Origin: Planctomycetota bacterium
Lineage (GTDB): Bacteria > Planctomycetota > Phycisphaerae > WQYP01
Reading direction: 5' to 3'
Assembly: GCA_021804985.1 (NCBI GenBank)
Contig: JAJZGD010000001.1
Span: forward strand, 9,827 to 73,826
Length of the DNA stretch: 64,000 nucleotides
Numbering within the stretch: position 1 is the first letter of the stretch; every line of letters begins with the position of its first letter. Under the pieces are notes generated by a model. The model made no database searches and was not told the origin of the DNA. It worked only from the letters and a program-made list of their open reading frames with translations. Shown piece after piece: positions 1 through 64,000 of the stretch. Made by a program: the position numbers and the translations under genes.

Positions 1-26
1 ACTGCGGGGCAAAGCAAACACTTTTT

Positions 27-689
27 CTAGCCTGGTCCCTGATTCCGCTTAAAATCTCTGGTAATGCAGGCGAGAACCCAGTTTACCTGCGTGGCGGCAT
101 GAGGCAGATCGGCCTCGTTACTTATAACATAATGCGATATTTCAAGCTTTTTGTCCAGCGACCATTGGGCACTTTCACGTTTTTGCCAATCCGCGGCGGA
201 CCAACCCTTGTTTTTTTGCACTCGCGAAAATCTGTCTTCCTCCCCACAGTATACGAACACCACCGCCGTGCAGCTTTTAAAAAGCCCGGTTTCTGCCAAT
301 AGGGGCGAATCAAATACCACCGCCGGTATCCCCTTATCGACGGCAAAAGCGGCCAGCATTTGCGATCGCCGTCTTGCCACATATGGGTGTATCAGATCAT
401 TAAGCTCGCCCAGCCTGGCCGCGTCCGAAAAAACCATGGAAGCCAATCGGCTCCGCACGATCTGTCCGTCCGGGCCGAGTATGTCCGCACCGCACTGCCG
501 CACCAGCGCTTGTTTGATTGCCTCATCGCGCAGGGCGTCATGGGCGACGGCATCACTTACAATCAGCTTACAGCCAAGATCGCCGAACAATCCGGCAACC
601 GTGCTTTTTCCGGATCCGACCCCGCCAACGACGCCGATGATGGGCCATGGAAATGAATCTGCCGGATTTTCTCTCGGGGCATTGAGCAT
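27..689 (-). CDS. coaE: dephospho-CoA kinase
   Basis: N-terminal P-loop IIGVVGGVGSGKSTV and CoaE-like length and architecture (about 200 aa). Confidence 0.8.
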   Translation of the reverse strand: MLNAPRENPADSFPWPIIGVVGGVGSGKSTVAGLFGDLGCKLIVSDAVAHDALRDEAIKQALVRQCGADILGPDGQIVRSRLASMVFSDAARLGELNDLIHPYVARRRSQMLAAFAVDKGIPAVVFDSPLLAETGLFKSCTAVVFVYCGEEDRFSRVQKNKGWSAADWQKRESAQWSLDKKLEISHYVISNEADLPHAATQVNWVLACITRDFKRNQGPG

Positions 690-714
690 CTTTTCAGCAG
701 CGCCGCGGCGCCGT

Positions 715-2403
715 TTATTCCCCTTTCAGGACATGGGTGGAGGGCAACACATAAAACGCCAGCGTATTGGCCCCCAGGGTATGCTTTGCACGGAACAACA
801 CAGGCTTTCCATGATACGTGAGAAGCACGAAGCTTCCGATTTTTGTCGGAATGTGCCGCGCCTGCTTTCCCTCAAGAATCAGATCGACAATGATCGGGCG
901 ATGGTTTGCCATAGCGCGAATCTCTTGAGAAAACATGTGAAAGGGGGTGGTCTTGGAATACATATAATCCAGACCGCTGTAATAGGCGACGATGGCGCGG
1001 CGGTCGTCCCCGATCCCAATAGCCACGATGTCGCGCGGGGCTGCATGAGTTTTCAGCCACGCGGCGCCCCGTTTGATAAAGCGCATGCCGCGCTGCGGGG
1101 CGTACGCGAGATGCACCATCCCCGGAATGCAGATCAGAAAACAAAGCAGCAAACTTATACGCCGGGCGCCGGCTTTTCCCCAAAGCGCATCGGGTAACCA
1201 TGGCGGCTTTTGGCCCTGGGCGCGGCCGGCCATCCATCGCTGAACACGCATGGATATTCGTTGGAGCCCAAGAGCTAAAACCGCCAGCATCAGCAGCACC
1301 AGTACCAGTGTGTGCCGCCCGTGGAGATAGCCGGCAACATTTAAAAGCCAAAGCATCACGAGTACCCACAGGCCAGCCCATCCCAAGGCCGCCGGGCGCC
1401 ATCGACGCCGCCCCCAAAGGCGGGGGCACAATGCCATCGCCGCCAGCAGCACGATGCAGGTTGCCGGCCCATAGGTTTCAAATACCTCCTGCGCGATTTT
1501 GAGCCACATCCATGGGTGAAACAGGGCGGATGGCCCCAAAAATGCCAGGTTCATCGGATGGGCATAGGGTGTTCGCAGACCGGCATGGGGAAGCGCCGGC
1601 ATACGAAAGAGTTCGAGCTTTTTTTTTCGGGTAAAGCCGCCGATGGCGATCATGTAAGGCAGCCCCACGATTAAATAGCCACCGCACAGCATGAAAGCCG
1701 CCAAGACGCCCGGCCATAAACCTCGTCGTTTATTAAATGGCAGGACGCGCGCGGTTGGCTCACGCGCGGAGAACAAATACCGGCCATGGTGGATCAGCAG
1801 CGCCCAAAGCATGATCAGCACGGCGGCAACACCCTCGGGCCGCGTGAGGTAGCTCAAACCGGCCACCACCCCCGCCGAGAGCCAATACCATGGTTGGTAG
1901 CGCAAGCCGGTTTTCATAGCGAGCAGCAGAGACAAACCGAGCAGGCTCAGAAATAACATGTCGGAAATACCGTCGGCGCCGTAACCACCGGTCTTTCGGC
2001 CGAAGATCCAGATCACGGCGGCGGCATAGCAGGCCCAGGCGGGGGCGCCAAAGCGCCGGGCAATCCAGAATATCTCGATCGCGACGAGAGATCCCGCGAG
2101 CACCCCCACCGTCTGCATGGATATGATCCATGCCATTCGATCGTCGTGCACAAGATGAATCATGATCAGGTTGTGCACAAGGGCGGCCACGACAGACTGA
2201 AGCGGGTGATAAACTTCCTGGCGGACGGCCCGAAGGGGATTGATAAAAAATTCCTTACCCTGCGCGATAAAACGCATCGTGTCCGGATTGACGACCGTCG
2301 TCATCCAGGCGCGCTCAATGCGAACCAGCAATGCGATAATCAGCAGCAGGAACAATCCGCGATAGTGCGACGAGGTTGCTTTCGTAGTGGTCGCATCACT
2401 CAT
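715..2403 (-). CDS. polytopic membrane glycosyltransferase, GT39/GT83 (PMT/ArnT-like) family candidate
   Basis: 562 aa with more than 10 predicted TM helices, a DD motif in the first loop (HDDRMAW), large C-terminal soluble domain; family assignment from overall architecture only. Confidence 0.45.
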   Translation of the reverse strand: MSDATTTKATSSHYRGLFLLLIIALLVRIERAWMTTVVNPDTMRFIAQGKEFFINPLRAVRQEVYHPLQSVVAALVHNLIMIHLVHDDRMAWIISMQTVGVLAGSLVAIEIFWIARRFGAPAWACYAAAVIWIFGRKTGGYGADGISDMLFLSLLGLSLLLAMKTGLRYQPWYWLSAGVVAGLSYLTRPEGVAAVLIMLWALLIHHGRYLFSAREPTARVLPFNKRRGLWPGVLAAFMLCGGYLIVGLPYMIAIGGFTRKKKLELFRMPALPHAGLRTPYAHPMNLAFLGPSALFHPWMWLKIAQEVFETYGPATCIVLLAAMALCPRLWGRRRWRPAALGWAGLWVLVMLWLLNVAGYLHGRHTLVLVLLMLAVLALGLQRISMRVQRWMAGRAQGQKPPWLPDALWGKAGARRISLLLCFLICIPGMVHLAYAPQRGMRFIKRGAAWLKTHAAPRDIVAIGIGDDRRAIVAYYSGLDYMYSKTTPFHMFSQEIRAMANHRPIIVDLILEGKQARHIPTKIGSFVLLTYHGKPVLFRAKHTLGANTLAFYVLPSTHVLKGE

Positions 2404-2519
2404 GGATAATCCAAAATACCGTGGCGGCAGTTTATGCCGGCGCTGTACGCCAGGCCTAAGGCCAATTCAAGGCGGACTGCCACCGGGCTGTAGATTGGCA
2501 GGTTGCGCCCGTGCGGCCG

Positions 2520-5500
2520 CTATACCGACGCAGCTTCCATGGCCGGCCCCGCCGCCTGAAGGCGCGCCTTGCCATCAAATTTAACCGATACCCTGCGGCT
2601 CACACCCTGTTCCTGCATGGTGATTCCGTAGAGCAGATCCGCGACGGTCATCATACGCTTGTTATGCGTGATAACAACGAACTGGCTGTGGCCCAGAAAC
2701 TGCTGAATGATGGAGGCAAATCGGCCGGTGTTCGCCTCGTCGAGCGGGGCATCCACTTCATCCAGAATACAAAACGGCGAAGGCCGCGATTTAAATACCG
2801 CCAACACCAGTGCAATGGCGGTGAGTGCCTTTTCGCCGCCCGACATCAGGGATATGGATTGAAGTTCCTTGCCGGGGGGCCGGGCCAGAATTTCGATGCC
2901 ACTCTCCAGAACATCCTCCGGATTTTCTAATACCACATCCGCTTTTCCACCGCCGAACAAAAGCCGGAAAGTTTCCTGGAATTCCCCGCGCACGGCCTCA
3001 AAAGTCTGGGCAAATCGGACGCGTGAATCGTCGTTTATCTTGGCAATTAAATCCTCCAATTGCTTTTTGGCATCGAGAATATCGGTCATCTGGGCGGTTA
3101 AGAAGGCCTCGCGCGCTTCCAGCGTTTCAAGTTCCGCAACCGCATCGAGATTAACGTTGCCCAACCGGGCGATTTTGGCTTTTAACTCGGAAACCTCGTT
3201 GGCGGTGGCTTGCCAATCAACATCAGCGGGCGGCAGATATTGGCTGTGCGCTTCAACAAGATTGATCGACAATTCCTCACCGGTGCGCTCGACCAAGGTT
3301 TCAAGCCGAACGGAGGCTTCATTTTCAGCCAGTGAGAGTTCATGCTCATGCTTGATCACTCGATCGAGTTCGGACTGCCGGGCCGCCATATCCGACTGTA
3401 TTTCACTGCGCCGCAGATTTACGTCCGCCAGACGCGCCAGACACCCATCGACGCTTTCACGGGCGGTTTGATATTGCGCGCCGGCATTTTTAGCCTGCTG
3501 GGCAAAGTTCTGGGCCGCCTGCTGACTTTCCGCCGCCCTTTGCTGCACCGACACAAGTTCAAGATCCACCTGATTGAGGCGCCCTTGTGCTTCCTGATGA
3601 TTTTGCCGGGCAGCGCCCAGCTCACGCATAATGGCGGTGCGCTGCTCTTGAAGCCGGCCGAGATCGATGCGCAGGCTCGTCGCCCGCTCGCTTACCTTGG
3701 ATACGGCTTGGCGCTGGGTGTCAATATCCGCGGTAAAACTTTTGGCCTTCTCTTCGGCCGCCTGCCCCTGTGATTCCATGTCCGCAGCCTTCTGCTGCAG
3801 TTGCTCCTGCTGCTGCTGACATTTGGCAGATTGCTGCTCCAACCCGGCTTGTTCAAGTTCCAGCAGCGGAAGTTCCGCCGCGATACGCTCCGCGTCATTG
3901 TGTGCTGCGGACAACTTGGCGCCGAGGCGGATGGATTCATTTTGCATTTGGAGATGGCGGTCGCGGCGGCTTCTCAGCATGCTTGCATTCTCAGCCGCCT
4001 TCTGGTCGATGAGGGCCAATTGCTTCTGGAACTCCGCAACTTCCTGTTCCACCGCGGATACCTGACTGGCCAATTGCGCCAGTTCGCTGCGGCGCGCGAT
4101 GGTTCCGGTCGCCTGGCCCCCGCGGCCTAAGGTAAGCAGGCCACCGGCCCGCAGCAGTTCACCATCCTGAATAACATACTGAAAGCCCGGCTTGCTTCGC
4201 GCATGATCGCGGGCCTGCGCCAGTGTTTCGGCGACCAACGTTCGGCCGAGCAGATATTCGACAAGGGGTTGAAATTCTGGTGAGCAGCGAGCCCAATCCA
4301 GCAGCCGCGGCAATTGCCCCCCCGCCACGGCCTGCCCGGAATTCGCGGGCGTTGCGCTGGCGATAGCGGCCGATTCTGATTCGGTTGCGGCTGGTAGCTG
4401 ATCGAGAAACCAGACATGAATTCGCCCGGAGAGCGCCCGCAGCCGATCAAAATCATCCCCCAGCCGATCCATGCTGTCGAAGACCAACGCGCTGGCGAGA
4501 TCGCCCAGGGCAATTTCGATGAGCTTGGCGTGCGGCAAATCCGCGTCGATCAGATCGGAAAGCACACCGCGCAGCGATGGATAAGCCGTTCCAGCTTCGC
4601 GGGCTTTAAGAATTTCCTTAACCGGTGCGGATACCCCTTCCTTGCGGCTTTGGAGTTCCTTAAGCACATTGGTCCGGCTGAGCAGCCCCGATCGCAATTC
4701 CCTCGCCTGCGAAAGTTTTTCCGATACCGCCGCCTGCTGGATATTATTCGTGGATCGGTCGGCCTCCAGCGCGTTAATCTCCGTCATATCCTGCGACAAC
4801 TGCGCTTCGATCTGCGACTTCTGTGCGTCCATCGTGACGATATCCTGCGAGGCGGCGGCCTGGCGTTCGACAATCGCCTGCCGCTTCGCCTGCAAATGCA
4901 TAAGTTGTCGAGACAGGTTTTCCCGCTGCACATCCAAACCCGAGAGTTGATTGCGAATGACGGCGACCTGGCGCAAAAGATCAACCGCCTCAAGTTTCAT
5001 TTTTTCGGAAGCCCGAATAATTTCGCCCAGCCGCGTGTTTTCAGCTTCCAGTTGTTCAGTCACCTGCTTGAGCGCATCTTGAACCTGGGACGCCTGATTC
5101 TCAGCCGAGGCGACCGAGCGGCTTTGCACTTCTATCGCATCGCTGAGGCCGGTCATTCGCAACTGAATATCCGATCGTCGGTCTTGCAGCAGCTTGTGCT
5201 GCTCCTGGAGTTGCAGATGCTGTTGATTGGCGAACTGCGTCTGCTGCAGAAACGATTGATGCTGATTTTCGGTTTGAGATAAGGTGCGCTCCGCCTGACG
5301 GACGGCGTCCTGCGCGGCGTTAAAGTCCAACTGCAAATCATTATATTCCACCTGCCGACCGTCCATTTCGCGGCGCTTGAGCGAAAGTAAATCGGCCGCA
5401 TCGGCGTGATCGCTGTTGAGTGTCATGAGGCGCTGATGCATCTGATGAAAATCAAATAGCACCTGCATGCGGCGGAGGTCAAGCAGCCGGGCTTCATATT

Positions 5501-6149
5501 CCTTAAAGTTCCGCGCTTTGCCGGCCTGCACTTTGATGCTGCGCAATTGTCGGAGAACTTCGTCCAGAACCAGCTGCGTCTGGGAAAGATTTTGATCGGT
5601 CTTTTCAAGGCGGCGCAGCGTTTCCTTCTTTCGGGCCTTGAAACGCGAGATGCCGGCGGCCTCCTCAAATATTTCGCGTCGATCGGCGCTATTGGCTTCC
5701 AACAAGGCGGTGATACGGCCTTGCTCAATGAGCGAATAGGCATCGACCCCGACGCCCGTATCCAAAAACATCTCACGGATGTCGCGCAGGCGCGCATCTT
5801 TGTTGTTGACCAGATATTCGGAGGTGCCGTCGCGGTACAGCCGACGGGTGATTTTTACCTGCGGATCTTCCACCGGCAAACGCCGATCTTCATTGCTGAA
5901 GGTGAGCGAAACTTCGGCCATGCCCAGCGGCTTGCGCGTGGAGGATCCGTTGAAAATGACATCCATCATTCCGTCGCCGCGCAGACTTTTGGCCGACATT
6001 TCGCCCAAAACCCATTTGACTGCATCGACAACATTGGACTTGCCACAACCGTTGGGGCCGACGATGCCGGTAATGCCGGCGTCGAACAGAAAAACGGTCG
6101 GATCGGCAAATGATTTGAAACCGGCAAGCTCAAGAGAAACGAGTTTCAC
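2520..6149 (-). CDS. smc: chromosome partition protein SMC
   Basis: N-terminal MKLVSLELAGFKSF...GIVGPNGCGKSNVVDA Walker A, 1209 aa with long coiled-coils and hinge, C-terminal LSGGEKALTAIALVLAVF signature and Walker B ILDEVDAPLD. Confidence 0.92.
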   Translation of the reverse strand: MKLVSLELAGFKSFADPTVFLFDAGITGIVGPNGCGKSNVVDAVKWVLGEMSAKSLRGDGMMDVIFNGSSTRKPLGMAEVSLTFSNEDRRLPVEDPQVKITRRLYRDGTSEYLVNNKDARLRDIREMFLDTGVGVDAYSLIEQGRITALLEANSADRREIFEEAAGISRFKARKKETLRRLEKTDQNLSQTQLVLDEVLRQLRSIKVQAGKARNFKEYEARLLDLRRMQVLFDFHQMHQRLMTLNSDHADAADLLSLKRREMDGRQVEYNDLQLDFNAAQDAVRQAERTLSQTENQHQSFLQQTQFANQQHLQLQEQHKLLQDRRSDIQLRMTGLSDAIEVQSRSVASAENQASQVQDALKQVTEQLEAENTRLGEIIRASEKMKLEAVDLLRQVAVIRNQLSGLDVQRENLSRQLMHLQAKRQAIVERQAAASQDIVTMDAQKSQIEAQLSQDMTEINALEADRSTNNIQQAAVSEKLSQARELRSGLLSRTNVLKELQSRKEGVSAPVKEILKAREAGTAYPSLRGVLSDLIDADLPHAKLIEIALGDLASALVFDSMDRLGDDFDRLRALSGRIHVWFLDQLPAATESESAAIASATPANSGQAVAGGQLPRLLDWARCSPEFQPLVEYLLGRTLVAETLAQARDHARSKPGFQYVIQDGELLRAGGLLTLGRGGQATGTIARRSELAQLASQVSAVEQEVAEFQKQLALIDQKAAENASMLRSRRDRHLQMQNESIRLGAKLSAAHNDAERIAAELPLLELEQAGLEQQSAKCQQQQEQLQQKAADMESQGQAAEEKAKSFTADIDTQRQAVSKVSERATSLRIDLGRLQEQRTAIMRELGAARQNHQEAQGRLNQVDLELVSVQQRAAESQQAAQNFAQQAKNAGAQYQTARESVDGCLARLADVNLRRSEIQSDMAARQSELDRVIKHEHELSLAENEASVRLETLVERTGEELSINLVEAHSQYLPPADVDWQATANEVSELKAKIARLGNVNLDAVAELETLEAREAFLTAQMTDILDAKKQLEDLIAKINDDSRVRFAQTFEAVRGEFQETFRLLFGGGKADVVLENPEDVLESGIEILARPPGKELQSISLMSGGEKALTAIALVLAVFKSRPSPFCILDEVDAPLDEANTGRFASIIQQFLGHSQFVVITHNKRMMTVADLLYGITMQEQGVSRRVSVKFDGKARLQAAGPAMEAASV

Positions 6150-6537
6150 TGATCAGACCTCCGTGTCCGAGAATTTTTATTCATCAACAAAGGGCGACGC
6201 CGCAGCCATGCGCAGCTACGCTGGCCCGCTCGATTAACCACAACGGGTAGTGGTACTGGTGCTGGTAGTATACACTTGGACGGGAAATCAAGGAATGAAC
6301 CTCAATCCGATTTACAGGCGCCTGGAAACCAGCTCGAAACTGGGGCGCCGGATGGCTTTGGCGCATGGCACGCACGCAACTTGATAGCTGAGGAAATGAC
6401 AGAAGTCCATTCATCGGTGAGGCGCGGCATGGCCGTGGAATATTTGCGCGGAGCCCGGTTTTGAACTAAAGGCCAAACGGTTTGTCGATTCGTCGGCGGC
6501 CACCGTATACTTCCGCCCGGCCCGAAATTGCAAAGGA

Positions 6538-6942
6538 GTGGCTTATCCCATGGTGGAAAATCAAAAGGTATTCGAAGAAGCACAAAAGCTCGGCTCTCTG
6601 ATTGGCAGCCATGCAGCCGTGAAGCGTTACATGGAGTTGACGCATCAACTTGAGCTGGACGTAACCGCGAAAGCACTGATCGGTGAATTTGAACAATTAA
6701 TGGAAACGCTGGCGACGAAAGAGGCCTCGATGCAGCCCATTGAGGTGGCGGAAAAGCAAAAGTTCCAATCTCTGCAGCAAAGCATGGCGATCCATCCGCT
6801 GATTCAAAAGCTGATGGCGGCGCAAACCGATTATACGGATCTGATGCGTAAGGTGCAGGAAGCGATCAACAAAGGCATCTCCACACCTGCCGATGGACCG
6901 CAGGATGCGCTGCCGGCGAAATCAAAAATCATTCTCGATTAA
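6538..6942 (+). CDS. YlbF/YmcA-like (UPF0342/DUF964) helical protein
   Basis: 134 aa all-helical; residue pattern AQKLGSLI..S..AVKRY..L...L..D..AKALIGEF..L resembles the Com_YlbF family; no enzymatic motifs. Confidence 0.4.
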   Translation: MAYPMVENQKVFEEAQKLGSLIGSHAAVKRYMELTHQLELDVTAKALIGEFEQLMETLATKEASMQPIEVAEKQKFQSLQQSMAIHPLIQKLMAAQTDYTDLMRKVQEAINKGISTPADGPQDALPAKSKIILD

Positions 6943-6947
6943 ACGGT

Positions 6948-6961
6948 GCCCGGTGACGGGC
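6948..6961. terminator. short GC hairpin (GCCCG-gtga-CGGGC) between convergent genes, no U-tract
   Basis: perfect 5-bp inverted repeat read directly 6 bp after the stop of the 6538-6942 ORF and 26 bp before the end of the convergent 6987-8453 gene. Confidence 0.2.
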
Positions 6962-6986
6962 GGGTCCCCGCGCGACGCCGATGCGA

Positions 6987-8453
6987 CTATGGCGGCGTTG
7001 GGGCCGCATCGGGAACGGCCGCTGGATTGATTGCGTGCACACTTATGGGCGGGGGAACCGGCGCAAAATGACGCGGCAAAAGCATTCGCTGCTTGCCACT
7101 TAACGCCACGCCCGGCCCCGATTTTTCGAGGTGCTTTGCCTGAAGTCTGATATTTTCAAGCCCCGCTAAAATCGCAATACGCTGGTTCTGTAATTTCATT
7201 TGACGGGCCTGCGCCTGGGCAAGATTGGCAATGTTGAGGTTCAGCGCCGACTGCGCATTGAGATCGATATAGCCCGTCTGATACGACAATGCCCCCTGCT
7301 CAATTTGAAGACTATTAATCAACGTCTGAAGATTGGCAATCTGAATATTGGTTTGCCGCAGCTGAGCATTGACCGATTTGAGTGCCAATACCGTGCTGTC
7401 GTAATTCGCCTGAACGATATTTTTTTGCTGCTTAAAGACGGCAAGCCGGGCGGCAAGTTTTTTATGCGCCTTGGCGTTAACCCAGGTTCCCCCCACCCGA
7501 TATAAACCCTGCTTGGCCATGCGGGCCTCCATCGCAACATCAGCGGTGGTGAATATGGCCGCGAGGTTGCGGTAGAGCGGATTTTTGCGGTCGCGGCGAT
7601 ATTTGCGCAGCGCGGCGTAAACATTATCCAACAGCAACCGATTGCCGCTATCAAAGGTTAATGCGTGGGTATACAGCAGCAACGCCCGCGGCTGGCGGTG
7701 AATTTTATAATTCACGACCGCTGCATCGGTAAGGGCTGCAATTTTTTCCGGGGCCAGCTTGGTGGCGTTCGTAAAATCGCGGAGAGCCGCTTGCAGCCGG
7801 TTCAATCGCGCTTCGATAACCCCGGCCACCACCCATGCATCGGCGGATTCCGGATACGTTTTTATTGCCCCCCTCGTCATCAACAAGGATTTTGCAATCA
7901 GGCCTTGGTCAAACGCCGCCAAAGCTGCGCGCAATTTCTGGTCAGACTGCCTTTTGAGCTTCGCCAGCGTGGATGCCGACATCCAATGGCCACTAAATTT
8001 TACCAGATTCAATTTCTGATATTGGCGATATTTGATCAGCGCCTTCCTCGCGCGGGGAAGCGACGGAGAATGCGGGTACTTGCGGATGAATCGCCGCAGC
8101 CCTGAGATAATATTGGGCAGATTGGCCGAGCGCGAAATTTTGTAATGAAGCACATTCCAGTGGTGGCCTTTGGCCTCTTTTGAATGCGGGGAAGGCCCAA
8201 GCACGATGCCGGTAACATCGCCGATTGAAACTGAGAATGGTGAGCCGCTGTATGGTTGAATAACGTAGTGATTTCCCTGGCGAAAAAATTGCCCCTGCAC
8301 CGTGCGGCCATCTTTAAGCGAAATGGTATCGGCGCCAGCTGCAGCTGCGCCCAATATCACGGCCACCGCCGCCACCCAACCTGCCCAATGCCGATAAATG
8401 TGCTTGTGCATATCAACTACGCCGCAAAGAGACAAAGACGGTTGTCGTAACAC
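6987..8453 (-). CDS. secreted hypothetical protein with TPR-like middle region and Q/N/L-rich C-terminal coiled coil
   Basis: signal-peptide-like N-terminus (MHKHIYRHWAGWVAAVAVILGAAAAGA, likely true start near 8411), heptad-like NLQ/IQ/LQ repeats at the C-terminus; no recognisable catalytic motif. Confidence 0.5.
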   Translation of the reverse strand: MLRQPSLSLCGVVDMHKHIYRHWAGWVAAVAVILGAAAAGADTISLKDGRTVQGQFFRQGNHYVIQPYSGSPFSVSIGDVTGIVLGPSPHSKEAKGHHWNVLHYKISRSANLPNIISGLRRFIRKYPHSPSLPRARKALIKYRQYQKLNLVKFSGHWMSASTLAKLKRQSDQKLRAALAAFDQGLIAKSLLMTRGAIKTYPESADAWVVAGVIEARLNRLQAALRDFTNATKLAPEKIAALTDAAVVNYKIHRQPRALLLYTHALTFDSGNRLLLDNVYAALRKYRRDRKNPLYRNLAAIFTTADVAMEARMAKQGLYRVGGTWVNAKAHKKLAARLAVFKQQKNIVQANYDSTVLALKSVNAQLRQTNIQIANLQTLINSLQIEQGALSYQTGYIDLNAQSALNLNIANLAQAQARQMKLQNQRIAILAGLENIRLQAKHLEKSGPGVALSGKQRMLLPRHFAPVPPPISVHAINPAAVPDAAPTPP

Positions 8454-8542
8454 ACTCTATATCATACCAGCCAATATTCTCCAATCAAAAATTGATTTAT
8501 GGGTACTAATTTGTCCGTCGTGCGGTTTTAAATCCCACACCC

Positions 8543-8920
8543 TCATTTCGCAGGGAAATGGCATCGAATAACCGAACGCAGGCCGCCGCGGGGTGTCCAT
8601 TGGCTGATAACTTCGAGGCGGCGCGGCTTGAGGACGGCCATCAAGTCATCAAAAATGACATTGGTAACGTCCTCATAAAAGATGCCGCGATTTCGATAAG
8701 CCTGCAGATACATTTTCAGGCTTTTCAGTTCAACGCAGCATTGGTCCGGCACATAAATGAAGGTGAAGGTGCCAAAATCAGGCTGGCCGGTCTTGGGGCA
8801 TACGGAAGTAAATTCCGATGCGAAATGCTCAATTTCATAATCTCGGTGGGGATGCGGATTAATAAAAGTTTCTAACATCGCCGCTCCGGCCGTCGCCTTA
8901 ATCACCGTTTTTTTTGCCAT
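8543..8920 (-). CDS. queF: NADPH-dependent 7-cyano-7-deazaguanine (preQ0) reductase
   Basis: QueF signature [14 protein letters not shown] and C-terminal TPRGG; ATG at 8920 preceded by GGAAGTGAG; alternative GTG start at 8959. Confidence 0.85.
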
Positions 8921-9012
8921 TGTGCTCACTTCCAGGGGTTCAACTAAATGAAATTCCACCGCGACACCATTTTAACGCCACCGCTGGCTATTTTGCGATG
9001 CATCGGCCGCGC

Positions 9013-9708
9013 TCAGGTGCCCCGGCGATTTCCGTAAAGCCAAATATGCAGGCGAGATCCAAACCGATACCCCTTGTCGCGGCAGATGTCCGCCAGCCAC
9101 ACCGCACGCTCATGCAGCGTTTTATCGTCAATTCCCTCCGGCATCAAAATTACATCGTCCCGGCGAATATTTCCAAGGCTGGCCATGAGCGATTCAATTT
9201 CAACCATGTCCGAAGGATTCGTCACGACAAATTTCCATTGTCGATCGGCGATCCGCGGTGCGCCGGCGAACCGCTGCAACACAGGAATATTTATGCGACG
9301 CTCGTCATGAAGAGCCGCCCAATTGCCCTCCGCAGAAACGCCCGGCGATGAATTCGCAAGTTTGGGGCTTATGCTCGCCAAGTCCGCTGCGACGTCTTGC
9401 CAAATGGTTCCGGCGGTCTCGATCGTGATGTGGCAACCGATCTGCTTCAAGCCGGTGATCAGCTGCGATAGCTCCTGCTGGATCAGTGGCTCACCACCGG
9501 TGAGCACCACATGCCGCAGTGAAAGCTGCTTTACCCGATCGATCAATTCATTCACAGCCGTGTCCGTTCCCTCCGGCCGCCAAGATGCATACGGCGTATC
9601 GCACCAACCGCATCGAAGGTTGCACCCGGAGGTGCGAATGAAAACGCTCGGCACGCCCGTTAGCTTCCCCTCTCCCTGAATGCTGGCAAAGACTTCCGCG
9701 ATCTTCAT
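9013..9708 (-). CDS. queE: 7-carboxy-7-deazaguanine synthase (radical SAM)
   Basis: N-terminus [14 protein letters not shown] and radical-SAM cysteine cluster [11 protein letters not shown]; start codon overlaps queC stop (ATGA). Confidence 0.85.
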
Positions 9709-10430
9709 GCGCCGTCGACCCCGACGGGGGCATAGGCGATGGGATCGGCCACGCCGACCTGGGCGAACGCTTCGAGCCGAAGCTTGCAGGCATCGCACCG
9801 GCCGCAGCTGTGGGCATCATCGGGTGGGTCGTAACATGAAAAAGTGCTGGCATAATCAACGCCCAGTTGCAAACCCGCACGGATGATGTTCGCCTTTCGC
9901 ATTTCAATAAGCGGGGTGCGAAGCTTAATGGTTCGATGATCGGCCACGCCAGCTTTGGTAGCGAGCGCCGCTAATTTTTCAAATGCCGCGATGAACTCGG
10001 GCCGACAATCCGGATAGCCGGAGTAGTCCAGGGCATTTACCCCCAGATAAATATCATCGGCGTCAAGCACCTCGGCCCATCCCAGCGCGCAGGATAAAAA
10101 TATGGTGTTGCGCGCCGGAACATACGTCACCGGAATGTCCCTGGATATCGCCTCCGGCGCCCGATCTTTAGGCACCTGGATGTCGCCGGTCAGCGCCGAA
10201 CCGCCAAACTGCTGTAAATCAAGTTTCAAAATTACATGACGCCGAACGGCGGGATGCTTTGCCAGTTTGGCGGCGGATTGCAGTTCCCGCCGGTGACGTT
10301 GGCCGTAGTCGAAACTTAACGCGTAACAGGCATATCCGTCGGCGGCGGCCATGGCCAAAACCGTTGCAGAATCCAAACCACCACTTAACAGCACGACGGC
10401 AGGTTTCAATTTCGATGCTCCAATTCGCAT
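9705..10430 (-). CDS. queC: 7-cyano-7-deazaguanine synthase
   Basis: N-terminal PP-loop [13 protein letters not shown] and C-terminal zinc-binding cysteines (CGRCDAC). Confidence 0.9.
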
Positions 10431-10836
10431 GCGATAGTTTATAAGCCTTCGACGACGGAGTCACTCGGCGGCGCGGCCGGAGAAGGCGCACGCATCGACG
10501 CCCGCTGCCATTGCGGATAACACGCTTCAGCGGTCGGCGGTAGCCTGCACCCATCGCGACGGCCGTGGCCTTCAATGAAGATTTTGCCCATTGAATCGAC
10601 CGGGGCGCGTGGCTCTATTTCCGGGCAACACGGCCGTGCGGGGAAACTTCACATAGCCGCCGACCTGCCGGTGGTGGAACGCACCATAAAAGCACCCCGA
10701 CAGGCCGGAACCAGACGGTGCGATGTGCCCCTGATTTAGCGTTGTTTCGGCGCTGCCCGGAAGAATTGCCACGCCGATTGCCGGAAGGATCGTAATCGCC
10801 GTTGCAATTATTGATAATGTTTGATAACCTTGTGCA

Positions 10837-11034
10837 ATGTCGATTGTCAGCAGGAAAAAGCTTGGAGAATTCTTGACGGTAAATGAGGCTGCGATGTACC
10901 TTGGAGTCTCGGCCTCTACCTTACGAAACTGGGATCGTACAGGTAAGCTTAAAGCTCAGCGGCATCCGATTAATGGTTACCGACTCTATAGCCGCCGCGG
11001 TCTCGATCGCGTGCTCAAGCCACTGAGGATTTGA
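10837..11034 (+). CDS. small MerR/excisionase-type HTH DNA-binding protein, candidate controller of the adjacent RM system
   Basis: 65 aa; HTH pattern LTVNEAAMYLGVSASTLRNWDRTGKL typical of HTH_17/Xis-MerR-like domains; ends 4 bp before the methyltransferase start. Confidence 0.6.
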   Translation: MSIVSRKKLGEFLTVNEAAMYLGVSASTLRNWDRTGKLKAQRHPINGYRLYSRRGLDRVLKPLRI

Positions 11035-11038
11035 CGCC

Positions 11039-12013
11039 ATGAAATACGAATCGCCACCTCTGTCACAATTTGCGTTCGATTACGAATCTAAGCGGATCGG
11101 CAAGTCACTAATTGTGCATGCGGATTGTCTGGAATGGCTGGGTCGCGTGCCGAAGGACACTTTGCACGGAATCGTAACGGACCCGCCGTACGGGGTAAAG
11201 GAATACGATTTTGATCAATTGGAAAAGCGGGCCAACGGTAACGGCGGCGTCTGGCGTATCCCACCTTCATTTGATGGGCATACCCGTGCACCGCTGCCAC
11301 GGTTTACGGCGCTCGATGGACAGGATCGCATGCGATTGAGCCGGTTCTTCACGGAATGGGCACGCGCGGCAGGCCACGCATTGCGACCCGGAGGGCATGT
11401 GTTCATTGCCACAAATGCCTTCTTGGCACCGTTGATGTATTCGGCCCTTATGGCCGGTGGGTTGGAATTTCGCGGACAGATTATTCGCCTGGTGCGAACA
11501 CTCCGGGGCGGTGACCGTCCGAAGAATGCGGAGGTGGAATTTCCCGGGGTGTCGTCCCTGCCCCGTGGATGCTATGAGCCATGGGGCTTGTTCCGCAAAC
11601 CGATGTTGCTTGGAATGAAAGTCAGTGACTGCCTCCGTGAATTCCAGACCGGCGGCTTGCGACGGACTAAAGATGATCTACCGTTTTCCGACACAATTTC
11701 GAGCGGCCGGACGCCGCGCCGCGAAAGACTTATAGCGAATCATCCGAGCCTCAAACCCCAATCATTCTTGCGCCAGATCGTCCGCGCATCGTTGCCGATG
11801 GGAGTAGGCGTTGTGGCAGATCCGTTCGCTGGGTCAGGCTCCACGGTAGCGGCCGCAGAGGCGGTTGGCGCGTGGGCGATTGGTGTTGAGCGTTTCGCCG
11901 ACTATTTCGAAATGGCGCAGGATGCCATTCCACGACTGGCAAAGCTGAAACTGGACGAGAAGGCCACCGAGGAGATTGGAGCGAGAGAGTCCCAGTCGTT
12001 ACTTTTTGGTTGA
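11039..12013 (+). CDS. Type II DNA methyltransferase, beta-class N6-adenine or N4-cytosine specific
   Basis: motif IV IVTDPPYG near the N-terminus, AdoMet motif I DPFAGSGST near the C-terminus (beta-class circular permutation), HPSLKPQSFLRQIV segment typical of the N6_N4_Mtase family. Confidence 0.85.
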   Translation: MKYESPPLSQFAFDYESKRIGKSLIVHADCLEWLGRVPKDTLHGIVTDPPYGVKEYDFDQLEKRANGNGGVWRIPPSFDGHTRAPLPRFTALDGQDRMRLSRFFTEWARAAGHALRPGGHVFIATNAFLAPLMYSALMAGGLEFRGQIIRLVRTLRGGDRPKNAEVEFPGVSSLPRGCYEPWGLFRKPMLLGMKVSDCLREFQTGGLRRTKDDLPFSDTISSGRTPRRERLIANHPSLKPQSFLRQIVRASLPMGVGVVADPFAGSGSTVAAAEAVGAWAIGVERFADYFEMAQDAIPRLAKLKLDEKATEEIGARESQSLLFG

Positions 12014-12688
12014 TTGGACGGGCTGGGGTTTGCCGCGAGCACGGTAAATCCAATTGGCTTCCATTTTTTCGAAGCCAGTGCGCATCACGCTTGCCGTTAT
12101 GGTACGGCGGCTGGTGGCCAATCTGCCGGAGAAATTCCAATCCGATTTGGTGATTTTGGCTCCGATGACCTTGACAAATTGGAAGGGCCTAAAGGCGAGT
12201 CCCCTCGTGGCGTCGCGGGGTGCGCTACTATCGAAAACAAACACCATGAGCCACACATTTTCGGGGTTGTGGCCCTGCCAGCCGCTGGGGCGGCGGGAGG
12301 CCTTGATTTCAATCCCTCGGTCAGCGTGAAGGCAGGCGCCGTTTGCATATACGCCAATCGGGATGAGATCGGGGTGGCCGTTGTGAAAGCGGTTCTTGAT
12401 CAAGCCGGGGCAATGTTTCGGAATAGCCGCCGCCAGGAATTCACTTACGATACTGCTAAAATTTGCAGGCATCAGGAATAATTCGAGGGGATCCATGCCC
12501 TTAGAAACCAGGGAACGGTTGATCAGATGTAGGAAAGCGAGAAAATCTTGCATTGCTTTTTTGACGTCCAGCGTGCCTAGGCCGTACGGAAGCTGACACT
12601 CGCGGTTAAACCCTTGTTGGTTGAGGCCGATGGGCACGGCTGTTTTTTTTGAAAGTTTTGCAGCTGGCATGGCGGTAAAATACTCCAT
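11999..12688 (-). CDS. putative Type II restriction endonuclease (PD-(D/E)xK candidate)
   Basis: 229 aa with no recognisable family; contains GHPDLIP...(20 aa)...GIEIKAS matching a PD-x(n)-(D/E)xK nuclease core; convergent with and overlapping the methyltransferase 3' end by 15 bp. Confidence 0.45.
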   Translation of the reverse strand: MEYFTAMPAAKLSKKTAVPIGLNQQGFNRECQLPYGLGTLDVKKAMQDFLAFLHLINRSLVSKGMDPLELFLMPANFSSIVSEFLAAAIPKHCPGLIKNRFHNGHPDLIPIGVYANGACLHADRGIEIKASRRPSGWQGHNPENVWLMVFVFDSSAPRDATRGLAFRPFQFVKVIGAKITKSDWNFSGRLATSRRTITASVMRTGFEKMEANWIYRARGKPQPVQSTKK

Positions 12689-12859
12689 TGACTTTGGCGG
12701 GTCAATTTGTTGGGGTTAGTGTCAGCCGATCGGCCCGCTGATTTCCGCAGCGACGGTTATCGATGCGACATAAAAACAGTACAATTCGGAAAACGTGGGC
12801 GAAGGGCGCAGCGGAGCGATTGGGCCGCCGGCAATAATGTGTTTCAGGAGCATTGAAAG

Positions 12860-13999
12860 ATGCAATACCGTTTGATCCCCAATACCCATTTGAATGTGTC
12901 GACGCTTTCGTTTGGCAATTTTATTTTTGGCAGCAGCATGTGGGGTAAATCTGCCGCGGACGAAGAAGCGGGGATTGCCCTGCAAAATATGGCCGTTGAC
13001 CTGGGTGTGAATTTTTTTGATACGGCCGACGCATACGACAATGGCCGTGCTGAGCAGATGATGCGCCCCACTATCAATTATGCCGGGCGACAAAATCTGA
13101 TTTTGTCGACAAAATTTGGCTACGACTTTTATTCCGATGCGGGCACTGCCGGTTCGCACCGTGAGCGCAAACAAGATTTTTCCGCCACGTTTTTGACCTT
13201 TGCCCTGGAATCCTCCTTAAAACGCCTGGCGACCGATTACATCGACCTGTGGCAGGCACACAATATTAAACTCCATCAGATGAACGATGAATTGGTAGCG
13301 GCCTTGGAACGCCTGGTACGGCAGGGAAAACTTCGCGCCTGGGGCATCGCGTTGGGGCCCGCCATCGGCTGGCGAGAAGAGGGTGTCGTGGCGATCGAAC
13401 AATGGAAATGCGCGACAGTGCAGACCGTATTCAACATGCTGGAACAGCATCCCGGCCGGGAATTTTGCCGGCTTGGTGAAAGGACGGGACAAACGGCCGT
13501 GATCAGCCGCGTACCGCACAGTTCGGGCATTCTTCAGGATATTTACACCGCGGACATGACATTCACGGATCATCGAAAATTCCGGGATCGGAACTGGCTG
13601 GTCTACGGCCTTAAAAAAGTGGAAAAGCTGCGCGATATTCAACGTGCCCATGGGTGCACACTTGGGCAATTGGCCATTAAATGGCTTCTGACGTTCCCCG
13701 CGCTGGTTTCAGTTCAGCCCAATATTGCAACCGAGGCGGAGCTTAATGAATTCGCCGAGGCCGCATCCCAGAAGGCCGTTTTAACGGCCGAAGAAATGAC
13801 GGCCATTGAGAACATGGTGGAGACTGATTTCGGCTTTGGGCCTGAAGCGCACGCATGCGATATAAAAAGCAGCGTCGCGGAAGGGGGCATTACCCGCAGC
13901 GTGTACCAAATGGGCGATCCGGTGCCCATGTTGCCGTGGGTTTCGGAAGCAAACGCAATTTTGCCGCCAGCTAAGAACGGTGCGCATCAGTCCGCATGA
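12860..13999 (+). CDS. aldo/keto reductase family oxidoreductase
   Basis: AKR hallmarks near the N-terminus (FDTADAYDNGRAEQMM) and overall TIM-barrel AKR pattern. Confidence 0.8.
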   Translation: MQYRLIPNTHLNVSTLSFGNFIFGSSMWGKSAADEEAGIALQNMAVDLGVNFFDTADAYDNGRAEQMMRPTINYAGRQNLILSTKFGYDFYSDAGTAGSHRERKQDFSATFLTFALESSLKRLATDYIDLWQAHNIKLHQMNDELVAALERLVRQGKLRAWGIALGPAIGWREEGVVAIEQWKCATVQTVFNMLEQHPGREFCRLGERTGQTAVISRVPHSSGILQDIYTADMTFTDHRKFRDRNWLVYGLKKVEKLRDIQRAHGCTLGQLAIKWLLTFPALVSVQPNIATEAELNEFAEAASQKAVLTAEEMTAIENMVETDFGFGPEAHACDIKSSVAEGGITRSVYQMGDPVPMLPWVSEANAILPPAKNGAHQSA

Positions 14000-14010
14000 G
14001 TTGAAATGTG

Positions 14011-14416
14011 TCAGGGTGCAATGGGTCCGGCATATTGCTCATCGGTCACCTTCTCCATCCAATTGACGGGCGAGCCATCCAACTTCTCCTGAATCGCAAT
14101 ATGACTCATGGCGGTGCTTGGTGTTGCGCCGTGCCAATGCCGTTCGCCGGGAGCAAACCAGACAACATCCCCCGCATGGATATGCTCAATCGGATTCCCT
14201 TCGCGCTGCACCATGCCGCAGCCGGCGGTGATGATCAGGGTTTGGCCGAGCGGGTGGGTGTGCCAGGCCGTGCGTGCGCCCGGCTCGAAGGTAACAAGTG
14301 CCATCGCGACGCGCGCCGGACTCGGCGGGCTGAACAAGGGGTCGATGCGAACGGTGCCCGTAAAATAGTCGACCGGGCCTTTGCCCGACGGTTGTGACCC
14401 GCAGCGTTTGATCTCC
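14011..14416 (-). CDS. cupin domain protein
   Basis: cupin motifs G(x)5HxH ([15 protein letters not shown]) and G(x)5PxG...H ([16 protein letters not shown]); ATG at 14416 preceded by AAGGAG 8 nt upstream. Confidence 0.65.
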
Positions 14417-14584
14417 ATAAAATATCTCCTTTGCTCATGGCTTTTGCGAGCAGGCCCGCCGACCCTATGCTCGGCCATTGCCTGAAAAGACTCAGCATGC
14501 CGTACCAGCGGATAACTCGCAAGTGGCGCGAGGCCCCTGCGCAGCTGGTGCGAGGCCGATGCCGAGATGGTGCGCGGCGAGCGT

Positions 14585-15883
14585 CTACTTCTGGGGTACC
14601 AAAGCCGTTCGGCCATCAACGAAATAGGCATGCTTACGTGCCAGGCATTGCTGGCGGAGGGCGGAAATTTTATGCGGGGCGGCAAATTTTAATTCGGGCA
14701 CCCATTTGATCATCGCCCGCGCACGATGCTCAAATTCGCGGCGAAGTGCCGGTTGCTTATTTCTCGGAGAATCAATCCAGACTGTGACGTGATCGGCGCC
14801 AAGCGCGTCGGAGGTGGCGTGCACCAGAAACTCGCCGGTGGCGGCAAAAGATCGCGCCAAATCAGCGAGTGCGGAAGCAAACGTCGATACCCCTTGCACT
14901 TTTAATAATTGGGCGGCTCGTCCGAGCACAGGTCCCAAGCGCGGGGTCTGGCGGCCACATGGGCACACGCCCCGATAAAGCGCAGCGATGTCGCCGGTGT
15001 CGTAGCGTAAAAGAGGCATGGCATCCTGCTTGAAAGGCGTTATGACGACGCGTCCCGGTGTGCCCGAAGCGCACGGTTGATCGGCGGCATCGAGAATTTC
15101 GACCATTCCCAGATGGGGATTAACATGGCCACCATCGCATTGGGGGCCTTGCGCCAATGTCGTGCAGGTTTCAGTGGTGGCGTATGTTGAAAGGAGCGGC
15201 GCCGATACGCAATGCATCAGGCTTTGGCTGAGTATATTGGGCGATAGGCTCGCATCGCGCAGGGGCTCGCCGATGCAAATAACGGCGGCCAGGTTTCGGG
15301 GCAACTTCAAACCACGCGAACACCAGGCAGCCAGCAAAGATGGGACGGCAATGAGAAACCAGCGGCCGCCAGGCTTGAGTGGGCGTTGGTGAAGCGTTTG
15401 AAAATCAGCCATGGCAGGGCCCATTCGCAAGCACGTTGCGCCGAGCCGCTGCGCACCGAGCCAATACGCCAACCCCGCCACAAACAAACGGTCCATGCCC
15501 ACACCAATGAGAACCCCGTCGCCGCGACGAATGCCGGCGAGGGCGAAGGCGGCCGCTTCATTTTCAGCCAGTCGGTTCAGGTCGCGCTCAGCCAGTGCGA
15601 TATGCACCGGCGAGCCTGTGGTTCCAGAGGTTGTTACCCATTCGCGGATAGCGGCAGCCGGCACGGCGAGAAAATCCAATCCATGGTTCACTAAATCGAT
15701 TTTTGTGGTTGTCGGCAGATTGGGAAATACTTTGGCGGCAGCCGCAGCCGATAGGGTCGGCAGGCCAATTCGCCTCAGATAAAATGGGGCCTTCAAGGCG
15801 TGTCGCATTTGCGCAAGCAGCAATGCATTGATGGCGGCGGTTTTTCGCGATTGGCGCCCCGCGCTGCGAATGTCTTTATGCAA
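14585..15883 (-). CDS. adenylate-forming acyl/aryl-CoA ligase, phenylacetate-CoA ligase (PaaK) / coenzyme F390 synthetase family
   Basis: AMP-binding motifs [13 protein letters not shown] and RYDTGD with the domain spacing typical of PaaK-like ligases. Confidence 0.7.
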
Positions 15884-15910
15884 TGGAACGATCTCCTGCT
15901 TGTTACGGTG

Positions 15911-18900
15911 TTATGGTGTTTTGGCCAGTCGCAGATATCGCCGAAGCGCCACACGTCTTGCCCGATATGGCGGATCCAGCAAAAGCGTTTTGGTTAAAAG
16001 GATTGCAGCCCGCTTTTTGCGACCCATGGCCAAATCGGCGCGGCCCGCTAGTTCATACGCGGAAAAGAAATCAGGATCATATTGCAATGCCACCATGGCT
16101 TTATGGTAGGCCAGCTTAAAATGGTTCTTGGCGAGGGCATGGTAGCCGGAATGCAGCGCCGCTCGGGCTATCTCAAAGCGATGCCAGCCGCCCGAAACTA
16201 AAAAATGGTCCGCGGGAATGGATGGCAAGAGAACTTTTGCGAGCGGCGGTGGCTCTTTAGAAAGCATGGGTAGCACCTTTACGCCGATATAGGCGCCTTC
16301 GGCATAGGGCCACGCCGCCACCCACAGTTCTCCGTTGGTTAAGTTCATAATGACCGAATGCGTAGCGATGAGCGCATCAATCGCATTCCGATTGCCGTAG
16401 CCGATAAACCGGCCATGCACGCTGGCTTTGTCTCTTAAAAGCTTCGCCAGATTAATCGCATTAACTTTTCCGCGCATGGCATTGATCAGCCGCAGGGCGC
16501 GTGCCATGCGAAACCGCGATGTAGATTGGCGGATTCGCGCTGCATTAACAGGATCGTTCCGAAATACCGGTGCGGTAAATTGATTGGCCACGGCGGCCCG
16601 CTGATCGACGTGAATCACGGCGCAATGCAGCGGCGATTTTTCAATGATTATGCATTGACCGGTTTTGCCGTCGCCCACCACAATGCTGTCGGCCACAAAC
16701 ACCGGCGCACGCCGGAAGATGGATACGGCTTGTGAAAGGCTGTGAGCAAACTGCAGCACCTGTCGCGCGACAATAATCGTCGGCTCACCGATCGGCTTAA
16801 AGCCGACCGTCGCGGCAGCATTGATAAACAAACCTATCTTCTCGCTATTAAAGCCGGTAACACAGCCGCTAAGCCCCGGCCACGCGACGGTCACAAAGCC
16901 GTACCCATGTGAGGGGCGAACGAAGGTGATACTTTTCTGCCGGTTAAAAGCCGGGCCGCCTTCAAAGTCAAAATTTCGGGCGAGCCATAGACAATTATCC
17001 CCCGACCACGCCGGGCACGCCGCAACGCCGGTACAGCCAACGGCGTGCGCATCAATCAGAGGGTTATCAATCAGGTTTTGAGATATGTCGTCGAGTGCTT
17101 CATAAGACAGCAGCCGCGCATAAGTAGGACTCAAATAGGCGTGTAAATCGGGATGCGAACGCGACTCGGCATAGACTTCATGGCGGATATAGGCGGGGAT
17201 ATAATGCGGCAGCCTAAGCATATCCAGTGCCACGCCGCGGGTGATGACCCACTGCGCCCAGAGTGATGGCACAAAATGATGCAATTGATCGAGCATGTCA
17301 TTTTCGATCTCGGTATCGACCGGGGCGCCCAGTGCACCGTCATCGTAGCCCAGTGTGCCCGATGAGCCGCCAACGGACATCACCCACACGCCGTGAACTC
17401 GGCGCATCCACGCATGACCAATTTTCCAACTATTCGGGCCGGTCTGCGTAACGGTGCGGTGCTGGGGCAATCGAACGGCCTTATCAGGGCGTGCGCTAGC
17501 CATCAGCAGTTGTCCGATGCATACCACCAGCATGGCCAGCGCCGCAGCCGCAGCGGCGATCCGAATCAGCCAAAGCAGCGCGGACTCGGGCACGCGTCGC
17601 CAGCTGCGGCAACCGCGGCAACGGTTATTAACGGTATGGCAGCACCAGCGCACGAATGGCCCAACGCAGAGCAATGCCGCAAGGTATCCGCCGCAGATTC
17701 CCGCCACGAGCGTAAGCCCCACCCAATGCAATGCCGGGTGAGCAGCCAGAATAATTGCACCCGAGCCTAATATGGTGGTCAGGGCGCAGATGCCGGTGGT
17801 AAGAATGCGCGGTGATGGTTTATCGGTGCGAAGTGCCGGATCGCTGGCGGTATAGACGCCGTAATCAATGGCGACACCCATGGTAAACAGCAGGGGTATC
17901 ATGGCGAGAAAATTCAGCCCCCCACCAATCCATTGCGCCACGCCTGCCAGCCAGATGAACCCGACCAACAGCGAAAGGGATGCGGCCGCCGCGATTTCCA
18001 ATCGGCGAAAATAGATGCAAACCGGCAAGAAAATGGCCAGGAACACCCAGGGAAAAAGGAACTCCGTCTGGGCCTTGGATTGCTGCGTAGCATTAAACAG
18101 CAGCGCGCTGCCATCAACGAGCAGTACGTGGGGAAATAGCAGTTCAATTTCGGAGGTCCAATCGGTTTGCATTCGCGGCGAGAGTTTGCGATTGGGATAG
18201 ACCACAGTCGCGAGGTAGTGGTGGCTGCGGATTTGAAATACTTGGCCAGGAAAAAGACTTAATGGTGAGTTGCGCAGCCGCGTCGGCGCAGCAAACTGCG
18301 TTGCACGGTGAAAAAACAAAGTGCTTTGCAATGACGGAGCGCGAAAGCCCTGGCGGCTTGCAGCGATTTTCAGGCGTGCATCGATGGCCGCAATCCGTGA
18401 GGCCGTCCAGAAATGCTGCCATCGGGCGATACGCCGGTTAAGCCGCCGGGTGTCCGGCAGCAGGTTGGAAGGTGAAATAAATCCGCCAATCAATTTTTCC
18501 CGCTTCATTCGCGCCAGATCGCTCTGGAGCATCTGCGTTTGCTTAAGCAGTTTGCCGGCACTTCGGCTGCGGGTAATAACCACTCCATGGTGGGCGCTGT
18601 TGCCCCATACTTTAAAAAAGCCTTGCTGCGCGGCCGTTTGTGCCGGGGACGCCCCATTTAAATCGGCGGGGTTAATGTTGTAGTGGAGTTTGGCGGCCTG
18701 CAGCAACAAAAAACTTGTCACGACGGAAAATGCGATAAATGCCACCCAGCGCACCCACCGCGGCAGAGCGAACTGTATTTCGATCGCACGTCGGGGACGA
18801 CAAAACTCGGAGAGATAGGCGGGCAGAATCAGGAACGTAACAAGCCATATCAGCAGCGTGCCCATCGCGATAAATAAACCCATCGCTCGCAGGCCGGGCG

Positions 18901-20119
18901 CCGTGCAGAACGCCAGCGCTCCATAGCCGGTGATGCTGGTCAGAGCGCTCATCGTAATAGGGCCAAACAGCGACCGTGCTGCGACCGCCGCCTCATTGGT
19001 ATGGCTGCCTGGCAACGGAGAGCGAGAACGGCCGTAGGCACCGAGTATTTGAATGCCATAATCAGTCGTAGCGCCAAGAATTAAGCCGGAGAAGGCTAAA
19101 ATCATCAGCGGCAGGTGCGCGCCCGTCAGACCCGATAGCCCCAGCGCCGTGCCAAGCCCCACCACCGGTGGCAGCATGCAGATAAGAAGCGTGCCGATCC
19201 GACGAAAATAGAACCAAATGACAGCCGCCACCAACAGCGTTCCAATGATGGAGACCACGGCAACATCGCGCTTGATTTGGGCGGCATTTTGGACGTACTG
19301 AGTGTAAGGGCCGATGATCCAAAAATGCACATGCGGATAGCGCCGCTGAATGCTCGCGGTTACCGACGAAAGCTGGTTTAGCATTTGCGCGGCGAGCCGC
19401 GTTTGCTGCGGCGAAAACGTCGGCGATAAAACGATCATCGCATGGGTGCGATTTTTGGCCATCAGCAGGCCACCGTTCATGGCCAGATGCGAAATGTTCA
19501 GCGGTGTGGCCGCATTTGCCGATTGCAGTTGCCGGTAAAGCAAGGTGCGGATCGCGAGAGGATCAGTCGTAAGGTTTGACAGATCGAGCAAACCCCCGGG
19601 GGCTTCAAGCCGTTCATGAATGTCGGCAAAGTGCTTCTGCATCCAAGGATCGCCGGTGCGAGCCTTAAGTTTTTGAAAGGATCGACGTGTCAGCAAGGCA
19701 GGAATATCCGCCGTAATGGTGCGTTGGGCCCGATTGAGCGCCGGCAGCGATACGCCATCCCAAAGTGTGCCAAAGATGGGATGCTTACGAAGCGCAGCCG
19801 CCATGGCCCGTACCGCGGAGGGCAATTGCTTTTTAAATTGCGGTTTGGTGTGCAGATCGATATGGAGCGAATCGGCAAGCTGCGGCAATGCGGATATCTG
19901 CCGCCAGGACTGCACCTGTCGGCTGTTTTGCGAAAAAAACAGCAGGACGTTGGTTTGCCAGTGGATGGCGGTGGAAGCGGCTGCGCAAAGCACGGCCGCA
20001 ACAACGAGAAACGCGGAAAGCCATCGGCGGTGGCGCCCCAAAAAGCCGTACCAATGTGCCATCAGTATTAGCAGCGGATCGCGATTTTGGCCGGCGCCCG
20101 GCGCGGCAGGCTCAATCAT
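15911..20119 (-). CDS. fusion protein: MMPL/RND-type exporter (12 TM with two large periplasmic loops) + extra TM + Ntn-hydrolase C45 acyltransferase-like domain + C-terminal TPR repeats
   Basis: two 6-TM bundles (approx aa 285-440 and 690-830) separated by soluble loops as in MMPL/HpnN exporters; Cys-rich linker WCCHTVNNRCRGCRSW; 13th TM (aa 850-870); soluble domain with HAVG|CTGVAACPAWSGDNCLWLARNFDFEGG resembling the Gly-Cys autoproteolytic/nucleophile site of C45 acyl-CoA:6-APA acyltransferase/choloylglycine-hydrolase-type Ntn enzymes; TPR-like tail aa 1300-1402. Confidence 0.6.
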   Translation of the reverse strand: MIEPAAPGAGQNRDPLLILMAHWYGFLGRHRRWLSAFLVVAAVLCAAASTAIHWQTNVLLFFSQNSRQVQSWRQISALPQLADSLHIDLHTKPQFKKQLPSAVRAMAAALRKHPIFGTLWDGVSLPALNRAQRTITADIPALLTRRSFQKLKARTGDPWMQKHFADIHERLEAPGGLLDLSNLTTDPLAIRTLLYRQLQSANAATPLNISHLAMNGGLLMAKNRTHAMIVLSPTFSPQQTRLAAQMLNQLSSVTASIQRRYPHVHFWIIGPYTQYVQNAAQIKRDVAVVSIIGTLLVAAVIWFYFRRIGTLLICMLPPVVGLGTALGLSGLTGAHLPLMILAFSGLILGATTDYGIQILGAYGRSRSPLPGSHTNEAAVAARSLFGPITMSALTSITGYGALAFCTAPGLRAMGLFIAMGTLLIWLVTFLILPAYLSEFCRPRRAIEIQFALPRWVRWVAFIAFSVVTSFLLLQAAKLHYNINPADLNGASPAQTAAQQGFFKVWGNSAHHGVVITRSRSAGKLLKQTQMLQSDLARMKREKLIGGFISPSNLLPDTRRLNRRIARWQHFWTASRIAAIDARLKIAASRQGFRAPSLQSTLFFHRATQFAAPTRLRNSPLSLFPGQVFQIRSHHYLATVVYPNRKLSPRMQTDWTSEIELLFPHVLLVDGSALLFNATQQSKAQTEFLFPWVFLAIFLPVCIYFRRLEIAAAASLSLLVGFIWLAGVAQWIGGGLNFLAMIPLLFTMGVAIDYGVYTASDPALRTDKPSPRILTTGICALTTILGSGAIILAAHPALHWVGLTLVAGICGGYLAALLCVGPFVRWCCHTVNNRCRGCRSWRRVPESALLWLIRIAAAAAALAMLVVCIGQLLMASARPDKAVRLPQHRTVTQTGPNSWKIGHAWMRRVHGVWVMSVGGSSGTLGYDDGALGAPVDTEIENDMLDQLHHFVPSLWAQWVITRGVALDMLRLPHYIPAYIRHEVYAESRSHPDLHAYLSPTYARLLSYEALDDISQNLIDNPLIDAHAVGCTGVAACPAWSGDNCLWLARNFDFEGGPAFNRQKSITFVRPSHGYGFVTVAWPGLSGCVTGFNSEKIGLFINAAATVGFKPIGEPTIIVARQVLQFAHSLSQAVSIFRRAPVFVADSIVVGDGKTGQCIIIEKSPLHCAVIHVDQRAAVANQFTAPVFRNDPVNAARIRQSTSRFRMARALRLINAMRGKVNAINLAKLLRDKASVHGRFIGYGNRNAIDALIATHSVIMNLTNGELWVAAWPYAEGAYIGVKVLPMLSKEPPPLAKVLLPSIPADHFLVSGGWHRFEIARAALHSGYHALAKNHFKLAYHKAMVALQYDPDFFSAYELAGRADLAMGRKKRAAILLTKTLLLDPPYRARRVALRRYLRLAKTP

Positions 20120-20877
20120 GGCGGCCCCACCGGCTTGAAGAGATTGAGGGGAAATACCGGATTAATCGCGGTGCGCGAAAACCAGTAAGTCACGGCCCCT
20201 TGACGCGTGTGAATTTCAATGGCCGCGAGAAAATCTGAATGGCGATCGAAGAACAGTCTGATTTTTGACACTTTGGCGCGCATGGCTTTGAGCCGTGGTA
20301 TCAGGCTAAAGGCCCAAACGCCACCGGTTGGTGCGGGCGCATAATGCACATCACGGCGTGGTGGTTTGGGCAGCATGCGGTGAGATAATGCGATGCGCCC
20401 CCACCGCGTCAGGGCCTTGGCGTTGGGACTGCTGCCAAGGGTGGCAAAGTAGCCCATGATGTAAGCAATTTTCGCTCCGCTGGCGCCTTTTATGCGCTTC
20501 CAGCCATGGCCGACGCGGCATGCAAAAAGCCGCTTGCCGTCGAGCAGATAGACGGCCGGGGTGGGCCATTGGATCGCATAGCGTACCCGCTGTGACCGCT
20601 CAAGGCAGATGGTTCCGCCACTAGCAAACCCATGGGTTAAAAGCGGGGATTTTTCATAGCAGAAAAAATGGGATTTGAGGCGGTTCCACTTCTGGGCAGC
20701 AAGTATCGCCGCCATTCGCGCGGCGGGATTTAAATGGCTGGCCTTTGCCGCGATTGCCGTTGCTCGTACGGCAAGCATCGGCAGCATAATTGCAAGGACG
20801 ATCGCCACCACTGCCGGGCCTATGCGGCAGAGAAACCGAGTGCAAAAGTTTAATCGCTTAGCCATATCCACCGACAT
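20116..20877 (-). CDS. membrane-anchored hypothetical protein, possibly LolA-like lipid/lipoprotein carrier
   Basis: N-terminal TM/signal anchor; beta-rich C-terminus (IRLFFDRHSDFLAAIEIHTRQGAVTYWFS...NPVFPLNLF) reminiscent of LolA-like proteins; stop overlaps start of the exporter gene (ATGA). Confidence 0.35.
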   Translation of the reverse strand: MSVDMAKRLNFCTRFLCRIGPAVVAIVLAIMLPMLAVRATAIAAKASHLNPAARMAAILAAQKWNRLKSHFFCYEKSPLLTHGFASGGTICLERSQRVRYAIQWPTPAVYLLDGKRLFACRVGHGWKRIKGASGAKIAYIMGYFATLGSSPNAKALTRWGRIALSHRMLPKPPRRDVHYAPAPTGGVWAFSLIPRLKAMRAKVSKIRLFFDRHSDFLAAIEIHTRQGAVTYWFSRTAINPVFPLNLFKPVGPP

Positions 20878-20950
20878 GTTAACGGAAAGTCAACACGTAA
20901 AGCTGCGCCGCGCTGAAATCAGCGATAGTGGTCAGCCGGCGCTGATCGCG

Positions 20951-20956
20951 TATAAT
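20951..20956 (+). promoter_or_regulatory. candidate -10 box (TATAAT) in divergent intergenic region
   Basis: exact TATAAT hexamer read directly 18 bp upstream of the 20974 ATG; no convincing -35. Confidence 0.2.
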
Positions 20957-20973
20957 CATGCCCGGCGTGGTGG

Positions 20974-23900
20974 ATGTATCAGCCCATCATGGGCAAAGTC
21001 GGGATTCGCTGCAGCTTACCCATGCTGCAGAGGGGGGCGGTATCTGCAAAAGGTTTCATTTCCATGCCCATCCGCGTCGCTCTAAATCACGTTACTCGCT
21101 ATAAATATGATCGCTATGTGCGCATGTCGCCGCACGTGGTTCGGCTGCGTCCCGCTCCGCATACCCGCACGCCGATCCTCACTTACCGTTTGAAGGTGGC
21201 GCCGGAAAAGCACTTTATTAATTGGCAACAGGATCCATATTCCAACTATTTGGCGCGGCTTGCCTTCCCGGAACCCGCCACCGAGCTGCGCGTAGAGGTT
21301 GATCTGACCGCCGACATGACGGTGATCAACCCGTTCGATTTTTTCGTTGACGCGGCCGCGGAAAAATATCCTTTTGAATATGACGCCGTGATGAAAAAGG
21401 AACTCCAGGCCTATTTGGAAGTGGGTCCGCCTGGCCCTGAACTTGCCAAGCTGATTGCGGCGCACCAGAGACGTGGTTTACGTTCGATTGATTTTCTGGT
21501 GGATCTGAATCGTGATATTCACCAAAGGCTCAAATATCTTATTCGCATGGAGCCGGGCGTACAGTCCCCGGCGGAAACGCTCCGTATGGGGATGGGATCA
21601 TGCCGCGATTTTGCGTGGCTGCTGGTAAATCTGGCCCGAAATTTGGGACTGGCAGCCCGCTTCGTATCCGGCTATCTGATTCAGTTGGTGGCGGATGTAA
21701 AGCCCTTGGATGGGCCGGCGGGAACTCCGGTAGATTTTACCGACCTGCATGCATGGGCCGAGATATATCTGCCGGGTGCCGGTTGGGTAGGGTTGGATTC
21801 CACGAGCGGCTTATTTACCGGCGAGGGTCATATTCCCCTGGCATGCACGGCGGAGCCGAGTTCAGCATCGCCGGTAAGCGGCATGGTGGATGATTGCAAC
21901 GTCGAATTCAGTTTTGAAATGTCCGTGCGGCGCATCTTTGAAAGCCCGCGTGTAACCAAGCCGTATACGCCCGAACAATGGCAGAAAATCATCGATCTCG
22001 GGCACCGCGTTGATACGGATATTCAGGCGTCGGACATTCGACTGACGGTTGGTGGGGAGCCGACGTTCGTATCGGTGGATGATATGGATGGCGCCGAGTG
22101 GAACACCACGGCCATGGGCCCGCGGAAGCGTCTGCTCGCCGGAAATCTTCTGAAGCGATTGCAGAAGCGCTTTGCGCCGGGGGGCTTTCTGCATCATGGT
22201 CAGGGCAAATGGTATCCGGGCGAATCGTTACCCCGGTGGACATTTGGCTGCTATTGGCGCAAGGATGGGCAGCCCATATGGCAAAACCCGGCACTGATCG
22301 CCGACGAAGATCAAAGTTACCAATACGGCCCGACCCACGCCCGTGAATTTCTGCAAGAGCTTATCAAGCGTTTGGGTGAAGGGGCGCTTTTAGAGCACGC
22401 CCTGCCCGCCTTTGAAGATGTCTGGTATTACCTCTGGAAAGAGCGGCGGCTGCCCGCCAATGTCGATCCATTTGTTAACCATCTGGAAAACCCGGAAGAT
22501 CGGGCACGGCTCGCCAAAGTATTTGAGCAGGGGCTTGATCAGAATGTCGGTTATGCGCTGCCGATTCGCAATCTTGGCAGTGCGGGCAGTGGCTATTGGC
22601 AGACCGGTTCGTGGTTCTTCCGGTCGGAGCGCATGTATCTTATTCCTGGCGATTCGCCCATGGGTTACCGTCTGCCGTTGGATTCTTTGCCATGGGTTCC
22701 CAAGGCTGATTTTCCTTACATATACCATCATGATCCAATGGAAACGCTGCGGCCATTGCCGGCGGCGCGACTGCGGCAGCGGTACGTCAGCGGAGCGCCG
22801 GAGGCAGTTACGCCGCCGGGCATTCGTGAGCAATCGCTCGATGACATCGCGGGGCCCGACGGCACCATGAGCGAAGGTTTGCTCGCGGAATACCGACGCC
22901 TTCTGGCGGAAAATCCTCCCGGAGAGTTTGAAGCCGGCAAACCCGCGCCGTGGATCATCCGCACGGCTTTATGCGTTGAACCGAGACAGGGAATTCTGCG
23001 CATTTTTATGCCGCCGGTGCGCGACACGGAAGATTATCTTGATCTTATCAGTCGCGTGGAGGAAACGGCAGCGTATCTTTCCATGCCAGTCATGTTTGAA
23101 GGTTATCCCCCCCCACCGGATCCCCGGCTCAACGTGCTCAAGGTGACGCCCGACCCCGGCGTCATTGAAGTTAATATTCATCCGGTAACGACATGGGATG
23201 ACGCGGTCAGCGTTACCACGGGTCTTTACCAGGATGCACACGAATCGCGCCTGGGCACGGAAAAATTCATGCTGGATGGCCGGCATTCAGGCACGGGCGG
23301 CGGCAACCACATTGTTGTGGGCGGCAGCACGCCTTCGGATTCGCCATTTCTGCGCCGGCCCGATTTGCTCAAGAGCCTCGTATCGTTTTGGCATAACCAT
23401 CCGTCGTTGTCTTACCTTTTTTCGGGAACGTTTATTGGCCCGACCAGCCAGGCGCCGCGGGTGGATGAAGGCCGGTTTGATAACACCTATGAACTGGAAA
23501 TTGCGCGGGGCGAAATTGGCAAGGCCGGTGCGGAAACGCCGCCTTGGATGGTCGATCGCATTTTCCGAAATTTGCTGGTGGATCTGACGGGCAACACGCA
23601 TCGGGCGGAATTCTGCATCGACAAGCTATACAGCCCCGATTCGGCCGCCGGCCGCATGGGCGTCGTGGAGTTCCGCGGTTTCGAAATGCCGCCCCATGCG
23701 CAAATGTCGCTCACGCAGCAGCTGCTGCTGCGTTCGCTGATCGCGCAGTTCTGGCATGAGCCTTATGAGGCCGGCCTGATACGGTGGAATTCGGAACTTC
23801 ATGACCGGTTTCTGCTTCCGCACTTTACCAACGCCGACTTTCAGGATGTGCTCGCGTCGCTCAAACGCCATCCGCTTGAACCGCAGTGGTTCGCTCCGCA

Positions 23901-24462
23901 CATGGAATTCCGCTTTCCGCAAATTGGCGACGTAACTTTACCGAGCACCGGCGGCGTAAAATTGGAACTGCGGCAGGCGATTGAGCCCTGGAACGTACTG
24001 GGCGAAGAACCGGGTGGTGGCGGAACCGTGCGCTACGTAGACTCGTCGGTTGAACGGGTTGAAATGAAGGTGCAGGGCCTGGTCGATGGGCGACACCGCG
24101 TGGCCTGCAACGGCGTGGAAATTCCGCTGCATGGCACCGGCGTGCGCGGCGAGTTTGTCGCTGGCGTGCGGTATCGCGCATGGCAGCCCGCCACCTGCCT
24201 GCATCCAACCATCGGCATTCATTCACCTCTGATTTTTGATCTGGTGGATACCTGGAACAACCGATCGGTCGGCGGGTGCACTTTTCACAGCGTGCATCCG
24301 GGCGGCCGCTCATTTGCCACCTTTCCTGTCAATAGCTTCGAGGCGGAATCCCGGCGAGCGGCACGATTCTTTAAATTTGGCCACACGCCCGGCCCCATCA
24401 CGCTCGAAGAGCTGGAGCGTTCCAAGGAATTTCCGCTTACGCTGGACCTTCGACGACTTTAG
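20974..24462 (+). CDS. large transglutaminase-like protein with C-terminal DUF2126-type domain
   Basis: Bact_transglu_N-like start (MPIRVALNHVTRYKYDRY, probable true start at 21064), transglutaminase core with Cys/His/Asp (GSCRDFAWLL, DLHAWAEIY, GLD), about 1100 aa architecture characteristic of DUF2126 proteins. Confidence 0.8.
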   Translation: MYQPIMGKVGIRCSLPMLQRGAVSAKGFISMPIRVALNHVTRYKYDRYVRMSPHVVRLRPAPHTRTPILTYRLKVAPEKHFINWQQDPYSNYLARLAFPEPATELRVEVDLTADMTVINPFDFFVDAAAEKYPFEYDAVMKKELQAYLEVGPPGPELAKLIAAHQRRGLRSIDFLVDLNRDIHQRLKYLIRMEPGVQSPAETLRMGMGSCRDFAWLLVNLARNLGLAARFVSGYLIQLVADVKPLDGPAGTPVDFTDLHAWAEIYLPGAGWVGLDSTSGLFTGEGHIPLACTAEPSSASPVSGMVDDCNVEFSFEMSVRRIFESPRVTKPYTPEQWQKIIDLGHRVDTDIQASDIRLTVGGEPTFVSVDDMDGAEWNTTAMGPRKRLLAGNLLKRLQKRFAPGGFLHHGQGKWYPGESLPRWTFGCYWRKDGQPIWQNPALIADEDQSYQYGPTHAREFLQELIKRLGEGALLEHALPAFEDVWYYLWKERRLPANVDPFVNHLENPEDRARLAKVFEQGLDQNVGYALPIRNLGSAGSGYWQTGSWFFRSERMYLIPGDSPMGYRLPLDSLPWVPKADFPYIYHHDPMETLRPLPAARLRQRYVSGAPEAVTPPGIREQSLDDIAGPDGTMSEGLLAEYRRLLAENPPGEFEAGKPAPWIIRTALCVEPRQGILRIFMPPVRDTEDYLDLISRVEETAAYLSMPVMFEGYPPPPDPRLNVLKVTPDPGVIEVNIHPVTTWDDAVSVTTGLYQDAHESRLGTEKFMLDGRHSGTGGGNHIVVGGSTPSDSPFLRRPDLLKSLVSFWHNHPSLSYLFSGTFIGPTSQAPRVDEGRFDNTYELEIARGEIGKAGAETPPWMVDRIFRNLLVDLTGNTHRAEFCIDKLYSPDSAAGRMGVVEFRGFEMPPHAQMSLTQQLLLRSLIAQFWHEPYEAGLIRWNSELHDRFLLPHFTNADFQDVLASLKRHPLEPQWFAPHMEFRFPQIGDVTLPSTGGVKLELRQAIEPWNVLGEEPGGGGTVRYVDSSVERVEMKVQGLVDGRHRVACNGVEIPLHGTGVRGEFVAGVRYRAWQPATCLHPTIGIHSPLIFDLVDTWNNRSVGGCTFHSVHPGGRSFATFPVNSFEAESRRAARFFKFGHTPGPITLEELERSKEFPLTLDLRRL

Positions 24463-24508
24463 GCGCCCTTGTGGCGAACGATGCATTTATGGATGATCAT
24501 GGACGATT

Positions 24509-27073
24509 ATGACGGCCGGCCAAGTCGATATTTCTGCAGCGGACGAAGCCCAGGGGCCCGGGGGGCTGTTTGGTGCCTACCGCACTGACTCGCAGGTGCC
24601 CGATGAGATGATGGACGCAAGGGGCGCCGTGCGGCCGCACTGGCAGATGATCACCAATCTGCTTGATGATCTCGGCCCTACCGAGCTCGAGCGGCGGTGG
24701 GCCACATCCCGCCAGTTAATTCACGACAACGGCGTTACCTACAATGTCTATGGCGATCCCGCCGGTTTGGATCGGCCGTGGGTGCTTGACGCGCTGCCAT
24801 TGGTCTTTTCGGCTTCGGAGTGGGCCACCCTCAGTGAAGGTCTTATCCAGCGTGCGAGGGTACTTGATCTGGCCTTGGCCGATCTTTACGGCCCGCAGAA
24901 ACTTCTGCAGGATTCAGTTATTCCACCGGAAGTGATATTTGCGAATCCGAGCTTCCTGCGCCCGTTGCGTGGTGTGCGGCCCGAAGGCAACCGCTGGCTG
25001 CACATGGCCGCGACGGATGTGGGCCGCAACCGCGACGGCACGCTATGTATTTTGACGGATCGCACGCAGGCGCCATCCGGCGCCGGCTACGCGCTGGAAA
25101 ATCGGATCGTCATCTCGCGCGCCCTGCCGGATATCTTTCGCGATTGCCGCGTCAGCCGACTCGCCACCTTTTTTCGGTCGATGCGGAATCTTTTACAGAT
25201 GATGGCACCGCGTAGTCGGGAAAATCCGCGTATCGTGCTATTAACGCCTGGCCCATACAACGAAACCTATTTTGAACACGCGTATCTCGCCCGCTATCTC
25301 GGGTATACCCTGGTTGAAGGGGCGGACCTTACCGTACGAGATAATCGTGTATATATGAAGATGCTTGGTGGTTTGCAGCAGGTGGATGTGATTTTACGCC
25401 GTCAGGACGACGTATATTGCGATCCATTGGAACTGCTGCCCGATAGCGCGCTGGGGATTCCGGGGCTTGTTCAGGCGGTGCATTCGGGACAGGTCACGGT
25501 GGCCAATGCACTCGGTTCAGGTGTGATGGAATCGCCGGCAATCGAAATGTTTATACCGCGTATCTGTCGGCATTTGCTGGGCGAAGAGTTAAGACTTCCC
25601 GCGGTCCGTTCATACTGGTGCGGCGATCCGGAGGCACTCGGATATGTGCTGGCCAATCTCAGCAGGATACTTATTAAGCCGGCGTTCTACACACCTGGGC
25701 AATTTCCCATACCCACCGAATCATTAACACAGGCGCAGCTCGCCGAGCTCCGCAGCAAAATCATCGCATATCCTTCAGAGTTTGTCGGCGAAGAACAGAT
25801 CCCTCTTTCAACGGCGCCAATTCTGGCTAACGGCCGGGTGGAACCACGACATATCGCCTTTCGCGCTCATATGGTTGCTAACGCCGATACCTACACGGTA
25901 ATGCCCGGCGGCCTGACGCGTTTTTCAATCTCGCCGGATTCGATGATCGTCGCCATGCAGCGCGGCGGCGGATCCAAGGATACGTGGATTCTCTCGGGCG
26001 GCCCGGTTGATCCCTTCAGCTTTCTCACCCCGCCCGGGGCCGCCGTGCGTATTTCCCGCGCCGGTGGCGATCTTTCCAGCCGCGTAGCTGACAATTTATT
26101 CTGGCTGGGCCGGTACGTGGAACGAGCGGAATCGCTGGCGCGTCTGGCACGCGGAATGGTTGCCCGACTGGTGGATCAAAACTTTGAATCCAGCGCGGAG
26201 CTGCCGATTCTGCTTACTGCCCTGATCGCGCAGGCCAATCTCAAGCCCCATGAAATTGCCGATCAAACGCGAGAATCGCTGCTCGCGGCCATTCTGCTGG
26301 ACGCCAAATATACCGATGGCCTGCAATCCACTCTCGGCGCGATTTATCAGTCGGCAAGTTTGGTGCGCGACCGAATGTCCATCGACACATGGCGCATCAT
26401 CAACCGGCTCGATCAAGACTTTACCACTCGGCCGACCACCACGCTGGAGCTTAGCGAACTGCTGGCATCATTGGACAAGCTTATCGTCACGTTTGCCGCG
26501 TTTGGCGGATTGGCGATGGAGTCGATGACGCGCGGCCTTGCATGGCGCTTTCTCGATATGGGCCGCCGCATTGAGCGCGGGCTAAGCATGGCGCAACTCT
26601 GCATTCATGCAATGACACTTCCTCAGCCGCGCGAAGGGTTGATTCTTGAAGCGCTACTGGAAATCGCGGATTCCGCGATCACGTATCGTCGCCGTTACAT
26701 GACGACACTGCAGGTTCCGCTCGTGGCCGATTTGCTTCTGGCCGACGAGACCAATCCGCGTGCCGTAGCTTTTCAGTTGATGCGCATGCAGGAGCATCTC
26801 GGGGCGCTTCCGCGTCTTCATCAGGAAATCCAATTAACGCCTGCGGATCAAATTATTCTTCGGCGACTGACAGAACTTAGGCTCGCGGATTTCAGCCTGC
26901 TTTCGCCGATGGAAGGTGCCCAACGCACCCACCTGCGAAGCATGCTTGAAAATATGACGGCGGACTTATTCAAGCTTTCCGATCTGCTGAGCCAAACCTA
27001 CCTGAGCCATGCGGGGCCCGGACGGCAGCTTGGCTCTCCGATACCGGCGAGTGCCGGCAAGGGAAGCAGTTAA
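24509..27073 (+). CDS. circularly permuted type-2 ATP-grasp amidoligase fused to alpha-E domain
   Basis: N-terminal CP-ATP-grasp pattern (VRPHW...GVTYNVYGD) followed by the helical alpha-E region in one 854-aa ORF; canonical partners of transglutaminase-like genes. Confidence 0.75.
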   Translation: MTAGQVDISAADEAQGPGGLFGAYRTDSQVPDEMMDARGAVRPHWQMITNLLDDLGPTELERRWATSRQLIHDNGVTYNVYGDPAGLDRPWVLDALPLVFSASEWATLSEGLIQRARVLDLALADLYGPQKLLQDSVIPPEVIFANPSFLRPLRGVRPEGNRWLHMAATDVGRNRDGTLCILTDRTQAPSGAGYALENRIVISRALPDIFRDCRVSRLATFFRSMRNLLQMMAPRSRENPRIVLLTPGPYNETYFEHAYLARYLGYTLVEGADLTVRDNRVYMKMLGGLQQVDVILRRQDDVYCDPLELLPDSALGIPGLVQAVHSGQVTVANALGSGVMESPAIEMFIPRICRHLLGEELRLPAVRSYWCGDPEALGYVLANLSRILIKPAFYTPGQFPIPTESLTQAQLAELRSKIIAYPSEFVGEEQIPLSTAPILANGRVEPRHIAFRAHMVANADTYTVMPGGLTRFSISPDSMIVAMQRGGGSKDTWILSGGPVDPFSFLTPPGAAVRISRAGGDLSSRVADNLFWLGRYVERAESLARLARGMVARLVDQNFESSAELPILLTALIAQANLKPHEIADQTRESLLAAILLDAKYTDGLQSTLGAIYQSASLVRDRMSIDTWRIINRLDQDFTTRPTTTLELSELLASLDKLIVTFAAFGGLAMESMTRGLAWRFLDMGRRIERGLSMAQLCIHAMTLPQPREGLILEALLEIADSAITYRRRYMTTLQVPLVADLLLADETNPRAVAFQLMRMQEHLGALPRLHQEIQLTPADQIILRRLTELRLADFSLLSPMEGAQRTHLRSMLENMTADLFKLSDLLSQTYLSHAGPGRQLGSPIPASAGKGSS

Positions 27074-27102
27074 CTTCAGGTAATCTGAGCAGCGAGTATT
27101 CC

Positions 27103-28014
27103 ATGGCCATCTACCGAATTCGGCATCTCACCCGGTACCGGTATCAAGAGCCGGTTACGGTTTGCCACAATATGGCTCATCTGATTCCGCGCGATTCGCC
27201 CCGTCATACCTGGACACAAATTGATCTGGATATTTCGCCGGCGCCATCCCGCGCCACCCGCAACGATTATTTCGGCAATCGGCTTACGGTTTTCTCTATC
27301 GAGGAGCCCCACCGCGAACTTCAAGTCGTTTCCCGCTGCATGGTCGATCTGGCGCCGCCGCGTACGGTGTCGCTTTTTCCCACCAGCCCATGGGAAATGG
27401 TACGTCAATCTCTGGCTGATCAGCCGCGGGGTGAAGTGCTTGCCGCGTCTGAGTTTCGCTTTAGATCTCCGCATGTGGAATGGAATTCTGATATTCAGGA
27501 ATGGGCGGCCATATCCTTTACGCCGCAACGACCCCTTGCGGAAGTGGTTCTGGATCTGTCGCACCGCATCCATACCCAATTTAAATTTGTCGGTGGCGCT
27601 ACGACGGTCGCGACCGAGGTGAGCGAAGTGTTCACGGAAAAAGTGGGCGTATGCCAGGATTTTGCCCATCTGGCGGTGGCATGCATGCGGTCCATGGGGC
27701 TGGCAGCTCGATATGTATCGGGCTATTTGGTAACCGTTCCGCCGCCCGGCAAGCCGCGGCTAATTGGAGCAGACGCATCGCATGCCTGGGTTAGTGTATA
27801 CGTTCCGGAACTTGGCTGGATGGATGTCGATCCCACCAACCATATCTGGCCGCTGGATAAACATATCACAGTGGCCTGGGGTCGCGATTTTTCTGATGTG
27901 TCACCGCTTCGCGGCGTGATTCTTGGCGGCGGCAAGCATGAAGTGATCGTAGCGGTGGATGTCATTCCATTGGACGGCCCGGACGATTCAACCGCGCCCC
28001 CAATTCATAATTGA
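27103..28014 (+). CDS. transglutaminase-like protein (Bact_transglu_N + transglutaminase core)
   Basis: MAIYRIRHLTRYRYQEPV start, catalytic Cys in GVCQDFAHLAV, His in ASHAWVSVYV, Asp in MDVDPTN. Confidence 0.8.
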   Translation: MAIYRIRHLTRYRYQEPVTVCHNMAHLIPRDSPRHTWTQIDLDISPAPSRATRNDYFGNRLTVFSIEEPHRELQVVSRCMVDLAPPRTVSLFPTSPWEMVRQSLADQPRGEVLAASEFRFRSPHVEWNSDIQEWAAISFTPQRPLAEVVLDLSHRIHTQFKFVGGATTVATEVSEVFTEKVGVCQDFAHLAVACMRSMGLAARYVSGYLVTVPPPGKPRLIGADASHAWVSVYVPELGWMDVDPTNHIWPLDKHITVAWGRDFSDVSPLRGVILGGGKHEVIVAVDVIPLDGPDDSTAPPIHN

Positions 28015-28080
28015 AACTCTTGCGTGGCCGCCGGATTCTAAATCACGGCTTGCTTAGCCGCTGCGGATGGAGCGCCGTAT

Positions 28081-28905
28081 TTATTGCGGTTCGGTGTCAG
28101 TTCCATTGTTCCGATCGGCGCTTTTGGGCTCTTTGAGCTGCTGGTCCTGCGGCAGATCCTTGAGGCTCGAGAGGCCGAAGAGTTCAAGGAAGTGCCGCGT
28201 TGTGCCGTAGAGCATGGGTCGTCCAATTTCCTCCGCCCGGCCCACAATTTTTACCAGATTGTATTCCATCAAGGTTCGGATGACCTCGCCGCACGCCACG
28301 CCTCGAATTGCCTCCACGTCCACACGTAAAATCGGCTGTCGATAGGCGATAATCGCGAGCGTCTCCAAGGCGGCGGGTGTCAGGCGCCCTTCATCGCGGG
28401 CACGCGTCAGCCGCTGAATATATTGGGCATATTGCGGCAACGTCAAAAGTTGATAACCGCCTGCTCGTTCTTCAATGCGATAAGCCGCCTGGCGCTGGCC
28501 ATAACTTTCGTTGAGTTGCTGCACCGCGAGCTTAACGGGTTTGGACGAATCCAATCCCAGGGTTTGCGCCAGCTTGCCCGCCGATAAAGGCGCATCGCTG
28601 GAAAATAAGATCGCTTCGAGCACCGGCCGAAGTTCCATGCCTTCAAGTTCAAAGGCGGGCGCAGTCTGCACCGCTGAATCATTGGACGGGGCCAATGTAT
28701 CGGTTTCGTTTGGCGTTAGAGGCGCATCGGCGGCAGCCTCTGAATCATTGGCCTTGGCGGCCATAGCAACATCGGCCGCGGGTATGGCGGGTTCGACGTA
28801 ATCCTGTTTATCAGAAGGTATTTCGCTCATGCGGTGGCCGATCCAAATGATAGTGGTCTTGCAGGCATGCCCGACGCATGACCTGGGAAACCTCTGCTCC
28901 AGCAA
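28081..28905 (-). CDS. scpB: segregation and condensation protein B
   Basis: ScpB winged-helix repeats (LEAILFSSDAPLS...; ALETLAIIAYRQPI...VRGV); probable true start MSEIP near 28830. Confidence 0.8.
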   Translation of the reverse strand: MLEQRFPRSCVGHACKTTIIWIGHRMSEIPSDKQDYVEPAIPAADVAMAAKANDSEAAADAPLTPNETDTLAPSNDSAVQTAPAFELEGMELRPVLEAILFSSDAPLSAGKLAQTLGLDSSKPVKLAVQQLNESYGQRQAAYRIEERAGGYQLLTLPQYAQYIQRLTRARDEGRLTPAALETLAIIAYRQPILRVDVEAIRGVACGEVIRTLMEYNLVKIVGRAEEIGRPMLYGTTRHFLELFGLSSLKDLPQDQQLKEPKSADRNNGTDTEPQ

Positions 28906-29057
28906 TCTATCCCTGACGCGGGAGCGCGTCCAGCCAAGACAAATGAACGATGAATGGCCGTATGGGGCCTATTGTCGGATCGCATGGAAACCCAACGCCT
29001 GTTGGGCGACCGGCGCGGCGTGCATGGCACGCAGGTGTTCCCCATGCGCCGCCCCGC

Positions 29058-30014
29058 CTATCGGCGTGGCCCCTCACCATTTAAAAGAAACTCGACCACA
29101 TCGCGTGCGACCCAGCTCATGGCATCCATGGCTCCCTGCGTTCTCGCGGCCAGATGGGGCGCAAGAAGCACACGATCCATGTTCCAAAGGGGATAATCGG
29201 GTCCGGGCGGTTCCGGGTCATGCACATCCAAAGCGGCGCCGGCGAGCGTGCCCGACGAGATGGCCTGCGCTAAAGCCGCAGCATCCACCACCTCACCGCG
29301 CGCGGTGTTAATCAGTAACGCGTGCGGCTGCATCAGGGCGAGTTTGGTTCGATCAACGAAATGGCGATTTCCCGGCCGATGGCTGACGTGGATGGATAAA
29401 ATATCCGAGCTGCTGAAAAGTTCGTTCACTGATACTGCCGCTGCCGGGAAATCAACGCATTCTGAAACGTCAACGACATCGAAATAAATAATTTTCATGT
29501 GAAATGCCAGGGCAACTCGCGATACCGCCCGGCCGATTCGCCCCATGCCGAGAATGCCCAGCGTTCGGCCGCAAAGTTCCAATCCGCGCGATGTTTTTCG
29601 GTATGCGTGAAAGGCTTCGGGAGAAATGGGCTCGCGCACGCGCACCACAGGGCGCCCGAGAGAAAATATCAGATTAAAGACATACTCGCAGACGGCTTGG
29701 GTGTTGGCTTCGGGGGTTGAAATCACCTTCACGCCGGCTGCGGCGCACGCCGCTTGATCGATATTTTCCAGGCCAACCCCGGCCCGGCCGACAACCCGCA
29801 GGCGTGGTGCCTGTTGAAGCAGGTTCGCCGTAACCTGCGTGTAGGTTCGTACGATCAGGCCATCGGCAAAACGCAGTGCCTCCTGCATCGCAGGGGCGTT
29901 TTCCGGTGAAACTTCCAGCACCTTGGAATTTGATTTCAGCCACGCTAACGGTGCGGCTTCCAGCCCTTCGGTTACCACGATGGTGGGTTGATTCATGCCA
30001 TTAATCCTGCCCAT
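29058..30014 (-). CDS. D-isomer-specific 2-hydroxyacid dehydrogenase family (phosphoglycerate dehydrogenase-like)
   Basis: NAD-binding GxGxxG (ILGMGRIG) and the 2-HADH catalytic region pattern. Confidence 0.75.
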   Translation of the reverse strand: MGRINGMNQPTIVVTEGLEAAPLAWLKSNSKVLEVSPENAPAMQEALRFADGLIVRTYTQVTANLLQQAPRLRVVGRAGVGLENIDQAACAAAGVKVISTPEANTQAVCEYVFNLIFSLGRPVVRVREPISPEAFHAYRKTSRGLELCGRTLGILGMGRIGRAVSRVALAFHMKIIYFDVVDVSECVDFPAAAVSVNELFSSSDILSIHVSHRPGNRHFVDRTKLALMQPHALLINTARGEVVDAAALAQAISSGTLAGAALDVHDPEPPGPDYPLWNMDRVLLAPHLAARTQGAMDAMSWVARDVVEFLLNGEGPRR

Positions 30015-30048
30015 GATTGCCAGAACGCTTAATATGTCGGCGGTATGG

Positions 30049-31857
30049 TCACAATCGGCTTATCAGAAGTTCACGCATAAAAATCATTTCCTTGGGTAAT
30101 TCCCCGGCAAGTTTAAGGAATAATTCTTCCTCAGCGAGTAATTCCCCTTTAAGTGCTTCCGCATCCACACGCTGCGCGTCGGCAAATGCCTGCGTATCAA
30201 GTTCGATCCCTTCCAGGTTAATATCGGCAGGCCTCGGCATCCAGCCGAGAAGTGTTTCGACTGCATAGGCCTGCCCATGTGAGCGTTTGATGATCCATTC
30301 AAGGATGCGGATATTTTCCCCAAAGCCGGGCCAGATAAATTGGCCCTGGGCGTCGCGGCGAAACCAATTCACATGAAATATTCGCGGCGAGTCGCTCATT
30401 TTGGCCCGCATGCGAAACCAGTGAATAAGATAGTCGCCGATGTTGTAGCCGATGAAGGGAAGCATGGCCATGGGATCCCGTCGCACCAGACCGACTTTTC
30501 CGGTGGCGGCGGCGGTGGTTTCGCTCCCCAGTGACGCCCCGGCATAAACGCCGTAACTCCAATTAAAGGCCTGATACACAATCGGGATGGTGCTGGATCG
30601 GCGCCCCCCGAAAATTATCGCGGTCACAGCCACGCCGGCGGGATCATCGGCCGCACCATCCAAGGACGGATTATTTTTCATCGGGGCTGTGAAGCGGCTG
30701 TTCGGGTGCGCCGCCTTGCGACCGCAGTCGGGTGTCCATGGATGGCCTTGCCAATCAAGGGCGGACTCGGGCGGCGTCGGCGTTTTTCCCTCCCACCAGA
30801 CATCACCATCCGGCAGCAGGGCCACATTGGTATAAATGGTATCATGGCCGATCGTTTCCATAGCGGTGGGATTGGTATGGACATTGGTTCCCGGAAGCAC
30901 ACCGAAATAGCCATTTTCAGGATTGATCGCGCGAAGTTTTCCGGTTTTGCCATCCACCCACATCCATGCAATATCATCGCCGACCGTTGTGACGCGCCAG
31001 CCTTTTTCCTTATATGCGGCCGGCGGAATAAGCATCGCAAAGTTGGTCTTGCCGCAGGCACTGGGAAACGCAGCGGCAATATAACTTTTCCGGCCATCGG
31101 GTTCGCGAACGCCACTGATAAGCATGTGCTCGGCCATCCATCCTTCCTGAAAGCCGAGGAAGCTCGCAATGCGCAGTGCGAGACATTTTTTTCCTAACAG
31201 GGCATTGCCGCCATAGCCGGAGCCATAACTCCAAATCGCATTATCCAGCGGAAAATGACAGATGTACCGTCGATCCGGACTGCAATCGCCGACGCTATGG
31301 AGACAGCGGGTGAATTCATCCGAAGTTTTCATCACGTTCCATGCCACGTCGCCCATGCGCGTCATAATGTCCATGCTGGCGGCCACATACAAGCTGTCGG
31401 TCAGTTGAATGCCAACTCGGCAAAGGGAAGATCCGACCGGCCCCATCACAAACGGCAACACATACATGGTGCGGCCGACCATGGAGCCTGAAAAGACAAT
31501 GCGCAGCCTTTCATAAGCAGCTTTTTGCTCCATCCAATTATTGGTGGGACCGGCCATTCCCTGAACCGGCGTACAGATATAAGTACAGGATTCGGATCTC
31601 GCGACATCATTGGGATTGGAGCGGTGAAGGTAGCAGCCGGGCAGCTTCTGCGGATTGAGCGCCAAGAAAGTGCCATCTTCAATACCTGCCGCAAACAGCG
31701 AAGCGCGTTCTTCCAGGCCCCCCTGGCAAAGGATTACGCGCTCCGGCTGTGTCAGGGTCACCATCTCAGCAAGCCAAAGGCGCACTTGAATATTGGGTAT
31801 TAGTTCCGTCAGGCGGGTTGATTGCCCCGCAATCTCAGCGACGTCGATGGTCTTCAA
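30049..31857 (-). CDS. pckG: phosphoenolpyruvate carboxykinase (GTP)
   Basis: GTP-PEPCK kinase-1a P-loop FPSACGKTN and 602-aa length with conserved core. Confidence 0.9.
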   Translation of the reverse strand: MKTIDVAEIAGQSTRLTELIPNIQVRLWLAEMVTLTQPERVILCQGGLEERASLFAAGIEDGTFLALNPQKLPGCYLHRSNPNDVARSESCTYICTPVQGMAGPTNNWMEQKAAYERLRIVFSGSMVGRTMYVLPFVMGPVGSSLCRVGIQLTDSLYVAASMDIMTRMGDVAWNVMKTSDEFTRCLHSVGDCSPDRRYICHFPLDNAIWSYGSGYGGNALLGKKCLALRIASFLGFQEGWMAEHMLISGVREPDGRKSYIAAAFPSACGKTNFAMLIPPAAYKEKGWRVTTVGDDIAWMWVDGKTGKLRAINPENGYFGVLPGTNVHTNPTAMETIGHDTIYTNVALLPDGDVWWEGKTPTPPESALDWQGHPWTPDCGRKAAHPNSRFTAPMKNNPSLDGAADDPAGVAVTAIIFGGRRSSTIPIVYQAFNWSYGVYAGASLGSETTAAATGKVGLVRRDPMAMLPFIGYNIGDYLIHWFRMRAKMSDSPRIFHVNWFRRDAQGQFIWPGFGENIRILEWIIKRSHGQAYAVETLLGWMPRPADINLEGIELDTQAFADAQRVDAEALKGELLAEEELFLKLAGELPKEMIFMRELLISRL

Positions 31858-32037
31858 TACAAACTCCTTGAGCCCTCGAGGCTTAGCCGCTAACCTTCAG
31901 CATGAATTTATGCGATAGCACGCGGTTTGTCGCCACAAAGGCAACAGGGAGTATTGTGTGCAAATGGACAGGACGGCGGCCGGGAGCCGATCTCGCATTG
32001 GTTTTAGGTAAAGTAAGAACGATGCTGCGGCCCACTA

Positions 32038-33552
32038 TTGGAAGAACGTGGCTGCCGGGTGTGGGCTAAGAATGGCGGTGATGGCTTGAAGACAAAACTC
32101 GGATCGCTCCTGAATTTGATCATTGTGATCGTGCTCGCGGCGATCATCGTCGCTGTGGTCTTGCGATGGGCGAAGCCTGCATCTTCGGGCCGGCGCAGCC
32201 CATACAACGTCCTGCGATTTGGCGCCATCGGCAACGGCACAACGCTGAACACGGGCGCCATTCAAAAGGCGATTGATTTATGCCACGCGCATGGCGGTGG
32301 CACGGTGCTGTTTCCAGCCGGCACCTACCTGACGGGCACGATCGTGATAAAAAGCGATGTTGAGTTATATCTTAAAAAAGGGGCAGAGATTTTAGGCAGC
32401 CGTCACATCAAGGATTATTCCATGGTGGACCCGTTTATCGACGGTGATGGACAATCCTTTGGCTATTGCCTTGTGGGGGCCGACCACGCTAAACACATCG
32501 CCATCCTCGGCCATGGCATTGTGGACGGAAATGGGTTTGGATTCACGGGCGACCGACCGTTTCTTATCCGGCTCGCGGGCTGCAGCGGCGTAAAGGTTTC
32601 GGGGGTCACGCTGCGGCAGTCGGCGGCATGGGGCCTGAATTTGTATCAGTGCCTTAATGTCCATATTTCGCATATCCACATCTACAATCACGCCAATTAC
32701 AATAACGATGGCATTGACATTGACTCATCTCAATTGGTTCGCATAACCCATTGTCGAATTAATACGGAAGACGATTCGATTTGCCTGAAGACCACCACAC
32801 GCATGTCGTGCAGTAATATCCAAGTTAAAGACTGCACGCTGAGCAGCCTGTGCGCGGCATTTAAATTTGGAAGTGAATCACGCGGCACTTTTAGTAATAT
32901 CCACTGCACCGACTGCCGATTTATCAATTGCCGACTTGGCGGCATCAAAATCATGTCGGTCGATGGCGGCCATATTCACAACGTCCGCTTCAATCACATT
33001 ACGATGAAAAATGTGGATTTGCCCATATTCATTCGCCTCGGCGGGCGACTCTCTACGTTTCATCCCGGACAAAAGCCCCTGGTTCCCGGTGGCATCACCA
33101 ACGTTGTGATTCGCAACGTAACGGCACGGGTTTCGCCGCAAAGCAAACTTCTGTTTCCAACGGGTATAGTCATTACCGGCTTTCCGGGGCATCCGGTCGG
33201 ACATATTGCCTTGGAAAATATCACGATGACCCTTTCCGGCGGTGGCACGGCGGGAGACCTACACGTGCATGTGCCCGAAAGAATTAAGGCTTTTCCTGAT
33301 ATCGATGCTTTTTCGCTCTACTTTCCGGCATATGGCATGTTCGCGAGATACGTCAAATCAATCTACACCGAAGATCTGGTCTTTAAGCTAAAGCACTCGG
33401 ATTTAAGGCCCCCCGTCGTGTGTGAGGATGTCAATAAAATTCATTGGCAAAATTCGCCCGCGCCGGTATTTTTGAATGCGACAGGCGGCTTGGAATCTCC
33501 GGCCGTCGCCCCGCGCCAAGCTGCGCCCGCAGTCGTGAGGAAGACAAAATGA
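32038..33552 (+). CDS. glycoside hydrolase family 28-like / pectin-lyase-fold beta-helix protein, membrane anchored
   Basis: N-terminal TM (LLNLIIVIVLAAIIVAVVL), GH28-like start FGAIGNGTTLNTGAIQKAIDLCHAHGGGTVLFPAGTY and parallel beta-helix repeats. Confidence 0.7.
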   Translation: MEERGCRVWAKNGGDGLKTKLGSLLNLIIVIVLAAIIVAVVLRWAKPASSGRRSPYNVLRFGAIGNGTTLNTGAIQKAIDLCHAHGGGTVLFPAGTYLTGTIVIKSDVELYLKKGAEILGSRHIKDYSMVDPFIDGDGQSFGYCLVGADHAKHIAILGHGIVDGNGFGFTGDRPFLIRLAGCSGVKVSGVTLRQSAAWGLNLYQCLNVHISHIHIYNHANYNNDGIDIDSSQLVRITHCRINTEDDSICLKTTTRMSCSNIQVKDCTLSSLCAAFKFGSESRGTFSNIHCTDCRFINCRLGGIKIMSVDGGHIHNVRFNHITMKNVDLPIFIRLGGRLSTFHPGQKPLVPGGITNVVIRNVTARVSPQSKLLFPTGIVITGFPGHPVGHIALENITMTLSGGGTAGDLHVHVPERIKAFPDIDAFSLYFPAYGMFARYVKSIYTEDLVFKLKHSDLRPPVVCEDVNKIHWQNSPAPVFLNATGGLESPAVAPRQAAPAVVRKTK

Positions 33553-33941
33553 CCGACGAACATCCCGCCAAGTACGATCTTAATACGGAATTGGCGGCCG
33601 AACGCACGATGCTTGCGTGGCTGAGGACGGGCCTGGCGCTTATGGGGTTTGGATTTGTGGTGTCCAAATTTGGCCTTTTTCTGCGCAAGCTGGAAGAACT
33701 GCGTCATCTGCATGTGAAGGTTTCAGCCAATCAATCGCTTTCCGTGTGGATCGGCGTGGCATTGGTGCTGCTCGGTGTGGCGGTCAATGTTATTGCGAGC
33801 GCGCGATTTCTAAAAACGATCGCTCAACTGCGCGACGGAAAAAACCCGATCGCGCCCAAGTGGCAGCCCTCCGTCCTGATTGCCGGGGTGATGGCGATCA
33901 TCGGTTTGGGGATTGCGGTTTATCTCATCAGCATACGATAA
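33549..33941 (+). CDS. DUF202/YidH-family small membrane protein
   Basis: ERTMLAWLRTGLALMGFGFVV signature followed by two further TM helices; ATG overlaps preceding stop (ATGA). Confidence 0.6.
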   Translation: MTDEHPAKYDLNTELAAERTMLAWLRTGLALMGFGFVVSKFGLFLRKLEELRHLHVKVSANQSLSVWIGVALVLLGVAVNVIASARFLKTIAQLRDGKNPIAPKWQPSVLIAGVMAIIGLGIAVYLISIR

Positions 33942-34009
33942 GCGCCATATCGCCAGCGGCCATCAGCAACGCTTTTGATTGACCGCGACCGGGCCGACGC
34001 CACGCGCCG

Positions 34010-34519
34010 CTATTTGGGAATGATGGGGCAAAATTCGCTGACTTGCCTGCCGGTCGATACAAAGAGCGCCCGTAAATCGCGGACTCTTATTAACCCATCG
34101 GCTGCAAGTCGGCCGAATGCCTCCGCCACCTTACGATTGGCCGCTATCGGCAGATAGCGGGTGTAGAAGCTGATGGAGCGCTTTTCGCTGGCAATGGTAA
34201 GACGCATGGCTTCATCAAACCGGGCGTCATCACGAGCATCGAGCAGGCGTGGCCCAACACACACCAAAGCTTTGTCCCGATTGGTGAGATAAAAGCATGC
34301 CGACGGAAACAATTCCTGGAGCAATTTTTGCAGCATATCACGCTGCACATTTTCCGCCTGAACCATGGCGTGGAACGACGTCTGCAACGGGCCACTGCGC
34401 GATTTCTCTGCCAGCACAATGTAACGATAAGCGGCCACCGCTTCCCCATAGGCCGCGATTGCCAAAGCCTTGTCATCGGTTATTGCCGATAGGTCAAATT
34501 GTTCAAATTGCCTGCCCAT
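34010..34519 (-). CDS. hypothetical protein
   Basis: 169-aa ORF with protein-like composition; no recognisable motif. Confidence 0.3.
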   Translation of the reverse strand: MGRQFEQFDLSAITDDKALAIAAYGEAVAAYRYIVLAEKSRSGPLQTSFHAMVQAENVQRDMLQKLLQELFPSACFYLTNRDKALVCVGPRLLDARDDARFDEAMRLTIASEKRSISFYTRYLPIAANRKVAEAFGRLAADGLIRVRDLRALFVSTGRQVSEFCPIIPK

Positions 34520-34836
34520 GGAATGATTTTAGCATAAGCCGCTCTTTGCGGTATCCGGCCCTTGATACGGCTTCAGCCAGCGGAAGCCACCGCACCGTTT
34601 GCAGGCGGTTACATCCGGATTACGATCTCGCAAAATGGCGACTGCCCAAAATGGGCGATTCGATTACTTGGTCGGAATTTCCAGCATAATCGTGCGATCT
34701 GCACCGCGATAATACCTTTTAAAATCAATGGATTTTGCGTCTTGGCGGCAGCTTCTTCCTCGTGGCCGCCTGGCCGCCACGGTGCGGAAGCGCTGCGGGC
34801 AAGCCAGGTTTGCCGCGTTAACAAGCCCCCCGCCGC

Positions 34837-36114
34837 TTACGCCATTTCTTTGCCGACGGCGGCCTCGCGCCGCAGCTTATCCTGCTTCATCAATTCCTGA
34901 AGCTTCGGAAGCATTTTTACAAGCTCAGCTGCAACGGCGGTTTCAGGATGATGATCAATCACTTTCTGTGCGATCGGCATCGCCTCGTCATAACGCCGCC
35001 GCTGCAACAATTCCTTGAATTGCGATTCGAGGTCTTTTACCTCCTGGATGTCCGCATTTTTACGAATGGCGGGCAACTCGGCTCGCAGTTTTTCCACCAT
35101 CTTTTCGTCGGGGTATTTCTCGAGAATCTGCTGCGCAATCAGGCTGGCCCGACGCCATTGCCGATGATCCCCCGCATCCTTCAACTGCGCGATCAAGTTA
35201 TGAAATTCTTCTTTATGCCAACCCTGCATCTCGCCGCGCACCTGCTGAACATAGCCCATGACCGATGCGTCATCCGGATAGGTGAGTTCCAGTTTTGTAA
35301 TAAGTGGCTCGACGAGATCCCACCGATTGGTGCTCACCCAGCCGCGTACGCGGTCTTGGGCATCATTCAAATCGCGATCGATTTTGCGTTGCCTGGCGAA
35401 TGCCAATTCCTCGGTCAGGGGGGCCTCTAAGCCGTCGCTCGGAAAAAGCCGCTTCACTTCGTCAATCGCGCCTTTCGCCTCGGGCCATTCTTCATGCCGC
35501 AGATGATGCCGGCACCTGTCAACGATGGCTTGTCGTTTCTGTTCCAATCGGTGCTTAATCACCGCCTGCTTTTCACCGTCGCCCATCAATGCGACATCCC
35601 GCAATTCGCTGATGGCAGCCACCAACCGTGCGACATCCGCTGCGCCAAGGCCTGACGCCTGCGGTTTTGCCGCCTCGGGCACCTGCGAGATAGCAGCTGC
35701 GGGGACGCCGCGCCCGAGCATCGGCCCCAATTCCAGCATGGTTTTTTCCAGCGATCCGATTCCCAGCCGGGTCTGCTCGGTTGCACGCTGAATATTCCGC
35801 ATCAATATAATTTGAGATTTTAACCCTACTAGAATCATTGCACAGCAGAAGACGATTCCCCCCAGCATGACACCGCCAAGAAATCCCGCGAGAAGAAGCT
35901 CTACCGATCGGTTATCACCGAGTTTTAGCTTGACACTGTGGTGATATAAAAACAGGCCGAGCACCGCGCCGGCAATCAGCAGCAAAACCGAAATGCAGAT
36001 CGCAAAGGCGCTGGCAATTTCAAGGCCCCACAGACCGGGGGCCGCCCGCGCTGGTGCTTCATGTTCCGCCATATTCGTCTCCAAAAGCATCGTCCCGCCA
36101 TTAACCCCAGCCAC
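34837..36114 (-). CDS. hypothetical membrane protein with coiled-coil/TPR-like cytoplasmic region
   Basis: two N-terminal TM helices, then a charged helical region rich in E/K/R with repeated YPDD/YPDE motifs. Confidence 0.4.
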   Translation of the reverse strand: MAGVNGGTMLLETNMAEHEAPARAAPGLWGLEIASAFAICISVLLLIAGAVLGLFLYHHSVKLKLGDNRSVELLLAGFLGGVMLGGIVFCCAMILVGLKSQIILMRNIQRATEQTRLGIGSLEKTMLELGPMLGRGVPAAAISQVPEAAKPQASGLGAADVARLVAAISELRDVALMGDGEKQAVIKHRLEQKRQAIVDRCRHHLRHEEWPEAKGAIDEVKRLFPSDGLEAPLTEELAFARQRKIDRDLNDAQDRVRGWVSTNRWDLVEPLITKLELTYPDDASVMGYVQQVRGEMQGWHKEEFHNLIAQLKDAGDHRQWRRASLIAQQILEKYPDEKMVEKLRAELPAIRKNADIQEVKDLESQFKELLQRRRYDEAMPIAQKVIDHHPETAVAAELVKMLPKLQELMKQDKLRREAAVGKEMA

Positions 36115-36167
36115 GCGCCTGCCCAGGTAATCGCCGTCGCAATCCCGGCCATTACTCGGACACGCTC

Positions 36168-36446
36168 CTAGGCCGGTGAGCCGCCAGCGGGCCCCTTGCT
36201 GCCTTTCATCTCCGCCACCGATAGGTGCTCAACCTTAAGCTCATTTTGCCCTTCGGCAATGACCTTGATTCGCTTCTCTGCCGCATCCAGATATGCCCGG
36301 CACTGCCCCACCATCACCATCCCCTTTTCATAAAGCCGCAGACTTTCTTCCAGCCCGATCTTTCCCGCACTTATCTGCTCCGTGATTTTTGCCAGTTCGT
36401 CCATGGCGCTTTCCAAATTAAATGCGTCATTCTTTTTATCGGCCAC
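36168..36446 (-). CDS. xseB: exodeoxyribonuclease VII small subunit
   Basis: 92 aa, XseB pattern LEESLRLYEKGMVMVGQCRAYLDAAEKRI. Confidence 0.8.
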   Translation of the reverse strand: MADKKNDAFNLESAMDELAKITEQISAGKIGLEESLRLYEKGMVMVGQCRAYLDAAEKRIKVIAEGQNELKVEHLSVAEMKGSKGPAGGSPA

Positions 36447-36539
36447 AATGTACTCCTAACTGGTTTGCAATTTTCCGTGCAACACTGCCGCTTTGAATTT
36501 AATGCGACCGAGCCGCGGCCATCCGCATGACCTCGGCTT

Positions 36540-38084
36540 TTATTTGGCAACCGTGCGATCCTGCACCACGCTGGCAATCGCCCCATCCGCCACTCGCGTT
36601 ATCAGACGCTCGCCGGGTGTAATCCCACCGGCCGACCGCACCAAGGTGCCATCGCTGCGTGTGGTCATGCTGAAACCCCGTTCCAAAACCCGATCGGGAT
36701 GCGATTCGTCCAAACGCTGCTGCACGTTATCACACCGGTCCCGATACCGGCGCAAATGGTTGATAATGCCGATGGATAAGGCTTTGCGGATGCTTTGTAC
36801 CTCGGACGACATGCGGCTGGCGTGCAGTTTCGGCGTGGATTCCAGCAGCGCGGCTTGGCGCCGCTGCAGCACCGGCCGAAATTGTTCCATCCGATGGCGC
36901 ATGGCATCGATCATTTTTTGCTTCAGCACTTGAACGGCAAAGCGGCGCTGCGCCATGAGCCGCGCCGGCTCAATGGATGAAATCTGCTGACCCCGCAATT
37001 CGATCTGGCGATAGCACACCGCAAGCCGCTGTCGGATGTCGCGATCCAACACCATCTCATAGCCATCGAGCTTGCGGTGCTGCAAATCGAAGCGCTGTTG
37101 GATTTTTTCAGCGATGCGCCCGCAGACGGTTTCGATGGCCAAATGCACCTCGGCTATATCGGCCACCACGCGCTCGGCGATGCCGGTAGGTGTCGGGCCG
37201 CACATATCTGCCACTAAATCTGCAATGGTTTGATCCGGCTCGTGTCCGATGCCGGTTGCAATGGGAATGCGGCTTGCACGAATGGCGCGGGCGAGTTGCT
37301 CATCATTGAAAGCCCATAAATCCTCGAGCGAACCGCCGCCTCGCACCAGTAAAATCGCGTCCAGCCGCCCCAGCATCTTTTCACTGCGGTTGAGAAGTTC
37401 AATGGCGCCGATTATCTCATCGGCCGAGCCAGGGCCTTGCACGCGCACGGGCACCAAAATAATATCCAACGGCGGGAAACGTCGGCGCGCAGTCGTTACC
37501 ACGTCGTAGACCGCGTCGCCCACATTGCTGGTGATTAGCCCGATGCGGGTGGGAATGCGCGAAATGCGCCGCTTAAGCCCGGCATCAAATAATCCTTCCG
37601 CGAGAAGCTTTTGGCACAACTGCCGATAGCGGAGTTCCAATTCACCTTTTCCTGCAAGGGCCAACGCCATCACCTGAAAATTCAGTTGGCCCCGGGGTTT
37701 ATAAAATCGCATCCTGCCCGACGCCACAACGGCCATACCGTCCTGTGCCCCCGTCGCTACGCCCGCGAGATCGCGCTTCCACATGACGGCATCCAACGCG
37801 GATTGCTCATCACGAAGTGTGAAGTAGGCGTGGCCGCTGCGTGCAATTTTCCAGTTGGAAATTTCGCCCTTGACGTGAATAATATCCGGCGCCGCAACTT
37901 CAATAATCGTCTCTACGAGATCGCACGCCTCGGACACCGTCATCGTCAGATCAGCCTTGCGCAGCGTCGGCGTGGGTGTGGATTTGGGTGTGGATATGCT
38001 TGCAGGGGGCACCGCCGTGGCCGCCGCCGGCGTCGGCGCATCGCGACGTTCCAGGTGCGAAAATAACGGATGATCGCCGTTCAT
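36540..38084 (-). CDS. xseA: exodeoxyribonuclease VII large subunit
   Basis: OB-fold N-terminus VKGEISNWKIARSGHAYFTLRDE and conserved catalytic core; probable true start MTVSEA at 37943. Confidence 0.85.
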   Translation of the reverse strand: MNGDHPLFSHLERRDAPTPAAATAVPPASISTPKSTPTPTLRKADLTMTVSEACDLVETIIEVAAPDIIHVKGEISNWKIARSGHAYFTLRDEQSALDAVMWKRDLAGVATGAQDGMAVVASGRMRFYKPRGQLNFQVMALALAGKGELELRYRQLCQKLLAEGLFDAGLKRRISRIPTRIGLITSNVGDAVYDVVTTARRRFPPLDIILVPVRVQGPGSADEIIGAIELLNRSEKMLGRLDAILLVRGGGSLEDLWAFNDEQLARAIRASRIPIATGIGHEPDQTIADLVADMCGPTPTGIAERVVADIAEVHLAIETVCGRIAEKIQQRFDLQHRKLDGYEMVLDRDIRQRLAVCYRQIELRGQQISSIEPARLMAQRRFAVQVLKQKMIDAMRHRMEQFRPVLQRRQAALLESTPKLHASRMSSEVQSIRKALSIGIINHLRRYRDRCDNVQQRLDESHPDRVLERGFSMTTRSDGTLVRSAGGITPGERLITRVADGAIASVVQDRTVAK

Positions 38085-39331
38085 GGCTTGGCCTTTTCAA
38101 TGGCCGGTGCGCTGGATGCCGCCGGTATCGCGCCCCTCGGCCGCCGCGTCACCTCAAGCCCCACAGTCTGTGGGCCTTTGAGAATTGATACGCCCTTAGG
38201 CAGCGAATAATGCACGCTGTGCTTGATCCAGCCATCGGTTGCCCGTGCGGATGCGGTCAGACTAACAAAACCGATGATCCGACGATTGATCGGAGCGAGA
38301 CTGCCCAGCGCTATATTTCTTTCCAGGTGGGCCAGCGATTTGGGGCTGCCAATGACGGTTAACTCGACGCTGGCCGGGCGAACCGACGCCTTATAGCGGT
38401 TTAATATCCACGCCGGGCCGTCGATCCATATGGGCACCGCCCCGAGATGCATAACCTGTACCGCGCTGCGCGGAACGGTAAAGCTTACCTCAGCGGTGGT
38501 GGGCTTAATGGTAACGCCTTGAGCCACGCGGCCGGGATAATCCGCAACCAGTTGTGCCTCGATCGTTTGATGCGATCCGGGCACCAAACCGGTGACATCC
38601 TGCAGCGGTTCGGCTCGGACAATAAGTTCGTCCGCCCCCCCGATCCGATTAAGCACACTGCCCGGGATGGTCACGACTGCGGTAGCAGGCGTTATCTGCG
38701 CCTTGACACCCGGGAAGGCGCTAAAGACGATCGGCCGGCGAACACGCAGCAGCCGATTGAATTCCAGTTTTGTAACATCGGGCCGCGCCGAGACCACCAC
38801 CACACGCTGCTTTTTGAAGTAAGGCAAAGAATTTAAAAGGGCCAGCGTTTTGAAGCGATAGATTTTTCCGTATCGGAAATGCGCGCCATTAAAGGCATAC
38901 GTCAGATCCTGCCGGTCGCGTGCGGTAAGAATCACGCGTCCGTAAAATTGGTCGGCCACCTCGCTTACGCGGCTTTTCCGGCCGGCGATGTCGATCTGAT
39001 AGGCACCGCGCTGCGGCGAAATCAGATGGACGGTCATGTTGTGATTACCCAAATCGGCTGCAAATGCGATTTTTACCGGCAGATCACGCTGCGTCGCGGT
39101 CAGATGGGCATCGGCGTAAAGCCACAGCAGCACCGTCAGAGTGATCGTCAGCGGCAGCAGTTTCAAATGGGCGGTAAGCTTAGGACTACGCTTCCTCAGG
39201 GCACAAACTCCATTAGGCCAATGCAGAATGATTTTCGGTTTCCGTCGCCTGCATCTCAAGTTCGCGGTGCAGTAATCGCCGCAGCGCTTCGATGGATAGC
39301 CCTCTCTCCAGCCGGCCTCTTTGGGCAACAC
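38081..39331 (-). CDS. cdaR: CdaR-like regulator of diadenylate cyclase (YbbR domain repeats)
   Basis: single N-terminal TM then repeated beta-rich YbbR-like segments; immediately downstream of cdaA; 5' end of ORF overlaps cdaA so true start is likely internal (about 39220). Confidence 0.6.
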   Translation of the reverse strand: MLPKEAGWREGYPSKRCGDYCTANLRCRRRKPKIILHWPNGVCALRKRSPKLTAHLKLLPLTITLTVLLWLYADAHLTATQRDLPVKIAFAADLGNHNMTVHLISPQRGAYQIDIAGRKSRVSEVADQFYGRVILTARDRQDLTYAFNGAHFRYGKIYRFKTLALLNSLPYFKKQRVVVVSARPDVTKLEFNRLLRVRRPIVFSAFPGVKAQITPATAVVTIPGSVLNRIGGADELIVRAEPLQDVTGLVPGSHQTIEAQLVADYPGRVAQGVTIKPTTAEVSFTVPRSAVQVMHLGAVPIWIDGPAWILNRYKASVRPASVELTVIGSPKSLAHLERNIALGSLAPINRRIIGFVSLTASARATDGWIKHSVHYSLPKGVSILKGPQTVGLEVTRRPRGAIPAASSAPAIEKAKP

Positions 39332-40073
39332 TGATGGTGCCGGTTTCTTCGCTGACCACCAGAATCAGTGCGTCGGTATCCTGCGACAAACCAAGGGCCG
39401 CGCGATGCCGGGCGCCAAGCTCCGACGGCACATCCGTCCCCTCGTCCAGCGGAAACTGAACACCGGCAGCTGCCAAGCGCCCGTCACGAATGACCACCCC
39501 CATGTCATGGAGTGCCGACCCCGGCCAGAATATCGTATTGAGCAATTCGGTGGTTATTTCCGCCTGAAGTGGCGTTCCATTTTCAATCAGTGCGGCAAGG
39601 CCAACCTGCCGCTCAATGGCGATCAGCGCGCCAATTCGGTTTCGAGCACAATATTCGGCAGAGTTTACAAGAGCCTCAATCATCCGCGACGGGCGGTTCG
39701 GGGCCACGCGAAAGAACCGGGCCTCGCCAAGACGAGTCAGCGCACGACGCAGCTCCGGCTGAAAAACCACGACAATGGCCAAGCTGGTAAATAATAAAAT
39801 CCGCTGAAAAAGAAATTCCACGCGGATAAGTTTGTCACCGCAAAGCCAGATCACCGCAAATGCCGTAACGAGAAAAAGCGTGGTACCGCGAATCAGGCGG
39901 GCTCCGCGGGTATCGCGAAGAAAAAACAGAACGCTGTGCACCACCATGCCGATCATCAGCAGTTCAATGACAACGATCCACCAATTGTAGGTGCTCAGTC
40001 GATCAATAAAGTTGGTGAAAAACTGCAGCATGCGAGGCAGTATACATCCGCGCGAAAATGCGGCATATATCAT
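39213..40073 (-). CDS. cdaA: diadenylate cyclase (c-di-AMP synthase), membrane-anchored DisA_N domain
   Basis: three N-terminal TM helices plus DAC domain motifs GALIAIER, DGRLAAAG and GARHRAALGLSQDTDALILVVSEETGTISVA. Confidence 0.85.
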   Translation of the reverse strand: MIYAAFSRGCILPRMLQFFTNFIDRLSTYNWWIVVIELLMIGMVVHSVLFFLRDTRGARLIRGTTLFLVTAFAVIWLCGDKLIRVEFLFQRILLFTSLAIVVVFQPELRRALTRLGEARFFRVAPNRPSRMIEALVNSAEYCARNRIGALIAIERQVGLAALIENGTPLQAEITTELLNTIFWPGSALHDMGVVIRDGRLAAAGVQFPLDEGTDVPSELGARHRAALGLSQDTDALILVVSEETGTISVAQRGRLERGLSIEALRRLLHRELEMQATETENHSALA

Positions 40074-40220
40074 TTGCCGGAGCCGGCGCGAGCGCTGCTA
40101 TCGGCGGAGCAATCTCAAGGCCCCGGAGGCCTGCCGGATCGCACGGCCAAACCCCGCCAGCCGCCATGGCACCGGTTCACATCACTGCACCCGACGGCTG
40201 GGCACGGTTATGATAGCACC

Positions 40221-41375
40221 ATGATTTACCTCGATAACAATGCAACCACGGCACCGGCGCTGGAGGTTTTTCAGGCCATGGAACCCTATCTGCGGGAGAA
40301 TTACGGCAATCCATCCAGTTTATACCCCCTCGGCCAACAAGCCCGACATGCGATCGAAGAGGCCCGCTACAGCGTCGCGGAACTCCTGGGCTGCGCTATC
40401 TCCGAAGTGGTTTTCACCAGTGGTGGAACCGAAGCGGATAATGCAGCCATCTGCGGCACCCTTTTTGCGCGGCCGGATAAAAGAACGGTGGTTACCACTG
40501 CCGTCGAGCACAGCGCGGTGCGTGAAACCCTCCACGCATGGGCTAAGCGCGGCATCACGGTCATGGAAGTTCCGGTTAATCACCTTGGACATTTGGATAT
40601 GGGGCGCTTTGAGGATGCGGTGCGCGAGCCGGATGTGGCGCTGGCCACCGTCATGTGGGCCAATAATGAAACAGGGGTCATTTTTGACATAGCCGCCATC
40701 GCCCTGATTTGCCAAAAATACGGCGTGCCCCTGCATGTGGACGCCGTGCAAGTGGCCGGCAAACTGCCGATGGCCCTGCGCGATTTACCGTTGAGCATGG
40801 CTTCCATCAGCGGACACAAATTTCATGGCCCCAAAGGCGTGGGGGTTTTGTATGTCCGCCGAAAAACGCTATGGACGCCGTATCTCACCGGCGGCCCTCA
40901 GGAGCGCGATCGCCGCGGCGGTACGGAAAATGTGGCTGGCATTGGTGGGGTGGGCTGCGCAGCTCGCATTGCCCAGGAGCGGCTTAAACTGCCCGGCTCG
41001 CAAGCGCAGATTCGCACGCTCCGCGACCTTCTGGAAAAAACAATCATACGTACGGTTACCGATGCTCACGTTAATGGCGATCCGCAGAATCGTCTCAACA
41101 ACACCTCGAATATCGGCTTTGCGTCGCTCGAAGCCGAAGCCATTCTGCTGCTGCTCGCCCAGCGCGATATTTTCGCAAGTGCCGGCGCGGCATGTTCAAG
41201 CGGATCGCTTGAGCCATCACCGGTATTGCGCTCCATGGGAATTCCGGAGCGCATCGCGCACGGGTCGGTACGATTTTCGCTTTCAGCTGACAACACCGCC
41301 GATGAAATGACTGCGGTAGCAGATGCCCTGGTAAGCGTTATTGGCCGACTGCGCGAGACTTTGCCGGTTCGGTAG
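40221..41375 (+). CDS. cysteine desulfurase (NifS/IscS family, class V aminotransferase)
   Basis: MIYLDNNATT start, PLP-lysine motif SISGHKFHGPKGVG, C-terminal active-site Cys loop (SAGAACSSG); upstream in-frame extension to 39936 overlaps cdaA and is not credited. Confidence 0.85.
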   Translation: MIYLDNNATTAPALEVFQAMEPYLRENYGNPSSLYPLGQQARHAIEEARYSVAELLGCAISEVVFTSGGTEADNAAICGTLFARPDKRTVVTTAVEHSAVRETLHAWAKRGITVMEVPVNHLGHLDMGRFEDAVREPDVALATVMWANNETGVIFDIAAIALICQKYGVPLHVDAVQVAGKLPMALRDLPLSMASISGHKFHGPKGVGVLYVRRKTLWTPYLTGGPQERDRRGGTENVAGIGGVGCAARIAQERLKLPGSQAQIRTLRDLLEKTIIRTVTDAHVNGDPQNRLNNTSNIGFASLEAEAILLLLAQRDIFASAGAACSSGSLEPSPVLRSMGIPERIAHGSVRFSLSADNTADEMTAVADALVSVIGRLRETLPVR

Positions 41376-41583
41376 GCCGAGCGCCAGTTTTTGGCGATAA
41401 GATTTGCGAGCCGAAACGCACCACCGAATACCCAATGGCCGGGATTGGGATGGGTCTGAAATGTCCCCAATGCGGCGCGGCTCCTCGGTGTACCGTCTGT
41501 GTCAGGTACGCCATCGTTGCCGCTGCTTGATGGGCGCCAAAAATCACGCCGTCGCAAGCCGGCGGTGGCTATATGCCCATTCG

Positions 41584-44487
41584 CTAACTTGGCGGCAAAA
41601 CCGCGGAACCATGCGCGCCCGGCAAGCCCTTATGGTGTGCAGCGTGTGCCGCATCTGCTGCCAACGCCGCGGCCGCCTTCCGAATGATGGCAAACTCAAG
41701 ATACCGGTAAGTGGCATTTAGCCGATTCCATTTGATCGATTGCTCGATCTCTCTCGGCGTAATGATCCCGAGCCGCTTTTCCAGCCGCTGCCAGCGGCTG
41801 AACATATTGAGCCGGTATTCCAACCGTGCGGCGATGCGCATCTCGGCGGGGCTTGCGGCCTTGGCTCGGCCGCCGAATTGGCCCATCAAGCGGCGCAGGG
41901 CCAAGGTATAAACCAATGGGGCAGACTTGGCCCACGCCTGTGGTGATTCGTATAGCTCAAGCTCGGCATTATTTAGCAGGGCGCTGACGGTTACGCCGCG
42001 TGGCATTTCCATAGCGGATGATGGCGCGCCAAGTGCTTTCCCTGCGAGTTTACGCAGCAGCTTATGGCGATGTGATGCGAGCGCTGCCGACCGGGTCGCC
42101 CACTGGCTCATACCGTAATAATAGGGTTCCGGATGTTCGTGGAGGGTATCGAGCGCGGCGCCATTGAGCATCGCGTTGAATGAAGAATTCCTGCCGACCC
42201 GAACCACCAGCACCATCGGCCCGCGAACCAGAAAGCGCTTCCACACCCCGCCGCGAAAATTCGCCACCCGCCCCACCATCCGCTCAGGGTAGCTGTAAAT
42301 CGTGGTTGCAAACCCACCCCTGAAACTCAGCTTGCGTAAATCTAACTTCGACGACAGGCAGCGGAAGCCTAAGACGTAATCTCGATGGCGGCAGGTGCCG
42401 TAATGGCCGTTGTAGTTGTACTCGTAAAGCGCGAGAACAAACCGGCCCGGCGGAATGTGCATTAGCACATTAACATCGGGCCCCTGCCATGAAGGCGCAT
42501 ACCCGTCGCCAGAGTCATTGATTTCAGCCTCTCGGCGGGGCTCATGGGGCACAAATTGCTGCGCATGGAGTGCCGCATCTTCCTGGTAATAGACGGGCGG
42601 AATGCGTAGCACGCGGGGATTATCCGTATAGAGCCACTGTATCCAATACCGCAATGAATCGCCCATGAGGTGGTGCGGCCCCATGAAACTAAAATGATTC
42701 AACGCACGGGGCCCGGGCCCCCAGACAATATCGCCGATCGACTGGCCCGCAGCGAACAGGCACATCCAATACTTGCCGTAGTGACCCAGCCAGCTGCCTT
42801 CGGTTCGCCAATCATCCGGTAGCGGCACAATTCGCGGTTGCTTTTGGCTTTTGGCGCTTATTAATTGCATCCGAATGGCAGTCGCTATCGCTGTAAGTTC
42901 TCGCTCATTCGGCGGCCTTGCGCCCTGCGGTTCAGCGGCCGTTGCGGCTTTATCTGCGATGCGCGGCGCTTCTGGCAACGCACCCTTATGCCGCCCCGGC
43001 AAGGTGACGATGAAAAGCCCGTTGCCGTAGGTTCCCACCGCCATCACGTTGCGATGAAGAGGCTGTAAGGATTCAATGTAATTGCCCACCTGCGGCGAAT
43101 AAATATGCCAGCGCTGAATAATTTTCCCCCGCGCATTGTATTGCCAAACATCCAATCCCTTTTGCCGATGGCCTAACCACAGATAGCCCGCATCGCCCGA
43201 GGGGGCATTGGGGCCAGTGGAATTGCGGGCCGCCTGCCACGCCGCTGCAGTGGTGTAATCCTGCATCGGTAAGGTTTCCAGAAGAACGCCCGATGGCGCC
43301 TGCCAATGGAGTGGTGGGTGCCACAACCCCAAAACCTTGGCAGGAAAATCCTGACCTTGTTCAAAGGTTAGGTTCAGCGGCGATGCGCTTTTGCTACCGT
43401 CGTTCAGACGCCCCAACGCGATCCCGTCATCCGTCGCTATGACCAAATGATTCGCCCATGTGGTGGCCACCGAATTGATCAAGTTCCCCGGCAAACCGCT
43501 GCCAGTTGCGGTGACCGGCAGATGCCACGGGCCTTTGATAATTTTCCATTGGTACGCGCCGCACCCAATGGCAGTTTTGGTCCGCGGCCCTTGCAGCGGG
43601 GTGCCCACCGCCAGGCCGCTGCACTGCGTGCCTACATAAATGATGCCACCGTTGCCAAAGGCAATCGCATCGGGATTCATCGGCAGCCCATTGGCCTGCG
43701 TGATGTAATGCCAATGGTGGCGGATCGCCCCAACCTTCGGCCCGCTGCACTGATAAATGGATACGCCCGCGTTGGTGCCGATCCACATCTGATCGGTGAA
43801 CGGATCAAACTTCATCGCAAATACATGATCTCCCAATGGCCCGGCCAGCACTGTGTGCTTAGGATTCTGTACGATGTCATAATCCTGCCACTGCTTGCCG
43901 TTGTAAACACTTACACCATGATTTAATTCACCCGCCCATATGCGATTATGGTTGTCGCAGGCAATGGCATAAATGCAGTTGTTGGCCAACGCTCCGTGCG
44001 TGTTCTGTTTGGTAAATTGTGTCCAGTGTTTACCTTTGGATGCCGATGGATCGTAGCGATAGATGCCGCCCCCTTCGGTGGCGAGCCACAGATTCCCCTG
44101 TTTATCGCGGCACATGGCCATGATGAAATGGCAATCGGGAGCGCCCCCCTGCCGGGGCGCATGGGGCAAAGAGAGATGCACGACATCGCAATCCGCCCAT
44201 GGCAAGGTGGCCAACGGAACAAATTCTTTAACGGGATGATCTGAATCTCGCTTCCATGGCACTTGGGCCAGAACCACGCCCGGGGGCAGCTTAACGGCCG
44301 ACGCACTGGCTGGGACAGCTGCGGCGATTTGGGCTAAGGCAACGGGCCAAATCGCCAGGGCGGCAGATAACCCCAGCAGCAGGGTGGTAACACTGCCCAC
44401 ACGCCGTGAAAATTTGGCATAACGGGAACAATTTCGGGGAAATGGGTTCATAATCACTCCGAAAATGCGCTGGACGCGGCGCTGCAT
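41584..44487 (-). CDS. large secreted Trp-rich protein with two-component-regulator-propeller (Reg_prop)-like beta-propeller repeats
   Basis: signal peptide (LLLGLSAALAIWPVALA), repeated motifs GNLWLATEGGGIYRYD / NRIWAGELNHGVSVYNG / DQMWIGTNAGVSIYQ; no kinase or catalytic domain seen. Confidence 0.45.
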   Translation of the reverse strand: MQRRVQRIFGVIMNPFPRNCSRYAKFSRRVGSVTTLLLGLSAALAIWPVALAQIAAAVPASASAVKLPPGVVLAQVPWKRDSDHPVKEFVPLATLPWADCDVVHLSLPHAPRQGGAPDCHFIMAMCRDKQGNLWLATEGGGIYRYDPSASKGKHWTQFTKQNTHGALANNCIYAIACDNHNRIWAGELNHGVSVYNGKQWQDYDIVQNPKHTVLAGPLGDHVFAMKFDPFTDQMWIGTNAGVSIYQCSGPKVGAIRHHWHYITQANGLPMNPDAIAFGNGGIIYVGTQCSGLAVGTPLQGPRTKTAIGCGAYQWKIIKGPWHLPVTATGSGLPGNLINSVATTWANHLVIATDDGIALGRLNDGSKSASPLNLTFEQGQDFPAKVLGLWHPPLHWQAPSGVLLETLPMQDYTTAAAWQAARNSTGPNAPSGDAGYLWLGHRQKGLDVWQYNARGKIIQRWHIYSPQVGNYIESLQPLHRNVMAVGTYGNGLFIVTLPGRHKGALPEAPRIADKAATAAEPQGARPPNERELTAIATAIRMQLISAKSQKQPRIVPLPDDWRTEGSWLGHYGKYWMCLFAAGQSIGDIVWGPGPRALNHFSFMGPHHLMGDSLRYWIQWLYTDNPRVLRIPPVYYQEDAALHAQQFVPHEPRREAEINDSGDGYAPSWQGPDVNVLMHIPPGRFVLALYEYNYNGHYGTCRHRDYVLGFRCLSSKLDLRKLSFRGGFATTIYSYPERMVGRVANFRGGVWKRFLVRGPMVLVVRVGRNSSFNAMLNGAALDTLHEHPEPYYYGMSQWATRSAALASHRHKLLRKLAGKALGAPSSAMEMPRGVTVSALLNNAELELYESPQAWAKSAPLVYTLALRRLMGQFGGRAKAASPAEMRIAARLEYRLNMFSRWQRLEKRLGIITPREIEQSIKWNRLNATYRYLEFAIIRKAAAALAADAAHAAHHKGLPGAHGSAVLPPS

Positions 44488-44693
44488 ATATTTGACCTAC
44501 GGAACGAATGATAACACGACGCAAGTGGGCATGTAAACCATTATTAGCGCAGATGTTTTTGTTCGGGGCGCAAAGTACTCTTTGCGGCGCGAACGCCGTA
44601 AGCCCCTTGTATTTAACAACATGCACCGCTCAAATGGCGTAAAAAACCAAAATTCCGCAGTTGCAGTTGGCCGCGAGTGCAACGCGGCTTCAC

Positions 44694-44761
44694 GAGCCGA
44701 TGGATTTATCCGGGAATCTTTGTGCCTGCGAACTTTTTCTTTATGAGCCGATGGATTTATC
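44694..44761. repeat. 17-bp exact direct repeat GAGCCGATGGATTTATC (two copies, 51 bp apart) in divergent intergenic region
   Basis: copies at 44694-44710 and 44745-44761 read directly from the sequence. Confidence 0.6.
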
Positions 44762-44889
44762 ACACCACGAATACTGTTTGCGATGATTCCAAGCGGATAA
44801 GCGGCCGGGAAAGGAGCATGATTGTCGGCCGACTTGCCAAAACAATACGTCTGGGTTAACAAGTTCGTTGGCTTGCGAGTGGAACATTT

Positions 44890-45693
44890 ATGAATCCGAT
44901 TCGGCTGGCGGTTTGTGGGGCGGCGGGCCGCATGGGTCTGCGTATTATGGCATTGGCGATAAGCGAGCCGCGGCGTTTCACTTTATGTCAGGCCGTAACA
45001 CGGGTGGGCTCATCGCAGCTCGGCACGCCTGTTGCCACAGGTGCCGGGGCGGCACCATCTGGTATTGTCTTTACGCCCGAATTGGAACCAGACTTCGATG
45101 TACTGATCGATTTTTCACACCCATCAGCGCTGGCGGATAATCTGGCCGTGTGTTGTGAGTTTCGGCGTGCCGCGGTGATTGGCACCACTGGGCTTTCGGC
45201 TGAGCATCTGGAGATGATTGATCGCGCCGCAGAGAAAACGGCCATTTTGCAGGCCAGCAACACCAGTGTGGGGGCCAATTGGCTCGCTGGAATGCTCGGA
45301 TCAATGGCCAACACGCTCGGCCCCGAATATGACATTGAAATTATTGAAATGCACCACAACCGCAAGAAGGACGCACCCTCGGGAACCGCACTGACTCTGG
45401 CCGAATCCATTTGCCAGGCGACGGGACGCGACATTCGGCAGGATGTGGTTTTCGGCAGGCAGGGGGAAAACGTGCCCCGATCTCATGGGCAGATTGGCAT
45501 CCATGCCGTGCGAATGGGAGATGTGGTCGGCGAGCATACGGTATATTTTTCAACCGGGGGCGAGCGGCTGGAGATTCGCCATGTTGCCACCAGTCGCGAC
45601 ACATTCGCCTCGGGGGCATTGCGGGCGGCGGAATTCCTTAACGGAAAACCAGCGGGGCGATACAGTATGGCCCACGTGCTGGCAGCGAAATGA
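44890..45693 (+). CDS. dapB: 4-hydroxy-tetrahydrodipicolinate reductase
   Basis: N-terminal Rossmann MNPIRLAVCGAAGRMG and DapB core EIIEMHHNRKKDAPSGTA. Confidence 0.9.
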   Translation: MNPIRLAVCGAAGRMGLRIMALAISEPRRFTLCQAVTRVGSSQLGTPVATGAGAAPSGIVFTPELEPDFDVLIDFSHPSALADNLAVCCEFRRAAVIGTTGLSAEHLEMIDRAAEKTAILQASNTSVGANWLAGMLGSMANTLGPEYDIEIIEMHHNRKKDAPSGTALTLAESICQATGRDIRQDVVFGRQGENVPRSHGQIGIHAVRMGDVVGEHTVYFSTGGERLEIRHVATSRDTFASGALRAAEFLNGKPAGRYSMAHVLAAK

Positions 45694-45751
45694 TTCCTGA
45701 TAGCGCCTGATCAGGGCTTGTGGTTCCCATTTTCATGGAGGATTTTAGACG

Positions 45752-47026
45752 ATGGATTGTCTGGTGATTAAAGGCGGCCACCGCCTGAGTGGAACGGTGC
45801 GCGTTTGTGGGGCAAAAAATGCCGCGCTGCCAATCATGGCCGCATCGCTGTTGGCCGATGGGCCCTCGGTGATCGATGATTTGCCGCAGTTGCAGGATAT
45901 TCAAAGCCAGATTGAATTGCTCAGGCTGCTCGGGGCCGAGGTTAATCGCAGCGCAGATTCGGTTTCCATCGAAGTGAAGGATCCATCGAATTCGCATGCG
46001 CCTTATGACGTTGTCCGAAAAATGCGCGCCAGCATTTGCGTGCTTGGGCCGTTACTCGCCCGCCGCGGGGTGGCACGGGTGTCGATGCCCGGCGGTTGCG
46101 CCATCGGTGACAGGCCGGTGGATTTGCATCTGCGCGGCCTTGAGGCACTCGGGGCGAGCGTGGATCTGGAAAATGGTGATATCGTCGCCCGAGCCAAACG
46201 CCTTCGCGGCGCAGCGATCTTTCTCGGCGGCAATTTTGGTTCCACGGTGCTTGGCACCGCCAACGTCATGTCCGCAGCGACGCTGGCCAAGGGTACCACC
46301 GTCATTGAGTCGGCGGCATGCGAACCGGAAGTTGTGGATCTGGCGAATTATTTGCGCGCCATGGGGGCGAAAATAACGGGCGACGGTACGCCCCGCATCA
46401 CCATTGAAGGCGTCGACAGCCTGCATGGCGCCAGACACCGCATTATTCCAGACCGAATCGAGGCGGGAACTTTCATGATTGCCGCAGGCATTACGCACGG
46501 CGAACTTCAAATCGATAATGTCCGCATTGATCATCTGATGGCGGTGGTAGACAAACTTCGGACGGTCGGGGTATTGGTGGTGGAAAGCGGGGCCGGCGTG
46601 CGGGTGTCTTCCCAGCGAAACCTGCGTGCCACCAGCCTGACGACGCAGCCCTATCCTGGCTTTCCCACCGATCTTCAGGCCCAGTTTATGGCGCTGTTGT
46701 CGGTGGCGGATGGCAACAGCATCATCACCGAGAAGATTTTTCCCGATCGATTCATGCACGTGGCTGAATTGTCGCGATTGGGCGCGAGCATTCATCGCGA
46801 GGGGCCGACCGTGATTGTGGAAGGGCCGCGGCATCTCATTGGGGCGCCGGTGATGGCCAGTGATTTGCGGGCATCGGCGGCCTTGGTGCTTGCGGGCTTA
46901 GCGGCCAAAGATACCACTACGGTGAATCGTGTTTACCATATCGACCGGGGATATGAAAAAATCGAACAGCGGCTCAAAGCGGTCGGGGCTGATATCGAGC
47001 GCATGGATGAAAAAGAGCTCGACTGA
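45752..47026 (+). CDS. murA: UDP-N-acetylglucosamine 1-carboxyvinyltransferase
   Basis: MurA/EPSP-synthase fold, GAKNAALPIM start region, catalytic Cys loop (PGGCAIGDRPVDLH). Confidence 0.9.
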   Translation: MDCLVIKGGHRLSGTVRVCGAKNAALPIMAASLLADGPSVIDDLPQLQDIQSQIELLRLLGAEVNRSADSVSIEVKDPSNSHAPYDVVRKMRASICVLGPLLARRGVARVSMPGGCAIGDRPVDLHLRGLEALGASVDLENGDIVARAKRLRGAAIFLGGNFGSTVLGTANVMSAATLAKGTTVIESAACEPEVVDLANYLRAMGAKITGDGTPRITIEGVDSLHGARHRIIPDRIEAGTFMIAAGITHGELQIDNVRIDHLMAVVDKLRTVGVLVVESGAGVRVSSQRNLRATSLTTQPYPGFPTDLQAQFMALLSVADGNSIITEKIFPDRFMHVAELSRLGASIHREGPTVIVEGPRHLIGAPVMASDLRASAALVLAGLAAKDTTTVNRVYHIDRGYEKIEQRLKAVGADIERMDEKELD

Positions 47027-47084
47027 GCCACGCACCGCCAAGAGATACAAGAGATATTCGCTTCGATTGAAGTCTATTTTGATC

Positions 47085-48938
47085 TTACAGATCCGGCGGC
47101 CCTTCGGTGTCGTCGGACACAGCCGCGTCGTCGGAATCCGCGGCATCGGCGCGGGGCGCGGCGCCATTTTGCGGCATCAGCCCAATGGTTGACATGATCG
47201 AGCCGTCGAGGAAGCCTTCAAGCTTGCGTGAGCGCACCGGGTGCTGAAGTTTTCTCAGTGCCTTGGCTTCAACCTGCCGAACGCGCTCGCGGGTAACTTT
47301 AAATATCCGCCCCACTTCTTCCAGCGTGTAGGTGTAACCGTCGCCAATACCGTAGCGCAACTTGATAATCTCGCGTTCCCGGTAGGTAAGGGTTTTAAGC
47401 ACCTGATCGATGCGATCGCGAAGCATTTCCTGGGTGGCGGTTTCAACGGGATTATCAGCTGATTCATCCTCGATGAAATCACCGAAGTAAGAATCCTCCG
47501 ATTCGCCAACCGGTCGATCCAGTGATATCGGATGACGCGCGATTTTCAGAACGCGGCGACATTCCGATGCGGGCATTTTGGCCTCGCGGGATATTTCCTC
47601 GATGGTTGGTTCGCGCCCAAGATCCTGGAGCAATTTTTTGCTGATGTTCCGCAGGCGCGACATCGTTTCGATCATGTGAACAGGAATGCGGATGGTGCGC
47701 GCATGGTCGGCGATAGCCCGGGTGATCGCCTGACGTATCCACCACGTGGCATAGGTGCTGAATTTGTAGCCGCGGCGATATTCGTATTTATCGACCGCGC
47801 GCATCAGGCCCGTGTTGCCCTCCTGAATGATATCGAGGAAGGTGAGGCCGCGATTTCGATATTTTTTGGCGATCGATACGACGAGGCGCAGATTTCCGCC
47901 GGAAAGTTTTCGTTTTGCATCTTCATATTCATTGAATACCGACGTAATGCGATAGCATCGCTGGGCAAGCGAATCGGCATCTTCGAGCACCAGATCCAGC
48001 AAGCCCTGGTATTCATCGGTCATGGCTTGGCGATCGTCTTCGGTGAGGCGCGAATTTTTTTCCGTCAGACGGTTTCGCAGGGAGGTTAATTTATCGCAAA
48101 TGGATTGAAGCTTGCGCATCAACGGAATAATTTTGCTCGTTCGCAGGGAAAGCTCTTCGAGCAGGGTAACGGATTTCCGGCGGCTGCTGCCGAGCTGGGC
48201 CTGAATTTCCTTCCGTTGCACATCGGAGGTTGACGGATCAATGATCTTTTCCCATTTTTGCCGATTCCGCTCAAGAATGCGGCGAATCGTGCCAAGGTTT
48301 TCCGGAATGCGCTTGCTGATGGTGGCCTTGGCGTCCTCTTCGGCCGTTGACACCCGCATGGTGCGATCAAACGGCAATTCGCCCGACTGCACCTGTGCCA
48401 GAATCTGCACGGCGGTTTGGGTGCAATAATCGCTCTCGAGAACCTTTCGGCGAAAGGCCATGCGCGTAAGCTCTATTTTTTTTGCCAGCTGGATTTCGTC
48501 ATGCCGCGAAAGCAGGGGTATTTCGCCCATCTGCGTGAGGTACATGCGGACGGGGTCTTCGATGGACTTGCTGCCGGCATCGGCGGTTTCATCCTCCTTA
48601 ATGCTGCGGATTTCCTCCTCCGCCTCATGCATCATGGATTCATCCGGCTCGTCGGCCGATGGAGGCGCCGGCTGCTTCTCTTCGCCGGCCTTATCGAGTA
48701 ATTCCACGCCAAGTTCGTCAAATTGCTGCATCAGGGCATCGAGCCGATCGGGCGCGATGGCATCGTCGGGAAGCAGCTCATTGAGTTCTTCGTAGGTCAG
48801 GTATCCCTGAGATTTACCCCTTTGCATCAGAAGCGCAATATTGGAATTGGCATTGGCGGGCAAAACCGTATGCACTGTAGCGGGCGGTTGTACCTGCGAA
48901 TGGGCGGGTTGACTCACAGAATCCTCCTGATCGTCCAT
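47085..48938 (-). CDS. rpoD: RNA polymerase sigma-70 factor
   Basis: regions 2-4 conserved ([54 protein letters not shown]); start set at MDDQEDS because the upstream in-frame extension to 49139 is non-protein-like. Confidence 0.9.
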
Positions 48939-49458
48939 CGGGACGTTTGATGTATCACGCCCCAAAGGCAATGACCTGCCGACACCGTGCCGACGAAACA
49001 CTTGCGGTGCCGTGGGACAAAGAGCACGCGGGTAAAACCGTTGTCCGCATCCTAAGCCCGCCCACCATGGCGGGGCAATTTTGTTCGGGCATCCACAGGC
49101 TGGCAATGGCCCTACATACTGCTGCGGGCTGCCGGACAACCGAACCTTACATTATAGCGGTTTTACCCCCATTTTAACAAGATGCCATTTCAGTTTGTCT
49201 TTACTTCTTTACTCATTATGGGTTCGTTGGCCTCACCCGACGATGTAATGGCGTGGAACGCCTTCACGAGGCAATGCCGTCAGGGGGCCCAAATTACAAC
49301 TTTCACCCGAAAGTTCGGCTGCGCCCGGCGGCACCTGCACCCGGGGGGCACCAAAGGCATCCGGCGATCCACCGCCGCAAGCGGGTTACCGCTTCCGCCC
49401 ACCCGGCTTATGCGGTGCCCTGCGCGCCCGGCCGCGGCGGCCGATGAAATGGCGCGGT

Positions 49459-51210
49459 CTACTTAATAGCCCGGAGCGTTTTTACCATGTCTGCCAGCAA
49501 TTCCGCCGCGCCGTCCAAGGCAATGAGGCTTGGCTCCTTTTTACTGCGCATTTTAAGTTCCAGCTGTCCGGCGGAAAGGCCCTTGTCGCCCACCACCACC
49601 CGCAGGGGAATGCCGATAAGATCCGCATCTTTAAATTTTACGCCGGGCCGCTGGTCCCGATCATCGAGCAAGACATCCACGCCCAGCGCCTTGAGTTTTT
49701 CATACAGTTCGGTGGCGGCGGTCGCGACGTTCCCCTCGAACTTGATCGGCGTGATGACGACTTCGTAGGGTGCGATGTTCATTGGCCATATGATCCCATC
49801 CACGTCATGGCCGGTCTCTATGGCCCCCACTAAAATACGCCCCGGACCGATGCCGTAACACCCCATAATCATGCTGTGGTTAACCTGCTTTTCGTCGGCA
49901 AAAACCGCCCCGAGCGCATCGGTATATTTGGTGCCCAGCTTAAACACATGGCCGAGTTCGATGCCTTTGCTGAACTTCAATGGCGAACCGCTCGCCGATC
50001 GATCACCGGGTGCTACATTGCGAATGTCTGCCACGATTGGGGCGCCGGCTTTTTGCGGATCAATACGGGCGGCGAACGAAAAATTCGTCACATGCAAAAA
50101 GGGGGCGTTGGCCCCCGTGGTGGCGCCGGTCACCATCAGTGCGTCCGCGTCGATCACCAAGGTAACGCCAATGGAATTGGCCACGTGAGGGCCCACATAA
50201 CCGATGGCGAAGCCCTTGGAGCGTGCCGCATCTTCATCCGCAAGTTCTACGGGGCCCACCAGCCGGCGCAGTTTGCTTTCATTCACCTCATGATCGCCGC
50301 GGACGCACGCCACCACCGGCGGTGCATCGGGCGCTCCCACCCGCTGATAAACCATGGTTTTGATCATTTGCTGCGGCGTAATTTTCAGCAGGGTACACAC
50401 CGATTCAATCGAGGTGGCATGCGGTGTTTCGACCGTAGTGAAAGGCTCGGGTGCAATGGCCGGCGCATCGGCGAAACTTTTTTGGCCAGCTTCTGCCGGA
50501 ACCGCGCGCTCAAGGTTGGCGCAATAAGTTCCATCTTCCGCCTGGACGATAACATCTTCACCGGCATCGCACGGGCAGATAAATTCGTGGCTGGAATCAC
50601 CACCGATCGGGCCACTTTCCGCCTCTACGGCAATCGCCGGAACGCCACATTGGGCGAAGATGTTGACATACGCCTTGAACATGTCGTTATATGTTTGAGT
50701 GAGGCTCTCAAGCGACGGGTGAAAGCTATAAGCATCTTTCATGAAAAACTCACGCACACGCAGCAGGCCGTTGCGTGGCCGCGTCTCATCCCGAAACTTG
50801 CTCTGGATCTGATACAGGGTGAGGGGCAGCTGGCGGTAACTGGTAATGTACGCGCGCACCAGTTCGGTAACGCATTCTTCGTGCGTGGGGCCAAGGATCA
50901 TTTCTGAATTGCGACGGTCTTTGACTTTAAAAAGCAGCGGCCCGTAATCGGAATATCTGCCGGTCTGCCGCCACAGATCTGCCGGCAGGAGCGCTGGCAT
51001 ATGAATTTCCTGCGCACCGATGGCATTCATATGGTGCCGGATGATGGCGTTGACCTTCATGAGGCTTTTCCAGCCGAGGGGCAACCAGTCGTATACGCCG
51101 GCACTTATGCGACGAATGAGGCCAGCTCGCACCATGAGCTGGTGAGAGATGATTTCCGAATCGGCGGGCACTTCCCGCGTGGTGGGTATGAGCGTTTTAG
51201 ACCACAGCAT
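49459..51210 (-). CDS. proS: proline-tRNA ligase (bacterial type with INS editing domain)
   Basis: class II aaRS motifs and ProRS N-terminus MLWSKTLIPTTREVPADSEIISHQLMVRAG; start set at MLWSK. Confidence 0.9.
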   Translation of the reverse strand: MLWSKTLIPTTREVPADSEIISHQLMVRAGLIRRISAGVYDWLPLGWKSLMKVNAIIRHHMNAIGAQEIHMPALLPADLWRQTGRYSDYGPLLFKVKDRRNSEMILGPTHEECVTELVRAYITSYRQLPLTLYQIQSKFRDETRPRNGLLRVREFFMKDAYSFHPSLESLTQTYNDMFKAYVNIFAQCGVPAIAVEAESGPIGGDSSHEFICPCDAGEDVIVQAEDGTYCANLERAVPAEAGQKSFADAPAIAPEPFTTVETPHATSIESVCTLLKITPQQMIKTMVYQRVGAPDAPPVVACVRGDHEVNESKLRRLVGPVELADEDAARSKGFAIGYVGPHVANSIGVTLVIDADALMVTGATTGANAPFLHVTNFSFAARIDPQKAGAPIVADIRNVAPGDRSASGSPLKFSKGIELGHVFKLGTKYTDALGAVFADEKQVNHSMIMGCYGIGPGRILVGAIETGHDVDGIIWPMNIAPYEVVITPIKFEGNVATAATELYEKLKALGVDVLLDDRDQRPGVKFKDADLIGIPLRVVVGDKGLSAGQLELKMRSKKEPSLIALDGAAELLADMVKTLRAIK

Positions 51211-51495
51211 GTAATGATTCTCCAAGGGCGGCACAGTTTGTATCGGTGGAGGAGTCGAATTGCAAGCGATGGCATTCGTCGCTGCGCCGCAGATCGCAGC
51301 GAGTGGCCGACCGCCATGTGCCGCCGGCCCGCCCCCAATGCCCATGCCACCAACCGGTAGCTGCCACAGAACCGCCGGAACCCGGCCGGCCGGCAGGGTC
51401 GGGACTCGGGACGGCCGCAAAACCGGCCTCTTGAGATGATTGGCCTTTTCGCTATACTGACGGGTCTATATTTTCCTTGGAAGGATGGTATTGCT

Positions 51496-51771
51496 ATGCC
51501 TCATGCTTGTCATTACACCGGCCGCAAGACCCGTATCGGGCGGCAGTGCACCTATCGCGGTAAAGCCAAATATCTTGGGGGCGTCGGCATCAAGATAACC
51601 GGGCGGTCGGCGCGAAAATTTAAGCCGAATCTGCAGAAGGTTCGGGTACTGATTGATGGCCGTCCCGTCCGGGTATGGGCGTCAACCAAGGCCATTAAGA
51701 CCGGTTTGGTCAAAAAGCGGCTGAGTCGGCGTTTTGTTTACCGCAAACCAACTGCTGCGGCGGCCTCCTGA
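51496..51771 (+). CDS. rpmB: 50S ribosomal protein L28
   Basis: L28 pattern C..TGK..G.....GKAKYLGG...KFKPNLQKVRV; GGAAGGATGG immediately upstream; C-terminal basic extension. Confidence 0.7.
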   Translation: MPHACHYTGRKTRIGRQCTYRGKAKYLGGVGIKITGRSARKFKPNLQKVRVLIDGRPVRVWASTKAIKTGLVKKRLSRRFVYRKPTAAAAS

Positions 51772-51935
51772 CGTTTCCCGCCGCACGGATATAGGGCTGA
51801 ATTCTATTGGGCACCGGCTTTGATCAGCCGGTGTCTTTCGTTTCGCGTGCGATCTTTAATCCCATCGGCTCGAGTAGGCCGGGCCAATTCGCGGCAGAAG
51901 TGTTATGCTATATTCCGCTGAAATCGGAGTGCCCC

Positions 51936-52247
51936 ATGGCTGAGAGTCTGTCCATAGCCCAGGTTGAACACGTGGCCAAACTTTCACGATTAAAGCTTTC
52001 CGAGTCGGATGTGGCACGCTACACGCAGCAGTTGTCCTCCATTCTTGATTACGTGGCCCAGTTACAGGAGGCGGATGTGGCCGACAAACTTCCCATGTCG
52101 CATCCTTTGCCACTTGAAAGCGTCATGCGGATGGATATGGTTGAGTCGGCTTTATCAACAGCGGATGTGCTAAAGAACGCGCCAGGCAAAGAAGGGGCAT
52201 TTTTTACGGTTCCCAAGGTATTGGACACTTCTGTCGGTGGGGGATGA
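51936..52247 (+). CDS. gatC: Asp-tRNA(Asn)/Glu-tRNA(Gln) amidotransferase subunit C
   Basis: GatC pattern SIAQVEHVAKLSRLKLSESDVARYTQQLSSILDYVAQL; followed by gatA and gatB. Confidence 0.8.
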   Translation: MAESLSIAQVEHVAKLSRLKLSESDVARYTQQLSSILDYVAQLQEADVADKLPMSHPLPLESVMRMDMVESALSTADVLKNAPGKEGAFFTVPKVLDTSVGGG

Positions 52248-52315
52248 TTGCCGCTGGCTTGCCGAGCACAGCGTGATGTGATTCGGTGGTGCCGGGCTTT
52301 ATCGAGGGGTGATTT

Positions 52316-52987
52316 ATGATATTCCGGATACAACGTTGGTTTTTGCGTTCAGGTATGCTGCGCGGGCTTTTGGGCCATTTAAGGCGCCCGCTTGCCATCA
52401 CCGCCGCTTTTGCGGGAACCGCGATGGTTTTGGCGCTGGGCGGATGCCAAGGCGGCGGCCCCATCGACAAGCAAGTTCAAATTGAGCAAAACTTCTGGAA
52501 CCGGCGATTCGTCCGGCCGACAACGATGCCAGCTTCATCGGAGCCGCGCGTGGGTGCCACGGCGATTGCCAATCACGGCCTGCTGCCCGAAATTTCCGGC
52601 TACCCCGGAAGTGGGCACTATGCATTTACCCTGCCGCCGGATGTGACGAGTTTCAAAAAAGTTTCTTCCCGTGGAACGGAGTATCTTTTATATGCTGGTG
52701 CGCCGCCAGGAGGCGCCACCCCTTTCATTACGATGATCGTTTCTCCACACTTGCCGCGATTTACGCAGAACAACCCCGCATTTGTTATCTCGTCGGAAAA
52801 GCACTTCGTGCTCAATAATCTTGAGGCCCATCAGATCAGTGGCTATCACGATGGGCATCCATTTACAGAATTGATTTTGACGCGTTTCGACTCCGCAAAT
52901 GAGATCGATGCCCTGGCGATTGTAAAAAATCGGCACGAGCGGCATGAAGCGCTCAAGATACTGGCAACAATTCACTGGAAAAAATGA
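52316..52987 (+). CDS. hypothetical lipoprotein inserted between gatC and gatA
   Basis: RR-containing n-region, hydrophobic core and lipobox-like VLALGGC; no recognisable domain. Confidence 0.4.
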   Translation: MIFRIQRWFLRSGMLRGLLGHLRRPLAITAAFAGTAMVLALGGCQGGGPIDKQVQIEQNFWNRRFVRPTTMPASSEPRVGATAIANHGLLPEISGYPGSGHYAFTLPPDVTSFKKVSSRGTEYLLYAGAPPGGATPFITMIVSPHLPRFTQNNPAFVISSEKHFVLNNLEAHQISGYHDGHPFTELILTRFDSANEIDALAIVKNRHERHEALKILATIHWKK

Positions 52988-53024
52988 TCGGAACATCGGA
53001 ATAAACGCAAAGGTATCTGGAAGG

Positions 53025-54524
53025 GTGGTGCATTTGGCCGGGTTAATACATGAGTTAAGCGCCTCGGAACTGGCGCGGCTGATTGCGGAAAAGAAGTTAA
53101 GCTCTCGAGAGGCAACACGGGCCTATCTTGATCGCATCGCACAAATCGATCCCACCCTGCGGGCATTTAATGAAACCTACGAGACCGAAGCGCTGGACGC
53201 GGCCGACGCCATTGACCGCAAGGTAAGCCGGGGCAACGCGCTCGGCCCGCTCGCAGGTGTACCGATGGCCCTGAAAGATAATCTTTGTTCCATTCAGGGG
53301 CGTACCACGTGCTCATCCAGGATGCTGCAAAATTTCCGAAGTCCGTATGACGCCACCGTCGTATCGAGGCTCGCGTCCGCCGGCGCGGTGATTCTGGGCA
53401 AAACCAATCTCGATGAATTTGCCATGGGCAGTTCAACGGAGAATTCGGCCTTCGGGCCGACGCGCAACCCCTGGAAGACAACCTGCGTTCCCGGCGGATC
53501 ATCCGGGGGATCGGCAGCGGCGGTGGCTGCACGCCTGTGCGCCGCAGCACTTGGATCGGATACCGGGGGATCCATTCGTCAGCCTGCGGCCCTCTGCGGA
53601 ATTGTGGGCCTGAAACCAACGTATGGGCTGGTCTCTCGGTACGGTCTGGTGGCATTCGCAAGTTCACTCGATCAGATCGGGCCGATGACTCAGGATGTGC
53701 GCGATGCGGCTTTGCTGCTCAATGTCATTGCGGGCCCGGATCCGAAGGACTCTACCAGCTGGCCGGCGGCCGCGGCGGATTACCTCAAAGATCTGGAATC
53801 TCGACCGCCGCACGTGCGCATTGGCCTGCCGAAGGAGTTTTTTGGCGATGGCCTGTCGAACGAAGTCGCCGGGGCGATTGCCGCCGCCGTCGAATATTTC
53901 AAGCAGCACGGGGCGGAAATTATTCCCGTCAGCCTGCCGCACACGCGCTATGGCATTGCAGCGTATTACGTGATTGCACCGGCGGAGGCGTCGAGCAATC
54001 TGGCGCGCTATGACGGGGTGCATTACGGCCATCGCACCAATAATGCCCGCGACTTATTCGAGTTGTATTCGGCAAGCCGGGCGGAAGGTTTTGGCCCGGA
54101 AGTTCAGCGGCGGATCATGCTGGGCACCTACGCACTCTCATCGGGATACTACGATGCATACTATTTGCGGGCCCAGAAGGTTCGTCAGTTAATCAAGGAA
54201 GATTTTGATCGCGCATTTGAAAGCTGCGATGTTATTCTCAGCCCGACCACGCCGGACGTGGCCTTTGATCTGGGCGCCAAAAGCGGCGACCCGCTGGCCA
54301 TGTACCTCTGCGATGTTTTCACCGTAACGTGCAATATTGCCGGCATACCGGGCATGAGTATCCCCTGCGGGTTTTCAGCATCGGGTTTGCCCATTGGCAT
54401 GCAGTTTCTCGGGCCAGTATTCAGCGAATCATTGATGTTGCGATTGGCCCGACTGTATGAAGCCGGACACGAGTGGAACAAGCGAATACCAAGGCCAATA
54501 TTGGAGACCGCCAGCGCCGCTTAG
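53025..54524 (+). CDS. gatA: Glu-tRNA(Gln) amidotransferase subunit A (amidase)
   Basis: amidase signature GGSSGGSAAAVAA and catalytic KDN; start placed at GTG after GGAAGG, while the ORF extends upstream to 52944 overlapping the previous gene. Confidence 0.85.
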   Translation: MVHLAGLIHELSASELARLIAEKKLSSREATRAYLDRIAQIDPTLRAFNETYETEALDAADAIDRKVSRGNALGPLAGVPMALKDNLCSIQGRTTCSSRMLQNFRSPYDATVVSRLASAGAVILGKTNLDEFAMGSSTENSAFGPTRNPWKTTCVPGGSSGGSAAAVAARLCAAALGSDTGGSIRQPAALCGIVGLKPTYGLVSRYGLVAFASSLDQIGPMTQDVRDAALLLNVIAGPDPKDSTSWPAAAADYLKDLESRPPHVRIGLPKEFFGDGLSNEVAGAIAAAVEYFKQHGAEIIPVSLPHTRYGIAAYYVIAPAEASSNLARYDGVHYGHRTNNARDLFELYSASRAEGFGPEVQRRIMLGTYALSSGYYDAYYLRAQKVRQLIKEDFDRAFESCDVILSPTTPDVAFDLGAKSGDPLAMYLCDVFTVTCNIAGIPGMSIPCGFSASGLPIGMQFLGPVFSESLMLRLARLYEAGHEWNKRIPRPILETASAA

Positions 54525-54558
54525 GCGACGATTTTTATTTCAGGGGCGCGGAGCAGAT

Positions 54559-56052
54559 ATGAATCAACCCGAGTATAAAGTTTTGATCGGCATGGAAATT
54601 CACGTCCAGCTGGCGACTGCATCCAAGATGTTCACGGGTGCCCCGTGTGGTGGAACCCAGGATGCCAACACGCAGGTGGATGGCGTTGTGCTGGGGCTTC
54701 CGGGCGTGCTGCCGGTGATTAATCGACGGGCGGTTGAGATGGCGATGATGGTCGGCCTGGCACTGGGCTGCCGAATCGCGTCAATCACCAAGTGGGATCG
54801 AAAAAGTTATTACTACCCTGATTTGCCCAAGAATTACCAGATCAGCCAGTATGACCAACCGCTATGCGGCGCCGGGGCGGTTGATATCACACTGCCGGAC
54901 GGAAGCATAAAAACCATTCGCATTCGCCGCGCCCATCTGGAAGAAGATGCCGGCAAACTGCTGCATGAGGCCGGCCATGCGGTAAGCATGGTCGATTTGA
55001 ACCGTGCCGGAACTCCCCTTCTGGAAATTGTAACGGAGCCGGATTTTTCAAGCCCGGATGAGGCGCGGATTTTTGGCGAAGAGCTGCGGCAAATCTGCCG
55101 GTATTTGGGCGTATCTCAGGGGATTATGCAGCAGGGGCATATGCGGTTTGAGCCCAACATTAACCTGCATATTTTCCAGGATGGCAGCGTATTTAAGACC
55201 GCCATATCAGAGATAAAAAACCTGAACAGTTTTCGCTCGGTGGAGCGGGCCTGCACCTACGAGATTCGCCGGCAACTATCACAGTTCATGACGGACCGCA
55301 CCGCCGCACTTAGCGAACCCAAAACCACCCGCGGATGGGATGACGATAAAGGCTGTACAACGCTCCAGCGATCGAAGGAAGATGCCCATGATTATCGATA
55401 CTTTCCTGATCCGGATCTGGTGCCGCTGCGGATAGCCCCCGAATGGATTCACACCATTCAGGAAACACTCATTGAACTTCCGATGGCGCGGCGCCTGCGC
55501 TATGAAAAACTTGGACTCTCTGCAAAAGACGCGGCCGCTTTGGTTGACGAACGGAGCGTTTCGGACCTTTTCGATGCAGCCGTGATGCTGCACGCATCGC
55601 CGCGGCGTACCGCAAATTTGTTACTGGGGCCGGCTGCCAAAGTTGCCAATCAGCGCACGGCGGAAAAGGGCTCACCGGTTTTAATCAGCGATCTGGGCAT
55701 TACGCCGGAACAGTACACGCATCTTTCCGGGATGATGGAAGATGGAACGGTCAGCGCGTCGGCGGCGGTAACAATCTTTGAAACGCTCTGCAGCGGAGAA
55801 GAAAAAGACCCGTTGGTCATAGCGCAAAAAGCGGGCCTGGTGCAGGTACGCGATACCAGCACGACGCAGGCGTGGGTCAACGAGGCGATCGGCCGCAATC
55901 CGCAGGCCGTTTTGGACTTTAAAAACAATCCCAAAAAGCGGCAGGCATCGCTCGGCTTTTTGCGCGGAGCGGTGATGAAGCTAAGCCAAGGCAAGGCAGA
56001 CCCCAAGCTGGTCGGTGAGCTTTTGGAAAGCCACCTCAATTCTCAGTCGTGA
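54559..56052 (+). CDS. gatB: Asp-tRNA(Asn)/Glu-tRNA(Gln) amidotransferase subunit B
   Basis: MNQPEYKVLIGMEIHVQL start and GatB core plus C-terminal YqeY-like tail. Confidence 0.9.
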   Translation: MNQPEYKVLIGMEIHVQLATASKMFTGAPCGGTQDANTQVDGVVLGLPGVLPVINRRAVEMAMMVGLALGCRIASITKWDRKSYYYPDLPKNYQISQYDQPLCGAGAVDITLPDGSIKTIRIRRAHLEEDAGKLLHEAGHAVSMVDLNRAGTPLLEIVTEPDFSSPDEARIFGEELRQICRYLGVSQGIMQQGHMRFEPNINLHIFQDGSVFKTAISEIKNLNSFRSVERACTYEIRRQLSQFMTDRTAALSEPKTTRGWDDDKGCTTLQRSKEDAHDYRYFPDPDLVPLRIAPEWIHTIQETLIELPMARRLRYEKLGLSAKDAAALVDERSVSDLFDAAVMLHASPRRTANLLLGPAAKVANQRTAEKGSPVLISDLGITPEQYTHLSGMMEDGTVSASAAVTIFETLCSGEEKDPLVIAQKAGLVQVRDTSTTQAWVNEAIGRNPQAVLDFKNNPKKRQASLGFLRGAVMKLSQGKADPKLVGELLESHLNSQS

Positions 56053-57302
56053 CATGGCAACCGGGAGTACGCGGCATGCGTTCGCCGACAAATTCGCAAA
56101 TTGGCAAACTCGCAATGATTGTGCTCGCGGCGATTAGCCTTTACGCTCGGCCCGCATGCGGTCGGATGCAGGTGTACAACCTTCCCGGCTATTACATCAT
56201 CCACAGTGATGAAAGCCCCCGGATTCTGCGGCAAATTTGGCTCCGCATGAATTTTGTCGCTCAAACGTATGAGCGCCGCCTGCATCGATTTTTCGGCGGC
56301 GACGTAACCCAAAAGCAGCCGTTCTTCATCTTCCGCCATCGGCAGGAGTATCGTCGCGCCGGGGGGCCAGCGGGAAGTGCCGGCGTTTTTATCGTCGGCT
56401 ACCACGGGCAGCGCCTGATGGCCGACGCCGGCACAAAAATTACGCATCAGATGTGGCACACCATTCAGCATGAAGCGTTCCACCAATTTACCTATGCAAT
56501 GATCGGGCGATTTTTCCCGCCCTGGGCCAATGAGGGACTCGCGGAATATTTTGGCGAGGGCCTTTTTACGGGCAACAGTTTTGTGACCGGATGGATTCCG
56601 CCGTGGAGACTTGCACGCGTCAAATGGGAAATTACCCATCATAAACTTAAATCCATTCGTGTGATGCGGCACATGCGCTACCGCCAGTGGAACGATGTGC
56701 TAATGGGCACCAACTATGATGAAGCGTGGTCCATGATCTATTTTCTGGCCTGGGCAGATCATGGAAAGTTCGATGGCCCCTTCATGCGATACATGGCACT
56801 TTATAAAAATGGGATGTCCGCCAACCGAGCTTGGCGGATAGCATATGGACGCGGCAACGGCGGCTTTCAGCACCTTTGGAAAAAATATTGGATGAACATG
56901 CCAAAGGATCCCACAGCATTGCTTTATGCCAAAGTTCAGACCCAGGCTTTGACCAATTTTCTGGCTCGCGCCTGCTGTCTTCACCAAAAATTTACCAGCG
57001 CCCACCAGTTCTTTGCCCGCATTGCCAATGGTACGCTCCGGACCTACAAGCTTCCGGATAACCGGTGGCTGCCGCAGACACTGCTGACCCATGCCGCACG
57101 GCGCGCACCTAAACTCGGCACATGGAAACTCACCCCCGGCGGGCTGCCGCACCTGATATGCAGGATGGCCGATGGAACGAAGGTGGTTGGAATGTTCCGC
57201 TTAAGTGAGGGGCGCATTCGGAAGGTATGGGTTAAGGTTCTTAGAGAAGGTGCCGGCGGCGGGCAGCCGGCGGATGGTGCGCTCGGAACCGTCGCGCAGT
57301 AG
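56049..57302 (+). CDS. secreted putative zinc-metallopeptidase-like protein (HExxH), Planctomycete DUF1570-like
   Basis: signal peptide (MRSPTNSQIGKLAMIVLAAISLYA, probable start 56076), HEAFH motif followed by conserved acidic/aromatic stretch; family assignment tentative. Confidence 0.45.
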   Translation: MTWQPGVRGMRSPTNSQIGKLAMIVLAAISLYARPACGRMQVYNLPGYYIIHSDESPRILRQIWLRMNFVAQTYERRLHRFFGGDVTQKQPFFIFRHRQEYRRAGGPAGSAGVFIVGYHGQRLMADAGTKITHQMWHTIQHEAFHQFTYAMIGRFFPPWANEGLAEYFGEGLFTGNSFVTGWIPPWRLARVKWEITHHKLKSIRVMRHMRYRQWNDVLMGTNYDEAWSMIYFLAWADHGKFDGPFMRYMALYKNGMSANRAWRIAYGRGNGGFQHLWKKYWMNMPKDPTALLYAKVQTQALTNFLARACCLHQKFTSAHQFFARIANGTLRTYKLPDNRWLPQTLLTHAARRAPKLGTWKLTPGGLPHLICRMADGTKVVGMFRLSEGRIRKVWVKVLREGAGGGQPADGALGTVAQ

Positions 57303-57790
57303 GCGATTGCCGGAAACGCTTTGCTCCCAGCCAACAACCGCCTGCCAGGCGGCCGATAATACCGTGGTTTGCTCCATCCGCAGGGGGGCCCAGCTCCGTG
57401 ACAAAAACTGAATTCACACCATTATCCGCGGATCGATAAAAGATTCATGCCCAAGGCCAATTGCGTCGAAATGATTAGGAGTCCGGTAGGAATAGCTTTT
57501 ATTGACATGGAGGTCGCTTGGGTTTCCGACTTTACTTCGGAGGTTTCGCCATGGCGGCCTGCTTTAAAATTGTCGTATCGAACCTCACTGCACGCTCAAA
57601 AAGTCGCGCCGGCTCCGTTAAAAAAGACACGCGTACGTATCCCCCTTGCCATGCAATGATGGAAATTGTGGGCAATTTTCGCAAGCCAGATTTAGCCGCC
57701 GACCATCCAGAGAATTTGGTTAATCACCGCTGCGAAGTTGCACTGAATCATTAGAAGCCTGGGGACTGCGGGGCAGAGATACTTTGAGAG

Positions 57791-58636
57791 ATGGCATTTT
57801 CGGGCGATGTGAACGATGCTCTCAGGGGATCAGCCGTGGCCCCACGCCGAGCCTTTACCACCTCCGAACTTTTAACCCTTGTGATTTCCGTAAGCATTCT
57901 CGCCACCCTGATTATCGGCGCCGCCATACGCACGCGCGATGATGGCAGTCTGGTGGGGTGTGTCAACCATCTTCGCAAACTTTCAAGCGCTGCGTTGTCG
58001 TATGCCAACATCAATGGCGGCCATTTACCACAAGCGGGCCTTCACCCCATCGGCGGCTGGTACGGTCAACTTTTGCCCTATGACGGGCATTTTCGCAGCG
58101 ACGCATTGTGCCCCAGCGCCCGGACCATGGCGTGCGGCGTGGGCAATGCGTATGGTGCATGGAGTGCACGGTGCGGCCCGCTGCAAACGCACGGCCCAAG
58201 CCATCCTCGGCGCATCGCTGCAAGTTATGGCATCAACGGCCATCTGGCGGGAAGACGTATTGGTAGATGCCAGCCCTATTTTCCACTTTTTGCCGACTGT
58301 ATCTGGGCGGCCGCATCACCGCACGCAGGCGATCCTATGCCACGAAATCTGTTCCTCGGAAATTCCAGCCTCAATCCGGATGATCAAATGGGAGATTTCT
58401 GCATTGATCGGCATATGAGCGCAATCAATGTCGTGGATGCGGATGGCAGCGGCAGGCCAGTGCGGATCACGAGCCTTTGGACGCTGCGTTGGTGCCGCTC
58501 TTTTAATTGCCGACAAGCCCCACCGTCGGCCAAACCGGTTCAAAACGCGTGGCATTTCCCGGCGACGAATAAGCGGATGGGGCAGGCGATTCGGCTGGCG
58601 ATCGCGCAGGACGGGGACCAATCCGGCGGCCATTGA
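57791..58636 (+). CDS. DUF1559 / H-X9-DG family protein with degenerate prepilin-type N-terminal domain
   Basis: RRAFTTSELLTLVISVSILATLIIGAA resembles the GFTLIELLVVIAIIAIL prepilin N-terminus (Ala instead of Gly at -1); C-terminal HMSAINVVDADG matches H-x9-DG. Confidence 0.65.
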   Translation: MAFSGDVNDALRGSAVAPRRAFTTSELLTLVISVSILATLIIGAAIRTRDDGSLVGCVNHLRKLSSAALSYANINGGHLPQAGLHPIGGWYGQLLPYDGHFRSDALCPSARTMACGVGNAYGAWSARCGPLQTHGPSHPRRIAASYGINGHLAGRRIGRCQPYFPLFADCIWAAASPHAGDPMPRNLFLGNSSLNPDDQMGDFCIDRHMSAINVVDADGSGRPVRITSLWTLRWCRSFNCRQAPPSAKPVQNAWHFPATNKRMGQAIRLAIAQDGDQSGGH

Positions 58637-58705
58637 GGCACGCCAACCGCGTCGCGCTTAAGCCAAAACCGATTCGCGGTTTCGCAATGGGGGCTCGGTT
58701 GCCGA

Positions 58706-59368
58706 ATGGGGCACGGTCATTTAACTGGGCGCGGCGTTCCAAGTGTCTTCTTTCCATCGCGGCTGCAACGATTAGAATCCTCAGTCGTGAGAATCATTGC
58801 GGGTAAATTCCGACACCGCGTGCTGCATGGACCGCCTGCGGATACCACTCGTCCGATAACGGATCGGGTGAAACAGTCGCTGTTTGATGCATTGGCCGTG
58901 GCCGTGGGCTTTGACGATGTACGTGTGCTGGACGTATTTGCCGGAACGGGCAGCATGGGGCTCGAGTGCCTGTCGCGGGGCGCGGCCGAGGCGGTATTTA
59001 TTGAGCGTGATAAGCACGCCATTGCAGCCCTTCGAAATAATATTGCGATGCTCGGCGTTGAGGGGCTAAGCCGGATTATTTCTGCCGATGTCTATCAATG
59101 GCGTGAGGCCGTCGGAAAAGACCGCGGCCGCTACAAACTGATATTTTTTGATCCGCCCTATTCGCAGATGCGGGAGGCGAATTCGGCGGCCGCATTGGAT
59201 GCCCTGATGATAAGTATGCTCCAGAATTATGGAACCCCGGATGCCGTCTTGCTGCTTCGCTATCCATTCGGGTTAAACTTAGCGTCCATGAAAGTGTTTT
59301 CCCTCATTCGGCGGCAGGCCGATTATGGATCGATGTCGATTGTGTGGATATCCAACGAGCCGGTTTAA
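58706..59368 (+). CDS. rsmD: 16S rRNA (guanine966-N2)-methyltransferase
   Basis: RIIAGKFRHRVL...RPITDRVKQSLFDAL, AdoMet motif VLDVFAGTGSMGLE and catalytic DPPY; likely GTG start at 58787. Confidence 0.7.
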   Translation: MGHGHLTGRGVPSVFFPSRLQRLESSVVRIIAGKFRHRVLHGPPADTTRPITDRVKQSLFDALAVAVGFDDVRVLDVFAGTGSMGLECLSRGAAEAVFIERDKHAIAALRNNIAMLGVEGLSRIISADVYQWREAVGKDRGRYKLIFFDPPYSQMREANSAAALDALMISMLQNYGTPDAVLLLRYPFGLNLASMKVFSLIRRQADYGSMSIVWISNEPV

Positions 59369-59400
59369 CGGTCGCCACGGCACAGAAGAAAGGTAGCTGA

Positions 59401-60327
59401 TTGCCACGACTACAGTATCGCTTTTTCAAACCCACCCAGGCTGCCCAATTGCGGCGGATGGAATTTACGGTCCGGGGTGTGGTAGAGGGTGTTTACGCGG
59501 GTTTACATAAAAGCCCCCACAAAGGCTTTTCCATCGAATTTGCCGAGCACCGCGAATATGTTCCCGGCGATGAGATCAAACATCTGGACTGGACCGTACT
59601 GGCCAAAACCGACCGTTATTACATCAAGCAATATGAGCAAGAAACGAATATGCGCGCGACCATCTGCATCGATGCCTCGGCATCCATGCGCTTTGGAACC
59701 GCCTCCCAGGTTGACCCAGCCACCGGCAAAGCGATGTCGGTAAGCAAATTTGAGTATGCGTCGGTGCTGGCTTGTTCATTGGCCTATATGCTTTCTAATC
59801 AGCAGGACATGGTGGGGCTGATCGGCTTTGACGACAAAATACGCCTGGAGATTCCGCAGGGAAACGGCCCTTCGCATTTGGATCAGATATTCGTCAGTTT
59901 GGAAAAACTCTCGCCGGCCCGCACCACGAATCTTGCCGACACGCTGCATATGGTGGCCAACAAAATTCCCCGGCGCGGTCTGGTCATTTTAATCAGCGAT
60001 TTGTTTGACGACCCGGATCGGCTGACTTCGGCTTTTGAACACCTGCGTCATTTTCGGCACCAGCTGGTGGTTTTGCACGTCATGGATCGGCAGGAAATGC
60101 TTTTAAATTACAACCGTCCGGTGACGTTTGAAGATATGGAGGATGGGTCGCGCCTGCAGATTGATCCGAAAAATATCCGCCAGGAGTATCAGCGCGAAGT
60201 TCAAAACTTTGTCGATCTGATTAAACGCAAATGTGGTCAGTCTCGCATCGACTATGTTCATGCCCTGACCGATGTGCCCTGGGACAAGCAGATTCGCGAT
60301 TTGATGGCGCGGACTTCGCACCGTTAG
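59401..60327 (+). CDS. DUF58 family protein (VWA-like)
   Basis: DUF58 hallmark GFSIEFAEHREYVPGDEIKHLDW and MIDAS-like DASASM. Confidence 0.75.
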   Translation: MPRLQYRFFKPTQAAQLRRMEFTVRGVVEGVYAGLHKSPHKGFSIEFAEHREYVPGDEIKHLDWTVLAKTDRYYIKQYEQETNMRATICIDASASMRFGTASQVDPATGKAMSVSKFEYASVLACSLAYMLSNQQDMVGLIGFDDKIRLEIPQGNGPSHLDQIFVSLEKLSPARTTNLADTLHMVANKIPRRGLVILISDLFDDPDRLTSAFEHLRHFRHQLVVLHVMDRQEMLLNYNRPVTFEDMEDGSRLQIDPKNIRQEYQREVQNFVDLIKRKCGQSRIDYVHALTDVPWDKQIRDLMARTSHR

Positions 60328-60344
60328 GTTGAATTGAAGGAACT

Positions 60345-62888
60345 ATGCACTATCCGATGGTAGGATTGCCCCTAGCGGCGCTGACCTTCACCGATCCCCT
60401 GCTGCTTGTGGGATTTCTCGCGGCGGCCATCCCCGTATTTTTGCATCTGCTTAACCGGGTTCGCTCGCCGATTGTCCAGTTTCCCACGCTCCGCTTCCTG
60501 CGTATTACGGCGCAGAAGACATCGCGCAAAAGACAAATTCAGCAATTTGTCCTTTTGCTGATGCGCATGGCGGTCTTTGCGTTGATCGCCATGGCGATTG
60601 CGGGGCCTCTGGTACACGGCGGAACGCCGGGGCTGGCCTATGGAATGATCGTCGTGCTGCTGCTGGGGCTGGGGGCCGTGGCGCTGGCGATCGTCATGCT
60701 GCTCAATCATCTGGAAAGCTTTAAAGCCGGCGCGGGGCAGGTCGCGGAATCATCAACAATTCCGACGCCAAAAATCGCCGGGCAACGCCCACATGGCAAT
60801 CGATTTCCCGTCGCCCTGGTGGGCCTGCTCGGCTTAGGGATCGTTGCGCTTTTGGCCGCTCTTTTGGGCCTTACCACCAACACCTTTTTCCCCGCTTCCG
60901 CAGTACATTTTGATGGTGAAAATGCGGCCGTGGTTATCATTCTTGATAATTCGCAATCCATGCTGATGCGCGCCGGACCATCCACACGCCTTTCAGAAAG
61001 CACTACCTTGGTGCGGCACTTGCTGCTTCATACGCTGCACCCGGCCCAAATGGCGGTTCTTCTAACCAACCCCGGCGACATGCCCGTGCCTGAGAATCTC
61101 AGCGCCAACCGCCTTGCGGTGGTTGGTCGGCTGGCGCACATTTCCAGCGACGGGCGAGCGCTGCCGATGGCGCTGTTAGTCACGCGCGCCACGCACATGC
61201 TCGCGCAATCGACGCTTCCGCAGAAGGTACTGGTGCTGGTGTCCGACTTCGCCGGGCCGGCCGCTTCGGATAGCGATATGTTTGCGGCGCTAAAGAAAAT
61301 TCCCGGGATTCAGCTGGTACTGATGCCGCAAGCCACTGGCAACCTTCCGGATGATGTGGCCATTGCATCTTTTCATGTGGTGCACGGGCAGGCCGTCGTG
61401 GGCAGCAACGTTATGTTTCAGGCGCGGGTGGTCAATAATGGCCAGACGGCGGTCGTGCCACGATTTGAACTCAGACTTGATGGCCACCCGATTGCGGACA
61501 GCCAGACCAAAATTCCCCTCGGCCCTGCGGGAACGCGGGATGCCAAGGGGCATGTGAAGTTGCGCTGTCAGCTTACCGCCGCCGGCTCTCACGTGATCGC
61601 CATTCACGAACTTACACCCAGTGGTGCGATGCCTTGGGCCGACCATCGCCGCCTCGTGCTGAAAGTGGCGGATCAGGTAAAGGCGCTCGTGGTTGGTAAT
61701 GCGACCGCACCACCACCGGGGTCCACGGCATTTTATGTTGACGCGGCGCTGTCGCCTTTTACCGGCGGCGGATCAGCAGCCTCCGGCAGGCCATGGAGTA
61801 TTAAGCCCCGGAACATAACGCTGCGGGATCTGACCATGACATCTCTGACTCCATTTGGCGCGATATTTTTCTGCGACGTGCCGCGGCTTTCCGTTCGGCA
61901 GGCGCAGCGCGTGGCGCGGTTTGTGCACGCAGGCGGCCGCGTCTGCTGGATGCTTGGGCCGCGCGTCGATCCGGCAAGCTACAATTCCATTTTAATGACC
62001 AAAAATGGCCTGCTTCCCGGTGCGATCATCGGACCCATTGCCAGTATTCGCGGTAGTGCCGTTGATCATGTGGATACGAAAAGCTATCTGTGCGGAAATC
62101 TGTTTCAATCTCAACGGCCATTTGAACGCATCATCGTGGCCAATCGTTGGGGACTTTCACCCGATGCGCCCATGGTAGGCCGAGCGGTTTGTGCGCTGGC
62201 CAATGCGGCTCCGCTTATCGTTGATCAGGCCGCGGGAAAAGGGCGGATTTATACTTTTTTTTCCGGCCCCGCCGGCGGATGGTCAAATATCGCTACCACT
62301 TCGGCTTTTTTACCCATGATGGTTCGCATCGCATTGGGGAATGCCGCCGGTATCGCCAGGTTGGGCAGTTACCAACCCGCGGCGGCCATCGATCTGCCGC
62401 TCCCTTCAACATTGGCGCCCATGTCGGCGGACGTTACTGTGCCGGGGAGCGCGGTACCGATTAACGTTAAGCCCGTGCGCCGCGGCAGCCACCGATGGCG
62501 CTGGGTATTTACAAATACCCATAGAAGCGGCGTGTACCATTGGACGAGTTTCAATCAAAAATACAGTGGAATGTTCGTGGTTAATCCGCCTGGTTCCGAA
62601 GCGGATCTTCACAGCACCTCGGCGCATGTTCTGGCGAAACTTGCGAAAGTTAAGCATCCGGTACTCATCGCGACGACGGCGAGCGGCCTGCTGGCTGTTA
62701 TCAAGAAGAGCAATGCAGGTTCTTCGCTGATGCCGGGCATTTTGGCATTGGTCGCGATTTTGGCCGTGCTTGAGGCGCTGGCCGCTAACCGGTCGCGCCC
62801 GGCGAAACTACCGACAGTCGCCGATTCAGGGCCGCCCCGCGCAGATCATGCGGACGAGACTGCGGCCGCATTGCAAACGCTGTCGTGA
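60345..62888 (+). CDS. BatA-like membrane protein with N-terminal double-TM domain and von Willebrand factor A domain
   Basis: N-terminal LLLVGFLAAAIPVFLHLLNRVRSPIVQFPTLRFL (aerotolerance BatA-type), MIDAS DNSQSM, C-terminal TM anchor. Confidence 0.6.
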   Translation: MHYPMVGLPLAALTFTDPLLLVGFLAAAIPVFLHLLNRVRSPIVQFPTLRFLRITAQKTSRKRQIQQFVLLLMRMAVFALIAMAIAGPLVHGGTPGLAYGMIVVLLLGLGAVALAIVMLLNHLESFKAGAGQVAESSTIPTPKIAGQRPHGNRFPVALVGLLGLGIVALLAALLGLTTNTFFPASAVHFDGENAAVVIILDNSQSMLMRAGPSTRLSESTTLVRHLLLHTLHPAQMAVLLTNPGDMPVPENLSANRLAVVGRLAHISSDGRALPMALLVTRATHMLAQSTLPQKVLVLVSDFAGPAASDSDMFAALKKIPGIQLVLMPQATGNLPDDVAIASFHVVHGQAVVGSNVMFQARVVNNGQTAVVPRFELRLDGHPIADSQTKIPLGPAGTRDAKGHVKLRCQLTAAGSHVIAIHELTPSGAMPWADHRRLVLKVADQVKALVVGNATAPPPGSTAFYVDAALSPFTGGGSAASGRPWSIKPRNITLRDLTMTSLTPFGAIFFCDVPRLSVRQAQRVARFVHAGGRVCWMLGPRVDPASYNSILMTKNGLLPGAIIGPIASIRGSAVDHVDTKSYLCGNLFQSQRPFERIIVANRWGLSPDAPMVGRAVCALANAAPLIVDQAAGKGRIYTFFSGPAGGWSNIATTSAFLPMMVRIALGNAAGIARLGSYQPAAAIDLPLPSTLAPMSADVTVPGSAVPINVKPVRRGSHRWRWVFTNTHRSGVYHWTSFNQKYSGMFVVNPPGSEADLHSTSAHVLAKLAKVKHPVLIATTASGLLAVIKKSNAGSSLMPGILALVAILAVLEALAANRSRPAKLPTVADSGPPRADHADETAAALQTLS

Positions 62889-62912
62889 GGTTGTCATAAA
62901 ACACAAGGCTCA

Positions 62913-63794
62913 ATGATGCACAAGCCCAAACCCGCAATAAAAGCCCAACCTCATAAAAGCCCCGGTGCCGATACCGGCTGGCACCAATCGTCCAGCTGGT
63001 ACGACGAGCGGGTGGGTGAACAAGGCCATTTCCATCATGTACGAACGATCATTCCCGGCCTCAAGCGAATGCTGGCACTTAAGCCCGGGCAACGATTGTT
63101 GGATGTGGGATGCGGGCAAGGCGTCGTGTGCAGGGCGTTTGCCGAGGATGGCATTGATTGCACGGGCATCGATGTGGCGGCTGAGCTTATCACAATCGCT
63201 AAAACTCGTGCCGGGGCGGCGACCGATCAGCGGTACCTTATTCTTGATGCGCGAAAGCTTTCGGCCGCGGCTGAAGTTTCTGCCGAAGGTTTTGATGCCG
63301 CCTGCTGCGTTTTGGCAATCACCAACATGACCCCCCTGACGCCGATTTGGCAGGGAATATGGAGCAGGCTCAAGCCGGGCGGAAACCTGGCTGTGGTACT
63401 TGTGCACCCCTGCTTTCGGATACCGCGCAAGAGCGACTGGCTGCTTGATCCCGCAGCGCCAGCACAGCAGCGCGTGATCCGGCAGTATCTGACGAGTGAA
63501 AAAATTCCCATCGATATGCATCCCGGCGATGCGGCAGGCGAGGTGACGTATTCATTTCACCGCCCCATCCAAGCGTATGTCAACACCATGGCGTCGGCCG
63601 GTTTGCTGGTGGATCATATGGAGGAATGGATAAGTGAAAAGCGCCCCCCCGCCGGCAGGCTCGCTGAGGTGATGGAAAAGGCGCGGCGGGAAATCCCACT
63701 CTTTATGGCCCTTCGGGCGCGAAAAGTCCCCCCGCTCGCGCAGGCGAATCGGCACACGGGGCCGCGCGGCCACAAGACGAGCGAGCCTGAGTAA
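62913..63794 (+). CDS. class I SAM-dependent methyltransferase
   Basis: motif I LLDVGCGQGVV and post-I acidic residue (FAEDG). Confidence 0.7.
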   Translation: MMHKPKPAIKAQPHKSPGADTGWHQSSSWYDERVGEQGHFHHVRTIIPGLKRMLALKPGQRLLDVGCGQGVVCRAFAEDGIDCTGIDVAAELITIAKTRAGAATDQRYLILDARKLSAAAEVSAEGFDAACCVLAITNMTPLTPIWQGIWSRLKPGGNLAVVLVHPCFRIPRKSDWLLDPAAPAQQRVIRQYLTSEKIPIDMHPGDAAGEVTYSFHRPIQAYVNTMASAGLLVDHMEEWISEKRPPAGRLAEVMEKARREIPLFMALRARKVPPLAQANRHTGPRGHKTSEPE

Positions 63795-63812
63795 CCCCGC
63801 AGAACCGTCGCC

Positions 63813-64000
63813 TCAGGGATAATCCTGCCCGGCCGGTCGGATAACCATATCGTTGATCAGCACATATGGCGGCCGGGTGACGATAAACGCGATCGCCTCG
63901 GCGACATCTTCTGGTTTGAGCAGCGCACCGTATTTTTCAATCGTCTTATAGAAATTCTCCCGATCGTATCCGGCGACCATCTGAAATTCGGATTCCACAA
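63813..64000 (-). CDS. short-chain dehydrogenase/reductase, C-terminal fragment (gene continues beyond window end)
   Basis: SDR C-terminal pattern PEDVAEAIAFIVTRPPYVLINDMVIRP; N-terminus lies outside the window. Confidence 0.5.
   Translation of the reverse strand, partial: VESEFQMVAGYDRENFYKTIEKYGALLKPEDVAEAIAFIVTRPPYVLINDMVIRPAGQDYP

Follow-up and report, generated by a model that had tools for sequence, protein, structure and literature searches.

In the window, which is the whole stretch of 64,000 nucleotides that was analyzed, a small chromosomal gene module was flanked by queC and an aldo-keto reductase gene. A gene encoding a MerR/excisionase-type helix-turn-helix protein (HTH; 10837..11034, forward strand, 65 aa) lay 4 nt upstream of a DNA methyltransferase gene (M; 11039..12013, forward strand, 324 aa), and a further gene (R) was read convergently from the reverse strand. 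In its maximal form, the open reading frame of R comprised 229 codons with an ATG start (11999..12688). The translation start was assigned to Met7 (ATG 12670-12668), since the homologs and a 223-aa protein encoded on identical metagenomic contigs begin there. Hence, the R gene probably spans 11999..12670 on the reverse strand, and its 223-aa product is a putative Type II restriction endonuclease. The initial annotation had placed this frame convergent with the methyltransferase gene and overlapping its 3' end, and an overlap of 15 bp (11999-12013) that takes in both stop codons was indeed read in the sequence.

The same module was found, identical, on several independent contigs. The GC content was 0.51-0.59 within the module versus 0.48-0.61 in the flanks, and a comparison of the two revealed no trace of recent acquisition in base composition.

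The M protein was matched by PF01555 (4.8e-16) and by the PADLOC model MTase_II PDLC03215 (E 3.1e-98), and its relatives in the PDB were CcrM, M.RsrI, M.MboIIA and DpnA. Motif IV, DPPY (residues 48-51), was located N-terminally to motif I, FAGSGS (about residues 262-267; FxGxG, DPFAGSGST), and M was therefore assigned to the beta class of N6/N4 DNA methyltransferases. The DPPY variant is commoner in N6-adenine than in N4-cytosine enzymes.

Two neighboring regions were also recorded. A queF-queE-queC cluster for 7-cyano-7-deazaguanine/preQ1 synthesis was situated beside the module (8543-10430, reverse strand). As a tgt/dpdA-like gene was not seen in the stretch examined near it, the cluster probably serves tRNA queuosine biosynthesis and not DNA 7-deazaguanine modification. 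On the reverse strand at 15911-20119, a 1402-aa ORF joined an MMPL-type transporter region to a C-terminal acyl-CoA:6-APA acyltransferase-like domain (PF03417); this unusual fusion, unrelated to restriction-modification (R-M), adjoined the gene of an AMP-binding enzyme (14585-15883).

Putative catalytic residues and predicted fold of R

The putative active site of R (12302..12376, reverse strand) was read directly from the DNA and delimited by conservation and by the strands of a structural model. The codons GGC CAC CCC GAT CTC ATC CCG specified G-H105-P106-D107-L-I-P, and GGG ATT GAA ATC AAG specified G-I-E127-I-K129, in the numbering of the 229-aa frame; D107, E127 and K129 were encoded at 12370-12368, 12310-12308 and 12304-12302, respectively. 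The Asp of HPDLIP had been reported to precede EIK by about 20 residues, and exactly 20 residues were counted from D107 to E127. Hydrophobic beta-strand-like segments had been noted beside the motifs, and in the AlphaFold2 model both motifs were positioned at or in beta-strands (108-110 and 126-131).

In 32 close homologs 61 columns were invariant, including H105, P106, D107, E127 and K129, as well as the WQGHN block, D183-W184 and the S193-RRTITA stretch through A199. When 39 diverse family members (27-69% identity) were aligned, 9 columns remained nearly invariant, namely a Pro of the N-terminal region, N99, G104, P106, D107, G125, E127, K129 and D183. With so few columns nearly invariant down to 27% identity, the PD...ExK signature was recognized as the core of the family conservation. 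Of 226 family proteins with a length of 190 aa or more, 218 kept the pattern PD-x(10-35)-(E/D)xK. Residue E83, located in the helix before the sheet, was invariant in the close homologs and replaced in some distant members; it is a candidate for the third acidic residue.

The AlphaFold2 model of R was built with the 32-sequence alignment and reached a mean pLDDT of 86.5 and a pTM of 0.85. It contained two long helices (39-62 and 74-92), a short one (157-161) and strands at 96-98, 108-110, 126-131, 138-140, 146-153, 170-178, 184-187 and 198-201. P106-D107 was positioned just before the second strand (108-110) and E127-x-K129 inside the third (126-131), so that, in the model, the placement of D107, E127 and K129 is canonical for PD-(D/E)xK nucleases. 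The model also bore out the supposed restriction-endonuclease core, alpha-beta-beta-beta-alpha-beta, with a mixed beta-sheet flanked by helices.

The best structural matches of the model were NaeI, SfiI, BglI, EcoRV and HincII. Values of 7.2, 6.7, 6.7, 6.5, 6.1 and 6.0 were obtained for SwaI, ThaI, SfiI, BglI, NhoI and EcoRV, and of 5.4, 5.3, 5.3, 5.2 and 4.5 for NlaIV, DpnI, PvuII, HincII and MspI, respectively. The Foldseek TM-scores were low, about 0.33, and the likeness to known restriction endonucleases was accordingly confined to the core. In the viral fold library only unnamed proteins matched R. The succession of elements fitted the H2-H1-S1-S2-S3-S4-S5 arrangement of the EcoRV-like class, in a comparison of element order. 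NaeI, EcoRV, HincII, BglI and SfiI make up class IV (H2-H1-S-down, EcoRV-like) of Niv et al. 2007 (PMC1874628), and all class IV enzymes leave blunt or 3'-overhang ends (PMC1874628). Based on the model, R is very probably a PD-(D/E)xK nuclease with a single domain and probably belongs to the EcoRV/NaeI-like structural class; the analogy with this class suggests blunt or 3'-overhang cuts.

The resemblance to NaeI did not extend to family membership. R shared only 9% identity with the NaeI endonuclease domain (PDB 1EV7/1IAW; Type IIE, GCC/GGC) and was not matched by the Pfam model RE_NaeI. Moreover, R was a one-domain protein of 223 aa without the C-terminal DNA-binding (effector; Topo/CAP) domain of NaeI, thus differing from it both in the family model and in the two-domain Endo + Topo/CAP architecture. 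The NaeI system is protected by a C5 methyltransferase, unlike the present one, in which the partner was a beta-class N6/N4 enzyme. Sequence similarity to R was likewise undetectable for EcoRV, SfiI, BglI, HincII, SwaI, ThaI, NlaIV, PvuII and DpnI. EcoRV and the other class IV enzymes, as well as SwaI and the rest, superposed with R in the core only (TM about 0.3), and their recognition elements were unrelated to those of R.

A segment of R with the pattern D183-W...S-G-R (12116..12142, reverse strand) led into the S193-RRTITAS loop, the whole region covering residues 183-200 (nt about 12089-12142). Among the 39 diverse members, this loop differed by subfamily (SRRT.TAS versus GTRTATL), while the catalytic core was retained. 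The segment was modeled with a reduced pLDDT of 60-75. Because it varied between subfamilies while the active site stayed constant, residues 183-200 (DW..SGR..SRRTITAS) are likely to be the DNA-recognition element.

The R family and its partner methyltransferases

Homologs of R were abundant. More than 3,370 proteins were matched at E<=1e-3 in a word-indexed search; the 120 matches listed were 56-71% identical to R, its own 100% copy aside, and, where named at all, were called "hypothetical protein". When 1.84 billion representatives were searched exhaustively with a profile, 628 clusters (50% identity) were recovered, 104 with E<=1e-30, and at least 516 R stretches were confirmed by tblastn in a set of one genome per GTDB species. 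Judged by these protein homologs and tblastn-confirmed matches, the frame 11999..12688 is a real gene and not a chance ORF. The initial annotation had regarded R as an orphan; with more than 3,370 homologs, at least 516 species over many phyla and a remote link to the PADLOC model PDLC03564, this view had to be abandoned.

Planctomycetota, Chloroflexota, Cyanobacteria, Acidobacteriota, Nitrospirota, Armatimonadota, Verrucomicrobiota and Bacillota were represented among the matches listed, along with delta- and gamma-proteobacteria, cultured Methylomonas isolates included. Isolates that carry homologs include Methylomonas aurea SURF-1 and M. subterranea SURF-2. The distribution was patchy across phyla at 54-68% identity. 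Such identity across phyla points to horizontal spread under strong constraint, and the patchiness of the homologs fits horizontally mobile R-M genes.

Searches of Pfam and NCBIfam gave no relevant model for R or for the 39 diverse members, and no relative of R was found among PDB sequences, even with family profiles. Matches of R or the family profiles to cresol methylhydroxylase in the Pfam, NCBIfam and PDB searches were at chance level and were discarded. No R homolog was present in the phage sequence collection.

The link to PADLOC was a marginal match of R to REase_II PDLC03564 (E 0.016-0.017 over 35 residues, 76-110). The same model, and no other restriction endonuclease model, was matched by 31 of the 39 diverse members with a best E of 5e-11; these matches were partial and collinear, comprising N- and C-terminal stretches at profile positions 20-109 and 185-244. 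Since R itself reached only E 0.016-0.017 and the matches of its relatives were partial but collinear, R was placed in a distant sister group. By sequence comparison, the R family thus appears as a remote sister of the REBASE-derived endonuclease cluster PDLC03564 and not as the modeled cluster itself. Some distant clusters bore the UniRef name "Restriction endonuclease".

Further, the genes adjoining R were compared in 80 fetched species loci (L011-L090). In 75 of them, the R homolog had, at its 3' end or close to it, a convergent homolog of the window M (60-82% identity); the R-M gaps ran from -8 to about 170 nt, and some of the M copies were partial. In four other loci (L035, L056, L069, L072), a C5-cytosine methyltransferase gene (PF00145, 5.6e-66) followed R in tandem. 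All four were from Planctomycetota labelled Schlesneria sp., with R 56-60% identical to the window R, and on gene content they represent partner swapping inside one restriction endonuclease family. In one of these loci (L072, 5976-7070), a 107-aa ORF without family matches was observed between R and the C5 methyltransferase gene.

Where the surroundings were inspected gene by gene, the flanks differed among three independent genomic contexts. Plasmid relatives of R at 31-50% identity were found in Klebsiella, Mycobacterium avium, Gordonia, Rhizobium and Acidiphilium multivorum AIU301 (pACMV5). In all three plasmid loci that were detailed (Klebsiella, M. avium and Acidiphilium), R was adjoined by a methyltransferase of the PDLC03215 family. 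The window M and the partner methyltransferases on these three plasmids fitted PDLC03215 at 1e-98 to 1e-113. The gene order varied: M was followed by R in tandem on the M. avium plasmid, and pACMV5 carried an Xre-type HTH gene, R and a convergent M.

On the Klebsiella pneumoniae plasmid NZ_CP040037.1 (4938 bp), a mobilizable ColE1-type plasmid of 4.9 kb, the R relative (32% identity, annotated as hypothetical) converged with a DNA methyltransferase gene at 2602-4322. The Klebsiella-type R relative was present on 357 contigs from Klebsiella, Enterobacter, Salmonella, Serratia and E. coli. Judged by its genes, the plasmid pair looks like an unannotated R-M system in clinical Enterobacterales; a description of this distant relative was not found in the literature on Col440I-type Klebsiella plasmids and R-M.

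Thus, the R gene was an endonuclease gene beside a DNA methyltransferase gene, in a pairing conserved across genomes. A methyltransferase neighbor that is retained while gene order, methyltransferase class and replicon change, as was seen here, is a classic mark of restriction enzymes.

R genes are frequently inactivated in genomes, and it was considered whether R had decayed or been silenced, keeping its fold and motif without cleaving in the host and leaving M functionally solitary. One of the 80 loci pointed in this direction: in L048 (3942-5534), an intact R homolog was accompanied by a 293-aa IS-type transposase-like ORF in the place of M, which may mean that this R gene is orphaned or decaying, or may be an artefact of the assembly. 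The transposase was of the IS256/mutator type by eye. A few family proteins also lacked the motif or appeared frameshifted (P0150, P0243). However, the window ORF was full-length with all invariant family residues intact, M was also intact and full-length, and the module recurred unchanged on independent contigs, so that decay of R in the window is improbable. A non-restriction role for a PD-(D/E)xK nuclease recruited beside a methyltransferase (Vsr/MutH-like repair or nicking, homing, junction resolution) was judged still less probable, and the Vsr/MutH-type repair nuclease was rejected on the basis of genomic context and the ranking of matches.

The HTH gene and candidate promoter elements

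The HTH protein was matched by Pfam MerR (2e-10), HTH_17 (7e-10) and PADLOC mad1 (1.1e-13). Its homologs were present in 13 of the 80 species loci, each time upstream of M. In Anaerolinea-type Chloroflexota loci (L004/L005, 7410-9321), a PhdYeFM-antitoxin-like gene occupied the place of HTH. There, it was followed by genes for a DUF5131 protein and for an AbiEii/DUF6036 nucleotidyltransferase-like protein, and the group looks like a small defence/TA islet. The occurrence of HTH in 13 of 80 loci and its PhdYeFM-like substitute in the Anaerolinea-type loci indicate that the regulator is an exchangeable accessory.

The affinity of HTH to mad1 raised the matter of another methylation-linked defence system (MADS-like), or of a modification-dependent nuclease (Type IV/IIM). 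NCBIfam MADS1 was also weakly matched by HTH and mad2 by M (9e-7). However, M fitted MTase_II (3e-98) far better than mad2, HTH was confined to 13 of 80 loci, the flanks were the housekeeping genes queC/E/F and aldo-keto reductase with further mad genes absent, and the stable pairing with a lineage-matched methyltransferase is not expected of a modification-dependent enzyme, which makes this the least probable of the readings considered. A mad1-mad8 locus was rejected, since only the mad1-like HTH and the weak mad2 match were found among housekeeping neighbors.

A promoter/operator-like element was recognized upstream of HTH (10802..10830, forward strand). It consisted of TTGCAA (10802-10807), a spacer of 17 nt and TAACCT (10825-10830), with the tandem repeat TGATAAtgTTTGATAA in and overlapping the spacer (TGATAATGTTTGATAA, 10812-10827). 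The combination of TTGCAA, 17 nt and TAnnnT with tandem TGATAA-type repeats recurred upstream of HTH homologs in several phyla. In the window as in the related loci L011, L013 and L014, 6 nt separated the end of the -10-like hexamer from the HTH ATG, and this short distance suggests a leaderless, autoregulated HTH-M transcript. As an exact repeat, the tandem repeat occurred a single time in the window, and no copy of it or of the operator was present there upstream of R. It is probable that HTH is an autoregulator of the HTH-M operon. A 19-nt inverted repeat at 10761-10812 (imperfect, 84% complementary, with a 14-nt gap) overlapped the -35-like hexamer of HTH; it was rejected as the operator because, unlike the tandem TGATAA repeat, it was not conserved in related loci.

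For R, a sigma-70-like promoter match was found on the reverse strand at 12677..12705 (TTGACC, 17 nt, TATTTT), ending 6 nt before the Met7 ATG. In the region covered by the consensus scan, 3 matches of this kind were obtained where 1.6 were expected, and the match was therefore taken as weak evidence of a promoter.

In C-protein-controlled R-M systems (PvuII, AhdI, Esp1396I), a small HTH protein is combined with a repeat operator in its own promoter, as was found here. The -10 hexamer of C genes is near the ATG, and leaderless mRNA has been described for them. However, C proteins are of the Xre type and precede R, whereas the present HTH is of the MerR/excisionase type and precedes M; unlike in those systems, no operator was located upstream of R, and HTH was missing from most loci of the family. 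The Acidiphilium plasmid relative, in contrast to the window, did carry a classical Xre-type HTH gene directly upstream of R. Control of the C-protein kind was consequently rejected for the window, where a MerR/excisionase-type HTH lay upstream of M and the repeat was confined to its own promoter.

Proposed function of the module

Based on all analyses, it was concluded with considerable confidence that the small chromosomal module, composed of HTH and M with a convergent R, is a Type II R-M system in which R is the restriction endonuclease. This reading was supported in silico by the fold, by the conservation of the catalytic residues and by the recurrent pairing of R homologs with methyltransferases. 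The suggestion of the initial annotation that R was a restriction endonuclease of an orphan fold was thus upheld as to the enzyme, through the PD-(D/E)xK site (D107/E127/K129) and the convergent M, and dropped as to the orphan fold, as the family was very common.

From this, we infer catalysis, dimerization, end type, site and all regulation as follows. D107, E127 and K129, possibly with E83, would bind Mg2+, activate water and hydrolyze the phosphodiester bond. By analogy, R is probably a homodimeric Type IIP enzyme that would cut within a short, probably palindromic site, and its products would probably have blunt or 3'-protruding ends. M would methylate the same site and shield the host DNA. 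It was proposed that HTH probably binds the tandem TGATAA repeats in its own promoter and so would limit HTH-M transcription. R would be transcribed from a promoter of its own. Since R and M converge with a 15-bp overlap, transcription from both sides may interfere.

The recognition site probably contains a cytosine too, given that some close R homologs were paired with a C5-cytosine methyltransferase. Palindrome avoidance was also assessed in 730 kb of pooled sequence from 76 host loci, the window alone having no power. Nearly all 6-bp palindromes were depleted, and the lowest, in a comparison confined to these host loci, were CTCGAG (0.38), GAGCTC (0.35), GTCGAC, TTCGAA and CTGCAG; no unique site candidate emerged from these 730 kb.

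Taken jointly, the data leave some room, though less than even, for a family that may carry a specificity assigned to no sequenced enzyme and for the optional HTH as a new R-M controller. Such a controller would throttle the methyltransferase and not switch on the endonuclease, and its transcript may be leaderless.

In summary, R very probably represents an uncharacterized but very common EcoRV/NaeI-like restriction endonuclease, a useful annotation and no surprise, and the understanding of R-M systems is unchanged by its family. More than 3,000 sequences in 628 clusters, from at least 516 species and called "hypothetical protein" almost everywhere, may be relabelled as putative EcoRV/NaeI-like Type II restriction endonucleases, and their catalytic residues can be named. 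For enzyme companies, it is a well-populated family for cloning and site determination. Defence-system finders would gain the missing R partner for many apparently solitary methyltransferases.

Follow-up and report, generated by a model that had tools for sequence, protein, structure and literature searches.

The E. coli APE cluster exports by way of ApeL, which is LolA-like, the RND protein ApeM, and ApeN, and an adenylating enzyme belongs to the set (PMC8253772). Flexirubin clusters carry a deacetylase, a PlsC-type acyltransferase, LolA, a GT, and an exporter, and FlxY is a characterised 4-coumarate-CoA ligase (PMC3992019). How does a three-gene operon from a Planctomycetota bacterium of the class Phycisphaerae compare with these systems? 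As in the APE cluster of E. coli CFT073 or Xenorhabdus, a LolA-like gene lies directly upstream of an MMPL gene and overlaps it, the MMPL part is homologous to ApeM, an adenylating enzyme is in the set, and the clusters of relatives hold ApeD, ApeI, ApeP, and ApeJ homologues. In contrast to the APE cluster, the ligase is not a homologue of the acyl-ACP synthetase ApeH (no BLASTP or phmmer match to the E. coli protein), and the exporter bears a C45-TPR module that E. coli ApeM does not have. ApeN/DUF3261 is also absent from the window, by which we mean the whole 64-kb stretch of DNA analysed, as is the lipoprotein X of relatives, which does not significantly resemble ApeN (hhalign probability 0.2%). 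Of the export set formed by a LolA-like protein, an RND exporter, and a LolB-like/DUF3261 protein, the first two are found at the locus and the third is not. We favor, with a probability of about 0.6, the reading that this trio is the starter-activation and export operon of an APE/flexirubin-type envelope-lipid pathway in a Planctomycetota (class Phycisphaerae) variant.

The three minus-strand ORFs lie where the initial annotation had placed them, at 20116-20877 (253 aa), 15911-20119 (1402 aa), and 14585-15883 (432 aa), and encode a LolA-fold protein, a fusion of MMPL, C45 (Ntn), and TPR parts, and a PaaK-superfamily ligase, respectively; gene prediction carried out independently on the public contig gave 231, 1402, and 432 aa. 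The tight packing described earlier is borne out by the sequence. At the junction of the LolA-like and fusion genes (ccATGAtt), the TGA stop overlaps the ATG start in a 4-bp ATGA at 20116-20119, while in the 27-nt spacer ahead of the ligase gene (15884..15910, minus strand) a ribosome-binding site, AGGAG, precedes the TTG start of the ligase ORF by 9 nt. On the ORF map, a divergent intergenic region of 96 nt (20878..20973) separates the trio from a transglutaminase/ATP-grasp operon and is presumed to be its promoter region; the single sigma-70-like match within it (+ strand, 20929-20956) is directed away from the trio, and no promoter for the trio itself was identified there. Since dozens of genomes carry homologues of all three in matching order, sequence comparison indicates that the ORFs are real genes and not chance ORFs. 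The KS/ACP/KR core, whose absence the initial annotation had also noted, is not in the 64 kb window: we found no KS, ACP, dehydratase, or acyltransferase homologues of related clusters, no GT gene, and not the set of KS/CLF, ACP, ApeI/ApeP dehydratases, and KR adjacent to a transporter that marks an APE/flexirubin cluster.

The exporter core of the fusion (aa 1-825; 17645..20119, minus strand) was delimited by Pfam, NCBIfam, phmmer, and hydropathy, the last resolving 12 TM segments along with two loops on the periplasmic side (aa 53-285 and 477-685). Pfam MMPL (PF03176) matches the fusion protein at E 1e-10 (41.6 bits; cut-off 20.5), NCBIfam HAE3 and HpnN match the core, and phmmer aligns it with E. 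coli ApeM at E 2.3e-15. Asp-Tyr pairs D353-Y354 (TM4) and D752-Y753 (TM10) are invariant in 15 homologues. By these marks, the core is an MMPL/RND transporter of the proton-motive-force type whose Asp-Tyr relay pairs are conserved. The translation continues into a 13th transmembrane helix (aa 845-875, ESALLWLIRIAAAAAALAMLVVCIGQLLMAS; 17495..17587, minus strand), which has a hydropathy peak of 2.41 and is modelled as a single long helix (model residues 21-51). On which side of the membrane, then, does the remainder of the protein lie? The charge bias around TM13 is not decisive. About 100 stand-alone C45-TPR homologues possess one N-terminal signal-anchor and no other TM segment, and this hydrophobic segment precedes the Cys by ~160-180 aa, which matches the distance from TM13 to Cys1029; in MMPL-lipoprotein X fusions, a lipobox-like segment is kept as TM13. 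Since TM13 follows a 12-TM core and the stand-alone homologues have a single N-terminal anchor at the same spacing, hydropathy and family architecture predict that the C45-TPR module is periplasmic, carried across the membrane by TM13.

The pro-region, or alpha-subunit, of the C45 Ntn domain (aa 876-1028; 17036..17494, minus strand) was delimited by alignment and modelling. It can be aligned to the stand-alone members of the family, starting in their N-terminal region, is covered by the Foldseek match to the IAT precursor, and is modelled with high confidence apart from a drop in pLDDT immediately ahead of Cys1029. The catalytic (beta) Cys-Ntn domain (16220..17035, minus strand), located by profiles, Foldseek, and alignment, begins with the predicted nucleophile Cys1029, whose codon we verified at 17033-17035 in the motif VG/CTG. 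Pfam AAT (PF03417) matches at E 4.7e-13 (49.8 bits; cut-off 23.2) and NCBIfam C45_proenzyme (NF040521) at 136.8 bits (cut-off 85); with the MMPL match, the proposed MMPL-Ntn fusion is indeed one 1402-aa protein. C1029-T-G with its preceding VG, R1048, D1051, and G1242-N-R-N1245 are invariant. An AF2 model of the module (pLDDT 93) has the Ntn alpha-beta-beta-alpha fold with Cys1029 opening a beta-strand, and its best Foldseek match is IAT 2x1c (E 1.9e-14, TM 0.74), followed by acid ceramidase 5u81 (E 3.9e-11) and NAAA 6dxw (E 1.5e-9). Judged by its residues, the C45 domain is catalytically intact, and alignment and model together predict a self-cleaving acyl-hydrolase/transferase. C-terminal TPR helices (~aa 1305-1402; 15914..16207, minus strand) are modelled as helical repeats (model residues 481-576), with profile matches to consensus TPR proteins and Pfam TPR matches in homologues. 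The MMPL exporter is unusually fused to a C45-TPR module.

The first gene of the operon (20116..20877, minus strand) encodes a putative LolA-like periplasmic lipid carrier of 253 aa when read from the ATG at 20877 (231 aa according to the gene caller). Its N-terminus is hydrophobic, and hydropathy places a signal peptide or anchor at ~aa 15-45. No match to the Pfam LolA profile was obtained at E 0.01 and the match to NCBIfam LolA2_flexi is weak (E 5e-4); 21 of 26 aligned family members match Pfam LolA (PF03548), with a best E of 1.6e-16. A Foldseek search of the PDB with the AF2 model (pLDDT 76.6, pTM 0.71) returned LolA at every rank from 1 to 35 (E 1.2e-10 to 5e-6). The earlier LolA-like assignment therefore stands, and on this model the protein has the LolA fold, an unclosed beta-barrel with a helical lid, along with a secretion signal.

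The last gene (14585..15883, minus strand) encodes a FlxY-like, PaaK-superfamily adenylate-forming ligase of 432 aa, identified by NCBIfam, PDB match, and motifs; no hydrophobic or TM segment was found in it, and it is predicted to be cytoplasmic. The initial annotation assigned it to the PaaK family. Membership of the PaaK superfamily is upheld by profiles and by the match to PDB PaaK 4r1l (E 3.8e-20), but identity with PaaK is not. The best NCBIfam match is FlxY_rubin (NF053551; 305.8 bits, full-length coverage), against 92-101 bits for PaaK (92.2 for TIGR02155, cut-off 646.3; 101.4 for NF041878, cut-off 700), and there are no paa catabolic genes in the window; neither profile score nor gene context fits the phenylacetate-CoA ligase PaaK. 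With 305.8 bits versus an equivalog cut-off of 520, the enzyme is of a clade related to FlxY and not a FlxY equivalog. The DVU_1553 family scores 121 bits. The ANL PaaK-like motif set is present, comprising the P-loop (TSGTTGxP), YxxTE, RYxTGD (the motifs quoted earlier, RYDTGD among them, can be read in the translation), and the C-terminal catalytic Lys; T85-P92 of the P-loop, Y234-E238 (YATTE), R293-D298, and K417/D423/R425 are conserved in 32 orthologues. By these residues, the catalytic motifs are intact.

Co-conservation of the trio was detected in ~30 Planctomycetota MAG loci. At 33 of the 35 loci that could be assessed the LolA gene adjoins the exporter, and at 28 of 30 the ligase gene is no more than 3.5 kb away. 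Window-clade loci with differing flanks share only these three genes. In relatives of ~40% identity (loci L002, L005/L016, L017, L018, and L053), the same gene order lies inside complete APE/flexirubin-like clusters holding KS, ACP, ApeI/ApeP-like dehydratases, an ApeD-like acyltransferase, and both ApeJ halves, which sustains the aryl-polyene-type export link suggested at the outset; genes for KS/CLF, ACP, ApeI/ApeP dehydratases, and KR adjoin the orthologous operon in L002, L005, L017, L018, L032, and L053. The ligase and LolA of the cluster-embedded relatives score best with the flexirubin models FlxY and LolA2_flexi. In this respect, they resemble the flexirubin cluster of Chitinophaga pinensis or Flavobacterium johnsoniae (FlxY plus flxP-flxU), with which the relatives' full clusters also share a polysaccharide deacetylase, PlsC-type acyltransferase, GT2, LolA, and exporter. 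Unlike in that cluster, all scores fall below equivalog cut-offs, the phylum is another one, and neither TAL nor DarA/DarB was seen; the literature searched contains no report tying a C45 peptidase to flexirubin. At 22 loci of other Planctomycetota, the stand-alone, TM-anchored C45-TPR gene adjoins a NodB-like deacetylase (13 loci), KS (12), a LipA-type acyltransferase (9), or GT2 (8), so the C45-TPR protein is itself a recurrent cluster member. Lipoprotein X is found in all other clades. As the only lead toward an aryl-polyene product, an antiSMASH 'arylpolyene' call is reported for the cultured Phycisphaera mikurensis (PMC8882080). KS, ACP, dehydratase, GT, or acyltransferase genes are nearby in only ~5 of ~24 long loci and absent from the window, and for this reason the link of the window genome to an APE-like product rests on homology to other genomes.

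Could the trio instead be self-contained? The initial annotation drew on the logic of a phenylacetyl-CoA ligase paired with an acyl-CoA:6-APA acyltransferase: an aryl- or acyl-CoA would be made in the cytoplasm, the C45 domain would pass the acyl group of the CoA ester to an amine, and the MMPL and LolA-like proteins would export the product. IAT is the best structural match of the C45 domain, the catalytic residues are conserved, the nearest characterised relative of the PaaK-like ligase makes a CoA ester, and the trio is conserved alone in the window clade. This logic, however, needs both enzymes in the cytoplasm, whereas the extra TM helix between the 12-TM core and the C45 module, and the lone N-terminal signal-anchor of the stand-alone homologues, place the domain outside it and away from CoA. 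The periplasm contains neither CoA nor ATP. The predicted location thus leaves the cytoplasmic acyl-CoA logic unsupported, makes use of acyl-CoA by the C45 domain implausible, and favors lipid processing during or after export. Moreover, the next-best structural matches, acid ceramidase and NAAA, are lipid amidases and not CoA users, and some relatives have the operon within a far larger cluster. Such a CoA-to-amine pathway is improbable.

The resemblance of the C45 fold to these same lipid amidases fits an autonomous system for remodelling or recycling envelope lipids with no polyketide-like pathway, in which the C45 domain, as a periplasmic amidase or esterase, would deacylate an outer-membrane lipid or lipoprotein of housekeeping function that MMPL and LolA deliver, and the ligase would re-activate the freed acid in the cytoplasm. 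At most loci, those of the window clade among them, KS and ACP genes are lacking within 8-10 kb, and the ligase gene always accompanies the export genes and not KS/ACP genes. Yet the ligase family (FlxY, PaaK, AjiA1) is of the aryl-acid and not the fatty-acid type, every wider genomic association found for the MMPL, C45-TPR, LolA, or ligase genes is with APE/flexirubin-like biosynthetic genes, and an uptake component is absent; we regard recycling as rather unlikely. Is the locus simply decaying? A non-functional remnant of an APE-like cluster that lost its biosynthetic genes would match a window without KS/ACP genes and lipoprotein X, but there are no frameshifts, the frame is intact over 1402 aa, and translational coupling is preserved. 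In addition, no clade departs from the catalytic Cys, RNFD, GNRN, the Asp-Tyr pairs, or the ligase motifs, and the trio is kept in at least six window-clade loci at ~60% identity amid unrelated flanks, which makes decay very improbable.

In a starter-activation and export operon of an APE/flexirubin-type pathway, the ligase would convert an aromatic or other carboxylic acid into its CoA ester or acyl-AMP, which would then be built into a lipid. This lipid would be assembled in the cytoplasm or inner leaflet by enzymes that some relatives encode next door and the window does not. The MMPL core would carry the lipid to the periplasmic face. The fused C45 domain would self-cleave between Gly1028 and Cys1029, remain attached through its membrane-tethered alpha-subunit, and remove or exchange an amide- or ester-linked acyl group on the exported lipid by way of an acyl-Cys intermediate, with no need for CoA or ATP. 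The LolA-like protein would shield the product en route to the outer membrane, and the TPR may dock a partner. More tentatively, MMPL-C45-TPR proteins may form an undescribed class of RND lipid exporter with its own periplasmic Cys-Ntn acyl-transferase/amidase, and the exporter, LolA-like carrier, and aryl-acid ligase of the window clade an autonomous three-gene system for a new Phycisphaerae outer-membrane lipid. If so, export and CoA-independent acyl exchange or removal would be united on one polypeptide, and the window-clade trio would build or edit an outer-membrane lipid so far undescribed.

How do known acyl-processing enzymes compare with the fusion? Like the fusion, IAT (MEROPS C45), acid ceramidase, and NAAA have a Cys-Ntn fold divided into alpha and beta parts, a nucleophile Cys that follows Gly at the start of a strand, and conserved Arg/Asp and Asn. 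Unlike these enzymes, to which identity is 12-17%, the window domain is membrane-tethered, predicted to be periplasmic, followed by a C-terminal TPR, and fused to an RND protein. Mycobacteria offer a functional precedent, in that Chp2 transesterifies acyltrehaloses at the periplasmic face, downstream of MmpL10 (PMC4183827). MmpL10/Chp2, MmpL3 with antigen 85, and the FadD-Pks-MmpL loci nonetheless differ from the present system in using a cutinase/alpha-beta hydrolase fold in place of Cys-Ntn, separate polypeptides in place of a fusion, and a monoderm-like envelope in place of a diderm one with a LolA-type carrier. PvdQ, a periplasmic Ntn hydrolase, takes the acyl chain off an exported biosynthetic intermediate in pyoverdine maturation. 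This is comparable to one of the two roles proposed for the C45 domain, but PvdQ belongs to a different, Ser-Ntn family and is soluble and not fused to the exporter, which is an ABC transporter.

The ORF list, the junction sequences and an independent gene call all return the three minus-strand genes of the initial annotation, with their ATGA overlap and 27-nt gap. By ORF list and translation, a LolA-like gene (20116-20877, 253 aa) is followed by a gene for an MMPL-C45-TPR fusion (15911-20119, 1402 aa) and by a ligase gene with a TTG start (14585-15883, 432 aa). At the first junction, GGGCCGCCATGATTGAG, the TGA stop overlaps the next ATG (20116-20119); the second junction is 27 nt long and carries AGGAG 9 nt 5' of the TTG. 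The independent call, made on the public contig containing the window sequence, gives the identical three genes, of 231, 1402 and 432 aa. The start of the LolA-like gene is ambiguous (20811-20877). Translation from the ATG at 20877 yields a 253-aa product whose n-region and h-region are properly formed; the start chosen in the public call is 22 codons further in, within the hydrophobic segment. Both lengths occur among public protein sets. An Rfam scan of the window gave no match, and promoter and terminator scans were uninformative.

Is the first product a LolA-like protein? The 253-aa protein has no Pfam match of its own, and a single-sequence search returned just one 98% identical copy. As a single query was insufficient, the homologue search used an alignment assembled from the loci of relatives. 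Pfam LolA is matched by 21 of 26 aligned orthologues, and Foldseek ranks 1-35 for the predicted model (pLDDT 76.6) are all LolA structures, which upholds the original LolA-like call. Hydropathy places a hydrophobic signal or anchor at the N-terminus. Neither BLASTP nor phmmer matched the window protein to E. coli ApeL.

Pfam identifies an MMPL domain (aa 240-453) and an AAT/C45 domain (aa 1038-1233) in the 1402-aa fusion, which scores 136.8 bits with the NCBIfam C45_proenzyme model (cut-off 85). Invariant in 15 aligned full-length homologues are the Asp-Tyr pairs of TM4 and TM10, the Ntn nucleophile motif G-C1029-T-G, R1048/D1051 (RNFDFEGG) and G1242-N-R-N. An AlphaFold model of residues 825-1402 (pLDDT 93.1, pTM 0.92) has a single long helix at aa 845-875, then an alpha-region; Cys1029 begins a strand directly after a low-confidence linker, and TPR helices form the C-terminus. 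The top Foldseek match of the C45 part is the isopenicillin-N acyltransferase (IAT) precursor (E 1.9e-14, TM 0.74), followed by the lipid amidases acid ceramidase and NAAA; profile searching against PDB sequences gave a concordant result. The fused Ntn acyl-enzyme is conserved and apparently active.

On which side of the membrane does this acyl-enzyme lie? In RND and MMPL proteins the two termini are cytoplasmic, as in MmpL3 structures. The hydropathy profile of the fusion contains the 12 canonical MMPL segments and a 13th at aa 845-875, and MMPL-only relatives (841 aa) stop shortly past TM12. The best 150 C45-TPR relatives, drawn from 1.84 billion cluster representatives, fall into stand-alone proteins of ~530-600 aa and fusions of ~1270-1460 aa. 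In almost all of the stand-alone proteins a single hydrophobic segment is present; it lies at the very N-terminus, ~160-180 residues before the catalytic Cys, a spacing equal to that from TM13 to the Cys in the fusions. Charge bias around TM13 does not settle its orientation. From TM13, the cytoplasmic RND/MMPL termini and the stand-alone anchor spacing, we infer that the C45-TPR module is located, as a prediction, in the periplasm.

A sister clade (loci L026, L027, L032 and L038-L041) carries MMPL proteins of 1063-1123 aa that are fused to a predicted lipoprotein, here called X, and that have no C45-TPR module. These fusions keep a lipobox-like hydrophobic segment (...LGGC) as the 13th TM and are a second, independent case in which this exporter is fused to a periplasmic partner. 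In every clade but that of the window, predicted lipoprotein X separates the MMPL part from the ligase gene. An assignment of X to ApeN/DUF3261 was rejected (hhalign probability 0.2%; no Pfam or NCBIfam match).

The ligase matches Pfam AMP-binding weakly and has no hydrophobic segment by hydropathy. Across 32 orthologues its P-loop, YATTE and RYDTGD motifs are conserved, as are C-terminal Lys417/Asp423/Arg425. At least 95% of the orthologues also conserve C240, C249, C307 and C309, including a CPCGR motif, which may form a structural metal site. The initial annotation assigned the enzyme to the PaaK family and read the operon by the logic of penicillin side-chain exchange, pairing a PaaK-family ligase with an IAT-like Ntn domain. 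The nearest solved structures are PaaK enzymes, together with AjiA1. Among NCBIfam models, FlxY, a flexirubin acyl-CoA ligase model, aligns end to end at 305.8 bits (cut-off 520), against 121 bits for the DVU_1553 family and 92-101 bits for PaaK; on these scores and the gene context, identity with PaaK was rejected. For FlxY itself, 4-coumarate-CoA ligase activity has been characterised biochemically (PMC3992019). Judged by these profile scores, the window enzyme is FlxY-like rather than PaaK. We prefer "FlxY-like" to "ApeH orthologue", a candidate that was dropped because E. coli ApeH gave no BLASTP or phmmer match. The penicillin logic conflicts with the FlxY-like ligase and with the predicted periplasmic position of the Ntn domain.

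Do the three genes belong together? In a tblastn survey with reference proteins over all loci, 33 of the 35 that could be assessed have a LolA-like gene immediately upstream, and 28 of 30 have the ligase downstream at a distance of no more than 3.5 kb, so the trio is co-conserved, as first proposed. The window clade (~60% identity; L003/4, L008-L011) and a 46% clade share the operon alone, amid unrelated flanks: hydrogenase maturation genes in L003 and L009, and a transglutaminase/ATP-grasp operon in the window. This divergent plus-strand operon (20974-28014) starts 96 nt from the trio and encodes a transglutaminase-N/core protein with a DUF2126 "amidoligase" (1162 aa), a circularly permuted ATP-grasp protein with Alpha-E (854 aa) and a transglutaminase-like protein (303 aa). 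On the other side, 166 nt downstream of the ligase and on the same strand, is a cupin gene (14011-14418, minus strand, 135 aa) whose product scores 202.9 bits with the NCBIfam (R)-mandelonitrile lyase equivalog (cut-off 140). Both were considered as extra members and excluded because neither is conserved next to the trio; for the same reason the cupin is probably unrelated. The rest of the 64-kb window holds housekeeping genes and nothing resembling an aryl-polyene (APE) cluster. The trio may be a self-contained system, as the initial annotation had it, or may depend on KS/ACP genes elsewhere in the genome. Minus-strand genes for QueF, a QueE-like radical SAM protein and QueC (7-deazaguanine synthesis) occupy 8543-10430, with a divergent N6/N4 DNA methylase gene ~600 nt away (11039-12013, plus strand).

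In relatives of ~40% identity (L002, L005=L016, L017, L018, L053 and the MMPL-X fusion locus L032), the operon sits in a large cluster with genes for a KS, a NodB-like deacetylase, a PlsC-type acyltransferase, an ACP, ApeP-like and ApeI-like dehydratases, a LipA-type acyltransferase, a GT2-DUF2062 protein and a radical-SAM enzyme. Proteins of this cluster match ApeD, ApeI, ApeP and both ApeJ halves of E. coli CFT073, and the window MMPL part matches ApeM of that strain. Flexirubin models are again the top-scoring ones for the ligase and LolA encoded in such a cluster. This setting and the ApeM match support the analogy to APE-type export drawn initially. Around stand-alone C45-TPR genes of other Planctomycetota, the neighbours include a deacetylase (13 of 22 loci), KS (12), LipA-type acyltransferase (9) and GT2 (8). 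The C45-TPR module is thus a recurrent member of planctomycete clusters and a new element relative to the known pathway.

In L067, from another planctomycete, a phytoene-desaturase-like FAD amine oxidase gene (13591-15129, minus strand) lies between the stand-alone C45-TPR gene and KS/ApeJ-like genes, which suggests that this cluster variant includes a desaturation step. In L072, from a MAG labelled Alphaproteobacteria, a 1272-aa MMPL-C45-TPR fusion (10001-15606) represents a second clade of ~1290 aa; an ApeJ-like GT2 + LipA-acyltransferase gene follows with a 4-nt overlap, and no LolA or ligase gene is nearby.

The MMPL-C45-TPR fusion is rare: a search of 5.8 billion proteins found ~17 full-length homologues, the named ones from Phycisphaerae MAGs. 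A scan of 185,579 species genomes, whose representatives do not include the window genome, gave 63 loci. Those with full-length or C45-part similarity are all from Planctomycetota bar two, which are C45-only matches in Myxococcota/Deltaproteobacteria MAGs; mycobacteria contributed four weak MMPL-only matches. The bacterial C45-TPR family has 256 cluster representatives at E <= 1e-30. In a neighbor-joining tree of the MMPL part, built without support values, the MMPL-only and MMPL-X clades sit amid fused ones and have a fused sister group, a placement that suggests an old fusion with later loss or swapping.

Why join an acyl-enzyme to an exporter? Few families of bacterial gene clusters are as widespread as the aryl-polyene/flexirubin type. 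In E. coli, APE synthesis is primed by an adenylating enzyme, and delivery to the outer membrane is proposed to be the task of ApeL (LolA-like), ApeM (RND) and ApeN; finishing and outer-membrane delivery of APE/flexirubin lipids are so far proposals only (PMC8253772; bioRxiv 10.1101/2020.12.19.423268). The trio is probably the operon that serves ligation and export in a planctomycete form of such a pathway. Joined to the exporter on its predicted periplasmic side, the C45-TPR module would act on the lipid after translocation, its C45 domain removing or exchanging an acyl group via an acyl-Cys intermediate. A NodB-like deacetylase is often found alongside, a hint that the substrate or acceptor could, speculatively, be an amino-sugar head group.

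We found no paper connecting C45 peptidases to flexirubin/APE clusters or MMPL proteins; the sole related mention found concerns Phycisphaera mikurensis, for which an "arylpolyene" count from antiSMASH is given (PMC8882080). The exporter-Ntn fusion points to an extracytoplasmic processing step missing from current models and, as one protein with one catalytic Cys, offers a compact, testable handle on it. Its genomic context provides a candidate role for a sizeable uncharacterised bacterial C45-TPR family. Because planctomycete envelope lipids are poorly known, any defined export or maturation machinery is useful. PvdQ is a periplasmic Ntn hydrolase. Chp2 acts at the periplasmic face together with MmpL10 (PMC4183827). 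Both Chp2/MmpL10 and PvdQ are precedents for the logic of post-export processing, although their fold differs from that of the C45-TPR module.

Follow-up and report, generated by a model that had tools for sequence, protein, structure and literature searches.

Exporters of the MMPL/RND superfamily often need periplasmic partners, and in mycobacteria MmpL3 works with antigen 85 and MmpL10 with Chp2, acyltransferases that act outside the cytoplasm as separate proteins. In the flexirubin clusters of Chitinophaga pinensis and Flavobacterium johnsoniae, the FlxU exporter, the FlxW C45/Ntn hydrolase and the FlxY ligase adjoin each other (PMC3992019). A role for FlxW in coupling the polyene to dialkylresorcinol was put forward without a test, and no other enzyme has been assigned to the ester-forming step in flexirubin producers (PMC3992019). 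No papers testing FlxW were found in our literature search. ApeL/M/N is a proposed export route for aryl-polyene lipids (PMC8253772; bioRxiv 10.1101/2020.12.19.423268). Herein, a gene that joins an MMPL exporter to a C45 domain was analyzed in a planctomycete window of 64,000 nucleotides, which is the whole stretch of DNA studied.

Architecture of the exporter-C45 protein

The frame at 15911..20119 on the minus strand is unbroken, starts with ATG and has 1402 codons. The features of the gene and its two neighbors are as follows.

15911..20119 (-), MMPL/RND exporter, TM13, C45 Ntn domain and TPR tail, 1402 aa (intact ORF, domain matches, collinear homologues)
17630..20119 (-), MMPL/RND transporter core, residues 1-830, 12 TM helices (Pfam MMPL, HpnN profile alignment, hydropathy)
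19058..19063 (-), Asp353-Tyr354 in TM4 (TTDYG), candidate proton-relay pair
17861..17866 (-), Asp752-Tyr753 in TM10 (AIDYG), second candidate proton-relay pair
17597..17644 (-), cytoplasmic Arg/Cys-rich linker CCHTVNNRCRGCRSWR, residues 826-841 (direct reading)
17495..17587 (-), 13th transmembrane helix, residues 845-875, predicted N-in/C-out (hydropathy, AF2 model, flank charges)
17036..17494 (-), C45 pro/alpha-subunit region, residues 876-1028 (alignment, conservation)
17033..17035 (-), Cys1029 codon, predicted autoprocessing site Gly1028|Cys1029 and catalytic nucleophile (invariance, alignment, start of core strand)
16220..17035 (-), C45 beta-subunit catalytic core, residues 1029-1300, with R1048, D1051, N1100 and R1244 invariant
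15914..16189 (-), C-terminal TPR tail, residues about 1311-1402, five helices, about 2.5 repeats
20116..20877 (-), LolA-like gene upstream of the fusion, 253 aa, with an N-terminal hydrophobic export segment (LolA2_flexi, orthologue in locus L010)
14585..15883 (-), FlxY/ApeH-like adenylate-forming acyl ligase downstream, 432 aa (FlxY_rubin, DVU_1553 and PaaK models)

The initial annotation read residues of about 1-830 as a complete MMPL transporter, and this was borne out. Pfam MMPL PF03176 matched residues 240-453 with 41.6 bits against a cut-off of 20.5. HpnN (5khn) residues 4-862 aligned end to end with positions 10-830 of a transporter profile built from residues 1-835 and unfused relatives (E 6e-66). 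Hydropathy gave TM1 (34-55), a loop, TM2-6, TM7 (455-477), a loop, and TM8-12 (686-822), with the large periplasmic loops spanning about residues 56-285 and 478-685. Both Asp-Tyr pairs are invariant in 16 fusions, and D353 is unchanged also among distant MMPL relatives; by analogy with MmpL3 and HpnN, the TM4 pair may be a proton relay. An HpnN orthologue was ruled out, as the window protein scored 58 bits against the HpnN model with its cut-off of 752.

The core is followed by the linker CCHTVNNRCRGCRSW at residues 826-840. It is Cys-rich, as had been pointed out, but this is lineage-specific: even 60%-identical homologues do not conserve the linker, and its Arg-rich character is kept in homologues while the Cys residues are not. 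The hydrophobic helix 845-875, already proposed as a 13th TM helix, was found in all 16 aligned fusions. Its Kyte-Doolittle peak, averaged over 19 residues, is 2.41, and the AF2 model shows it as an unbroken helix of 30 residues.

The domain behind this helix has the Ntn fold of the C45 family, and its assignment as C45 acyltransferase-like was confirmed by two matches above curated cut-offs, NCBIfam C45_proenzyme NF040521 at residues 995-1265 (E 1e-39, 136.8 bits, cut-off 85) and Pfam AAT PF03417 at residues 1038-1233 (49.8 bits, cut-off 23.2). The best structural and sequence match of the domain was an acyltransferase, by a wide margin, and the next-best structural matches were hydrolases. 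The pro/alpha region 876-1028 is highly conserved and can be aligned to the N-terminal portion of the precursor of isopenicillin-N acyltransferase. The HAVG|CTG site covers residues 1025-1031, and its Gly-Cys pair presumably aligns with G102-C103 of the acyltransferase. A Gly/Ala-Cys site is present in 113 of 114 family members. The set C1029/R1048/D1051/N1100/R1244 is invariant across the fusions down to 25% identity, and Cys1029 with the Arg/Asp/Asn/Arg set is nearly invariant across 115 family members. In the predicted structure, Cys1029 opens a core beta-strand right after a low-confidence loop (pLDDT about 60). This modeled position and the invariance point to Cys1029 as the putative nucleophile, the role first suggested for it. 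The TPR tail at about residues 1311-1402 has five helices and about 2.5 repeats; a Pfam search of the single window sequence gave no TPR match at E<=1.

The side of the membrane was assessed by the flanks of the anchor helix in 114 family members. The mean number of K and R was 3.9 in the N-flank versus 1.75 in the C-flank, and the net charge was +3.5 versus +0.2. In stand-alone homologues the anchor helix stands at the very start of the chain and serves as a signal anchor, an N-terminal hydrophobic segment is present in 176 of 186 stand-alone members, and several of these C45 proteins have classic lipoboxes. Some stand-alone relatives thus have lipoprotein signal peptides, which are expected only on exported proteins. 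The HpnN-type core, the positive-inside charges and the lipoprotein signals strongly suggest, on sequence rules, that the C45 domain is periplasmic, where the initial annotation had placed it.

Recurrence of the fusion and its gene neighborhood

Collinear fusion homologues were found at 38-61% identity, and the fusion occurs in about 17 Planctomycetota/Phycisphaerae MAG species. A second fusion clade is formed by Myxococcota and Proteobacteria-labelled MAGs; six of its proteins (about 1285-1353 aa) were sampled, with AAT matches in 6/6, TPR in 5/6 and Pfam MMPL in 3/6. Among the best 150 representatives of 50% clusters, 22 were at least 1270 aa long. The C45-TPR module is also fused to PF01553 and to a PF01522 deacetylase, and stand-alone TM+C45+TPR proteins of about 565 aa cover 90-98% of it. 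The sequence is from metagenome-type assemblies and all relatives are MAGs, so a misassembly or frameshift that fuses two adjacent genes has to be weighed, and in locus L005 the opposite case was seen, with the MMPL in pieces ahead of the C45 ORF. Such an artefact is next to impossible here, as dozens of independent assemblies share the collinear fusion at 25-61% identity with the TM helix in the same position, and a second source contains the identical 1402-aa protein. These data support the claim of a single gene. Each of the refuting tests set out with the initial annotation was applied, and its reading withstood all of them.

The stop codon of the LolA-like gene overlaps the start codon of the fusion (ATGA). 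NCBIfam LolA2_flexi matched this gene with E 5e-4, under its cut-off. BLASTP gave E 4e-13 to the orthologue in L010, which itself has a Pfam LolA match and a LolA2_flexi match of E 6e-11. The ligase starts 27 bp past the fusion's stop with AGGAG in front. FlxY_rubin matched it with E 4e-91 and 305.8 bits, under the equivalog cut-off of 520, and the DVU_1553 and PaaK models match it too. No ketosynthase, ACP or glycosyltransferase genes were found within the window; the trio may therefore serve another substrate.

In three relatives (L001, L010, L011), the fusion lies inside a polyene-type cluster with KS/CLF, ACP, ApeI/ApeP-like dehydratases, PF01553 and LpxL-like acyltransferases, GT2-DUF2062, a deacetylase and a radical SAM enzyme; the ligase was not seen in L011. 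At the Myxococcales locus L012, the fusion is accompanied by PF01553, two ACPs, LolA and a GT2-LpxL-like gene. A DUF3261/ApeN-like gene is found in some relatives and is absent beside the window gene. In the same kind of cluster, locus L006 has a stand-alone TM+C45+TPR protein beside a FlxU-like MMPL-acyltransferase-methyltransferase. Stand-alone proteins of this build belong regularly to such clusters, as FlxW does in Chitinophaga. Many Planctomycetota have a LolA-MMPL-ligase module with no C45 gene nearby (for example L003), which indicates that the C45 enzyme is dispensable for export as such.

The architecture had been described as one not recognized before. The exporter-C45 fusion is real, but it is not isolated, since its halves are neighbors in flexirubin/aryl-polyene-type clusters. 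Because FlxU/FlxW-type halves are known neighbors, the fusion is a Rosetta-stone variant of a known system and not an isolated oddity. The exporter and the C45 protein are usually separate in polyene-pigment clusters and are fused here, which suggests that the predicted enzyme works on a lipid outside the cytoplasm, at the exporter.

Proposed function and alternatives

The reading to which we give about an even chance is that the gene encodes an ApeM/FlxU-type exporter of an aryl-polyene/flexirubin-like outer-membrane lipid pathway that has captured a FlxW-type C45 enzyme, a periplasmic transacylase/deacylase that would remodel the lipid before the LolA-like carrier. The adjacent ligase would act earlier, in the cytoplasm, by activating a carboxylic-acid starter. 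The 12-TM core would use the proton gradient through the TM4 and TM10 Asp-Tyr pairs and raise the inner-membrane lipid into the periplasmic domains. TM13 would return the chain across the membrane, which places the C45-TPR module in the periplasm beside the exporter. The precursor may cleave itself between Gly1028 and Cys1029; the alpha-piece would stay covalently tethered to TM13 and bind the beta-piece (Cys1029 to the end, including the TPRs) non-covalently. An acyl group of the exported lipid would pass to a Cys1029 thioester and then to an acceptor in the periplasm or outer membrane. The product would be taken to the outer membrane by the LolA-like protein, which is translationally coupled to the fusion, and the TPRs are probably a docking site for this carrier or another partner. 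We infer, as was first proposed, that acylation or deacylation of the substrate is coupled to export.

A periplasmic C45 domain may also be a plain amidase or esterase of the NAAA, acid ceramidase or bile-salt hydrolase type, which takes an acyl or N-acyl group off the exported lipid with no acceptor. The mature pigment or lipid could be freed from a carrier lipid in this way, or trimmed ahead of LolA-like transport. This is possible but on balance improbable. No energy-rich donor is required in the periplasm, and past the nucleophile there is an R-N-x-D motif (ARNFDF), which we liken to the motif of bile-salt hydrolase/penicillin V acylase. The clusters also carry polysaccharide deacetylase and amino-sugar-type chemistry, making amide bonds plausible in the substrate. 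The wide margin of the acyltransferase match and the flexirubin ester-forming step with no other assigned enzyme (PMC3992019) speak against hydrolysis and are not decisive. Transfer and hydrolysis cannot be separated by sequence; transacylation is slightly more likely.

It is unlikely that the C45 domain is cytoplasmic and, like isopenicillin-N acyltransferase, N- or O-acylates the lipid before export with acyl-CoA or acyl-AMP made by the ligase encoded 27 bp downstream, although the C45 founding member, as its family name tells, uses acyl-CoA. The segment 845-875 would then be membrane-associated or re-entrant, but it is a continuous 30-residue helix of high hydrophobicity, the positive-inside rule is obeyed as N-in/C-out across the 114 homologues, stand-alone homologues have N-terminal signal anchors, some of them have lipoprotein signal peptides, and the MMPL core is aligned with HpnN to the cytoplasmic C-terminus. 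A C45-TPR module that serves as a periplasmic lipid-binding or docking adaptor between exporter and LolA-like carrier, with no acyl chemistry, is very unlikely. TPRs are protein-interaction modules and exporters of this superfamily often require periplasmic partners, but the nucleophile Cys and the Arg/Asp/Asn/Arg set are invariant in fusions down to 25% identity, which is unexpected for a dead enzyme.

Comparison with known systems

The flexirubin FlxU/FlxW/FlxY system has the same three families in the same order and neighborhood (MMPL exporter, C45, PaaK/F390-type ligase). Orthologous loci with LolA-like genes, GT2-DUF2062, deacetylase and PlsC/LpxL-type acyltransferases add to the likeness, and the window ligase and LolA-like protein match Flx models best. 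The window exporter and C45 domain, however, are one polypeptide joined via an extra TM helix, whereas FlxU bears cytoplasmic acyl- and methyltransferase domains instead. Scores in the window fall short of the Flx equivalog cut-offs, the window lacks DarA/DarB and polyene synthase genes, and the host is a Phycisphaerae-like planctomycete, not a member of Bacteroidota. ApeL-ApeM-ApeN with ApeH (E. coli CFT073, Xenorhabdus doucetiae) similarly combines a LolA-like protein, an RND/MMPL transporter and an adenylating enzyme in a proposed mover of polyene lipid to the outer membrane, and the orthologous loci share ApeI/ApeP-like dehydratases and KS/CLF pairs with it, but a C45 gene is missing from the aryl-polyene clusters of E. 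coli and Xenorhabdus.

For the transporter half, the closest solved structure is the hopanoid transporter HpnN (PDB 5khn, 6wu0), in which the 12 TM helices and both periplasmic loops are covered; the HpnN chain stops on the cytoplasmic side after TM12, with no enzyme attached. The C45 founding member, Penicillium chrysogenum acyl-CoA:isopenicillin N acyltransferase (PDB 2x1c/2x1d), has the same Gly-Cys self-processing site and an Asp after the nucleophile, with 17% identity. The Penicillium protein is a soluble enzyme of peroxisomes that uses acyl-CoA, whereas the window domain is membrane-tethered, predicted to be in the periplasm, where CoA is absent, and followed by TPRs. In mycobacteria, the final acyl transfer to an MMPL-delivered lipid likewise takes place outside the cytoplasm by an enzyme encoded nearby; those partners are alpha/beta hydrolases and not Ntn enzymes, and they are separate polypeptides that act in another envelope on other lipids.

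The fusion gene and its two halves

The fusion is carried by an unbroken, ATG-started frame of 1402 codons (15911..20119, minus strand), as seen in the translated window. The initial annotation had read this frame as an MMPL exporter that continues through a thirteenth transmembrane helix into a C45-type Ntn domain with a TPR tail. ORF translation, Pfam and NCBIfam bore out its coordinates, its frame and every element listed for it. The finding is genuine and was correctly interpreted, and the gene is less isolated than was then thought.

A word-indexed search returned homologues collinear with the fusion over its full length in 16 clusters (1364-1459 aa, 38-61% identity), the named ones being Phycisphaerae metagenome-assembled genomes (MAGs), and one further homologue of 1272 aa with 26% identity. 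When the C-terminal 567 residues were searched exhaustively by phmmer against 1.84 billion representatives, 257 representatives were found at E<1e-30, and 22 of the best 150 were at least 1270 aa long. A second clade of fusions (1284-1353 aa) was sampled with six members; Pfam detected AAT in all six, TPR in five and MMPL in three, and one of the six came from a Myxococcales MAG. In a scan of one genome per species, the complete or junction-spanning fusion was present in about 17 Planctomycetota/Phycisphaerae MAGs, in two Myxococcota MAGs and in three labelled Alpha- or Proteobacteria. The same scan found an unfused orthologue (about 830-840 aa, 40% identity) in about twenty Planctomycetota MAGs, such as those of loci L026-L039. 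All sources found for the fusion are MAGs, with no cultured carrier among them. The many collinear homologues in independent assemblies rule out a frameshift or assembly artefact joining two genes, and the one-gene reading of the initial annotation holds.

At locus L005 (7359-11707), a 568-aa C45 protein (P0048, 44% identical) apparently stands alone. Short ORFs of 161, 265 and 286 aa run up to its start, and one of these matches MMPL faintly. This series is most likely the same fusion split by assembly frameshifts.

Neighbour joining of the C45 module on Kimura distances, a quick calculation without bootstrap support, placed the MMPL fusions in two main blocks, between which lie the PF01553 fusions, themselves a block, and stand-alone proteins. 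The separation of the two blocks suggests that the fusion arose more than once. Some copies carry the NCBI label 'C45 family autoproteolytic acyltransferase/hydrolase'. No mention of an MMPL-C45 fusion was found in the literature, and the architecture is undescribed as far as searched.

Both halves belong clearly to their superfamilies, MMPL/RND and C45 Ntn. The transporter half was matched by Pfam MMPL (PF03176) at residues 240-453 with 41.6 bits against a cut-off of 20.5, as its annotation as an RND-superfamily MMPL protein had led one to expect. Its hydropathy profile consists of TM1 (34-55), a long loop, five helices (286-437), TM7 (455-477), a second long loop and five helices (686-822). 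This is the internally duplicated MMPL plan of 12 helices with large extracytoplasmic loops between TM1 and TM2 and between TM7 and TM8. A profile built from fusion residues 1-835 and unfused relatives was aligned over positions 10-830 with residues 4-862 of the HpnN structure (5khn, E 6e-66), followed by weaker matches to MmpL4/5, MmpL3, Dispatched, AcrB-type pumps and SecDF. The NCBIfam transporter models (HAE3, HpnN, MMPL, BstA) gave only sub-threshold matches to the fusion. Orthology with HpnN was rejected, the scores for TIGR03480 (58.3 vs 751.85 bits) and NF052374 (32.8 vs 1100 bits) lying far below the equivalog cut-offs.

The conserved charged residues of TM4 and TM10 are retained. Asp353-Tyr354 (TM4, TTDYG) and Asp752-Tyr753 (TM10, AIDYG) are invariant in 16/16 aligned fusions, and Asp353 is invariant in distant MMPL relatives as well. 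Going by MmpL3 and HpnN, these Asp-Tyr positions are presumably the proton relay, and the transporter half therefore looks functional as judged from conservation.

The C45 assignment of the enzyme half was likewise upheld by two models above their curated cut-offs. NCBIfam C45_proenzyme (NF040521) matched residues 995-1265 (E 1e-39, 136.8 bits vs cut-off 85), and Pfam AAT/C45 (PF03417) matched residues 1038-1233 (49.8 bits vs cut-off 23.2). Tandem 34-residue helix-turn-helix repeats that match TPR models form the tail. The family profile matched an acyltransferase sequence in the PDB (E 1e-13), and the C45 region as a single sequence gave a marginal match among PDB sequences (E 0.17) to 2x1d, the structure of the fungal isopenicillin-N acyltransferase.

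Residues 836-1402 were modelled from an alignment of 115 family members, with a mean pLDDT of 94.8 and a pTM of 0.93. The predicted fold is an Ntn alpha-beta-beta-alpha sandwich in which the nucleophile opens a core strand. Lower-ranked fold matches to solved structures were cephalosporin acylases, phospholipase-B-like proteins and bile-salt hydrolases. The core strand begins at Cys1029, where the initial annotation had put the nucleophile, directly after a loop whose low confidence (pLDDT about 60) fits a pro-segment junction. The active-site geometry was assessed from secondary structure, alignment and fold matches.

The HAVG-CTG segment singled out in the initial annotation corresponds to residues 1025-1031, and 113/114 family members have Gly-Cys or Ala-Cys at the processing site. 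Cys1029, Thr1030, Gly1031, Arg1048, Asp1051, Asn1100 and Arg1244 are invariant in the fusions and invariant or nearly so in the wider family. The family GCT is taken to align with Gly102-Cys103-Thr of the fungal acyltransferase, and RNFDF with its QNWDF.

The junction and the side of the membrane

The two halves are joined by a short charged segment and a hydrophobic helix.

17597-17644, minus strand: Arg/Cys-rich cytoplasmic linker between TM12 and TM13, residues 826-841, CCHTVNNRCRGCRSW

The Cys-rich linker pointed out in the initial annotation is real in the window protein, with five cysteines within 16 residues, and it is found there alone. The homologue alignment showed the cysteines to be absent from all homologues, including the 60%-identical ones, and the Arg-rich, positively charged character to be kept. 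The cysteine motif is, by this comparison, a peculiarity of the lineage and no feature of the family. A functional motif is unsupported since the cysteines are not conserved; they may be a metal site, an acylation site or nothing.

The residues of the thirteenth helix, 845-875, are strongly hydrophobic (19-residue Kyte-Doolittle mean 2.41), have a counterpart in every homologue and form one continuous 30-residue helix in the AlphaFold model.

A periplasmic location of the C45-TPR module, as the initial annotation had argued from topology, is strongly inferred because three independent lines agree. HpnN is a 12-helix protein with a cytoplasmic C-terminus; the MMPL core aligns to that cytoplasmic end, and therefore one more spanning helix puts the remainder outside. 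The second line is the charge around the anchor helix, counted in 114 family members that comprise MMPL-fused, PF01553-fused and stand-alone proteins. The 15 residues on its N-terminal flank hold a mean of 3.9 Lys+Arg (net +3.5) and the 15 on its C-terminal flank 1.75 (net +0.2), a sequence pattern of the positive-inside, N-in/C-out type. The third line comes from stand-alone relatives. A hydrophobic segment is present at the start of 176/186 complete members, and several have textbook lipoprotein signal peptides (e.g. LLGAC, LLSAC, LLAAC), which are exclusive to exported proteins. P0189, a deacetylase-C45 fusion with several hydrophobic segments, was left out of the argument because of its ambiguous topology. 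Hydropathy of the FlxU-like fusions resolved their helices too crudely for counting and was left out as well.

Gene neighbourhood and the module elsewhere

In the window, the fusion lies between two genes with which it forms a compact minus-strand trio:

20116..20877, minus strand: LolA-like gene, upstream of the fusion, 253 aa, stop overlapping the fusion start (ATGA), N-terminal hydrophobic export segment
14585..15883, minus strand: adenylate-forming ligase, beginning 27 bp after the fusion stop, 432 aa, preceded by AGGAG

The ligase scores best with the flexirubin-synthesis model FlxY (E 4e-91, 305.8 bits vs equivalog cut-off 520), followed by the DVU_1553 family and then PaaK. The LolA-like protein matches LolA2_flexi weakly (E 5e-4, 19.5 bits vs cut-off 125). 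In L010, a Phycisphaerae locus, the gene upstream of the fusion encodes a homologue of it (E 4e-13) that has a Pfam LolA match and reaches E 6e-11 with LolA2_flexi. The direct sequence support for a LolA-like assignment is weak, and the transitive support is good. Both proteins miss the Flx equivalog cut-offs, though Flx models score best for both. Exporter, C45 domain and ligase lie side by side, as in flexirubin clusters.

No ketosynthase, ACP or glycosyltransferase gene is present in the 64-kb window, and the remainder consists of housekeeping genes. The closest relative (60% identity) also carries the trio in detached form, at locus L009, in another neighbourhood beside hyp/hox hydrogenase genes, and the trio appears to move as a unit. 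Loci L013-L015 likewise have it detached. KS/CLF, ACP, ApeI/ApeP-type dehydratases and lipid-anchoring transferases are absent from both the window and L009. Pfam matches suggested no darA/darB or tyrosine ammonia-lyase in the window or the examined loci.

Several other genes were noted in the window. Directly downstream of the ligase (14011-14685, minus strand), a cupin scores above the (R)-mandelonitrile lyase cut-off (NF049940, 202.9 vs 140 bits) with matched residues 92-219. The TTG listed as its start lies within the 3' end of the ligase gene, and the true start is probably further downstream; in L009 this gene does not accompany the trio. The stretch 20974-28014 (plus strand), divergent from the trio, contains a gene for a 1162-aa transglutaminase-N/transglutaminase-core/DUF2126 'amidoligase' protein, followed in the same direction by ORFs of 854 aa and then 303 aa, known from translations alone. 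An N6/N4 DNA methyltransferase gene (PF01555; 11039-12013, plus strand) is convergent and overlapping with a 229-aa ORF without a Pfam match (11999-12688, minus strand), and the two may be a restriction-modification pair.

In the more distant Phycisphaerae loci L001 and L010, the LolA-like/fusion/ligase unit lies inside a larger cluster, and in L011 the same cluster genes surround the LolA-like/fusion pair with no ligase called. These clusters contain KS/CLF, polysaccharide deacetylase, PlsC-type acyltransferase, ApeP-like and ApeI-like dehydratases, ACP, LpxL-like acyltransferase, GT2-DUF2062 and a radical SAM enzyme. The Myxococcales fusion (L012) is flanked on one side by genes for LolA, two ACPs and a PlsC-type acyltransferase, and on the opposite side by a gene for a GT2-LpxL-like protein. 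Aryl-polyene-type genes are found beside the orthologous fusion in all four loci. A DUF3261-like gene in the relatives scores at or below the cut-off.

The radical SAM gene adjoins GT2-DUF2062 and the LpxL-like acyltransferase (about 20-24 kb in L001, L005, L010 and L011). The lipid made by the fusion-bearing Phycisphaerae clusters may differ from known aryl polyenes, because the E. coli aryl-polyene gene table has no radical SAM entry.

The unit also exists without the enzyme. In L003 (8887-14576), a LolA-like gene, an unfused MMPL gene, a gene for a 240-aa protein (weakly DUF3261, ApeN-like) and a ligase gene form a unit with no C45 gene within 10 kb. Since such C45-less versions of the trio exist, the C45 enzyme is an accessory to export and no requirement. 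The 240-aa DUF3261-like gene is absent beside the trio in the window and L009, and gain of the C45 module and loss of this gene may be linked.

The C45 module likewise exists without the exporter. A search with the C-terminal 533 residues revealed a large family of about 565-aa proteins that cover 90-98% of the module (anchor helix, C45, TPR), and stand-alone C45-TPR proteins occur in Myxococcota, Acidobacteriota/Thermoanaerobaculia and others. In L006, one of these is encoded among ketosynthases, ACP, LolA, an FlxY-like ligase (399 bits), GT2-DUF2062 and a 1329-aa MMPL-acyltransferase-methyltransferase. Elsewhere the C45(-TPR) module is fused to PlsC-type acyltransferase PF01553 (L008 10001-12487; P0066, P0076, P0078, P0094 and P0173, about 830-900 aa) or to polysaccharide deacetylase PF01522 (P0189, 1012 aa), with a hydrophobic helix preceding the C45 part in both. 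Every fusion partner is an enzyme that belongs to lipid attachment/export, and the PlsC-type and deacetylase fusions point to this stage rather than to polyene synthesis.

Possible role and relation to known systems

In Chitinophaga pinensis (Schoener et al. 2014 supplement), the flx genes comprise flxT (GT2), flxU (exporter carrying acyl- and methyltransferase domains), flxV (reductase), flxW (peptidase C45/Ntn hydrolase; Cpin_1875), flxX and flxY (CoA ligase), and Fjoh_1075-1078 of Flavobacterium johnsoniae, with Fjoh_1076 as flxW, have the same order (PMC3992019). FlxW was proposed, without test, to join the aryl-octaene to the dialkylresorcinol (PMC3992019). In two further papers, the flexirubin/aryl-polyene cluster genes listed for Flavobacteriia include a C45 'acyl-CoA:6-APA acyltransferase'. 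Apart from annotation tables and the proposal in PMC3992019, nothing on a FlxW-type protein and no experimental test was found in the literature. Proteobacterial aryl-polyene clusters have no C45 gene; ApeH is their adenylating starter enzyme, and ApeL (LolA-like), ApeM (RND) and ApeN (DUF3261) are the proposed carriers of the finished lipid to the outer membrane (PMC8253772; bioRxiv 10.1101/2020.12.19.423268). Attachment, export and finishing of the products of such clusters are so far proposals (PMC8253772; bioRxiv 10.1101/2020.12.19.423268).

It is possible, and is put forward here tentatively, that the fusion is an exporter-held, self-cleaving Cys-Ntn transacylase that completes, outside the cytoplasm, a polyene-type lipid of the outer membrane, which a LolA-like chaperone then receives. 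The MMPL half would bring up the lipid. Ntn enzymes need self-cleavage to free the amino group of the nucleophile, and cleavage at Gly1028|Cys1029 would leave a 153-residue pro-segment on TM13. This tethered segment would hold the beta-chain and the TPRs non-covalently and so keep the transacylase at the MMPL exit; the cleaved alpha and beta chains remain associated in NAAA, in acid ceramidase and in the fungal acyltransferase. Cys1029 would take an acyl group from the exported carrier lipid as a thioester and pass it to a final acceptor (or to water), and the product would go to the translationally coupled LolA-like protein.

Whether the acyl group goes to an acceptor or to water separates this reading from hydrolysis of the exported lipid, which is nearly as likely. 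We lean towards transfer because a transferase is by far its nearest relative, and because the ester-forming step of flexirubin synthesis has no other candidate enzyme. Transfer is also favoured because flexirubin clusters keep the full set of lipid-anchoring genes despite a simple-ester pigment, which makes sense if the anchored form is an export intermediate. The neighbouring ligase suggests another role, a cytoplasmic and acyl-CoA-dependent one; this conflicts with the HpnN-type core, the positive-inside charges and the signal segments of the stand-alone proteins alike, and the predicted periplasmic location argues against acyl-CoA as the donor.

If periplasmic transacylation is true, FlxW-type enzymes in general would be periplasmic, those of flexirubin producers included, and the 'lipid-anchoring' genes would make a transport intermediate and not the end product. 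The fusion serves as a natural Rosetta stone, physically tying the C45 enzyme to an exporter, and its extra membrane helix argues for C45 work on the periplasmic side. It gives an uncharacterised enzyme both a compartment and a partner; the enzyme occurs in flexirubin-type and related clusters, all part of a very widespread cluster family. The site and manner of the final acyl transfer, and with them the late steps of polyene-lipid assembly, become directly testable, and the fusion offers a compact single-gene model for exporter-coupled lipid remodelling.

Among known systems, the window trio resembles the flxU-flxV-flxW-flxX-flxY and Fjoh_1075-1078 adjacency of flexirubin clusters. It is not a member of the strict flexirubin pathway, as the equivalog cut-offs are missed, no dar genes were seen and the phylum is another one; nor is the system an Ape cluster. 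Of the two genes expected beside the RND transporter in an ApeL/ApeM/ApeN module, the window has a LolA-like one, assigned with weak direct and good transitive support, and no DUF3261-like one. The MMPL-C45 protein does not stand for a system of a new kind; it is a natural and informative fusion of two parts already known as neighbours.

Follow-up and report, generated by a model that had tools for sequence, protein, structure and literature searches.

The window, by which we mean the whole 64,000-nucleotide stretch of planctomycete DNA that was analyzed, carries an intact, ordinary copy of a widespread three-gene operon. The cassette encodes two papain-fold Cys-His-Asp domains, an alpha-E domain, an ATP-dependent ligase of the ATP-grasp type, and what structure modeling suggests is a second ATP-dependent ligase of a different fold; with moderate confidence, we propose that these proteins run a cytoplasmic cycle in which an amide is made and removed again. 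The locus itself adds little, being one more intact copy of a common operon, but it yielded two by-products: a quantified rule for gene fusion in DUF2126 cassettes and model-based support for a glutamine-synthetase fold in DUF2126. Solving the function of the family would define either a new part of bacterial amide/peptide metabolism or a new protein modification.

Layout and upstream region of the cassette

The three genes are co-directional, as an earlier sequence-only reading of this DNA had described, with open reading frames (ORFs) at 20974–24462, 24509–27073, and 27103–28014, all on the forward strand. Features are as follows.

20929..20956, + strand: promoter-like site (TGGTCA, 16-nt spacer, TATAAT); the likely gene 1 start codon lies about 108 nt downstream
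21064..24462, + strand: gene 1, 1132 aa if translated from the conserved start (1162 aa for the longest ORF, 20974–24462)
24509..27073, + strand: gene 2, 854 aa, CP_ATPgrasp_2 and Alpha-E (Pfam)
27103..28014, + strand: gene 3, 303 aa, Bact_transglu_N and Transglut_core (Pfam)

Translation of gene 1 almost certainly begins with the ATG at 21064, because all 24 aligned homologues start there, as do the gene calls on the contigs of a sister strain (see below). Gaps of 46 nt (genes 1/2) and 29 nt (genes 2/3), together with the conserved gene order, suggest that the three genes are co-transcribed. A convergent scpB gene follows the cassette, and the flanking genes are of housekeeping type (SMC, ScpB, PEPCK, exonuclease VII, RpoD). 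No second copy of any cassette domain was found in the 64-kb window, and no NCBIfam naming model matched any of the three proteins. Since none of them has a hydrophobic segment or a signal-like N-terminus, we predict that the cassette is cytoplasmic.

The TATAAT box that had been pointed out at 20951 is present (20951–20956), preceded by a weak −35 element (TGGTCA) at a 16-nt spacing. Promoter-like matches in the region are, however, no commoner than in shuffled sequence (2 found vs. 5.2 expected), so the site carries no evidential weight and the sigma-70 promoter claim was not retained. A sigma-54 promoter was considered as a clue to nitrogen regulation and rejected: matches in the window are at chance level (41 vs. 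44 expected), and the intergenic region upstream of gene 1 has no sigma-54-like site. No riboswitch or leader RNA was matched by Rfam in 20600–28300 at E-values up to 1.

Domains of the three proteins and the gene 2 fusion

Pfam searches bore out every domain call made from the sequence. Gene 1 matches Bact_transglu_N (3e-24), Transglut_core (1e-16), and DUF2126 (E = 0, residues 306–1160), and shares 55–75% identity over its full length between phyla. Its triad, C180/H229/D245 from the likely start (C210/H259/D275 in the 1162-aa ORF), is as previously claimed, with Cys, His, and Asp invariant in 24 homologues. The description of gene 1 as a transglutaminase-like protein of about 1100 aa fits the N-terminal part and the triad, but some 830 residues are of a different kind, predicted to comprise a glutamine-synthetase-fold ligase and a C-terminal beta-sandwich. 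The structure model of DUF2126, of moderate confidence (pLDDT 72.8), has a glutamine-synthetase/glutamate-cysteine-ligase/PafA-like fold, and its closest structural matches are small-molecule ligases. On this modeled fold DUF2126 is placed in the carboxylate-amine (glutamine synthetase-like) ligase superfamily, which would give the operon two ligases of different folds; the second had been missed in the sequence-only reading. Sequence and profile searches of the PDB with gene 1 returned transglutaminase-like chains only, with nothing for DUF2126, and the profile matched no PafA or Dop chain at E-values up to 10.

Gene 3 matches Bact_transglu_N (3e-25) and Transglut_core (5e-20) and shares 27.6% identity with the N-terminal part of gene 1. 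Its triad, also claimed earlier, is C184/H227/D243, whose three residues align with their counterparts in PDB 3isr (2e-13) and 6g49. Transglutaminase activity of genes 1 and 3 is thus a prediction from fold and triad, and hydrolase and transferase roles both fit.

Gene 2 consists of a circularly permuted, GspS-like ATP-grasp domain (residues ~32–496), a linker of about 25 residues, and an all-helical alpha-E domain (~522–832). Pfam matches are CP_ATPgrasp_2 at 1e-148 (residues 97–472) and Alpha-E at 1e-68 (residues 522–832), and residues 32–496 match the whole chain of PDB 3n6x (E = 4e-99). The latter, labeled “putative glutathionylspermidine synthase” by a structural genomics project, is a stand-alone protein of 474 residues without alpha-E. 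Gene 2 was not assigned as a GspS, as no NCBIfam model matches it and the GspS name of 3n6x is itself only putative. The alpha-E domain is modeled as all helical (mean pLDDT 88), with the first ~23 residues disordered; the model forms helical bundles for which no specific solved structural relative was found. Invariant Arg/Glu motifs in alpha-E include GRYxERAE, RRxER, and TYRRRY.

It is scarcely credible that an assembly or sequencing artefact merged two genes into gene 2. A sister strain, whose contigs derive from two further sequencing runs (SRR17102674 and SRR17102675), is 99.3–99.5% identical to the window with zero indels across 22.5 kb, and it keeps the same 854-codon frame open; a fusion created by sequencing error was therefore rejected, the independent strain supporting the continuous frame that the sequence-only reading had asked to have checked. 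Moreover, motifs are conserved through the ATP-grasp/alpha-E junction in 26 homologues, all of the best 120 homologues carry both domains (~770–910 aa), and fused ORFs of 818–1040 codons, counted stop to stop, occur in 66 other genomes. The cassette differs from that of the sister strain by 33 nucleotides but only five amino acids, which indicates purifying selection.

Conservation and relation to known systems

The sequence-only reading had also presented the fusion as unusual, on the grounds that the two parts are usually separate genes. The opposite holds for DUF2126 cassettes. Among 70 DUF2126 loci with sufficient downstream DNA from diverse phyla (Verrucomicrobiota, Acidobacteriota, Planctomycetota, Proteobacteria), a fused ATP-grasp/alpha-E ORF is the rule (66/70, 61 of them directly adjacent), and an unfused pair occupies its slot in none (0/70). 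A small transglutaminase-like gene trails the fused gene at 63 of 64 loci. An unfused ATP-grasp gene adjoins the DUF2126 cassette in 34 of 80 genomes, with alpha-E detectable in 19 of those; these proteins share only ~35% (ATP-grasp) and ~25% (alpha-E) identity with the corresponding domains of gene 2. The fused-to-unfused ratio was not drawn from plasmid tblastn counts, because adjacent unfused genes can merge there into one “place.” Beyond this optional unfused pair, no additional conserved partner gene was found in 80 loci, the next neighbor cluster (19 loci) being apparently an opposite-strand shadow ORF of the unfused ATP-grasp gene. With no other widely conserved neighbor, the cassette is self-contained.

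At least 600 sequenced species have the operon, which is represented in more than 8000 protein clusters. Its distribution is patchy, and the family is found in Pseudomonas, Burkholderia, Serratia, mycobacteria, and on plasmids (e.g., an Enterobacter IncFII plasmid). For Mycobacterium tuberculosis, we take the annotated Rv2567 to be the fused ATP-grasp/alpha-E protein and Rv2569c, two genes away, to be a transglutaminase-like protein.

The closest described system is the family that Iyer, Burroughs and Aravind (2008; PMC2588565) defined, with Rv2566 of M. tuberculosis as its type member. Nothing architectural separates our cassette from it: gene 1 has the same order of Bact_transglu_N, Transglut_core, and DUF2126, the fused gene 2 lies directly downstream and is followed by the small transglutaminase-like gene, and both transglutaminase-like domains have intact Cys-His-Asp triads. 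The link drawn earlier to a comparative-genomics prediction of a ligase/peptidase system is thus well founded in Iyer et al. (2008), and the same prediction is credited to Iyer et al. (2009) in later papers (PMC6376114, PMC5666114, PMC3495828). The accompanying statement that the system is not biochemically characterized agrees with the literature, in which we found no paper giving the cassette a function and none under “DUF2126.” Rv2567, which follows Rv2566 and is the presumed orthologue of gene 2, has been treated as an ATP-binding enzyme, and the sole assay we found, for the single reaction of GABA-trehalose synthesis, was negative (bioRxiv 10.64898/2026.04.15.718621).

A second, paralogous type is the Anbu operon or stand-alone cassette (Valas and Bourne 2008, PMC3235984; Iyer 2009; PMC6376114; PMC5666114), which often adjoins the DUF2126 cassette in other genomes. 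It shares three families, a circularly permuted ATP-grasp (COG2308), alpha-E (COG2307), and a transglutaminase-like protein (COG1305), but ATP-grasp and alpha-E are separate genes, an Anbu gene is often present, and the DUF2126 ligase is missing, whereas here the two parts form a single 854-codon ORF. Release of phosphate from ATP has been shown for a stand-alone ATP-grasp encoded in the Anbu operon of Yersinia bercovieri (PMC6376114).

DUF2126 also shares its predicted fold with PafA/Dop of the Pup system and with GCS2/glutamine synthetase, and may by extension share acyl-phosphate carboxylate-amine ligation. Unlike PafA/Dop, the cassette comes without a Pup-like ORF, a proteasome, or similarity at the sequence level, and in contrast to both PafA/Dop and GCS2, DUF2126 is fused to a thiol peptidase-like domain and a beta-sandwich. 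Membership among Pup ligases or depupylases was rejected; the cassette has no space for a tag ORF, and the likeness lies in the fold alone. By analogy, pairing an ATP-grasp as “writer” with a transglutaminase-like protein as “eraser” would recall eukaryotic tubulin TTL ligases and ciliary transglutaminase-like peptidases, for which an evolutionary link has been proposed (Zhang and Aravind 2012, PMC3495828).

Proposed function and alternatives

In the cycle we propose, DUF2126 and the ATP-grasp would each activate a carboxylate as an acyl-phosphate and then join it to an amine, their joint product being a short amide of peptide-like or gamma-glutamyl type, carried by a small molecule or, as a short amino-acid tag, by a protein. 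The two thiol domains, one at the N-terminus of gene 1 and one in gene 3, would hydrolyze or transfer that amide; as they would undo the ligase product, the operon would form a paired make-and-remove cycle. Alpha-E may serve as a non-catalytic adaptor or regulatory module working physically with its tethered ATP-grasp, although its invariant Arg/Glu motifs could instead be catalytic. The bonds made are probably gamma-glutamyl or peptide-like. A small-molecule or short-peptide substrate is favored over a Pup-like protein tag because the best structural matches of the DUF2126 model are small-molecule ligases, because the 46- and 29-nt gaps leave no room for a tag ORF, and because Iyer et al. (2008) report no Pup-like ORF near the Rv2566 family (PMC2588565).

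The main alternative, possible though we think it unlikely, is a protein-tagging system in which the ligases attach amino-acid or short-peptide tags to proteins that alpha-E recognizes, with the transglutaminase-like domains as de-tagging peptidases; the tags could be, for example, glutamate chains of the kind made by TTL or RimK, or a Pup-like isopeptide. Operons of ATP-grasp, alpha-E, and transglutaminase-like genes were first predicted to work in this way (Iyer 2009, as cited in PMC3495828 and PMC6376114), and the very strong conservation of gene 1 between phyla would fit a large complex or a protein substrate that is itself conserved. The points given above for a small substrate weigh against it, including the finding of no small tag ORF either within the cassette or next to it; in addition, no Anbu or proteasome-family gene was found in 38 of the 46 ORFs of at least 200 aa in the window (of the other eight, seven overlap longer annotated ORFs), and pull-downs in the related Anbu operon gave no stable complexes (PMC6376114). 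In a more specific form, which we regard as quite doubtful, the operon would be a self-sufficient bacterial “writer-eraser” that puts amino-acid tags on conserved cellular proteins and takes them off, with alpha-E for target recognition; a conserved protein substrate would then account for how unusually well the 1130-residue gene 1 protein is conserved across phyla. If true, this would be a new protein-modification pathway in many bacterial phyla, and the minimal three-gene version, without nearby unfused paralogues, would be a clean test case.

It is very improbable that the transglutaminase-like proteins are exported and act as general proteases or virulence-type factors, independently of the ligases. 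Rv2569c has been reported as a cell-surface “serine protease” that degrades casein and E-cadherin and is inhibited by PMSF/AEBSF (PMC11081392), but gene 3 lacks a signal peptide or hydrophobic segment, its triad aligns with known transglutaminase-like structures, and in 63 of 64 genomes, among them those of free-living soil and water bacteria, a gene of its type comes after the genes for the cytoplasmic ATP-dependent ligases. An anti-phage defense or other conflict system, suggested by the patchy distribution and plasmid-borne copies, is likewise very improbable given the housekeeping flanks, the absence of a PADLOC match for the three proteins (E up to 0.01) and of recurrent defense-type neighbors in 80 loci, and a very high sequence conservation unlike that of fast-evolving defense genes.

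Gene layout and integrity of the cassette

Judged by its sequence, the locus is an intact and unremarkable example of a known, widespread and uncharacterised operon family, the Rv2566-type DUF2126 cassette (named after Mycobacterium tuberculosis Rv2566), which it matches on every feature tested. It differs from the related Anbu operon in having neither an Anbu gene nor separate genes for the ATP-grasp and alpha-E parts, and from the Pup system in lacking both a tag and sequence membership; nor is it a member of curated GspS. The three co-directional ORFs lie where the sequence-only reading had placed them:

20974-24462, + strand, gene 1 (1162 aa as the longest ORF)
24509-27073, + strand, gene 2 (854 aa)
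27103-28014, + strand, gene 3 (303 aa)

Gaps of only 46 and 29 nt separate the genes. Pfam searches recovered each domain named in that reading: Bact_transglu_N, Transglut_core and DUF2126 (E = 0, residues 306-1160) in gene 1, CP_ATPgrasp_2 (1e-148) and Alpha-E (1e-68) in gene 2, and Bact_transglu_N and Transglut_core in gene 3. NCBIfam naming models matched none of the three proteins. The proposed Cys-His-Asp triads are likewise present in genes 1 and 3: C180/H229/D245 of gene 1 (numbered from the conserved start) is invariant in an alignment of 24 homologues, and C184/H227/D243 of gene 3 aligns with the corresponding residues in PDB entries 3isr and 6g49. In all 24 aligned gene 1 homologues the protein starts at the Met encoded at 21064, as it does in the gene annotations of the sister contigs; the predicted protein is therefore 1132 aa long, and the 30 codons from 20974 probably form a leader. 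Residues 32-496 of gene 2 match the entire chain of PDB 3n6x (4e-99), a circularly permuted ATP-grasp protein that stands alone and was deposited under the name "putative glutathionylspermidine synthase." Hydrophobic segments and signal-like N-termini are absent from all three proteins, which are predicted to be cytoplasmic.

The ATP-grasp/alpha-E fusion in gene 2 is real. Two contigs (L001 and L002), taken from the public Logan assemblies for sequencing runs SRR17102674 and SRR17102675, share 99.3-99.5% identity with the window, with zero indels across 22.5 kb (window 14509-37073 vs. L001; 19912-28682 vs. L002), and the frame at 24509-27073, whose continuity the earlier reading proposed to check, is open in both. 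The variant is the same in both runs. Across the three genes, this sister strain differs from the window by 33 nt but by only 5 amino acids and no stops, which shows an independently assembled open frame and a cassette under purifying selection. A database protein, P0001, is listed as 100% identical and differs from the gene 2 product by 2 residues. Conserved residues also run continuously across the junction of the two Pfam domains in an alignment of 26 homologues.

Prevalence of the fused gene and its unfused paralogues

The sequence-only reading had treated the fusion as unusual, a view that the comparative data overturn. At least 8000 clusters match gene 2 at E ≤ 1e-10, and the best 120 homologues from the database are all ~770-910 aa long, each with PF14403 and PF04168. 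A genome scan anchored on gene 1 matched at least 600 stretches; the best 80 loci, onto whose ORFs the window's five domains were mapped, come from Verrucomicrobiota, Acidobacteriota, Planctomycetota, and alpha-, beta-, gamma- and deltaproteobacteria, including Pseudomonas, Burkholderia, Serratia and Marinobacter; Pseudomonas fluorescens and Serratia plymuthica are among the carriers of this cassette. In 70 of these 80 the sequence continues for 2.8 kb or more past the DUF2126 gene, and 66 of the 70 encode a fused ATP-grasp plus alpha-E ORF there (61 directly adjacent), vs. none with an unfused pair in that slot; the fused gene is thus the standard partner of DUF2126. Where the DNA extends far enough beyond the fused gene, a small transglutaminase-like gene follows directly in 63 of 64 loci. 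On these counts the fusion is the norm for the operon family. Solo DUF2126 occurrences are rare; in four loci (L004, L012, L026, L073) the gene stands alone with 3.4-8.4 kb available downstream, and neither an ATP-grasp/alpha-E gene nor a small transglutaminase-like gene is present anywhere in the fetched DNA.

The separate ATP-grasp and alpha-E genes are paralogues, ~35% and ~25% identical to the respective gene 2 domains. An unfused CP-ATP-grasp gene adjoins the DUF2126 cassette in 34 of the 80 loci (e.g., L084:1183-10374; L005:7449-16750; L007:6805-17826), with an unfused alpha-E also detectable in 19 of those 34. Often this gene lies upstream, closely spaced and co-oriented with the cassette, at times with an extra small transglutaminase-like gene. 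The pair and the cassette together make a five-gene version, found in Fimbriiglobus ruber and on an Enterobacter roggenkampii IncFII plasmid. PGAP names the five plasmid genes ATP-grasp, alpha-E, transglutaminase family (1114 aa), ATP-grasp (803 aa, fused) and transglutaminase family. The adjacency in 34 of 80 genomes suggests that the paralogous systems cooperate. The 64-kb window holds the minimal three-gene version only, with no second copy of any cassette domain.

The gene 1 protein (21064-24462) was compared with homologues P0122-P0240 and loci L004-L083 from Planctomycetota, Verrucomicrobiota, Acidobacteriota and Proteobacteria. Its full-length identity is 55-75% between distant phyla, with several hundred invariant positions, which is unusually strong for an uncharacterised, patchily distributed protein and could reflect a large obligate assembly, a universal substrate or a recent spread by horizontal transfer.

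Proposed chemistry and upstream signals

The cassette combines two ligase domains that differ in fold, a pair of thiol-triad domains and one tethered helical domain, in a gene order strongly conserved across the family. The GS-like DUF2126 domain has invariant Glu, His and Arg residues, for example in the motifs GVIEVN, GTGGGNH and HRAEF, which may contribute to a metal and ATP site. The GS/GCL and ATP-grasp superfamilies both form amides via acyl-phosphate intermediates, as summarised in PMC6376114. From established knowledge of these enzymes and of papain-fold transglutaminase-like enzymes, we infer that the operon would spend ATP on one or two amide bonds and could then hydrolyse or transfer them. 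Both ligases have small-molecule enzymes as their closest relatives in structure, and no tag gene is present; the favoured substrate would therefore be a small molecule or short peptide, e.g., a gamma-glutamyl-type compound. Pup-like ORFs are likewise absent near the DUF2126 family according to Iyer et al. (2008, PMC2588565). Protein tagging is a serious but less likely rival. The Rosetta-stone fusion suggests that alpha-E and ATP-grasp form a single physical unit, with alpha-E as a possible adaptor or regulator.

Few experiments have been published. The Yersinia Anbu operon encodes a stand-alone ATP-grasp of the gene 2 family that hydrolyses ATP, with no partner interactions or substrates found (PMC6376114). 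Rv2567, encoded near Rv2566, does not make GABA-trehalose (bioRxiv 10.64898/2026.04.15.718621). The product of nearby Rv2569c has been described as a "serine protease" of the cell surface (PMC11081392), a conclusion that fits poorly with its putative orthologue gene 3, a predicted cytoplasmic, Cys-triad, ligase-linked protein. The operon family as a whole is a worthwhile target for biochemistry.

The TATAAT box reported upstream does exist, at 20951-20956 with a weak -35, but promoter-like sites near the cassette are no commoner than in shuffled sequence (2 vs. 5.2 expected), and the box therefore does not count as evidence for a promoter. An RpoN site is predicted at a CP_ATPgrasp gene of Bradyrhizobium (PMC13207237), and nitrogen starvation reportedly induces the related Anbu operon (as cited in PMC6376114); no such signal was found in the window. 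The upstream intergenic region has no sigma-54-like site, and the cassette no Rfam elements.

Genomic surroundings

Housekeeping genes flank the cassette (SMC, QueC, ScpB, PEPCK, exonuclease VII, DapB, EPSP synthase, RpoD, ProRS, GatAB). PADLOC returned no match for any of the three cassette proteins. The source organism probably belongs to the Planctomycetota, and there likely to the class Phycisphaerae. Named relatives among the nearer homologues are Phycisphaerae metagenome-assembled genomes. The window also encodes a DUF1570 protein, of a family typical of planctomycetes. Apart from the optional unfused pair, no neighbour recurs widely across the 80 reference loci, and the cassette behaves as a self-contained module. 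Other features of the window are:

14585-20877, - strand, apparent operon diverging from the cassette
59401-62888, + strand, DUF58/vWA protein, then an 847-aa protein whose N-terminal domain is BatA (aerotolerance regulator)
11039-12688, N6/N4 DNA methylase gene (324 aa, + strand) overlapping the end of a convergent 229-aa ORF

The diverging operon, not conserved beside the cassette in other genomes, encodes a 1402-aa protein in which an MMPL/RND-type transporter region is fused to a C45 (AAT) autoproteolytic acyltransferase/hydrolase domain, a combination that looks unusual. A LolA-like protein (231-253 aa; weak LolA2_flexi match) is encoded upstream of it and a weak AMP-binding-like protein after it; the operon is possibly a lipid or pigment export module. 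The genes at 59401-62888 belong to a "Bat" cluster of the MoxR/vWA type, the second prokaryotic system that Zhang and Aravind (PMC3495828) tie to transglutaminase-like peptidases; no link with the cassette was seen. The 229-aa ORF at 11039-12688 has no Pfam match, and the region may represent an orphan methylase or a remnant restriction-modification pair.
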